From: a virus
Lineage: Duplodnaviria; Caudoviricetes
Length of the DNA stretch: 25,395 nucleotides
IMG/VR virus record: IMGVR_UViG_3300020181_000030
Location: 1-25,395 of that record
Direction: 5' to 3' (one strand)
The notes under the pieces are model-generated. The model ran no database searches and was not told the DNA's origin. It saw nothing but the letters and a program-made list of their open reading frames with translations. Position numbers and translations under genes: made by a program. Shown here piece after piece: positions 1-25,395 of this stretch. The stretch's first letter is position 1, and every line of letters starts with the position of its first letter.

Positions 1-213
1 GACGCCGCCGTGCTCGCCCGTATGCGAACGCTGGTCGCCCGGTGGCGCACGACGATTTCGGTTCACCCGACCGACGCCGACCTCGTGCCGATCGGCTCCC
101 CGACCGTGTACGCGAACGCGCTGCTTACCGCGGTCGGTGACCCGGAGGCCGACGCCGGCTCGGGCGACCCGCCCACCCTGTCGCTTACCTTCGCCGTCCC
201 GACCGTCGCCTAG
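1..213 (+). CDS. Tail tube (major tail) protein, C-terminal part, truncated by window edge
   Basis: Frame is open from base 1 to TAG at 213. It lies directly upstream of the chaperone and tape measure genes and has a beta-rich tube-like end (PEADAGSGDPPTLSLTFAV). Confidence 0.6.
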   Translation, partial: DAAVLARMRTLVARWRTTISVHPTDADLVPIGSPTVYANALLTAVGDPEADAGSGDPPTLSLTFAVPTVA

Positions 214-229
214 GCACGGAGGCTCCCCA

Positions 230-742
230 ATGGCTCCCGCCGAACCTGTCCGCTCATTCTCCGCCGTGAACCCCGACGACCCGGAACTCGTGACGCCCGG
301 GCCGACGACCGCCCTCGACGAGCTTCGCTCCGAACTCGCCGCCGAGGTCGCTACGCCGCCGCTCACGCTCGCCGTGCCCGGCCGGGCCGACTACGCCGTC
401 CGCTACTCGACCGAACTTGCTCACGAGCAACTCACCGCGTGGCGGAAAACCGCCCGGGATAAGCAGGCACCCGAGGGGATCGACGAACTCCGGTGGGCGT
501 CGATCGTCCTCGCGAATCAGGCCGAGGTCGTGCTCCGGAAGGGCGTCGAGGTCGAACTCGACGGCCGGCCGGCGAACTTTCAGCACGAGGGGTTCCGGGG
601 GATGCTCGGCGCCGACCTTCGCGCTACCGCCGCGGTGCGGAAGTTCTACGGCCGCGACTCCGACGTGATCGCCGCCGCCCTCGCCGTGATCCGGGCGGCC
701 GGCTACGGAGACGATGCCGACGCGGACCCTACGACGCTCTAG
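230..742 (+). CDS. Tail assembly chaperone (gpG-like)
   Basis: ATG at 230 with GGAGG at 218-222; located between tube and tape measure; acidic C-terminus ending DADPTTL. Confidence 0.7.
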   Translation: MAPAEPVRSFSAVNPDDPELVTPGPTTALDELRSELAAEVATPPLTLAVPGRADYAVRYSTELAHEQLTAWRKTARDKQAPEGIDELRWASIVLANQAEVVLRKGVEVELDGRPANFQHEGFRGMLGADLRATAAVRKFYGRDSDVIAAALAVIRAAGYGDDADADPTTL

Positions 743-909
743 CGGAGCGACTGGCCGCCGATCCTCGGGTGCGGAGCGCCGCTCGCGTCTCGCTCCTGTT
801 CGGCCTCGATCCGCTAGAGGTACTCGACGCCGATCGGCTCGATTGGACGATCCGGGCGGCGTGCTCGCTTGCCGCCGCCGAGGAACTCGACGCCGCCCGC
901 CGGCGCTAA
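727..909 (+). CDS. Tail assembly chaperone extension (gpT-like), probably reached by -1 frameshift; alternative GTG start at 769
   Basis: Protein-like frame (ALAERLAADPRVRSAARVSLLFGLDPLEVLD...) in the -1 frame. It overlaps the chaperone end, fills the gap before the tape measure gene and has no clear RBS. Confidence 0.55.
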   Translation, partial: PYDALAERLAADPRVRSAARVSLLFGLDPLEVLDADRLDWTIRAACSLAAAEELDAARRR

Positions 910-929
910 CCGCGAAGGGCGGGTGAGAC

Positions 930-3173
930 GTGGCCGACGAGGAACTCACTATTCGGGCGTCGCTACAGGACGACCTTTCCCGCCCGATCCGCCGTGTCCG
1001 CGACGAGCTAAAGGAAACCGTCGACGCGGCGCACAAGCTCAATCGAACCGTCGGGTTCGGCGGGCCGGCGTTCCGGACCCTCGATAAGAACCTCACCGCG
1101 GCGAGCCGGGCGGCGAAAGGTTCCGGGCAGAACATGCGGACGGCGACCCGGCAGGCCGACGGGTTCCGGAAGGCACTAACGAACGTCGACCGGGCCGCGA
1201 TCAACACGTCGAGGTCGCTTAACCGTGGCCTCGGCCGGGCGCTTACCGGCGTCGGAGTCGGCCTCGGCGCCGCCGGCGCCGCCGCTACGGCGTTCGGCCT
1301 CAGGGCGTCGGCCGGGTTCGAGCAATCGACGATCGCCTTTCAGGCACTCACCGGCTCCGTCGAGCGGGGCAATCAGCTATTCCGCGACCTCCGGGAACTC
1401 AACAAGCGGTCGCCGTTCGAGCTACGCGATATCACGACGGCGACTCAAACCCTCCTGCAATTCGGGTTCACCGCCGACAACGTGCTCGGCACCCTTACGA
1501 ACATCGGCGACGTGGCCGCCCTCTCGTCGAACCCGGTCGAGAACCTAAACCGGATCGCCGTCGCCCTCGGCCAAATCCGGGCCGCCGGCGTGCTCCGGGC
1601 GCAGGACTTGAATCAGCTAGTGCAGGCCGGTTTCCCGGCCTACGAACTCCTCGTCGACCTCACCGGAAAGACGATGGCCCAAATCCGGCAGGATATGGAG
1701 ACGGGCCTCGATATCCCCGCCGACGAGTTCGTCGCCGCCCTCTCCCGGATGCAAGGGCCGTTGCAACGCTACGCCGGCGGGATGCAAAAGCAGGCACTCA
1801 CGCTCGCCGGCATGTGGTCGACGTTCAAAGACACCGTGAACGAACAGCTAGCCGGCGTCGGCGCGCCGCTCGCCGAGGAGCTTAAAAAGCTCATGCCGGC
1901 GATAACAACCCTCGTCGGGAACCTCCTGTCGACGATCGGGCCGCCGCTCGCCCGGGTGCTCCTCGCCCTAATCCCGATCGCCGAGTCGCTGATTCAGGCG
2001 CTCGCCCCGATCCTCGTCGTGTTCGCCGACATAGCGGCCGAGGTGCTCCGAGGGATGGCGCCGGCGTTCGCCGACCTCGCCCGGCAAGGTCCGGAGATGG
2101 CCGCCGCGTTCGCCGACCTCGGCCGGGCGCTAACGCCGCTGATCCCCGTCCTCGGCGACCTCCTGATCGCCGCCGGCCCGCTCCTCGTGACGTTCCTCGA
2201 ACTCACGACGGCGCTCGTCGAGGGGTTCCTCCCGCTGATTACGCCGCTCCTGCAATGGCTCGCCGACTCGACGCAATCCTCGAAGGGGTTTCGGACCGTG
2301 CTCGCGCTCCTGCTCGGGACGCTCCTCGGCTACCGGGCACTCCGAGGGATCGCCGGCGCCGTGCAGACCTTCGCCGGCTCGATCCGGAACCTCGGCTCGG
2401 CCGGGCGGAGCGCCGCGCCCGGGATCGACGCCGCCGCCTCGTCGGCCTCGCGCCTTAACGCCGCCGTCGCCGGCGGAGCGGCCGGCGCCGCCGGGATCGG
2501 CGGGTTTATGTCGCTGATCGAGGGGCCGGTCGGAGCGAACGACCTCTCGCCGGCCGCCCGTAAGAAATGGGACGCGGCGAAGGGTCGGGCTATGGGCGCC
2601 GCCGCGATCGGCGGCGCTATCGGTACCGCCGTGATCCCCGTCCCGATCCTCGGAACAGCGGTCGGCGCCGCCGGCGGCGCGGTCGCGAGCATGGGGATCG
2701 ACGTCCTCCGCGGGTGGCTCGGCGACACGGCGTCGCCTCACCGGCGCCTCGCCCGCACCGCGGCGACGCACTCCTCGATCGACTCGTCGATCCCCGGGAA
2801 ACGCTCGATCACGTCGGGCTATCGGACGTGGGGCGTCGGAGCCGACTCCGACCATAAGGCGGGCGCCGCCCTCGATATCACCGGGTCGAACCTCCTCGGC
2901 TACGCGCAGGCGCTCCGGAACGCCGGCGGGTGGGCGTCGATTCACGACTCCGGGTCGGGCCGGCATTTGCACGCCGTGTACGGCGACACGGCGTCGCCTC
3001 GGCGTGGCGCCCTCGGCGACGGCGGGCACGGCGCCGGCGAGGGAATCCCGCCGGTACAGGTAAACGTCTACTACCCGAGCCGCGAACTCGACGTCGAGCG
3101 GGCCGTTACCCGAGGCATGGCGCGAGCGGAGCGGGACCGGATCGAGCGGGCACGGCGGGAAAGGGTCCGGTAA
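930..3173 (+). CDS. Tape measure protein with C-terminal M15/LAS-type Zn-peptidase-like domain
   Basis: Tape-measure N-terminal signature (FEQSTIAFQALTGS...SPFELRDI...LGQIRAAG), amphipathic Leu/Pro repeats, Gly/Ala-rich region, then ITSGYR...SDHKAGAALD...HLH. Confidence 0.93.
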   Translation: MADEELTIRASLQDDLSRPIRRVRDELKETVDAAHKLNRTVGFGGPAFRTLDKNLTAASRAAKGSGQNMRTATRQADGFRKALTNVDRAAINTSRSLNRGLGRALTGVGVGLGAAGAAATAFGLRASAGFEQSTIAFQALTGSVERGNQLFRDLRELNKRSPFELRDITTATQTLLQFGFTADNVLGTLTNIGDVAALSSNPVENLNRIAVALGQIRAAGVLRAQDLNQLVQAGFPAYELLVDLTGKTMAQIRQDMETGLDIPADEFVAALSRMQGPLQRYAGGMQKQALTLAGMWSTFKDTVNEQLAGVGAPLAEELKKLMPAITTLVGNLLSTIGPPLARVLLALIPIAESLIQALAPILVVFADIAAEVLRGMAPAFADLARQGPEMAAAFADLGRALTPLIPVLGDLLIAAGPLLVTFLELTTALVEGFLPLITPLLQWLADSTQSSKGFRTVLALLLGTLLGYRALRGIAGAVQTFAGSIRNLGSAGRSAAPGIDAAASSASRLNAAVAGGAAGAAGIGGFMSLIEGPVGANDLSPAARKKWDAAKGRAMGAAAIGGAIGTAVIPVPILGTAVGAAGGAVASMGIDVLRGWLGDTASPHRRLARTAATHSSIDSSIPGKRSITSGYRTWGVGADSDHKAGAALDITGSNLLGYAQALRNAGGWASIHDSGSGRHLHAVYGDTASPRRGALGDGGHGAGEGIPPVQVNVYYPSRELDVERAVTRGMARAERDRIERARRERVR
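2720..3000 (+). repeat. Perfect 20-bp direct repeat CGGCGACACGGCGTCGCCTC (2720-2739 and 2981-3000) flanking the peptidase domain
   Basis: Read directly from the sequence; both copies encode GDTASP. Confidence 0.9.
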
Positions 3174-3890
3174 GTGGCTACCGTCGAACTCACCACGACC
3201 GGCCGTGTCGCCGCCTCGACCGGGCATCCCCGATGCGTGATCCGTCACCACGAAATGACGGAGTTCGCCGTCGAACTCACGGCGACGAACCCGGCGAACG
3301 ATCACCGCGGCCTCGGACCCGAGTTCGTGTCGATCGACCGGGCCGGCATGTTCCCGCTGTTCGTCCGGAAAGGCGACCGGCTCCGCGAGTCGACCCTCTC
3401 GGGCGTGATCGCCTCCGGTCCCGAGGTCGACGCGCCCGGCGTCGAGGCCGCCCTACAAATCCTGGTCGCGATCGTCCGTCTCGCCGAGCCGGTCGTGATC
3501 GCGTTCGGTCCCCTAGAGGCGGGCACGTGGTATGTCTCGAACCTCGATATCCGGGCGGTTCGCCGGCAACCCGGCACCAACGCGGCGAATTGGGTCGAGG
3601 TCGAACTCGAAATCGTCGAGCACAAGCTCGACCCGCTCCCGCCGGCGCCGATTCCCCAACTCGCCCCGACGCCGATCGCCGCCGCTCCCCCGGCGCCCGC
3701 CCCGGTGGCGCCCGCGACCTCGGCGCCGACGCCCGGTCCCCGAACGCACACGATCGTTCGAGGCGACACCTTGTGGGATTTGGCCGGCCGGTACTACCGG
3801 GATAACTACCAATGGCGCCGGATCGCCGACGCGAACGGCGTCCGCGACCCTCGAAAGCTCGTGATCGGGCAACGCCTCACGATCCCGTAA
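3174..3890 (+). CDS. LysM-domain baseplate/tail-tube initiator protein (P2 gpU+gpX-like)
   Basis: C-terminal LysM (HTIVRGDTLWDLAGRYY...WRRIADAN...LVIGQRLTIP) after a Pro/Ala linker; immediately follows the tape measure gene. Confidence 0.88.
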   Translation: MATVELTTTGRVAASTGHPRCVIRHHEMTEFAVELTATNPANDHRGLGPEFVSIDRAGMFPLFVRKGDRLRESTLSGVIASGPEVDAPGVEAALQILVAIVRLAEPVVIAFGPLEAGTWYVSNLDIRAVRRQPGTNAANWVEVELEIVEHKLDPLPPAPIPQLAPTPIAAAPPAPAPVAPATSAPTPGPRTHTIVRGDTLWDLAGRYYRDNYQWRRIADANGVRDPRKLVIGQRLTIP

Positions 3891-4090
3891 TGAGCCAGCA
3901 CGACGCCCGCTCCGACGTCGACGCCCTCGTGCGGGCACCGTGGCGGGTCGGCCGGTCCGTCGGACGCACCGTGTACGCCGTCCTAGAGGCCGGAGACGTC
4001 CTCGTCGGGCTGTTCGACTCCCGGGAGCTAGCGGAGGCCGCCGTCGCCGCTCATAACCTCACGGTGGGCGTCTCACCGCCGCAGGGCTAG
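3890..4090 (+). CDS. Small hypothetical protein (66 aa, WRVGRSVGRTVY motif)
   Basis: TAATG coupling to the LysM gene; GC3-rich codons; protein-like sequence. Confidence 0.7.
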   Translation: MSQHDARSDVDALVRAPWRVGRSVGRTVYAVLEAGDVLVGLFDSRELAEAAVAAHNLTVGVSPPQG

Positions 4091-4097
4091 GCGTCCC

Positions 4098-4133
4098 CGA
4101 CCCGGCCGGCCGGGTCGCCTACCCTTTCAGGTC
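4098..4133 (+). promoter_or_regulatory. 20-bp perfect palindrome followed by TACCCT -10-like hexamer; putative leaderless promoter
   Basis: CGACCCGGCCGGCCGGGTCG at 4098-4117; TACCCT at 4120-4125, 8 nt before GTG 4134; no SD sequence. Confidence 0.5.
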
Positions 4134-5963
4134 GTGCCGACCCTCTCCGCCGAGGCAATCGCCGGCTACGGATACGCCGCCGGGTGGCGCGGCGAGGCGC
4201 TCGTGATCGCGACGGCGATCGCCCTCGCCGAGTCGAGCGGCCGAACCGACGCCGTGGGCGACGTCAATCTCACGGTGAGCGGCGAGAAATCGGTCGGGTT
4301 GTGGCAGATCAACTATCGGCCGGCCCGGGACGCCCTCGGCGGCCCTCGCGACCCGAACCGGAACCTCGACCCGGCGACGAACGCCCGGAACGCCTACGGG
4401 ATTAGCTCGGGTGGCACGAAATGGTCGCCGTGGTCGACCTACACGAACGGCGCCTACCGGAAACACCTCGACGCCGCCCGGGCCGGCGCCCGGCTCGTCG
4501 AGGAGCGCGGCGGGACGGCCGGCACGGCCTACTCGACGTCGACGTCGACGATCCCCGGCTCGAACGCCTCCGCCGGCGCCCGCTCCCCGAACCGGATATC
4601 GCCGTCGGCTCCGTACTCGCCGACCGGGCACGCCGAGGCGATCGAGGTCGGCGGCCGGACGCTGCTCGAACTCGTCGGGCACCGCCTCCTCGACGCCTCG
4701 CTCGACCTCACTCACTCGGCGATCCCCGAGCTTTCGTTTACGGTGCACCTCGCGCCGGGCGGGATGATTAACCGGCTCACCGAGCATTTCGTCGAGGGCG
4801 TCGAGGTCGCCTACGGCGAACTCCGGTTCGTCGTCTCGGCGATCGAGGTCGGCCCGTCGGATGCCGGGATGCAACTCACCGTCACCGCCCGGTCGCGTGG
4901 CATGAGCCGGCTCCGGAAGAAAGACGCCGGCACCTTCGCGAACGTGTCGCCCTCCGAGGTCGCCTATCAGGGCGCGCTCTACGCGAAATCGGGCTACGTG
5001 ATCGAAGGGTCGGCGGCCCGGGCGACGATCGCCCCGGAGAAACGGGACAACGGGAAAACCGAATCGTGGTATGAGCTAATCGAGCGCCTCGCCGGCGAGC
5101 TTGGGTTCGTGTTCTTCGAGACGGGCCGAACCCTCTATTTCGGCCGGCCGACGTGGCTTATCGGGCAGGCGCTCCCCTTCGAGGCGCAGTTTCAATACCG
5201 CCTCGGGAAAGACATTCCGACGGCGCCGACGTGGCGGCGCACGGCCGACGACGAGGAACGCTCGACGACGATCGAACTCGACGTGCCGCTCCGCCTCGGC
5301 TCGAAGGTCCGGCCCGGGCACCGGCTCGAATTCGACGGCGTGTCGGTCGCCGTCGCCGGTAAGTACCTCGTGACGGCGGTTAGCTGGTCACCGACGGACC
5401 CGACCGGCCTCGTGCATATCGCCGCCGAGAAACCGGTCGACCCGACCCCGACGGCCGACCCGATCACCGGCGAACCGAAAACGGCGACGGCGGCGACGGC
5501 GGCGACGAGCGTTACCGCGGCCGCTCAGAACGGGAAGGCGAGCGCCCTCGATTTCGTGTCGGTGGCGCTCGCTCAGGTCGGCGATTCCTACGTGTACGGC
5601 GCCGAGGTGCGCCTCGACGACGCCGACCCCGACCGGTTCGACTGTTCGGAGCTAGTGCAATGGGCGTGCGCGCGGGTGGGCGTCACGATCCCCGACGGCT
5701 CCTCGGCGCAGGAGGCGGCGACGACCCGGATCAGTGTCGAACAGGCCGCCCGCACCCGGGGCGCCCTCCTGTTCCACCCGGGGCACGTCGCGATCTCGCT
5801 CGGCGACGGGAAGAACACCGTCGAGGCTATGGGCCGGAAGTACGGCGTCGTTCAGGGCACGATCGCCTCCCGGTTCCGCACGGCCGGGCTGATTAAGGGG
5901 ATGCAATACGGCGGAAGCTCGGCGACGGGCGGATCGGGCGGCGCGATCGCCGTGGTCGACTAG
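4134..5963 (+). CDS. Baseplate hub protein fused to N-terminal lytic transglycosylase and C-terminal NlpC/P60 peptidase
   Basis: AIALAESSG...GLWQIN...DPATNA...WSPWSTY (lysozyme-like SLT); ESWYELIERLAGELGFVFFE...LYFG (gpD/gp27-like hub); YVYGAE...FDCSELVQWA...GHVAI...VEA (NlpC/P60 Cys-His). Confidence 0.88.
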   Translation: MPTLSAEAIAGYGYAAGWRGEALVIATAIALAESSGRTDAVGDVNLTVSGEKSVGLWQINYRPARDALGGPRDPNRNLDPATNARNAYGISSGGTKWSPWSTYTNGAYRKHLDAARAGARLVEERGGTAGTAYSTSTSTIPGSNASAGARSPNRISPSAPYSPTGHAEAIEVGGRTLLELVGHRLLDASLDLTHSAIPELSFTVHLAPGGMINRLTEHFVEGVEVAYGELRFVVSAIEVGPSDAGMQLTVTARSRGMSRLRKKDAGTFANVSPSEVAYQGALYAKSGYVIEGSAARATIAPEKRDNGKTESWYELIERLAGELGFVFFETGRTLYFGRPTWLIGQALPFEAQFQYRLGKDIPTAPTWRRTADDEERSTTIELDVPLRLGSKVRPGHRLEFDGVSVAVAGKYLVTAVSWSPTDPTGLVHIAAEKPVDPTPTADPITGEPKTATAATAATSVTAAAQNGKASALDFVSVALAQVGDSYVYGAEVRLDDADPDRFDCSELVQWACARVGVTIPDGSSAQEAATTRISVEQAARTRGALLFHPGHVAISLGDGKNTVEAMGRKYGVVQGTIASRFRTAGLIKGMQYGGSSATGGSGGAIAVVD

Positions 5964-6370
5964 TGGCCGCCGGCGTGTGGCGCGGGACCGTGAGCCGGAT
6001 CACCGGCGGGCAAGTGTGGCTCACCGTGCCGCGGCTGATCGCCCGAGGCGAGGTCGGCCCGGTGATATCGGCCGTCGATCCGGCGAACCTAGAGGCGGGC
6101 GTGCGGGTGATCGTCGGGCTAGTCGAGGGCCGACCCGACGACCTCGCGATCCTCGGCCGGGCCGACGGGCAGGGCGGCCTACCGCCCGGGTTCCTCGACT
6201 GGCTCACGGCGACACTCGACGACCTCGCCGCCGCCGCCGCCGCCCTCGAAGCGGCCGACACGGCGCTAGCGGCCGCCGACGCCGCCCTAGACGCCCGCCT
6301 CGACGCCCTCGAATCGGCGCCGGCCGTCGAGGTCGACGAGTCGCTTATCTGGCTCGTGGTGAACCCCTAG
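5963..6370 (+). CDS. Baseplate spike-like protein (gpV-type OB-fold plus coiled coil)
   Basis: Follows the hub with TAGTG coupling. The N-terminus (WRGTVSRI...VPRL...GVRVIVGLVEGRPDDLAILG) fits the spike OB-fold pattern and is followed by Ala-rich heptads. Confidence 0.65.
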   Translation: MAAGVWRGTVSRITGGQVWLTVPRLIARGEVGPVISAVDPANLEAGVRVIVGLVEGRPDDLAILGRADGQGGLPPGFLDWLTATLDDLAAAAAALEAADTALAAADAALDARLDALESAPAVEVDESLIWLVVNP

Positions 6371-7329
6371 TGCCGACCTACGCGCCAAAACGGCTCGGGC
6401 AACTCGTCGTCGGGACCGGCGCGACGACGTTCTACACGACGCCCGCCGACACGACCACGATCGTTAAGAACGTCGTCGTCGCGAACACGACGCCGGGCGC
6501 GGTCGGCCTCAACCTCTCCGCCGTGCCGGCCGGCGGCGTCGCCTCCGCCGCGAACCGGCTCGTGCCCGGGACGCTGATCGGCGCCTATTCGGTCGTGACG
6601 TTCGACCTCTCGACCGTGCTCGCCGCCGGCGACCTCCTCGTCGCCTCCGCGGCCGCCGCCGGCGCCCTCGTGGTCACCGTCTCGGGCGTCGAGCTACCCG
6701 GCTCGAACGGCCTCTCGGCCGGGTCGGTGCTCACGCCCGGGCCGGCGTTCGGCCTCCCGGTCGCCCTCGGAACAGCGGCCGCCGAGGGCACAAGTCCCGA
6801 CCTCGCCCGGGCCGATCACGTGCACGCCGGGATCACCACGACGGCGCCGCTCGACGGCGCTACGGCCGCCGCCCTCGGCGCCGAGCTACGGGCCGCCCGA
6901 GGGGATCACCGACACAAAACCGTCACCGACGCGACGGCGCCGCTCGACCCGGCCGCCGCCGCCGCTATCGGCGCCTCGGGCCTCGCCGCGCGGGCGGATC
7001 ACGTGCACCGCTCGAATTTCCGGGTGCTCGGGATCGGGGCGTCGTTGCAAGGGTCGGCGCCGGCGAACGGGCCGTTTCTGATTCAGGCCGGCACCGTCGT
7101 TACCGCCCTCTCCGCCGGCGGCGAACACGACCTCACGTTCCCGACCCCGTTCCCGAACGGCCTCGTCGCCGCGTGGGTAACACCCGGGTTCTACGGCGCC
7201 GGGTGGTTCGCTCAGGTCGCCGACGGCGGCTACACGCTCGCCAAATTCCGGTGGCGGGCCGTGCTCGACAACGGGACCGTATGGGCAGGCGCGACCGTGC
7301 GGGCGAATTGGTGGGCGCTCGGGTGGTGA
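6370..7329 (+). CDS. Tail fibre/adhesin protein 1 (three ARxDHxH repeats, C-terminal gp53/H-type-lectin-like domain)
   Basis: GTG at 6370 coupled to TAG; ARADHVH, ARGDHRH and ARADHVH; C-terminus IQAGTV...LTFPTPFPNG...WWALGW. Confidence 0.75.
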   Translation: MPTYAPKRLGQLVVGTGATTFYTTPADTTTIVKNVVVANTTPGAVGLNLSAVPAGGVASAANRLVPGTLIGAYSVVTFDLSTVLAAGDLLVASAAAAGALVVTVSGVELPGSNGLSAGSVLTPGPAFGLPVALGTAAAEGTSPDLARADHVHAGITTTAPLDGATAAALGAELRAARGDHRHKTVTDATAPLDPAAAAAIGASGLAARADHVHRSNFRVLGIGASLQGSAPANGPFLIQAGTVVTALSAGGEHDLTFPTPFPNGLVAAWVTPGFYGAGWFAQVADGGYTLAKFRWRAVLDNGTVWAGATVRANWWALGW

Positions 7330-7333
7330 TCTA

Positions 7334-8335
7334 GTGCCGTTCACGCCGAAACGCCTCGCCCAATTCGTCGCCCCGGTCGCCGAGACGAGCTACTACACGG
7401 TTCCGCCCGACACGCTCGCCCTTGTGAAACAGGCCGTCGTCGCGAACACGAGCGGAGCGCCGGCGTCGCTGTTCCTCTCCGTCGTGCCCGCCGGCGGCGT
7501 CGCCGGGAATCAGAACCGGGTCGTGCCCGGGACGTCGATCCCGCCCGGCGCGTCGGCCGTGCTCGACCTCACCACGGTTATGGCCGCCGGCGATTTCATC
7601 TCCGCCCGCTCCGACGTCGCCGGCGCCCTCACCGTCACCGTGTCGGGCGCCGAGGAACCCGGCTCGAACGGAGCTAGCTCGGGAACCGTCGTCGGGTCGC
7701 CGCCGGCGTTCGGGTCGCCGGTCGCCGCCGACGGCGTGGCGAACGCCGAGGGCGTCTCGACGCTCCTCGCCCGGGCCGACCATAAGCACCGGGCCGGGCC
7801 GCTGGTCGTGCCGAACATCGCCGCCCGGGATTCGCTCGTGCCGTTCGACGGGCTGATCGTCTATGTCGCCTCGAATTGGACCTACTACGGGTGGCGGGCG
7901 ACGCAATGGGTCGCGTTGCAGGACGTCAACTTTTCCGGGACGGCGCCGGTCGCCGTCTCCCTCACCGCCGCCTCGGCCGGCGCCTCGACCTCCGTCGCCC
8001 GGGCCGATCACCGACACAAGCTCGACGACACCGGGTGGCAAACGCCCACCTATCAAAACGGGTGGGTCAACTACGACAACCTCTACGGGCCGGCCGGCTA
8101 CCGGCGGATCGGCGGGATTACATACCTCCGCGGGCTGATCCGTTCGGGCACGATGGGCGCCGTCGCGTTCGTGCTCCCCGGCGGGTACCGGCCCGGGATC
8201 AAGTACCTGTTTGGCGTCGACCGCGACACTCAGGCGCATGGCCGAATGGATATCGGCACCGACGGGACCGTCGTCCCCGTTTTCGGTGCCGCCGGCTATT
8301 TCCAAATCACCTGCTGTTTCGTGGCGGAGAACTAG
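7334..8335 (+). CDS. Tail fibre/adhesin protein 2, paralog of protein 1 with a different head domain
   Basis: N-terminal ~110 aa are similar to the 6370 gene (PKRL...VVANT...VPAGGVA...NR.VPGT...TVSG.E.PGSNG); two ARADHxH motifs; head DDTGWQ...NGWVNY...YRRIGGITYLRGLI. Confidence 0.78.
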   Translation: MPFTPKRLAQFVAPVAETSYYTVPPDTLALVKQAVVANTSGAPASLFLSVVPAGGVAGNQNRVVPGTSIPPGASAVLDLTTVMAAGDFISARSDVAGALTVTVSGAEEPGSNGASSGTVVGSPPAFGSPVAADGVANAEGVSTLLARADHKHRAGPLVVPNIAARDSLVPFDGLIVYVASNWTYYGWRATQWVALQDVNFSGTAPVAVSLTAASAGASTSVARADHRHKLDDTGWQTPTYQNGWVNYDNLYGPAGYRRIGGITYLRGLIRSGTMGAVAFVLPGGYRPGIKYLFGVDRDTQAHGRMDIGTDGTVVPVFGAAGYFQITCCFVAEN

Positions 8336-8345
8336 GGGGGGCGCC

Positions 8346-8888
8346 GTGGGATTCTCGCTCTTGCTACCGACACCGCCGGCGCTCACGGCCGAGCTACCGG
8401 CCGATACGGCGGCCGCTCCTGTCGCCGGCGCCTCCGCCCTCGCGGCCCGAGGTGACCACGTACACCGCGCCGTCGGCGGTACCGCTCCGCCCGTCGTCGG
8501 ATCAGCGGCGGCCGCCGCCGGCGCCGCCCTCCTCGCCGCCCGAGCCGACCACGTGCACGCCCTCGACGACACCGGGTGGATAGCGGCGCCGCTCGCCGCC
8601 GGGTGGTCGAACTACTCCGCCGGCTCCTACTCCGCCGCTGCTTACCGGAAGGTCGGGCCGATCGTTTCGATAACGGGCCTCGTGAAAGGGCCGCCGGGAA
8701 CCGACGTGTTCATTCTCCCTGTCGGGTTCCGACCGGCCCGGAACCTCCACTTTGCGACGGTCCAAAACGGGTCGTGGGGAATCCTCGAAATCACCGTCAC
8801 CGTCGGTACGCCCGGCGCCGTGAAAGCGAACACGGCGGCCGGGTCGGCGACGTGGCTTTCGATCGAGTGCACGTTCATGGTGGCCTAG
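8346..8888 (+). CDS. Short tail fibre/receptor-binding protein 3
   Basis: GTG at 8346 after a G-rich RBS; two ARxDHVH motifs; head DDTGW...GWSNY...YRKVG...LPVGFRP related to that of protein 2. Confidence 0.72.
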   Translation: MGFSLLLPTPPALTAELPADTAAAPVAGASALAARGDHVHRAVGGTAPPVVGSAAAAAGAALLAARADHVHALDDTGWIAAPLAAGWSNYSAGSYSAAAYRKVGPIVSITGLVKGPPGTDVFILPVGFRPARNLHFATVQNGSWGILEITVTVGTPGAVKANTAAGSATWLSIECTFMVA

Positions 8889-9707
8889 GTGGGCGTCTCT
8901 CAACTTCCCGCCGTCGACCTCCCGCCCGGGATGCTGGCTCCCTACGCCGGCGGCGCGGCGCCGCCCGGGTGGCTCCTATGCGACGGCGCCCTCGTGAGCC
9001 GGGCCGCCTATCCCGGGTTGTTCGCGGCGATCGGCACGACCTACGGCGCCGGCGACGGGTCGACGACGTTCGGCCTCCCCGACCTCCGAGGCCGGGTGAT
9101 CGTCGGGACGGGCGCCGGCGACGGCCTCACCGACCGGTCCCGAGGCGCTACCGGCGGCGCCGAAACGGTCGCCCTCTCGCTCGCTCAGGCGCCGTCGCAC
9201 TCGCACACGGTGAATAGCCATAGCCACGGCGGCGCAACCGGCGGGCACTCGGCCGATCACTCGCACTCGGGCACGACCGGCGACCACGACCGGACGCACT
9301 ACCACGGCCTCGAAGGGCACCACCACGCTATTAATCACTGGCATTTCGGCAACGTCGGAAACATGCATTGGAACGCGACGCAAACGCACGGTCACCACGG
9401 CCGAGGCGGGATCGCCGCCGAGGGGCCGTGGGAGGGCGCTAACTGGGCCGGCGCCGTCGCTGTCAACGTGCAAGGTGACGCCGAGGCGGCGCCGGGCGGC
9501 CGGAACATCTCGGGCGGCGCGGGATGGGGCGGAGGATGGCAGGGCGCCAACACCGGGCACCTGCACGGTTTCTCGACCGGCGGCGCGTCCGTCAATCACA
9601 CTCACGGCGTTACCGCCGAGGCGCCCGGAACGAACGCTCAGGGGGGCGGAGCGGCTCACGAGAACATGCCGCCGTTCCTCTCGACCCCGTACATCATCAA
9701 AACCTAG
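8889..9707 (+). CDS. Tail collar domain protein with His-rich (HxH) needle tip
   Basis: Collar motif PPGWLLCDG...SRAAYPGLFAAIGTTYGAGDGSTTFGLPDLRGR; many HxH motifs; ends HENMPPF...YIIKT. Confidence 0.88.
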   Translation: MGVSQLPAVDLPPGMLAPYAGGAAPPGWLLCDGALVSRAAYPGLFAAIGTTYGAGDGSTTFGLPDLRGRVIVGTGAGDGLTDRSRGATGGAETVALSLAQAPSHSHTVNSHSHGGATGGHSADHSHSGTTGDHDRTHYHGLEGHHHAINHWHFGNVGNMHWNATQTHGHHGRGGIAAEGPWEGANWAGAVAVNVQGDAEAAPGGRNISGGAGWGGGWQGANTGHLHGFSTGGASVNHTHGVTAEAPGTNAQGGGAAHENMPPFLSTPYIIKT

Positions 9708-9719
9708 GAGGCTCCCGGA

Positions 9720-9926
9720 ATGCCGATCGAACAGGTCTACGTGTGCCCGGTTTGTGGGGCGCGCACCGAACCGATTTTCACCGGCGGCCCGGCCGTGTCG
9801 GTGACGTGGATTAACGTCGGCGACCCTTACGCCGGGATCGAATATCTCGACCGGTGGGAGTGCGTCGGGAAATGGGCGGCGCAGAAGGTCAAAGCGGGCG
9901 CCGACGCCGAGCGGGTCGCCGGCTAG
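9720..9926 (+). CDS. Small Cys-containing protein (CPVC...WEC), possible fibre assembly chaperone
   Basis: AGGAGG RBS and ATG start; directly follows the collar-fibre gene. Function is inferred from position only. Confidence 0.65.
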   Translation: MPIEQVYVCPVCGARTEPIFTGGPAVSVTWINVGDPYAGIEYLDRWECVGKWAAQKVKAGADAERVAG

Positions 9927-10219
9927 TGGCTCGCATCCTGTCGCACCCGTTCCGGCTCCTCGGGAACGGATCCGTCGCGACGGTCGAGCAGGCAAGCGAC
10001 GACGCGAACGCCGAGCAACTCGCGACGCTCGTGCTCACCCGGCGAGGCGAGCGGGTGCTCGTGCCCGGGTTCGGCGTCGGTATCGACGCGTTCGCCGTGT
10101 TCGACCCGACCGATATCGCCGCCGGCGTGGCGCTGTTCGGGCCGCCCGTCACCCTTACCGACGTCGAGGTCCGTCCCCGCTCGGAGACGGTGCTCGACGT
10201 CCTCGTGCGCTTCGAGTAG
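9926..10219 (+). CDS. Baseplate wedge protein, gpW/gp25-like
   Basis: GTG at 9926 coupled to TAG; LSHPFRL...LTRRGERVLVPGFG motif; precedes the J-like gene. Confidence 0.82.
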   Translation: MARILSHPFRLLGNGSVATVEQASDDANAEQLATLVLTRRGERVLVPGFGVGIDAFAVFDPTDIAAGVALFGPPVTLTDVEVRPRSETVLDVLVRFE

Positions 10220-10229
10220 GAGTCGCCTT

Positions 10230-11345
10230 ATGCCGTCACCCGACCTCCGCCAATACTCCGACCTCATCCTCTACGACGCCGATCCGATCGACCTCGTGGA
10301 ACGGGCGCGGGCCGACGCGGCGGTGAAGCTCCCCGGGTGGGTTCCTCGGGAGGGCAATACCGAGCTAGTGCTGATCGAGGCGATCGCCCTCGAAGTCGCC
10401 GAGCTTGTGTTCGCGGTGAACCGGCTACCCGGCTCGATCGTCGAGGTGTTGCTCCGCCTCTACGGGATCACACGGTCGCTCGGGACGCCGCCGAGGGCCG
10501 ACCTCCTCGTGACGGTGAGCGACACGCTCGGGCACACGGTGCCGATCGGGACGCGGTTCCGTCTCGACGTGCCCGGCTCCGACCCGGTGACGTTCACGCT
10601 CGACGTCGGCCTCGTGATCGCCCCGGGTGCTAGCTCGGGCACGGTCGCCGCGACCGGGACGACGAACACGGAGGCGGCGAACGGGACGCCGGCGGCGACC
10701 CCGCTCGTGCTCCTCGACGCCGTGCCGTTCGTCGAGGGCGCCGCCCTCGCGACGGAGCCGAGCGGCGGGACCGGCCCGGAAACCGAATCGGAGTGGCGCG
10801 ACCGGGGCGTCGAGATGTTCGCCCGCCTCGTCTCTACGCTCGTGCTCCCGGAGCATTTCACGTCGGAGGTACTGACGAACCCCGACGTGTACCGGGCGAC
10901 CACGATCGACAATTGGAACGTCTCCGTCGCCGCGAACGGGCACGTAACCGTCGCCGTGCTCGGCGAGGGCGGCGTCGCCCTCACCGGCGGCCGGAAAACC
11001 GAGCTAGAGGCCGGCCTCGAAGCGAAGGCGCTCGCGAACCTCGACGTGCACGTGATCGACCCGGTAATCACCGACGTCAATGTGACGGTGACGGTTCGCC
11101 GGCTCCCCGGGTTCACGACCGCGGCGGTACAGGCGAACGTCGCCGCCGTGCTCGACGCCTACCTCGACCCGGACGCGTGGCCGTGGTCGGGCGTCGTGCG
11201 CCGCAATGAGCTAATCGCTCGGATCGACGGCGCCGCCGGCGTCGACTACGTAGAGACGCTCGCCGTGCCGGCGGCCGACCTCCCGCTCGTGGGCGTCGCG
11301 CCGCTCGCCGACCTCGGAACCGTGTCCGTGACGGTGACCGGCTAA
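10230..11345 (+). CDS. Baseplate J/gp47-like wedge protein
   Basis: W.PREGNTELVLIEA, VPIGTRF, GGTGPETESEWRDR and IDGAAGVDYV motifs; size 371 aa; gene order. Confidence 0.92.
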   Translation: MPSPDLRQYSDLILYDADPIDLVERARADAAVKLPGWVPREGNTELVLIEAIALEVAELVFAVNRLPGSIVEVLLRLYGITRSLGTPPRADLLVTVSDTLGHTVPIGTRFRLDVPGSDPVTFTLDVGLVIAPGASSGTVAATGTTNTEAANGTPAATPLVLLDAVPFVEGAALATEPSGGTGPETESEWRDRGVEMFARLVSTLVLPEHFTSEVLTNPDVYRATTIDNWNVSVAANGHVTVAVLGEGGVALTGGRKTELEAGLEAKALANLDVHVIDPVITDVNVTVTVRRLPGFTTAAVQANVAAVLDAYLDPDAWPWSGVVRRNELIARIDGAAGVDYVETLAVPAADLPLVGVAPLADLGTVSVTVTG

Positions 11346-12007
11346 TGCCTCCGCCTCGGCCGGCCGTGTCGGCGACCACGACCCGCATTTACGAGCGGCT
11401 CCCGGAGTTCTACCGGGTGGCCGACGAGGAGCAGGGCGCCGGCCCGAACGGCTATCCGCTGCTCCGCTATCTGTCGCTGATCGCCGACCAGCTAGGCGAC
11501 CTCGAAACGCTCGTCGATCGGGTCGCCTATTTCCCGCCCGACGAGGGGGGCGTGCCGGGCGACACGAGCGACCTTACCGACCCGGCGACGGCCGACCTCG
11601 GGTGGCTCGGGTGGCTCGGGCAACTTGTCGGCGTCGACGCCGGCACTCTCGACGTGTCGATCCGCCGGCAGGCGGTCGCGAACGCCTCGGCCGGGTGGCG
11701 GGCCGGTACCCGCGAAGCGATCGCTACCGCGGCGCGTTCCGTGCTCACCGGGACACGCTACGTCGCCGTCGAGTCGCACTACGGCGGCGATCCGTGGCGG
11801 ATCGAGGTCCGAACCCGCGTGTCGGAGACGCCGAACGCGTCGCTCGTCGTGCCGGCGATCGTCGCCGCCCGGGCGAAACCGGCCGGCGTCGAGCTAGTGC
11901 ACACTCAGTACGAGGCGACGTGGGCCGCGATCGAGACGGCTAATCCGACGTGGGCGCACCTCGAACCCGACACGTGGACAGGAATCGAAGAATCCGGGAT
12001 GCCCTAG
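11345..12007 (+). CDS. Baseplate/tail protein, P2 gpI-like
   Basis: IYERLPEFYR.AD...LLRYL...DPATADLGWLGWLGQLVGV...GT..AI...KPAGV; follows the J-like gene. Confidence 0.88.
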   Translation: MPPPRPAVSATTTRIYERLPEFYRVADEEQGAGPNGYPLLRYLSLIADQLGDLETLVDRVAYFPPDEGGVPGDTSDLTDPATADLGWLGWLGQLVGVDAGTLDVSIRRQAVANASAGWRAGTREAIATAARSVLTGTRYVAVESHYGGDPWRIEVRTRVSETPNASLVVPAIVAARAKPAGVELVHTQYEATWAAIETANPTWAHLEPDTWTGIEESGMP

Positions 12008-12019
12008 GAGGTCTAGCTC

Positions 12020-13348
12020 GTGGCCGTTACGACGTCTCCCCGTTTGCTCCTCACCCGCTGGTCGGCGGGAACGGACCCGTTCACCCGGGCGCAACTCGAC
12101 CAGGATTTCGCCGACCTCGACAACCTCGCCGCGATCGACATTCAGGGCACCCTCGCGGCCCGGCCGGCGCCGGGCGTGCGAGGCCGGTACTACTTCGCGA
12201 CGGACGACGGGCCGGGCCGCCTCTACCGGGACACCGGCACCGCGTGGACGCTGATTAACGTCGCCTCGGCCCTCGGAGGGGCGGCGCCTACCGCCTCCGC
12301 CGTCGGCGACGCCGGCGCCGAGGGCGCCTCGACGGCCGCCGCCCGGGCCGATCACCGACACGCCCGGGAAGGGTTCGGGAACGTCACCGCGGCGACGACC
12401 TACGGGATCGCGGCGGCGAACGGCGCGGCGGCGACCGTCGCCCGCTCCGACCACACTCACGGATCGCCGGCGCTCGCGAGTTCGGTTCCGGTCGGGATCG
12501 TCCCCGACGCCGTGGCCGCCGTGGGCGTCGCTACGACGCCGGCCCGGGCCGACCACGTGCACGCGATCGTCGCCGACACGCCGGGCACCTCGGCGGTCGC
12601 CGACACGGCGGCCGAGGGCGTCTCGACGGCGTTCGCCCGGGCGGATCACCGGCACGGCCGGGAGTCGCTCGTCGCCCTCCGCGATTCGCTGATCCCGGCC
12701 GGCACGGTCGCTCAGTACGCCGGCGCCGCCGCGCCCGCCGGGTGGCTGTTCTGCGACGGTGCGGCCGTCGCCCGGGCGACCTATCCGAACCTGTTCGCCG
12801 CGCTCGGCGGTACGGCGTCGCCGTGGGGCGTGCCGGGCGGCGCGGGCGGGTCGACGTTCAATGTGCCTGACCTTCGAGGCCGGGCGCCGGTCGGCGTCGG
12901 GACCGGGGCCGGCCTCACCGCCCGGGCGCTCGCCGCCGCCGGCGGAGCGGAAACGGTGACGCTCGGGATCGGACAGGTTCCGTCCCACGGGCACACGGCG
13001 AACGACCACACGCACGTGGTGACGGGCGACGGGAATCACCAGCACGGCGCGACGACGGATTGGGAGCCGGATCACCGGCACCCGGTGGGCGGGTCGACGG
13101 GACACGTGATCGGGTTCCGGACCGACGTCGCCGCGAACGGCCTCGTGTCGGGCGGCCTCGAACGGCTCACGTTCTCCGATATGCAAAACGCCGGCGGGCA
13201 CGACCACGGCCTCGCGACCGACTGGCGTTCGCACTCCCACGGAACCGGCGGCGCCTCGAACCGGGGCACCGACGCTCAGGGCGGAGGCGGCGCTCACGAG
13301 AACATGCCGCCGTTCGTCGCTATTGGGTTCATCATCAAAGCTCACTAG
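12020..13348 (+). CDS. Side tail fibre (four ARxDHxH repeats, collar domain, His-rich tip)
   Basis: AGGAGG RBS; follows the gpI-like gene; PAGWLFCDG...TFNVPDLRGR collar; ends HENMPPF...FIIKAH. Confidence 0.88.
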   Translation: MAVTTSPRLLLTRWSAGTDPFTRAQLDQDFADLDNLAAIDIQGTLAARPAPGVRGRYYFATDDGPGRLYRDTGTAWTLINVASALGGAAPTASAVGDAGAEGASTAAARADHRHAREGFGNVTAATTYGIAAANGAAATVARSDHTHGSPALASSVPVGIVPDAVAAVGVATTPARADHVHAIVADTPGTSAVADTAAEGVSTAFARADHRHGRESLVALRDSLIPAGTVAQYAGAAAPAGWLFCDGAAVARATYPNLFAALGGTASPWGVPGGAGGSTFNVPDLRGRAPVGVGTGAGLTARALAAAGGAETVTLGIGQVPSHGHTANDHTHVVTGDGNHQHGATTDWEPDHRHPVGGSTGHVIGFRTDVAANGLVSGGLERLTFSDMQNAGGHDHGLATDWRSHSHGTGGASNRGTDAQGGGGAHENMPPFVAIGFIIKAH

Positions 13349-13357
13349 GGAGGCGTC

Positions 13358-13516
13358 GTGCCCGGAATCGTCAAAGCTCTACTGATCCTCGTCGGCGTCG
13401 TGCTCCTCGTCGTGTTTCTGTCGATACTCGGCGTGCTCGACGCGCTGTTCGACGACGAGGACGAGGCGAACGACCTCATGCGCCGGCCGGCCGCCGAGGC
13501 CGTCGTCTCGGCGTGA
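13358..13516 (+). CDS. Small single-pass membrane protein (52 aa), not in the ORF track
   Basis: GGGAGG RBS and GTG start; MPGIVKALLILVGVVLLVVFLSILGVLDALFDDEDEANDLMRRPAAEAVVSA; GTGA overlap with the next gene. Confidence 0.72.
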   Translation: MPGIVKALLILVGVVLLVVFLSILGVLDALFDDEDEANDLMRRPAAEAVVSA

Positions 13517-14073
13517 GCACCGTCCTAGGGCTACTCGGAACGGCGGCGCAACCGGCCGTCGCCGTCACGACCCGGCTCGATCACCTAGAGGCCGCGGCGC
13601 GCCGGATGGCCGAGGCGATCGTCGCCGTCGAGAAATCCGTCGCCGACCTCGACAAGCGGGTAGCGGCGAACGCCGAGGCGATCGCCGCCCTCGACAAGCG
13701 AACCGCCGGCCTCGACCCGGCCCTCGGGAAAAAGGTCGTCGAGATGGATCAGCGAATCGGCCTCAACATGGCTCGGATCGAGGAGCTAATCGGCCGGGCG
13801 AACACGAACGCCGAGGCGATCGCCCGAGGTGTCGCCCGCGACCAATGGGTCGCCCGGGCGATCCTCACGTGTATTCACCCGCCGCACGGTGGGCCGCCGG
13901 AACCGCCGACGCCGGCGCCCGAGGCGGCCGCCGCCGCGGTTCCGCTCCCCGTCGACCAGGGAACCGCGCAACAAGCGGCCGAGCGGTCGCACGCCCTCCT
14001 CGGCCTCGCGATCGACACTCTCGGCGGCCGCCTCACCGACGAGGAGTTCGCCGCCGGCCCTCCGCCGGTCTAG
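13513..14073 (+). CDS. Coiled-coil hypothetical protein
   Basis: GTG at 13513 overlaps the upstream TGA; long heptad region with a repeated ANAEAIA, then a Pro-rich linker. Confidence 0.7.
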   Translation: MSTVLGLLGTAAQPAVAVTTRLDHLEAAARRMAEAIVAVEKSVADLDKRVAANAEAIAALDKRTAGLDPALGKKVVEMDQRIGLNMARIEELIGRANTNAEAIARGVARDQWVARAILTCIHPPHGGPPEPPTPAPEAAAAAVPLPVDQGTAQQAAERSHALLGLAIDTLGGRLTDEEFAAGPPPV

Positions 14074-14089
14074 TACCGTCGCGGCTATG
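14074..14089 (+). promoter_or_regulatory. Putative leaderless promoter TACCGT-cgcggct-ATG
   Basis: 15/16 identical to the element at 14365-14380; TAnnnT hexamer 7 nt before the start codon; no SD. Confidence 0.6.
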
Positions 14090-14332
14090 CCTACCGACCC
14101 GAACGTGCGCGAGGAGGCGCGGGGCCGCCTCTCCGACCTTTTCTCGTCGATCGGCCGGCAGGCCGAGGGCGACGCTCCCGACGGGATGCTCGCCGACCTC
14201 GGCGAGTTCCTCTCTATGCCGACCGACCTCGCGTTGCTGTTCCTCGAAATGTCGACGGAACTCGCCGAGCTTGTGCTCCGGACGCTCGAACAGGCCGGCT
14301 ACACGCTCGTTAAGGGAATGACGCCGCTCTAG
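14087..14332 (+). CDS. Hypothetical protein (81 aa, helical, acidic)
   Basis: ATG at 14087 after the leaderless motif; GC3-rich codons. Confidence 0.7.
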   Translation: MPTDPNVREEARGRLSDLFSSIGRQAEGDAPDGMLADLGEFLSMPTDLALLFLEMSTELAELVLRTLEQAGYTLVKGMTPL

Positions 14333-14364
14333 CGGGCATCCCTCCGGTATCCGCCGGCGAGGGC

Positions 14365-14380
14365 TACCCTCGCGGCTATG
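14365..14380 (+). promoter_or_regulatory. Putative leaderless promoter TACCCT-cgcggct-ATG for the endolysin
   Basis: Same motif as at 14074; no SD before ATG 14378. Confidence 0.6.
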
Positions 14381-15232
14381 GCTACCGAGCGCGCCGGGCT
14401 ATTGCGGCTCCTCGACGAGTCGGGTGTCGCCTATCGGGTGACGTCGACGACCGGCGGGAATCACGTCACCGGGTCGCGTCATTGGTGGCCGTGCACCCGA
14501 CCCGGGACGCCGGCCGGGTGCACGGTCCGCGGCCTCGCCCTCGACCTCGCCGGCCCGGTGAGTTACTACGTCGACCGCCGGCGGGCACGGCCGGCGCTCC
14601 GGGCAATCTTCGACGCCCTCGCCTCCGCCGGCGGCCAGCTATACGAACTCATCTACTCCGAGGCGCCGTACAACATCAAAGCGGGCCGCCGGGTCGCCCG
14701 CTACGCGATCGCCGCCCACTACGACCACGTACACGTATCGACGAACCCGGGTGTCGTCGTGCGGCCGCCGGCGCCGCCGGCGCTCCCGCCGCCGCACCCG
14801 CAGGAGGGGCACCCTATGGTCGCCGTCGCCAATCGTCCCGCGGTAAAGCTCCTCGTCGACCCGCTCGGCCGTGGCTATTGGGAGTGCTACGACGACGGCG
14901 GCGTCGCGACGTTTCCGTTCGACCCGGCGAACGCCGACCTCCCGTTCTTCGGGAGTATGGGCGGCGTTCGTCTGTCGCAACCGATCGTCGACGCCGCGGT
15001 GCGGCCTCAGGGCGACGGCTATTGGCTCGTGTCGGCCGACGGCGGCGTGTTCGCTTTCGGCGCCGCGCCGTACCTCGGCGGGCACGGACCCGAGGAGGAA
15101 AACGCTCCGTTTACGTCGATCACGGCGACGCCCTCCGGGAACGGCTATTTCCTGCTCGGCACCGACGGCGGCGTGTTCACCTACGGCGACGCGAAGTTCG
15201 CCGGCACGATGCTCTACGCTCCGACCGGGTGA
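14378..15232 (+). CDS. Endolysin: N-terminal Zn-peptidase-like (M15/LAS-type) domain plus C-terminal GYWLVxxDGGVFxFG cell-wall-binding repeats
   Basis: VTST...GSRH...GLALDLAG...ELIY...HYDHVHVS; Pro linker; three GY(W/F)...DGGVxxF/Y repeats; upstream of holin-like genes. Confidence 0.82.
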   Translation: MATERAGLLRLLDESGVAYRVTSTTGGNHVTGSRHWWPCTRPGTPAGCTVRGLALDLAGPVSYYVDRRRARPALRAIFDALASAGGQLYELIYSEAPYNIKAGRRVARYAIAAHYDHVHVSTNPGVVVRPPAPPALPPPHPQEGHPMVAVANRPAVKLLVDPLGRGYWECYDDGGVATFPFDPANADLPFFGSMGGVRLSQPIVDAAVRPQGDGYWLVSADGGVFAFGAAPYLGGHGPEEENAPFTSITATPSGNGYFLLGTDGGVFTYGDAKFAGTMLYAPTG

Positions 15233-15236
15233 ACGG

Positions 15237-15419
15237 GTGGCGTGGGCCGAAACCCGCGTCGTTATCCGTGACCTCGTGTTGCTCACCGTCGGCGGCGCCG
15301 GCGCCGTGCACGAGATTTTCCTCGCCGGCGGCCTCGTCGAGCGGCCGTTCGTTATCGGGCTGATCGCCGGATGCCTCGGAGTGCCGGTCGTGCTCGCCCG
15401 TCGGGAAGGCGCTACGTGA
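15237..15419 (+). CDS. Two-TM membrane protein, holin-like
   Basis: MAWAETRVVIRDLVLLTVGGAGAVHEIF...ERPFVIGLIAGCLGVPVVL; directly after the endolysin. Confidence 0.65.
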   Translation: MAWAETRVVIRDLVLLTVGGAGAVHEIFLAGGLVERPFVIGLIAGCLGVPVVLARREGAT

Positions 15420-15952
15420 TCCGTCTCCGCCGGGCGCTCCCCGAGGTCGCGGCCGTCGGGCTGATCGCCCTTCTGTTTTCGCTGCTCGCCGTGCTCGGGA
15501 ACGCCTACCTCGAAACCCGCGACGAGCTTCGCCGGATACGCCGCGACGTCGTGGCTACGGCGGCGAGCGCGCTCGAACGGGCGATTCGGGCGGAGGCGGC
15601 CGCGAAAGAGGCCGGCGTGCCCGACCCGGGGATCGTCGACCGGACCCTCGAAGCGATCCGGGCCGGCGGCCTCGACCCGGCGCTCGTCGAGGAGGCCGTG
15701 AGGGAGGCGGAGCGGCGAATCGAGGCGCCGCCCGGGCCGAGGGGGCCGAGGGGCGCTCCGGGGCCGGCCGGGCCGCCGGGAACGGCCGCCTCGACCACGA
15801 CCGCCCGGGCCTCGCCGACCAGCACGAGCACGACCACGAGGCCGCCGGCGACGACCACGAGCACGACCCGGGGCCGGCCGACGACGACGACCTCGACCCG
15901 GCCGTGCGTGCTCGAAGTCCTCGGCCTCGGCGTCGGATGCGCCGCACCGTGA
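15416..15952 (+). CDS. Membrane-anchored protein with coiled coil, collagen-like GXY repeat, Thr-rich stalk and terminal Cys pair
   Basis: GTGA overlap; N-terminal TM; PPGPRGPRGAPGPAGPPG; TTT repeats; CVLEVLGLGVGC. Confidence 0.78.
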   Translation: MIRLRRALPEVAAVGLIALLFSLLAVLGNAYLETRDELRRIRRDVVATAASALERAIRAEAAAKEAGVPDPGIVDRTLEAIRAGGLDPALVEEAVREAERRIEAPPGPRGPRGAPGPAGPPGTAASTTTARASPTSTSTTTRPPATTTSTTRGRPTTTTSTRPCVLEVLGLGVGCAAP

Positions 15953-15978
15953 GCGCGCGTGCCGGTACCGTGGCGGCC

Positions 15979-16233
15979 GTGGCCGACGACGTTTCGCTCG
16001 CCGAGATAGCGCGGCGCCTCGACCGGATCGAGTCGAGGCTCGACGCTCGGACGCTCACCGTCGACGTGTACGCCGCCGAGAAAATCGCTATGGGCGTCCG
16101 GTTTGACGCCGCCGAGCGGCGGATAGGCGAGGTCGAGGACGCGATCCGCTCGGCAACGCGGCTCGTGATCGGCGCTTTTATCGGGCTACTAGCCGAGGGG
16201 TTGCTCGTCGTGTTCGCCGTGATCGGCAAGTAA
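15979..16233 (+). CDS. Coiled-coil plus C-terminal TM protein (XhlA-like lysis accessory); alternative start GTG 15949
   Basis: LAEIARRLDRIESRLD...ERRIGEVED then a hydrophobic C-terminus; preceded by TACCGT-N7-GTG. Confidence 0.7.
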   Translation: MADDVSLAEIARRLDRIESRLDARTLTVDVYAAEKIAMGVRFDAAERRIGEVEDAIRSATRLVIGAFIGLLAEGLLVVFAVIGK

Positions 16234-16243
16234 GGGGGGCAAC

Positions 16244-16576
16244 GTGACGGACTCGAATTCGCTACCGCCGTGCGAAGGGGCCGCCGAACTACAAGCGGCC
16301 GCCCGGGAACTCGTCGCCGTCGTCCGCACCCTCGACGGCTCGATCCGGGACGCGACGAAAGCGCCGCCGCCGGCCCGAGGGCTAACGGCCGGCGACCGGG
16401 CGCTCCTCTGGTCGATCCTCGTCGCCGTGCTGTTCGGCCAATGGGCACATTGGACGATCGACGACTCGGCTACCGACACGCGCCAAATGGTCGCGTGCGT
16501 CATCCGCGAGACGGCTGTTACGCCGGCGGTGCCGGCCGACCCGGTTCGACTCGCCTCGTGCCTCGAACCTGATTAG
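16244..16576 (+). CDS. Membrane protein, hypothetical
   Basis: AAGGGGG RBS; central TM (ALLWSILVAVLFGQWAHW); Cys pair in the C-terminal part. Confidence 0.65.
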   Translation: MTDSNSLPPCEGAAELQAAARELVAVVRTLDGSIRDATKAPPPARGLTAGDRALLWSILVAVLFGQWAHWTIDDSATDTRQMVACVIRETAVTPAVPADPVRLASCLEPD

Positions 16577-16588
16577 GAGGTCGCCCTC

Positions 16589-16996
16589 GTGATCCGTCGC
16601 CTACTGACCTTCGCCGCCGGCGAACCGCTCCTCGTGACAAAGGTGCTCGGCTCGCTCCTCACCGTCGCCGCGCTGTTCGGGATCGGCGACGAAATCGACG
16701 ACGCCGCCCGGAACGCCCTCGTCGGCCTCGTGATCGCCGGCCTCGCGTTCTACGCCGCCGTCGTGCGTTCGGCCGTCGTGTCGGCGCCGACTCTCGCTCA
16801 GAAAGTCGAGGAGGCCGCCGAGGCGACCGCGGCGGCCGTCACGACCGGCACGGCCGGCGCCGCCGGGACCGTCACCGCCGGCGGCCGGCAAGTCGTCGCG
16901 GAGGTCGTCGAGGGCGTCGTCGGGACCGTGGGCGGGATCGCCGGCGGCGTCGCGAACGCGGTCGTCGGGGCGACGAACCCTCCCGCCGAGCGGTAA
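16589..16996 (+). CDS. Holin-like two-TM protein
   Basis: AGGAGG RBS; EP-led TM1 and TM2 followed by VRSAVVS, typical of actinophage holins. Confidence 0.68.
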   Translation: MIRRLLTFAAGEPLLVTKVLGSLLTVAALFGIGDEIDDAARNALVGLVIAGLAFYAAVVRSAVVSAPTLAQKVEEAAEATAAAVTTGTAGAAGTVTAGGRQVVAEVVEGVVGTVGGIAGGVANAVVGATNPPAER

Positions 16997-17012
16997 GCTC
17001 GCCGCTTACCGC
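16990..17012 (+). terminator. Stem-loop at the end of the lysis cassette (no U tail)
   Basis: GCGGTAAGC-tcgcc-GCTTACCGC, a 9-bp perfect stem spanning the stop codon. Confidence 0.4.
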
Positions 17013-17047
17013 CGGGCAGGCCGGCGAACACTGGGGGAGGTTCCCGA

Positions 17048-17362
17048 ATGGCACGACGCACTCTCGCCGCCGTTGGCGCGGCGCTCATGCTCACGCTCGG
17101 AGCCGGGCCGGCGCTCGCCGACCACGACTACGGCGGCGACCGCTACGGGTACGAGGACCGGCGAGGCGACCGGGACCGGAACCGCGGGGGCGGCGAATGC
17201 CGCGACGCCGAGGGGAATTGCTCCGACGACGATTTCTCGCCCCGGTTCGACGACTCGCCCGTCGACCGGTCGTTTAACCCGACGATTTGCCTCCCGTTCG
17301 CCCGGTGCAACCCGGGCGAGGGCGAGCAGGGCGCCGAGCCGGCGCCGGCGCCCGGCTCCTAA
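17048..17362 (+). CDS. Small secreted protein with signal peptide and four Cys
   Basis: GGGGGAGG RBS; MARRTLAAVGAALMLTLGAGPALA|DHDY signal peptide; D/R/G-rich mature part. Confidence 0.75.
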   Translation: MARRTLAAVGAALMLTLGAGPALADHDYGGDRYGYEDRRGDRDRNRGGGECRDAEGNCSDDDFSPRFDDSPVDRSFNPTICLPFARCNPGEGEQGAEPAPAPGS

Positions 17363-17667
17363 AGCTCGACGCGGCCCGTCGTCTCCGCTATCTCCGACCG
17401 GAGCCGGCGGAGGCGACGGCCTAGCTCCTGCAATTCGAGGCCGAGTTCGCACGAGGCGGGTAGCTGGTCGATCGGAGCGCCGGGCGCCTCGGGCCGCTCC
17501 CGCTGGTCGAGCACGAGGCCGAGACGCCGGCGAAGCTCCTCGAACGCCTCCTCGGCTCCCCGGAGGGCCGCCGACGCCTCTTTCACGGCGGCCGTGATCG
17601 GCCCGGGCGGCCGCTCGACTTTGATCGCCTCGCCCGGGTAGTACGCCGCCGACTGTTCGTAGCTCAC
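17359..17667 (-). CDS. Hypothetical helical-hairpin/coiled-coil protein
   Basis: GGAGGG RBS, GTGA overlap with the upstream minus-strand gene, converges on the 17048 gene. Confidence 0.7.
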   Translation of the reverse strand: MSYEQSAAYYPGEAIKVERPPGPITAAVKEASAALRGAEEAFEELRRRLGLVLDQRERPEAPGAPIDQLPASCELGLELQELGRRLRRLRSEIAETTGRVEL

Positions 17668-17855
17668 TGGTCGCCCTCCGTCAGTAGCTCGCCGAGGCCG
17701 GCCGCCTCATAGCAGGGCCGGCAACGGGCGTGCGGGTATCGGTGCCTTGGCGCGGCGACAACCCAGCAAACCGGGAGAGGCTTTTTCACGCCGCATAGGG
17801 ATTTCCGGTCGCCCGGCTCGGCGATTAGGTGGCTCGGCCGCCGATCGTCGCTCAC
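17664..17855 (-). CDS. Small putative zinc-finger protein (H...LCG...CRPC)
   Basis: GAGG upstream of GTG; H/C/CxxC pattern; lower-GC codon usage than neighbours. Confidence 0.62.
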   Translation of the reverse strand: MSDDRRPSHLIAEPGDRKSLCGVKKPLPVCWVVAAPRHRYPHARCRPCYEAAGLGELLTEGDQ

Positions 17856-17934
17856 GCCTCACGCTCCGCTGTTAGCTGTCTCAGGTACCCCGTAGACTTA
17901 CCACGACGGACGGGCGAGCGGAGGGATAGGAGCT
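17856..17934. promoter_or_regulatory. Divergent promoter region
   Basis: Comparatively AT-rich gap between divergent genes; TAGACT at 17893-17898; AGGAG RBS before ATG 17935. Confidence 0.5.
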
Positions 17935-18837
17935 ATGGGCGTCACAACGGAGCAACGGCCGGGCGGCGAGGTACGGATCGAGACGGGCCGAGGGATCGTT
18001 ACCGAGGTCGACGGACCCGGGAACCGAAACCGGCAAGTCAAGTTCAAAGCGACGCACGCCGACCTCCGCGACCCGGTAACCGGGTGGCTCGACACTCAGT
18101 CGGCGCCGCCCGAAATGGTGGCGCTGGTCGAGCGGGCCGCGGCGGAGCGGTTCGAGGTCGCCTACCGGGTCGAGGTGAAACGAAAGGCGGGCGTCGACCC
18201 GGGGCCGTCGATCGCCGACCTCGCGAAGCGCGACAAGGTGCGCGACCTCGTGCTCGTGGCGCCCTCCGCGGAGGCGGCCGTCGCGTCGACGCCTCCGCAA
18301 TCCTCGGAGCCGGCTCAGGCGCCTGCCTCCGGGGCGGCGCCGGCCGACCCCGGCTCCGAACCCGGCGAGGCGGATCGAGGGCCGGAAAACGGCGCACAAC
18401 GGCCGGGCGGCCGGATCGCCGAGGGGAAGGCGTGGGAGGAACACAACTCGGACGGCTCCCCGAACGTCGGGTCGTGGCACGTGCTGGCCGCCGCCGGAAT
18501 GGTCGACCTCGCCGTCGAGCTACTCACGGCGCACGCCGCGACCCTCGAAGCGGCCGGCGAACCGTTCGAGTTCCCGCCTCCGCCGGCGAAGGTAAAGAAC
18601 CTCGCCCGGACCCTCCTCGGGATCGCCGACCGGGTACAGGCCGCCGCCCGCACCGACGGGCACTACGCCCGAGGCGACTCGTCGCACACGAGGGCGCGCG
18701 GATGCGTCCGGACGGCGCTCGCCCTCTACCCGGTGCCGTTCGGCGCCGAGCCGGCCGAGCGGGAGGCGTGGGCCGAGGCGCTCACGGCCTACGCGTCGGC
18801 GCTCCTGCAAATCTCCGTAGGACTCGCCTACTCGTGA
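17935..18837 (+). CDS. Hypothetical two-domain early protein (beta-rich, possibly OB-fold N-terminus; helical C-terminus)
   Basis: Good RBS; 300 aa with a Pro/Ala linker; first gene of the rightward early arm. Confidence 0.72.
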   Translation: MGVTTEQRPGGEVRIETGRGIVTEVDGPGNRNRQVKFKATHADLRDPVTGWLDTQSAPPEMVALVERAAAERFEVAYRVEVKRKAGVDPGPSIADLAKRDKVRDLVLVAPSAEAAVASTPPQSSEPAQAPASGAAPADPGSEPGEADRGPENGAQRPGGRIAEGKAWEEHNSDGSPNVGSWHVLAAAGMVDLAVELLTAHAATLEAAGEPFEFPPPPAKVKNLARTLLGIADRVQAAARTDGHYARGDSSHTRARGCVRTALALYPVPFGAEPAEREAWAEALTAYASALLQISVGLAYS

Positions 18838-19085
18838 CGGAACCGGACGCCGCCCGCCGGGTGCTCGCCGCCTCGCTCATGTTCGAGGGCGGGTTCGACG
18901 ACCTCGACGTCGCCGAGTTCCGGGCGCTCGTCGAGCGGGTGCTCGCCCGCCTCGATTGGGCCGGGTGGGAGCTACGCACGAAAGGCGACCGGCTCCTCGG
19001 CGAACTCCGGGCTATGGGCGTCCCGATCGACGAGCTACTCGCCGGCGACCCGGCCTACTGCCATTCGGAGCCGGCCGACGCCTAG
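18834..19085 (+). CDS. Hypothetical protein (83 aa)
   Basis: GTGA overlap; MTEPDAARRVLAASLMFEGG...; GC3-rich. Confidence 0.7.
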   Translation: MTEPDAARRVLAASLMFEGGFDDLDVAEFRALVERVLARLDWAGWELRTKGDRLLGELRAMGVPIDELLAGDPAYCHSEPADA

Positions 19086-19129
19086 AAAGCGATCGGCCCG
19101 GCTCCCCGCGCCACGCGGAGCCGGGCCGA
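19086..19129 (-). terminator. Intrinsic terminator-like hairpin; weak U-tract on the minus strand, possibly bidirectional
   Basis: 13-bp stem TCGGCCCGGCTCC (19093-19105) / GGAGCCGGGCCGA (19117-19129); the minus strand continues TCGCTTTCT. Confidence 0.55.
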
Positions 19130-19462
19130 CGCCCATGTACGAGGCTCACGACCTCGATAGCCATTGTGACCGGTCACCGGGGCGCTTACCAGTCACCCCG
19201 GCCCGACGACCCGAAAAAGATTCCGCCGGCGTTTCCCGTGTAAGGCCGACCCTTACACTCGCCGGCTACCGGACGGGTTACCGGGCGCCCGGCTCAGGCC
19301 GGCCGGCGGCGCACCTCCCCGCCCGCCGCCGGCCGGCTCCGACTGGTCACCGGAAAGCTACCGCGCGGCCCCGCGCGAATGGTAGAAAAGCGACCGCCCC
19401 CGGGCCGGCGAACCCGAGGGCGATCTACGAACCGTCACTCGCTTACCCGAGGAGGTCGTCTC
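19130..19462. ncRNA. Highly structured intergenic region, candidate regulatory RNA or leader of the replication operon
   Basis: Several long stems (19225-19266, 19298-19337, 19396-19422), a palindrome at 19166-19177 and no convincing ORF. Confidence 0.4.
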
Positions 19463-20260
19463 GTGGGCGACGATATCACCGCCGCCGGCCGTGTAGCGGC
19501 GACCCGGTTCGCGATCGTCCCCGAATGGCTCCTCGACGCCGAGGTCGACGACCGGGCGATACGTCTCTACGCGATCCTCCGTCGCTATGCCGACCGGGAG
19601 GGCCGCGCTCACCCGGGCCGGCGCCGTCTCGCCGAGCGGCTCCGCTGTTCCGAGTCGACGCTCGACCGAACGATCCGGCAACTCGTGGCCGCCGGCGCCG
19701 TCGTCGTGCGTCCTCGATACGACGAGGCCGGCGATCGGACCTCGAACGACTACCTCCTCGCCGACCGGCCGCCGGCACCGGTGACTACGGGTGGCGTCAC
19801 GGATGACGCCTCGGGTGGCGTCGTCGACGCGGCCTCGGGTGGCGTCACCGACGACGAGGCAGGGGAACGGATAGCCACTAGGAACGAAAGCCATTTTGAA
19901 CGAAAGAGTGCGCCGCCGTCACCGGCGACGCCCTCACCGGTGAACGGCCGAGCGCGCGATCTCGTGTGGGAGGCAATGCTCGACGCTTGCGCGATCGACC
20001 CGGCCTCGATCACGCCGGCGGCCCGGAAGGCTTACAACCGGGCGCGGCAGGAGCTACGCGCCGCCGGCGCCGAGCCGGCCGACGTTCATCTCCGGGCACG
20101 GAACTACCGGCACCGGTTCCGAGACGTCGCCCTCACCCCGACGGCGCTCGCCCGGCATTGGGCCGAGTGCGCGACCGTGGGGCCGGCGCGGCTCGGCCGT
20201 GGCACGACGTCGACGGCGCTAACGATGCTCGAACGGATGCGACAGGAGGGCGACGAATGA
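19463..20260 (+). CDS. HTH replication initiator (lambda O/DnaD-like architecture)
   Basis: GGAGGT RBS and GTG at 19463; FAIVPEWLLD...LYAILRRYAD...HPGRRRLAERLRCSESTLDRTIRQLVAAG...TSNDY winged HTH; internal iterons. Confidence 0.85.
   Translation: MGDDITAAGRVAATRFAIVPEWLLDAEVDDRAIRLYAILRRYADREGRAHPGRRRLAERLRCSESTLDRTIRQLVAAGAVVVRPRYDEAGDRTSNDYLLADRPPAPVTTGGVTDDASGGVVDAASGGVTDDEAGERIATRNESHFERKSAPPSPATPSPVNGRARDLVWEAMLDACAIDPASITPAARKAYNRARQELRAAGAEPADVHLRARNYRHRFRDVALTPTALARHWAECATVGPARLGRGTTSTALTMLERMRQEGDE
19788..19910 (+). repeat. Putative replication origin: three iterons with 24-bp period plus an A-rich repeat tract
   Basis: CGGGTGGCGTC at 19788, 19812 and 19836, followed by GAACGGATAGCCA / GAACGAAAGCCATTTT / GAACGAAAGAG. 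Confidence 0.72.
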
Positions 20261-20739
20261 ACCGAGACGAGGCCGTCACCGTTTGGGCGCTGCTCGGCGC
20301 CGCCGCGAGCGGGCGGGAACTCTCCGAGGGCGACCTCGAACTCCGAGCCGAGCTAATCGTCGACCTCGACGCCGCCGTCGCTCGGCGAGTCGCCGTCGAC
20401 CTCGCCCGCACGTGCCGGTTCGTGCCGTCCGTCGGCGAGTTCCGCGACGCCGTGCTCGCCGCTACCGAGGGGCCGGCGCTCACGCCCGCCGACGTGATCG
20501 CCGAGCTTTTCGACGCCGTGCGCCGGCGCGGGTGGATCGACCCGCCCGGCCCGGGCGACCTCTCGCCGGCGGCCGCCCGGGCGCTCGAAGCTATGGGCGG
20601 GTGGATGACGTTTTGCGAGGGCGACGAAATGGTGAACCGGGCGCACCTCGTGAAACTGATTCCGCCGCTCCTCGGCCGGCCCGAGGCTCCTCGACGCCCG
20701 GCCGTCGAGGCCGCGCCGGCGCCGGAACTCGACGGGTGA
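20257..20739 (+). CDS. Replicative helicase loader/inhibitor, SPP1 G39P-like
   Basis: ATGA overlap with the initiator and AGGAGG RBS; MNRDEAV...L.DLD...RFVPSVGEFR motif. Confidence 0.72.
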   Translation: MNRDEAVTVWALLGAAASGRELSEGDLELRAELIVDLDAAVARRVAVDLARTCRFVPSVGEFRDAVLAATEGPALTPADVIAELFDAVRRRGWIDPPGPGDLSPAAARALEAMGGWMTFCEGDEMVNRAHLVKLIPPLLGRPEAPRRPAVEAAPAPELDG

Positions 20740-21218
20740 CCCGTTCGTCTCAGGAGCCGGCCGAGGCCGTCTCGGCGTTCCGGGTGGCCGTCTCGTGGAA
20801 TCAGGGCGGCCGGTCGTTTACCCGGTGGGTCGACGTGCCGGCCGATCAGCTAGGGGCGTGGGCGGCGTGGCGGGCGACGTGCCGGGAACCTCACGCCTAC
20901 TCGCGAGGCGCCCGAGGCGCCGTCGCCGGCGTCACCGTCGAGCTAATCGAATGGCGGGACGGCCGCTCACACGTCCGCGCCCGGTTTCCCGGCCCCGAGC
21001 CGACCGAGGAGGGCGGGAATCCGCCGCTCGTGTCGCCGGCGCGGATACGGTCGACGATCGAGGCGCTCGGCCGGCAGAAGGTCGGCGACGACGCCGATCC
21101 GTGCGACGCCGGGTGCGGCCGGGAGGCGACGAATTACGACCCGACGGGCCGGCCGTGGTGCGACGAACACCGCGACGGGCGGATCGTCCTCGAACCGGAA
21201 CAGGGGGAGATGTTGTGA
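20736..21218 (+). CDS. Hypothetical protein with C-terminal CxxxC...CxxH zinc finger
   Basis: GTGA overlap; CDAGCG...WCDEH. Confidence 0.62.
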   Translation: MTRSSQEPAEAVSAFRVAVSWNQGGRSFTRWVDVPADQLGAWAAWRATCREPHAYSRGARGAVAGVTVELIEWRDGRSHVRARFPGPEPTEEGGNPPLVSPARIRSTIEALGRQKVGDDADPCDAGCGREATNYDPTGRPWCDEHRDGRIVLEPEQGEML

Positions 21219-21394
21219 TCGCTGTTCGGGAGGTGCAACCGATCGAGGCGAACGGCGTCGTGTACGTCGAGGTCGACGTCGGGACGGCCGTAATGGGGAA
21301 GGATCGAGGCGGCCGGAAGGTCGTCCGGTTCACCCGAGGCGAGGCCGCCGAACTCGCCGAGCGCCTCGCCGAGTACGTCGAGCGGTACCGGTGA
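21215..21394 (+). CDS. Small hypothetical protein (59 aa)
   Basis: GGGGGAG RBS and GTGA overlaps at both ends; FTRGEAAELAERL. Confidence 0.65.
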   Translation: MIAVREVQPIEANGVVYVEVDVGTAVMGKDRGGRKVVRFTRGEAAELAERLAEYVERYR

Positions 21395-21768
21395 AAGATC
21401 ACCCGAGTCTGTTCGACGAACCCGAACGCCGGCCGGCGCTCAAACCGGCTCGTGTGTTCGTGCGCCGAGACGCCGAGCCGACCTCGGCGGCCGCCGCGAT
21501 CCGAGCATTACGCCGGGCCGACTCCGATAAGCGGCGCGTCGCCTATGCCGTGCTCGCTACCGGCGAGGTCGGCCGCACGTGCGACGAGCTAGAGGTCGAA
21601 CTCGGCCTCGCCCATCAATCGGCGTCGGCCCGGGTCCGCGACCTCCGAGGCGAGGGCGTCCTAGAGGATTCCGGCCGCCGCCGGCCGACCCGGACCGGCA
21701 CGCCGGCGATCGTGCTCGTCGTCACCGCCGAGGCTCGCCGGCTCCTCGGAGCGGAGGTCGACGCGTGA
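21391..21768 (+). CDS. Winged-HTH DNA-binding protein
   Basis: TCDELEVELGLAHQSASARVRDLRGEGVLEDSGRRRPTRTG. Confidence 0.8.
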   Translation: MKDHPSLFDEPERRPALKPARVFVRRDAEPTSAAAAIRALRRADSDKRRVAYAVLATGEVGRTCDELEVELGLAHQSASARVRDLRGEGVLEDSGRRRPTRTGTPAIVLVVTAEARRLLGAEVDA

Positions 21769-22016
21769 TCCGGACCCGGTGCCGGGATTGCCCGGCCGAG
21801 ATTGTGTGGGCACGGACCCCGTTCGGTAAGGCAATGCCGGTCGACGCCGACCCTCACCCCGACGGGAACGTGCGCCTCGTCGAGCAACCCGGCGCGGCCC
21901 CGTCGGCGATCACGCTCCGACTCGACGACCTCCGCGCCGTGCGGGCGGCCGGCGACCCTCTCTACCGATCACACTTCGCTACCTGCCCGAACGCCGCCGC
22001 CCGCCGGCGGCGCTGA
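21765..22016 (+). CDS. Zinc-finger phage protein (CxxC...HxxxC)
   Basis: GGAGG RBS; CRDCPAEIVW...GKAMPVD...SHFATCP. Confidence 0.78.
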   Translation: MIRTRCRDCPAEIVWARTPFGKAMPVDADPHPDGNVRLVEQPGAAPSAITLRLDDLRAVRAAGDPLYRSHFATCPNAAARRRR

Positions 22017-22035
22017 TCCCCGAAAGGCTCCCCTA

Positions 22036-22437
22036 ATGCCGCTCGAACGCTACGAAAAGCGCGACGTCGTGGCCGCCGCCGTGAAAATCACCCGGGCCGG
22101 TGACGGCCTCTCCGACGCTATGGAACTCGCCCCGGAACTCCTGCACTACGGCGAGACGGTCTATTTCGTGCTCCGGTGCGAGGTCGCTCAGATCGGCTAC
22201 AAACCTCTCCCGAAAGGGAACGGCGCCCTCGTGCGCGTGCACACGGCCGAGGCTCGGGAAATCGCCCGGGTCGCCGAGGCCGACGTCGCCGCCCTCCTCG
22301 ACGCCGAGGCCGAACGGATCGAAGGGCTACGCCGAGCCGAGCAGGAGCGCGCCGACCGGGCCGAGGAGGAACGCCTCGCCGCCGAGGAGGCCGCCGCCGG
22401 CGTGCAACGCCTCCCGGTAGGTAAGTCGGCGCCGTGA
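22036..22437 (+). CDS. Hypothetical actinophage protein
   Basis: GAAAGG RBS and ATG at 22036; KITRAGDGLSDAM...GETVYFVL; charged helical tail. Confidence 0.75.
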   Translation: MPLERYEKRDVVAAAVKITRAGDGLSDAMELAPELLHYGETVYFVLRCEVAQIGYKPLPKGNGALVRVHTAEAREIARVAEADVAALLDAEAERIEGLRRAEQERADRAEEERLAAEEAAAGVQRLPVGKSAP

Positions 22438-22796
22438 CACTCACGAACCGGAACGCCGTCGTCGCTCATCTCGGCCGGGCGTGTGACCTCCTCGGCGAAG
22501 CTCACGCCGCCGCCGGCGAGACGGAGGGCGATCGGGTCGACCTCACCGGCTCCGTCCGCGACGCGATCTACGGACTTAACACGGCGATCGACGCCCTCGC
22601 GCATCTCGTGATCGAGGGCGAGGAGCCGAGTCTCGGCCTCGCGACGACGCGGCAACTCCTCGAAGAACTCGCCGCCCGGTTCGAGCTGCTCGGCGAGACG
22701 CACGAGGAGGCCGACGCCCTCGGCGCCGTGCGGGCGTGCCTCGACTGGCTACCCGAGCGCGTGCTCGCCTACCGAACAGTCGACGACCTCGCATGA
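22434..22796 (+). CDS. Hypothetical helical protein
   Basis: GTGA and ATGA overlaps at both ends; GC3-rich. Confidence 0.7.
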   Translation: MTLTNRNAVVAHLGRACDLLGEAHAAAGETEGDRVDLTGSVRDAIYGLNTAIDALAHLVIEGEEPSLGLATTRQLLEELAARFELLGETHEEADALGAVRACLDWLPERVLAYRTVDDLA

Positions 22797-23332
22797 GCCG
22801 GCCGCCGGGCACGATCGGCGTCGACCCGGGCGGCCGGGAAACCGGCGTCGTGCTCCGGGTCGGCCGGGAGTGTGCCCGGGCCGTCGTCGTCGTCCGTGAA
22901 CTCGACGAGATGGGACCGTATCTCCGGGAGGTCGTCGACCTCCTCGCCGAGCTAGGCGCCGACCACCCGCCCGACGTGCGGCCGCTCGTGCTCGTCGAGG
23001 GAATCTCCCACCCGACCGGCCGGAACCTCGACGGGAAGGTCGCCCCGATCAACGTCGACGGGCTGATCGCCGCCGCTCAGGTAATCGGAGCGATTCTCGT
23101 GACGTTCCCGACGGCGCTGGTCGTGCCCCCGGGCCGACACGGCAAAGCGCCGCTGATCGCCTACCCGCCCGAGCTTCGAGGCGCCCGGGAAGTGAAAGGC
23201 GCCGGCCGACTCCGACACGCCCGCTCGGCGTGGGACGTGTCATTCGCCGCGATGCCGGCCGCCGTCCTCGCCGGCACCGGCCCGCGGTCGCCGGCCCGGA
23301 ACCGCGGGAATCACCGCGGCAAAACGCGGTAA
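22793..23332 (+). CDS. RuvC-like Holliday junction resolvase (RNase H fold)
   Basis: IGVDPGGRETGVV, VLVEG and C-terminal HARSAWD; located in the replication arm. Confidence 0.72.
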   Translation: MSRPPGTIGVDPGGRETGVVLRVGRECARAVVVVRELDEMGPYLREVVDLLAELGADHPPDVRPLVLVEGISHPTGRNLDGKVAPINVDGLIAAAQVIGAILVTFPTALVVPPGRHGKAPLIAYPPELRGAREVKGAGRLRHARSAWDVSFAAMPAAVLAGTGPRSPARNRGNHRGKTR

Positions 23333-23388
23333 TCCATCTCCCGCCGGCGGCGCCGAGGTAACCTCACCGGTGACCAAAGGGGGAGGCT

Positions 23389-23928
23389 ATGGCTAGGCAG
23401 GTCGCGGAACTCGTGCGGGAGCTACTCGACGTCGAGGCTCGGGCGGAGGCGCTCGACCAGCGGAGGAAAAAGCTCCGGGCCGAACTCGAAGTGATCGCCC
23501 GGGAGGAACACGAACGGTCGGGCGCGTGCCCCGGGTGGAAGGTCGCCGGCGCCGGCCGGGTGACGTGGTGTGAACGGCGAGGCCGGATCGTCGAGGCGGA
23601 ACCGGCGAAGTTCCTCCGGTGGGCCGAGAAACACCGGCCCGAGGCCGTCGTGAGTTCGGTCGCCGGGTGGCTCGTGAACGAACTAGGGACGGCCGGCGTC
23701 GTGACGCCCGACGGCCGCCTCGTCGACTCGAACGGCGTCGTCGTCGACGGCCTCGCGCTCACGCCGACGACTTACTACCTGTCGGCCCGGCTCGACTCGG
23801 AGGCGAAGCGCCGGGCCGCGGCCGAACTCGAACCGCCTCCGCCGGCCGACCTCGACGACGCCTCCGACCCGCCGACGTGGGCCGAGGATCGGACCGCGGC
23901 CGAGTTCCTCGCCGGCGACGTCTCGTGA
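23389..23928 (+). CDS. Gam/Gp157-like protein (putative host-nuclease inhibitor or DNA-end-binding protein)
   Basis: GGGGGAGG RBS; N-terminal coiled coil, FLRWAEKHRPEAV and VDSNGVVVDGL pattern. Confidence 0.55.
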   Translation: MARQVAELVRELLDVEARAEALDQRRKKLRAELEVIAREEHERSGACPGWKVAGAGRVTWCERRGRIVEAEPAKFLRWAEKHRPEAVVSSVAGWLVNELGTAGVVTPDGRLVDSNGVVVDGLALTPTTYYLSARLDSEAKRRAAAELEPPPPADLDDASDPPTWAEDRTAAEFLAGDVS

Positions 23929-24074
23929 TCCCCGGCGACAGGCACGTTCCCCGACGGGCGTTCCGGTGCCGGCGCCGGGTGGCCGCCGACCTCGTGGCCG
24001 AACTCCTATGGGCCGGGTTGCTCCTCGTGGGCGTCCTCGGCGTGCTGATCGCCCTCGGGTGGCTCGGATGGTAG
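23925..24074 (+). CDS. Small membrane protein (49 aa)
   Basis: GTGA overlap; basic N-terminus followed by one TM helix. Confidence 0.55.
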   Translation: MIPGDRHVPRRAFRCRRRVAADLVAELLWAGLLLVGVLGVLIALGWLGW

Positions 24075-24148
24075 AACTCGCCCTCGCGCTCGCCGGCGTC
24101 GCTACGGCGTGCGCGCTCGCCGCCCTCGTCGACTGGCTCCTACCGTGA
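24068..24148 (+). CDS. Hydrophobic micro-peptide (26 aa)
   Basis: MVELALALAGVATACALAALVDWLLP fills the gap exactly and has a GTGA overlap with the next gene. Confidence 0.45.
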   Translation: MVELALALAGVATACALAALVDWLLP

Positions 24149-24381
24149 GCGCCGAGGCGCCCGAGACGGTGACGGAGGCGCTCGCCGACTACGCCGCCCG
24201 GCTCCCGTTCCCGCCCGAGGTCGAGGCGGCGTTCGGCCGGCCGCAACCGGGATGCCCGCCGGCCGTGTGGCGGCTCCTCGTCGTCGCCGCCGACCTCGCC
24301 CGGGCTATGGCCGACCCCGACGACGGCGTGTTCGATTTCGCCGTGTGGGCGACGGCCGCCTACGAGGAGGCGGAGACGTGA
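24145..24381 (+). CDS. Hypothetical protein (78 aa)
   Basis: GTGA overlaps at both ends; GC3-rich. Confidence 0.65.
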   Translation: MSAEAPETVTEALADYAARLPFPPEVEAAFGRPQPGCPPAVWRLLVVAADLARAMADPDDGVFDFAVWATAAYEEAET

Positions 24382-24803
24382 TCGACGAGGACGCCCTAAT
24401 CGCCGGGATCGAACTCGTCGGGAGGTGCGGCGCGACGAACACGGAGCTAGGGCACCTCTACGACGACGACGAACCGCCGCCCGGGTGGACGGAAGGGGAA
24501 CGGGTGCCGGCCGAGGCGGCGTCGTGGTACGCGCACGCCCAATTCCGAGGCGCCCGGGTCACCGTCGAGGGCTACCGCTCCCCGGTCGAGGCCGTCGAGG
24601 CGCTCGCCCGCCGGCTCCTGTCGGGTGCCCGGTGCGTCAAATGCGGCCGGGAGATACGCCTCGACTCCCGCCCGGGCGGGTGCCGGTGGCGTCGGAACGG
24701 GCCGCACTACTACCGAGGATGCGACGGCGGCCGAGGCGGCGCCGAACCGCTCGAACCGAACCGGGCCGAACGCCGCCGCCGGCGGAAAGGGGCGACACGG
24801 TGA
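24378..24803 (+). CDS. Hypothetical phage protein with CxxC...C...C zinc-binding C-terminus
   Basis: GAGGAGG RBS; WYAHAQFRG...EALARRLLSGARCVKCG; ends with a PNRAERRR tail. Confidence 0.75.
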   Translation: MIDEDALIAGIELVGRCGATNTELGHLYDDDEPPPGWTEGERVPAEAASWYAHAQFRGARVTVEGYRSPVEAVEALARRLLSGARCVKCGREIRLDSRPGGCRWRRNGPHYYRGCDGGRGGAEPLEPNRAERRRRRKGATR

Positions 24804-25249
24804 CGCCCGAACAGGCGATCGCCCTCGACCGGCCGTGCCGGCTCGCCGGCGAGACACTCCGACCCGAGTTCCGTTCCCTCGTCGGCGGGCGCCTCGCCCG
24901 CTGGTCGCTCGTGCTCACGGTGAACTCGGGCTATGAGTGAATCGAGCAGGGATACGGCGGGCCGGTCTGGCACGCCTCAATCGCCCGGCACCCGGTCGAG
25001 CCAATGGTCGACCCGGTGCTCGTGGCGCTCGCCCGCGGCCTCGCCCGAGGCTCCCTCGACGGCGTGGGCGACCCGACCCTCGGCGAATGGCACGACGTCG
25101 GCCTCCGGGCCGTTCACCTCCGCCGGCGCCTCGCTCCCGCCGAGGAGTCGATCGTCGGCGAGGTGCTCGATATCCGGGCCGACGAGGCGGAGGTCGCCCG
25201 CCGGCTCGCTCCTGTCGCCCACCTACTCCCGAAAGGCTGGTCAGAATGA
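24800..25249 (+). CDS. 149-codon reading frame with one in-frame TGA (codon 47): candidate selenoprotein, otherwise a pseudogene or two split ORFs
   Basis: GTG at 24800 with GTGA overlap. The frame continues through TGA 24938-24940 (VNSGYE*IEQGYGGPVWHASI) to TGA 25249, which overlaps the next ATG. A SECIS-like hairpin follows the internal TGA. Confidence 0.6.
24956..24976 (+). promoter_or_regulatory. Putative bacterial SECIS element
   Basis: GGCG-G-GCC-GGTCT-GGC-A-CGCC stem-loop starting 16 nt after the in-frame TGA, with a G-led apical loop. Confidence 0.5.
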
Positions 25250-25395
25250 CGAATGAGGAACGCTCGAAACTCGCCGCCGAGGCGCTCCGAGGCGACGCCG
25301 ACCGCCGGGTGCGCGCCGCCGTCGCCGCCGCCGCCGAACTCGACGCCGACGAGTCGATCCGGGATAAGCGAACCGGGGCGCTCCGGATCGTCCGG
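25246..25395 (+). CDS. Hypothetical protein, N-terminal part, truncated by window edge
   Basis: GAAAGG RBS, ATGA overlap, MTNEERSKLAAEALRGD..., open to the end of the window. Confidence 0.65.
   Translation, partial: MTNEERSKLAAEALRGDADRRVRAAVAAAAELDADESIRDKRTGALRIVR

Follow-up and report, generated by a model that had tools for sequence, protein, structure and literature searches.

In phage Qbeta, a UGA stop codon is read through to give the longer A1 product alongside the short one; a standard tRNA inserts Trp there at low frequency, without a SECIS element, and the extension is a separate domain. The candidate gene described here, located in a 25,395-nucleotide stretch of viral DNA (the whole of which is called the window; IMG/VR record IMGVR_UViG_3300020181_000030), is similar in that a phage UGA appears to be read through. 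However, here the UGA lies inside one fold, Cys takes its place in relatives and a SECIS-type hairpin follows on the 3' side. With the E. coli fdhF prototype the gene shares an in-frame UGA, a hairpin within the ORF immediately 3' of it and a small, G-led apical loop with a GU, and with bacterial selenoprotein genes it has in common the 16-37 nt spacing, the Cys homologues and a proposed reliance on host SelA, SelB and tRNA-Sec. It is unlike them in being carried by a phage rather than by a cell, in that its protein could be assigned to no listed family or recognised fold, and in that the predicted Sec forms far outnumber the Cys forms. In addition, its stem has no bulged U such as U17 of fdhF, but a G.A mismatch instead, and its GU is placed at +27/+28 instead of +22/+23.

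Selenoproteins have been catalogued for cells and for two poxviruses. According to PMC8310308, molluscum contagiosum virus encodes a GPx1-like and fowlpox virus a GPx4-like selenoprotein. The likeness consists in a virus-encoded selenoprotein that uses the Sec machinery of the host (for the phage gene, a prediction) and, for fowlpox virus, in a SECIS placed in the coding region, as in the phage gene. The poxviruses differ in being eukaryotic viruses that captured cellular glutathione peroxidase genes with a eukaryotic-type SECIS, whereas the phage family has a SECIS of bacterial type and no cellular selenoprotein counterpart was found for it. In the literature that could be searched, no case of a bacteriophage selenoprotein was found, and the words phage and virus are absent from a 2026 review of the prokaryotic selenoproteome (PMC13188914). 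The locus very probably represents a SelB/SECIS-decoded selenoprotein family of soil phages, undescribed in the literature that could be searched.

Layout of the gene and the TGA column in its relatives

A reading made earlier from the sequence only had joined two same-frame ORFs parted by nothing but TGA 24938-24940, and had described the joined frame as coupled to both neighbours. Both observations proved correct. From its GTG at 24800 to its TGA stop at 25249, the window contains a single 149-codon frame whose sole break is this TGA, and the high/low/high GC pattern over the three codon positions continues uninterrupted through it. The GTG overlaps the TGA stop of the upstream ORF (24801-24803; GTGA), and the stop of the frame (25247-25249) overlaps the ATG of the next ORF at 25246 (ATGA). 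The 21 codons between the internal TGA and ATG 25004 encode IEQGYGGPVWHASIARHPVEP. No SD-like sequence precedes ATG 25004, as had also been claimed, whereas one is found ahead of GTG 24800. The features of the gene are the following.

24784..24792, plus strand: Shine-Dalgarno-like GGAAAGGGG, read from the sequence, 7 nt 5' of the GTG start; putative in function
24800..25249, plus strand: whole candidate selenoprotein gene, 149 codons and stop; homologues collinear over residues 1-149 in one frame
24800..24937, plus strand: N-terminal part, 46 codons (…HCRLAxE…LTVNSGYE), with Cys13; conserved at the protein level, homologues 40-55% identical
24938..24940, plus strand: in-frame TGA, predicted Sec47 codon; TGA at 135/138 homologous junctions
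24941..25246, plus strand: C-terminal part, 102 codons (IEQGYGGPVWHAS … HLRRRL … DIR …)

A minus-strand ORF at 24977-25222 also has a coding-like composition, which we attribute to its mirroring a frame in which GC1 and GC3 are high. In the phage of the window, TGA serves as a normal stop codon, terminating 15 of the 33 candidate ORFs, and table 11 leaves the long tail genes uninterrupted. For this reason, an alternative genetic code was rejected.

Homologous loci were retrieved from viral, genome and metagenome contigs through the peptide pattern GGPVWHA(S), leaving the wobble bases free, and therefore the invariance of this peptide is partly by construction. When the non-redundant junctions of standard spacing were pooled (n = 138, with proteins just 40-55% identical), the codon was TGA in 135, TGC in 2 and TTA in 1, and never TAA or TAG. 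Considering the samples separately, TGA was present in 77/80 viral loci, in 13/16 genome loci and in 57/57 further non-redundant metagenome junctions. The TGC codon was verified in the DNA of loci L068 and L069. In the database, 31 full-length homologues were called with a sense codon at this position, and 16 of them have Cys in the column; the others have P, E, V or T (2 each), Q, N, W, G or L (1 each) or a gap (2). These residues are protein-level calls, the DNA having been seen for P0010 (= L068) and P0007 (= L062, Leu); the single W belongs to P0004 and the single G to P0006. Since roughly one in two homologues with a sense codon has a residue other than Cys, this position is not an absolute requirement in the family at large. 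The column in the homologues is as expected of a selenoprotein gene, with a conserved UGA flanked by coding conservation and with Cys-aligned relatives, which is the outcome that the sequence-only reading had named as favourable. The occurrence of the two halves as separate genes at different places, which the same reading had named as contrary evidence, was never observed among the 175 loci fetched.

The idea that this particular contig has a nonsense mutation or an assembly error, or that the gene is a pseudogene, has hardly any probability left. Nothing speaks for it beyond the bare presence of the stop codon, and it is refuted by the conservation of the TGA across junctions: a further 134 non-redundant sequences, assembled independently, have the same codon, and the protein is conserved on both sides of it.

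The codon that follows the TGA bears on a different arrangement, consisting of two coupled genes. The first would encode a 46-residue peptide ending at the TGA and the second a protein of about 100 residues, reinitiated at the adjacent AUC, AUU, CUG or AUG, and the two chains would co-assemble into one fold. ATC, ATT, ATA and CTG codons can act as weak initiators, and the next codon is one of these, ATG or GTG in 112/135 junctions. Moreover, TGA is directly followed by ATG in 6 of the 79 TGA loci of the tree set (86 rows), two of which, L020 and L078, have a decayed hairpin and look like genuinely split derivatives. Automated gene calls also cover the C-terminal part only: in the window, the product called is P0002, an 81-aa piece starting at ATG 25004, and C-terminal-only calls, starting after the UGA or later, were found in about 120 of the 150 best database representatives. 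On the other hand, a non-initiating codon follows in 23/135 junctions (CTC 13, CTA 3, CTT 2, and TTA, GAG, CAG, AAC and CGC 1 each), with CTC, CTA, CTT or GAG accounting for 19, while ATG, GTG or TTG follows in just 10/135 (ATG 9, GTG 1), and no SD-like sequence was seen ahead of the junction in the window. Two genes would also leave unexplained why the stop is only ever TGA (TAA/TAG 0/138), why fused relatives have Cys codons and why a hairpin located 18-37 nt downstream is under selection. We therefore consider this arrangement very improbable. If the frame is instead a single gene, the calls that begin only after the UGA expose a systematic annotation error.

The hairpin 3' of the TGA and its likeness to bacterial SECIS elements

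The sequence-only reading had proposed the hairpin GGCGGGCC-GGUCU-GGCACGCC at 24956-24976, with its loop about 24 nt 3' of the UGA (the spacing is in fact 23 nt), and a possible extra lower pairing, GGGAU/AUCGCC. The core of this hairpin stands, its pairs being kept in 74-81 of 81 sequences, but of the 8 bp proposed for the stem, the outermost (24956-24976) is retained in just 41/81. As for the lower pairing, it is seen in the window's own minimum-energy fold but was not predicted by RNAalifold on the 81 sequences, and therefore it is not supported as a conserved element. The hairpin can be described as follows.

24957..24975, plus strand: SECIS-like hairpin; pairs kept in 74-81/81 sequences, MFE -12.5 kcal/mol
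24957-24975, 24958-24974, 24959-24973, G.A mismatch 24960/24972, 24961-24971, 24962-24970, 24963-24969, plus strand: stem pairs, closing the apex 24964-24968
24964..24968, plus strand: apex N-G-U-N'-U (here GGUCU); 24964 and 24967 are covarying Pro/Val wobble bases, G24965 and U24966 the invariant GU

The fold energy of the single sequence is ordinary for its 72% GC context (z = 0.12 over 48 nt; z = -1.95 when the 23-nt hairpin is taken by itself), so that the case is carried by the comparative evidence. The hairpin overlies the codons for the conserved GGPVWHA motif, and the synonymous sites of these codons are constrained: C was found at +20 in 128/135 sequences, G at +23 in 120/135 and C at +35 in 131/135. 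The corresponding third-position entropies are 0.37, 0.64 and 0.19 bits, as compared to 1.35 (Gly, -7), 1.79 (Ala, +38) and 1.06 (Tyr, -4) at comparison sites. The bases N26 and N29 form a Watson-Crick pair in 127/135 sequences (GC 60, CG 50, AU 16, UA 1), against a fraction of 0.38 expected if they were independent, and the observed covariation was matched by 0/500 shuffles and by no slid register. In a FastTree tree of 86 rows, the state of the N:N' pair changes at least 33 times, and a double change from one Watson-Crick pair to another separates 6 of 27 sister pairs. A conservative test confined to well-supported branches is underpowered, with 5 independent pairs only (4 concordant, 0 discordant and 1 unchanged; p ~0.125). 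The hairpin, for which covariation had been proposed as a check, is under selection at the RNA level, as shown by covariation and synonymous constraint. The apex states that are not Watson-Crick (A.C 4, U.C 2, C.A 1, G.G 1 and no G.U; n = 135) do not fit the expectation for simple pairing in plus-strand RNA, but they are few.

The state of the hairpin was also compared with the codon content of the junction. All 7 pairs are intact in 64 of the 73 TGA loci in which ATG does not come next. The most decayed hairpins among the TGA loci are those of L020 (4/7 pairs) and L078 (5/7), both with TGA then ATG. Three distant homologues are fused and have no TGA; in two of them, L095 and L096, the wobble pattern is lost although the peptide GGPVWHAS is kept. 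Three sense-codon loci (TGC in two, TTA in one) still retain the hairpin, which could have another role there or could be a recent relic.

Published criteria for bSECIS elements, as listed in the legend to Fig. 2 of PMC13188914, are an apical loop of 3-9 nt, an upper stem of 4-16 bp, G in the first two loop positions, a distance of 16-37 nt from the UGA and an MFE <= -7.5 kcal/mol. The window element falls within every range given in that legend, having a 5-nt loop (GGUCU) with G at positions 1 and 2, 7 pairs with one G.A mismatch, a spacing of 23 nt and an MFE of -12.5 kcal/mol; for L088, the prophage locus of Ktedonobacteria brp13, the MFE is -9.2. An Rfam scan of 24700-25395 gave two matches at chance level and no SECIS family.

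Four fdhA genes with an in-frame TGA, from three genomes in which the phage gene also occurs (G001, a member of the Ktedonobacteria, G002 and G004), contain the hairpin GUSCCC-[G/A]GUCU-GGGSAC. Its apex, CC-NGUN'-U-GG, is common to the phage hairpin, as is a GC-rich stem of 6-7 bp, whereas the protein, the codons and the frame beneath the hairpin are different. In fdhA the stem is perfectly paired and sits 5 nt nearer the UGA (GU at +22/+23, as compared to +27/+28 in the phage gene), the phage spacing being within the published range. Because fdhA sits in genomes carrying the phage gene, one SelB would have to read both elements. The sequence-only reading had pointed out that the apex of E. 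coli fdhF, GGUCUG, is common to the window hairpin; this likeness holds, and the apex recurs in the hosts' own fdhA SECIS. A covariance model built from 110 phage hairpins (R1) matched only the 9-nt apex in the host fdhA loci (7.8 bits, E 5.4), a result that is uninformative because the model is dominated by primary sequence.

Considering that the UGA is kept in 135/138 relatives and that the conserved hairpin resembles those of host selenoprotein genes, the UGA is likely read as Sec. In our judgement, it is highly probable that host SelB and Sec-tRNA(Sec) decode it, directed by the hairpin at 24957-24975, giving a predicted 149-residue protein with Sec at position 47. Thus, the selenoprotein interpretation put forward from the sequence finds support in the TGA/Cys column, in the covariation of the hairpin and in its agreement with the published SECIS criteria.

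The same data were weighed against a programmed readthrough or termination switch independent of SECIS, in which a near-cognate or suppressor tRNA would insert Trp, or Cys through a tRNA with a UCA anticodon. The 46-residue and 149-residue products would then be made in a fixed ratio, and the hairpin would be merely a pause or a stimulator. An A or C after UGA is a weak termination context in E. coli, and this base is A (81) or C (51) in 132/135 junctions. The persistence of the hairpin in sense-codon loci and the W of P0004 (a protein-level call) point in the same direction, and suppressor-like allo-tRNAs as well as a tRNA-Cys(UCA) mimicking tRNA-Sec are described in Acidobacteria and deltaproteobacteria (PMC5389517). 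However, the dominant sense replacement is Cys (16/31) and not W (1/31), and the hairpin conforms to the bSECIS model in its GU apex, its loop size and its spacing, with the same apex as the hosts' fdhA SECIS. Furthermore, no tRNA of any kind, suppressor included, was detected in the window, and the lone tRNA-Sec-like match in a viral record turned out to be an ordinary tRNA-Gly/Glu pair. We know of no hairpin-stimulated UGA readthrough in bacteria. On balance, a switch of this type is improbable.

Selenocysteine machinery in the carrying genomes

The sequence-only reading had suggested looking for the Sec machinery in the host. In the prophage-carrying genomes, SelA was found above its curated cut-off in 14/16 and SelB in 11/16, and tRNA-Sec was found in 5/5 of those tested, with an Rfam model that also matches control genomes regarded as non-Sec users. 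The background is high as well: SelA was found in 103/151 genomes drawn evenly from across the phylum to which G002 belongs, a tally that includes the unpublished genomes G017, G034, G064, G104, G136 and G164. With respect to this background, the enrichment is not significant (binomial p ~0.07), and it was rejected as evidence. The carriers lacking SelA are a Patescibacteria bin of 0.9 Mb, which shares an identical locus with an Acidobacteria MAG, and a 410-contig Acetobacteraceae MAG. Neither a tRNA-Sec above cut-off nor selD was found in 5 large viral records, 3 of which are complete; these records also gave no suppressor tRNA, and the window gave no selD.

Predicted decoding, protein family and neighbourhood

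According to the selenocysteine reading, host SelB would bind the hairpin and Sec would be inserted at the UGA, while ribosomes that fail to recode would release the 46-residue peptide. Therefore, the yield of full-length protein would depend on the Sec capacity of the host and on its selenium supply. Taken as one joint statement, it is likely that we are dealing with the first bacteriophage selenoprotein family, widespread and virus-borne, with a new fold, in which the Sec codon and the SECIS are the rule and the SECIS is embedded in the most conserved peptide motif, its apex copying the formate dehydrogenase SECIS of the hosts; the phages, whose hosts belong to at least five bacterial phyla, would hijack host SelB and so tie a protein of the replication module to host Sec capacity and selenium supply.

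If this is true, phages are able to encode selenoproteins and to draw on the SelB of their hosts, and a selenoprotein family without known fold or function is added in which the Sec form is dominant, a dominance that would argue for a real catalytic need for selenium. The gene would also be a case of dual coding, in which a SECIS and an invariant peptide share one stretch of sequence. The host of each such phage would be a predicted Sec user, which would make the gene a host-range marker, and its hairpins, naturally occurring compact variants of a SECIS in which any Watson-Crick pair may fill the N and N' of N-GU-N', would be available for studies of SelB recognition.

The AF2 model of the joined protein is a single domain (pLDDT 97.1, pTM 0.90). 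The strands that flank the UGA comprise residues 34-42 before it and 56-64 after it, and Sec47 falls at the start of a short helix directly after a beta strand. Cys13 is present in most members and may be the resolving partner of Sec47. The protein might act in the replication/recombination module of the phage, as a small enzyme with redox activity.

The window's joined protein had no match at E <= 1 in profile searches of Pfam, PHROGs and NCBIfam, and Cys homologues and the C-terminal piece gave nothing usable there; scans with 53 family members gave scattered single-member matches only, at E >= 0.011. The best match in a sequence profile search of the PDB had E 0.13. Foldseek found nothing in the PDB at E <= 1e-3, and a search of ESM Atlas with P0010, a natural Cys homologue, yielded nothing of use. 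In the wide VIA-align search the best Z was 3.9, with several HIT-family entries at Z 3-3.9, values too weak for a HIT-like fold to be used. Neither the joined protein nor a Cys homologue matched any of 50,697 GenBank phage records in tblastn, and blastn of the last 2.4 kb of the window against GenBank phage records was likewise without a match.

No relative of the six neighbouring ORFs of the window was found within 1.5-3 kb of the gene in other loci. The neighbours observed at those loci are RecA, ThyX, VRR-NUC, HNH, a DnaA/IstB-like ATPase, DUF5131 and DUF4326, that is, genes of replication, recombination and nucleotide metabolism.

A gene interrupted by an in-frame TGA

The window (25,395 bp, about 72% GC) is a fragment of an uncultured virus record and carries a contractile-tail-type module on its + strand, at 1-13348:

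2-742, + strand, tail assembly chaperone-like ORF
930-3173, + strand, tape measure
3174-3890, + strand, LysM protein
4134-5963, + strand, SLT plus NlpC/P60 tail lysin
9854-12007, + strand, baseplate gp25-like, J-like and P2-I-like proteins
8889-9707 and 12020-13348, + strand, two tail-collar fibre proteins

At the right end of the window, a frame opens at GTG 24800, sharing bases with the TGA that closes the ORF before it, and ends at TGA 25247-25249, which in turn overlaps the ATG of the following ORF. This frame is interrupted once, by TGA 24938-24940, across which the high/low/high GC content of codon positions 1, 2 and 3 continues unbroken. On re-reading of the window sequence, all coordinates of the sequence-only reading, which had proposed a selenoprotein with Sec47, were found to be correct. 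An SD-like GGAAAGGGG is present upstream of GTG 24800, and nothing comparable was observed upstream of ATG 25004. This phage uses TGA as a normal stop codon, at the end of 15 of its 33 candidate ORFs. An antisense ORF of 81 codons (24977-25222, - strand) also looks coding-like (GC1/GC2/GC3 of 0.89/0.49/0.89); it was taken as a mirror image of the sense frame, because every supported gene of the window lies on the + strand.

Conservation of the TGA and the residues that replace it

The joined protein, with X at position 47, served as query for a word-indexed search, which gave 64 relatives, 6 of which were full length and about 55 of which had about 100 residues and started directly after the X column. 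At the DNA level, this column was TGA in 77 of the 80 loci on viral contigs, in 13 of the 16 from bacterial genomes or MAGs, and in all 57 metagenome junctions new to the set. When pooled, 142 non-redundant junctions were obtained, 138 of them with standard spacing (TGA 135, TGC 2, TTA 1; neither TAA nor TAG in any of the 138). The four rows kept out of this count were L094, a locus with TGA and one codon fewer ahead of the hairpin, and the distant homologues L095, L096 and L097. Since the family proteins are only 40-55% identical, conservation of the TGA reflects selection and not a shared error, and an artefact, although it would account for a single interrupted frame, is hardly conceivable.

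The codon directly after the TGA is mostly ATC, CTG, ATT or CTC, and is a canonical start in only 10 of 135 junctions; therefore, production of the conserved C-terminal part requires that the UGA be decoded. As an explanation for the family, a coupled pair of separate genes appears very unlikely. Public gene calls of the family are systematically truncated (P0002, which is the window's own called product, P0003, P0008, P0011-P0065 and most of P0083-P0209). They begin at any ATG or GTG downstream of the UGA, even at the GTG Val codon within PVWHAS, and the N-terminal 46 codons appear as a separate tiny ORF or are not called.

A profile search over 1.84 billion representatives gave 999 clusters at E <= 0.001. 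Among the best 150 of these, 27 span the junction and the rest begin at profile positions 45-54, just past the TGA. The 27 were aligned with four sense-codon homologues from the word-indexed search (n = 31), and the Sec column contained Cys in 16, Pro, Glu, Val and Thr in two each, Gln, Asn, Trp, Gly and Leu in one each, and a gap in two. DNA confirmed TGC at L068 (P0010) and L069, and TTA at L062 (P0007); the Trp and Gly homologues may be TGA translated under another code by the gene caller. A column dominated by UGA, in which Cys is the main alternative, is the classical Sec/Cys signature, on which SECIS-independent selenoprotein prediction is based (PMC13188914).

In the three distant fused homologues without TGA (L095:3022-3078, L096:2249-2305 and L097:745-801, from Binataceae and a deltaproteobacterial MAG), the residues near the Sec column are Ser, Thr and Ser, respectively. 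They have one residue fewer ahead of GGPVWHAS, and a Cys lies six or seven residues upstream, in a 'TCD' motif.

The hairpin downstream of the UGA

The hairpin falls within the codons of GGPVWHA (GGN GGN CCN GUN UGG CAY GCN), at +18 to +38 when the U of UGA is counted as 0. Four of its seven stem pairs (19-37, 21-35, 24-32 and 25-31) are dictated by the amino acids alone; the remaining three involve free wobble bases, each of which is under constraint. Wobble +20 is C in 128 of 135 junctions, +23 is G in 120 of 135 (GGG being otherwise a minor Gly codon here) and +35 is C in 131 of 135. As a comparison, the Tyr wobble at -4 is T in 69 and C in 65, the Gly wobble at -7 can be any of the four bases, with an entropy of 1.35 bits, and the Ala wobble at +38 reaches 1.79 bits. 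The Pro and Val wobbles, +26 and +29, vary freely yet jointly (G:C 60, C:G 50, A:U 16, U:A 1), being Watson-Crick in 127 of 135 as compared to 0.38 expected. In an 81-sequence alignment, the observed covariation was reached by none of 500 shuffles and by no slid register. This pair changed state at least 33 times on the FastTree tree, and 6 of 27 sister pairs showed a double, pair-preserving change; when the test was made stricter by using well-supported branches only, just five informative pairs were left and significance was not reached. The outermost pair (18-38) and the lower stem suggested from the window alone were not conserved among homologues. Non-Watson-Crick states of the apical pair (window 24964/24967) are rare (A.C 4, U.C 2, C.A 1, G.G 1; G.U 0), and the absence of G.U, unexpected for a plain RNA helix, may derive from the SelB-bound apex geometry or from chance.

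Internal controls were drawn from the 86 tree rows. All seven pairs are kept in 64 of the 73 TGA loci in which ATG does not follow. The wobble pattern is lost in L095 and L096, two of the three distant homologues without TGA, where GGPVWHAS is kept, and therefore the peptide is constrained as protein. The additional RNA constraint on the hairpin accompanies the UGA; as counter-evidence, a perfect hairpin is kept in all three TGC/TTA loci. SECIS-independent readthrough of the UGA, for which these three loci could speak and against which the constrained wobbles do, is considered unlikely.

The most decayed hairpins among TGA loci are those of L020 (4/7 pairs; L020:1621-1677, GGG GGT CCC GTA TGG CAT) and L078 (5/7 pairs; L078:1621-1677, GGC GGT CCT GTC TGG CAT), both TGA-ATG. 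In these lineages, the selenoprotein gene seems to have split secondarily into two ordinary genes. The L078 junction is identical to that of L090.

A 2026 review gives a model of bacterial SECIS elements in which a stem of 4-16 bp carries a loop of 3-9 nt, at a spacing of 16-37 nt and with MFE <= -7.5; the loop has a G among its first two positions, mostly in an N1-G-[G|U]-N-N2 pattern (PMC13188914). In the window hairpin, seven pairs carry the 5-nt loop GGUCU, the spacing is 23 nt and the MFE is -12.5 kcal/mol, in agreement with all four published criteria. Elsewhere, SECIS stems are given as 6-8 bp long, with a conserved G in the loop at a distance of about 20 nt from the UGA (PMC4605307). 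In the E. coli fdhF loop, G23 and U24 are invariant, and mutation of the SelB-binding positions U17 and G23 abolishes UGA reading (PMC8659212).

Three carriers of the phage gene, the genomes G001 (Ktedonobacteria), G002 and G004 (both actinobacterial MAGs), were found to contain four host fdhA genes that have TGA in frame (…ARI-U-HSSTVPGLG…):

L105:1924-1971, host fdhA SECIS
L106, L110 and L111, host fdhA SECIS

All four hairpins read GUSCCC-[G/A]GUCU-GGGSAC, a 6-bp GC stem with apex [G/A]GUCU that is very uniform across these genomes. They share the CC-NGUN'-U-GG apex with the phage hairpin, but in fdhA different codons, read in a different frame, make it up, and GU is at +22/+23 there as compared to +27/+28 in the phage gene. 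In the structure of SECIS bound to SelB, a closing pair lies beneath the flipped-out G and U, an arrangement with which covariation of an N:N' pair on either side of GU would be consistent.

Taken comparatively, the evidence strongly supports decoding of the UGA as Sec, which we regard as very probable. No bacteriophage selenoprotein was found in the literature searched, and a review of viral recoding, in the text available, names only two poxvirus glutathione peroxidases as viral selenoproteins (PMC8310308).

Host Sec machinery and the predicted protein

SelA scored above the curated cut-off in 14 of the 16 genomes carrying the gene, and SelB in 11 of 16. The two carriers without SelA were a Patescibacteria bin of 0.9 Mb, with a locus identical to one in an Acidobacteria MAG, and a fragmented Acetobacteraceae MAG. 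Across the phylum of G002, SelA was found in 103 of 151 sampled genomes (unpublished ones included); therefore, its presence in carriers represents a necessary condition and not an enrichment. The tRNA-Sec model passed in five of five tested carrying genomes, a result that is not fully specific because the same Rfam model (RF01852) passes its gathering score in the controls Caulobacter, Thermus and Thermotoga, which we take to lack the Sec trait. Neither tRNA-Sec above threshold nor selD was found in five large viral records (three complete), and no tRNA in the window; a weak tRNA-Sec-like match in a viral record was an ordinary tRNA-Gly/Glu pair. Phages of this family would depend on the host Sec machinery.

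The protein has no family match in Pfam, NCBIfam or PHROG, no sequence match or convincing solved fold in the PDB, and no match in cultured-phage records. An AlphaFold2 model built on a 53-sequence alignment is a single compact alpha+beta domain (pLDDT 97.1, pTM 0.90), in which strand LTVNSGYE (34-42) precedes the UGA, Sec47 opens a short helix (45-50) and strand PVWHASIA (56-64) follows. With strands on both sides of the UGA in one domain, the two 'halves' are predicted to belong to one fold. The usual chemistry of Sec and its strand-to-helix position in the model suggest a possible redox role for Sec47. Cys13 is found in most family members, and the neighbours in other phages are replication, recombination and nucleotide-metabolism genes.
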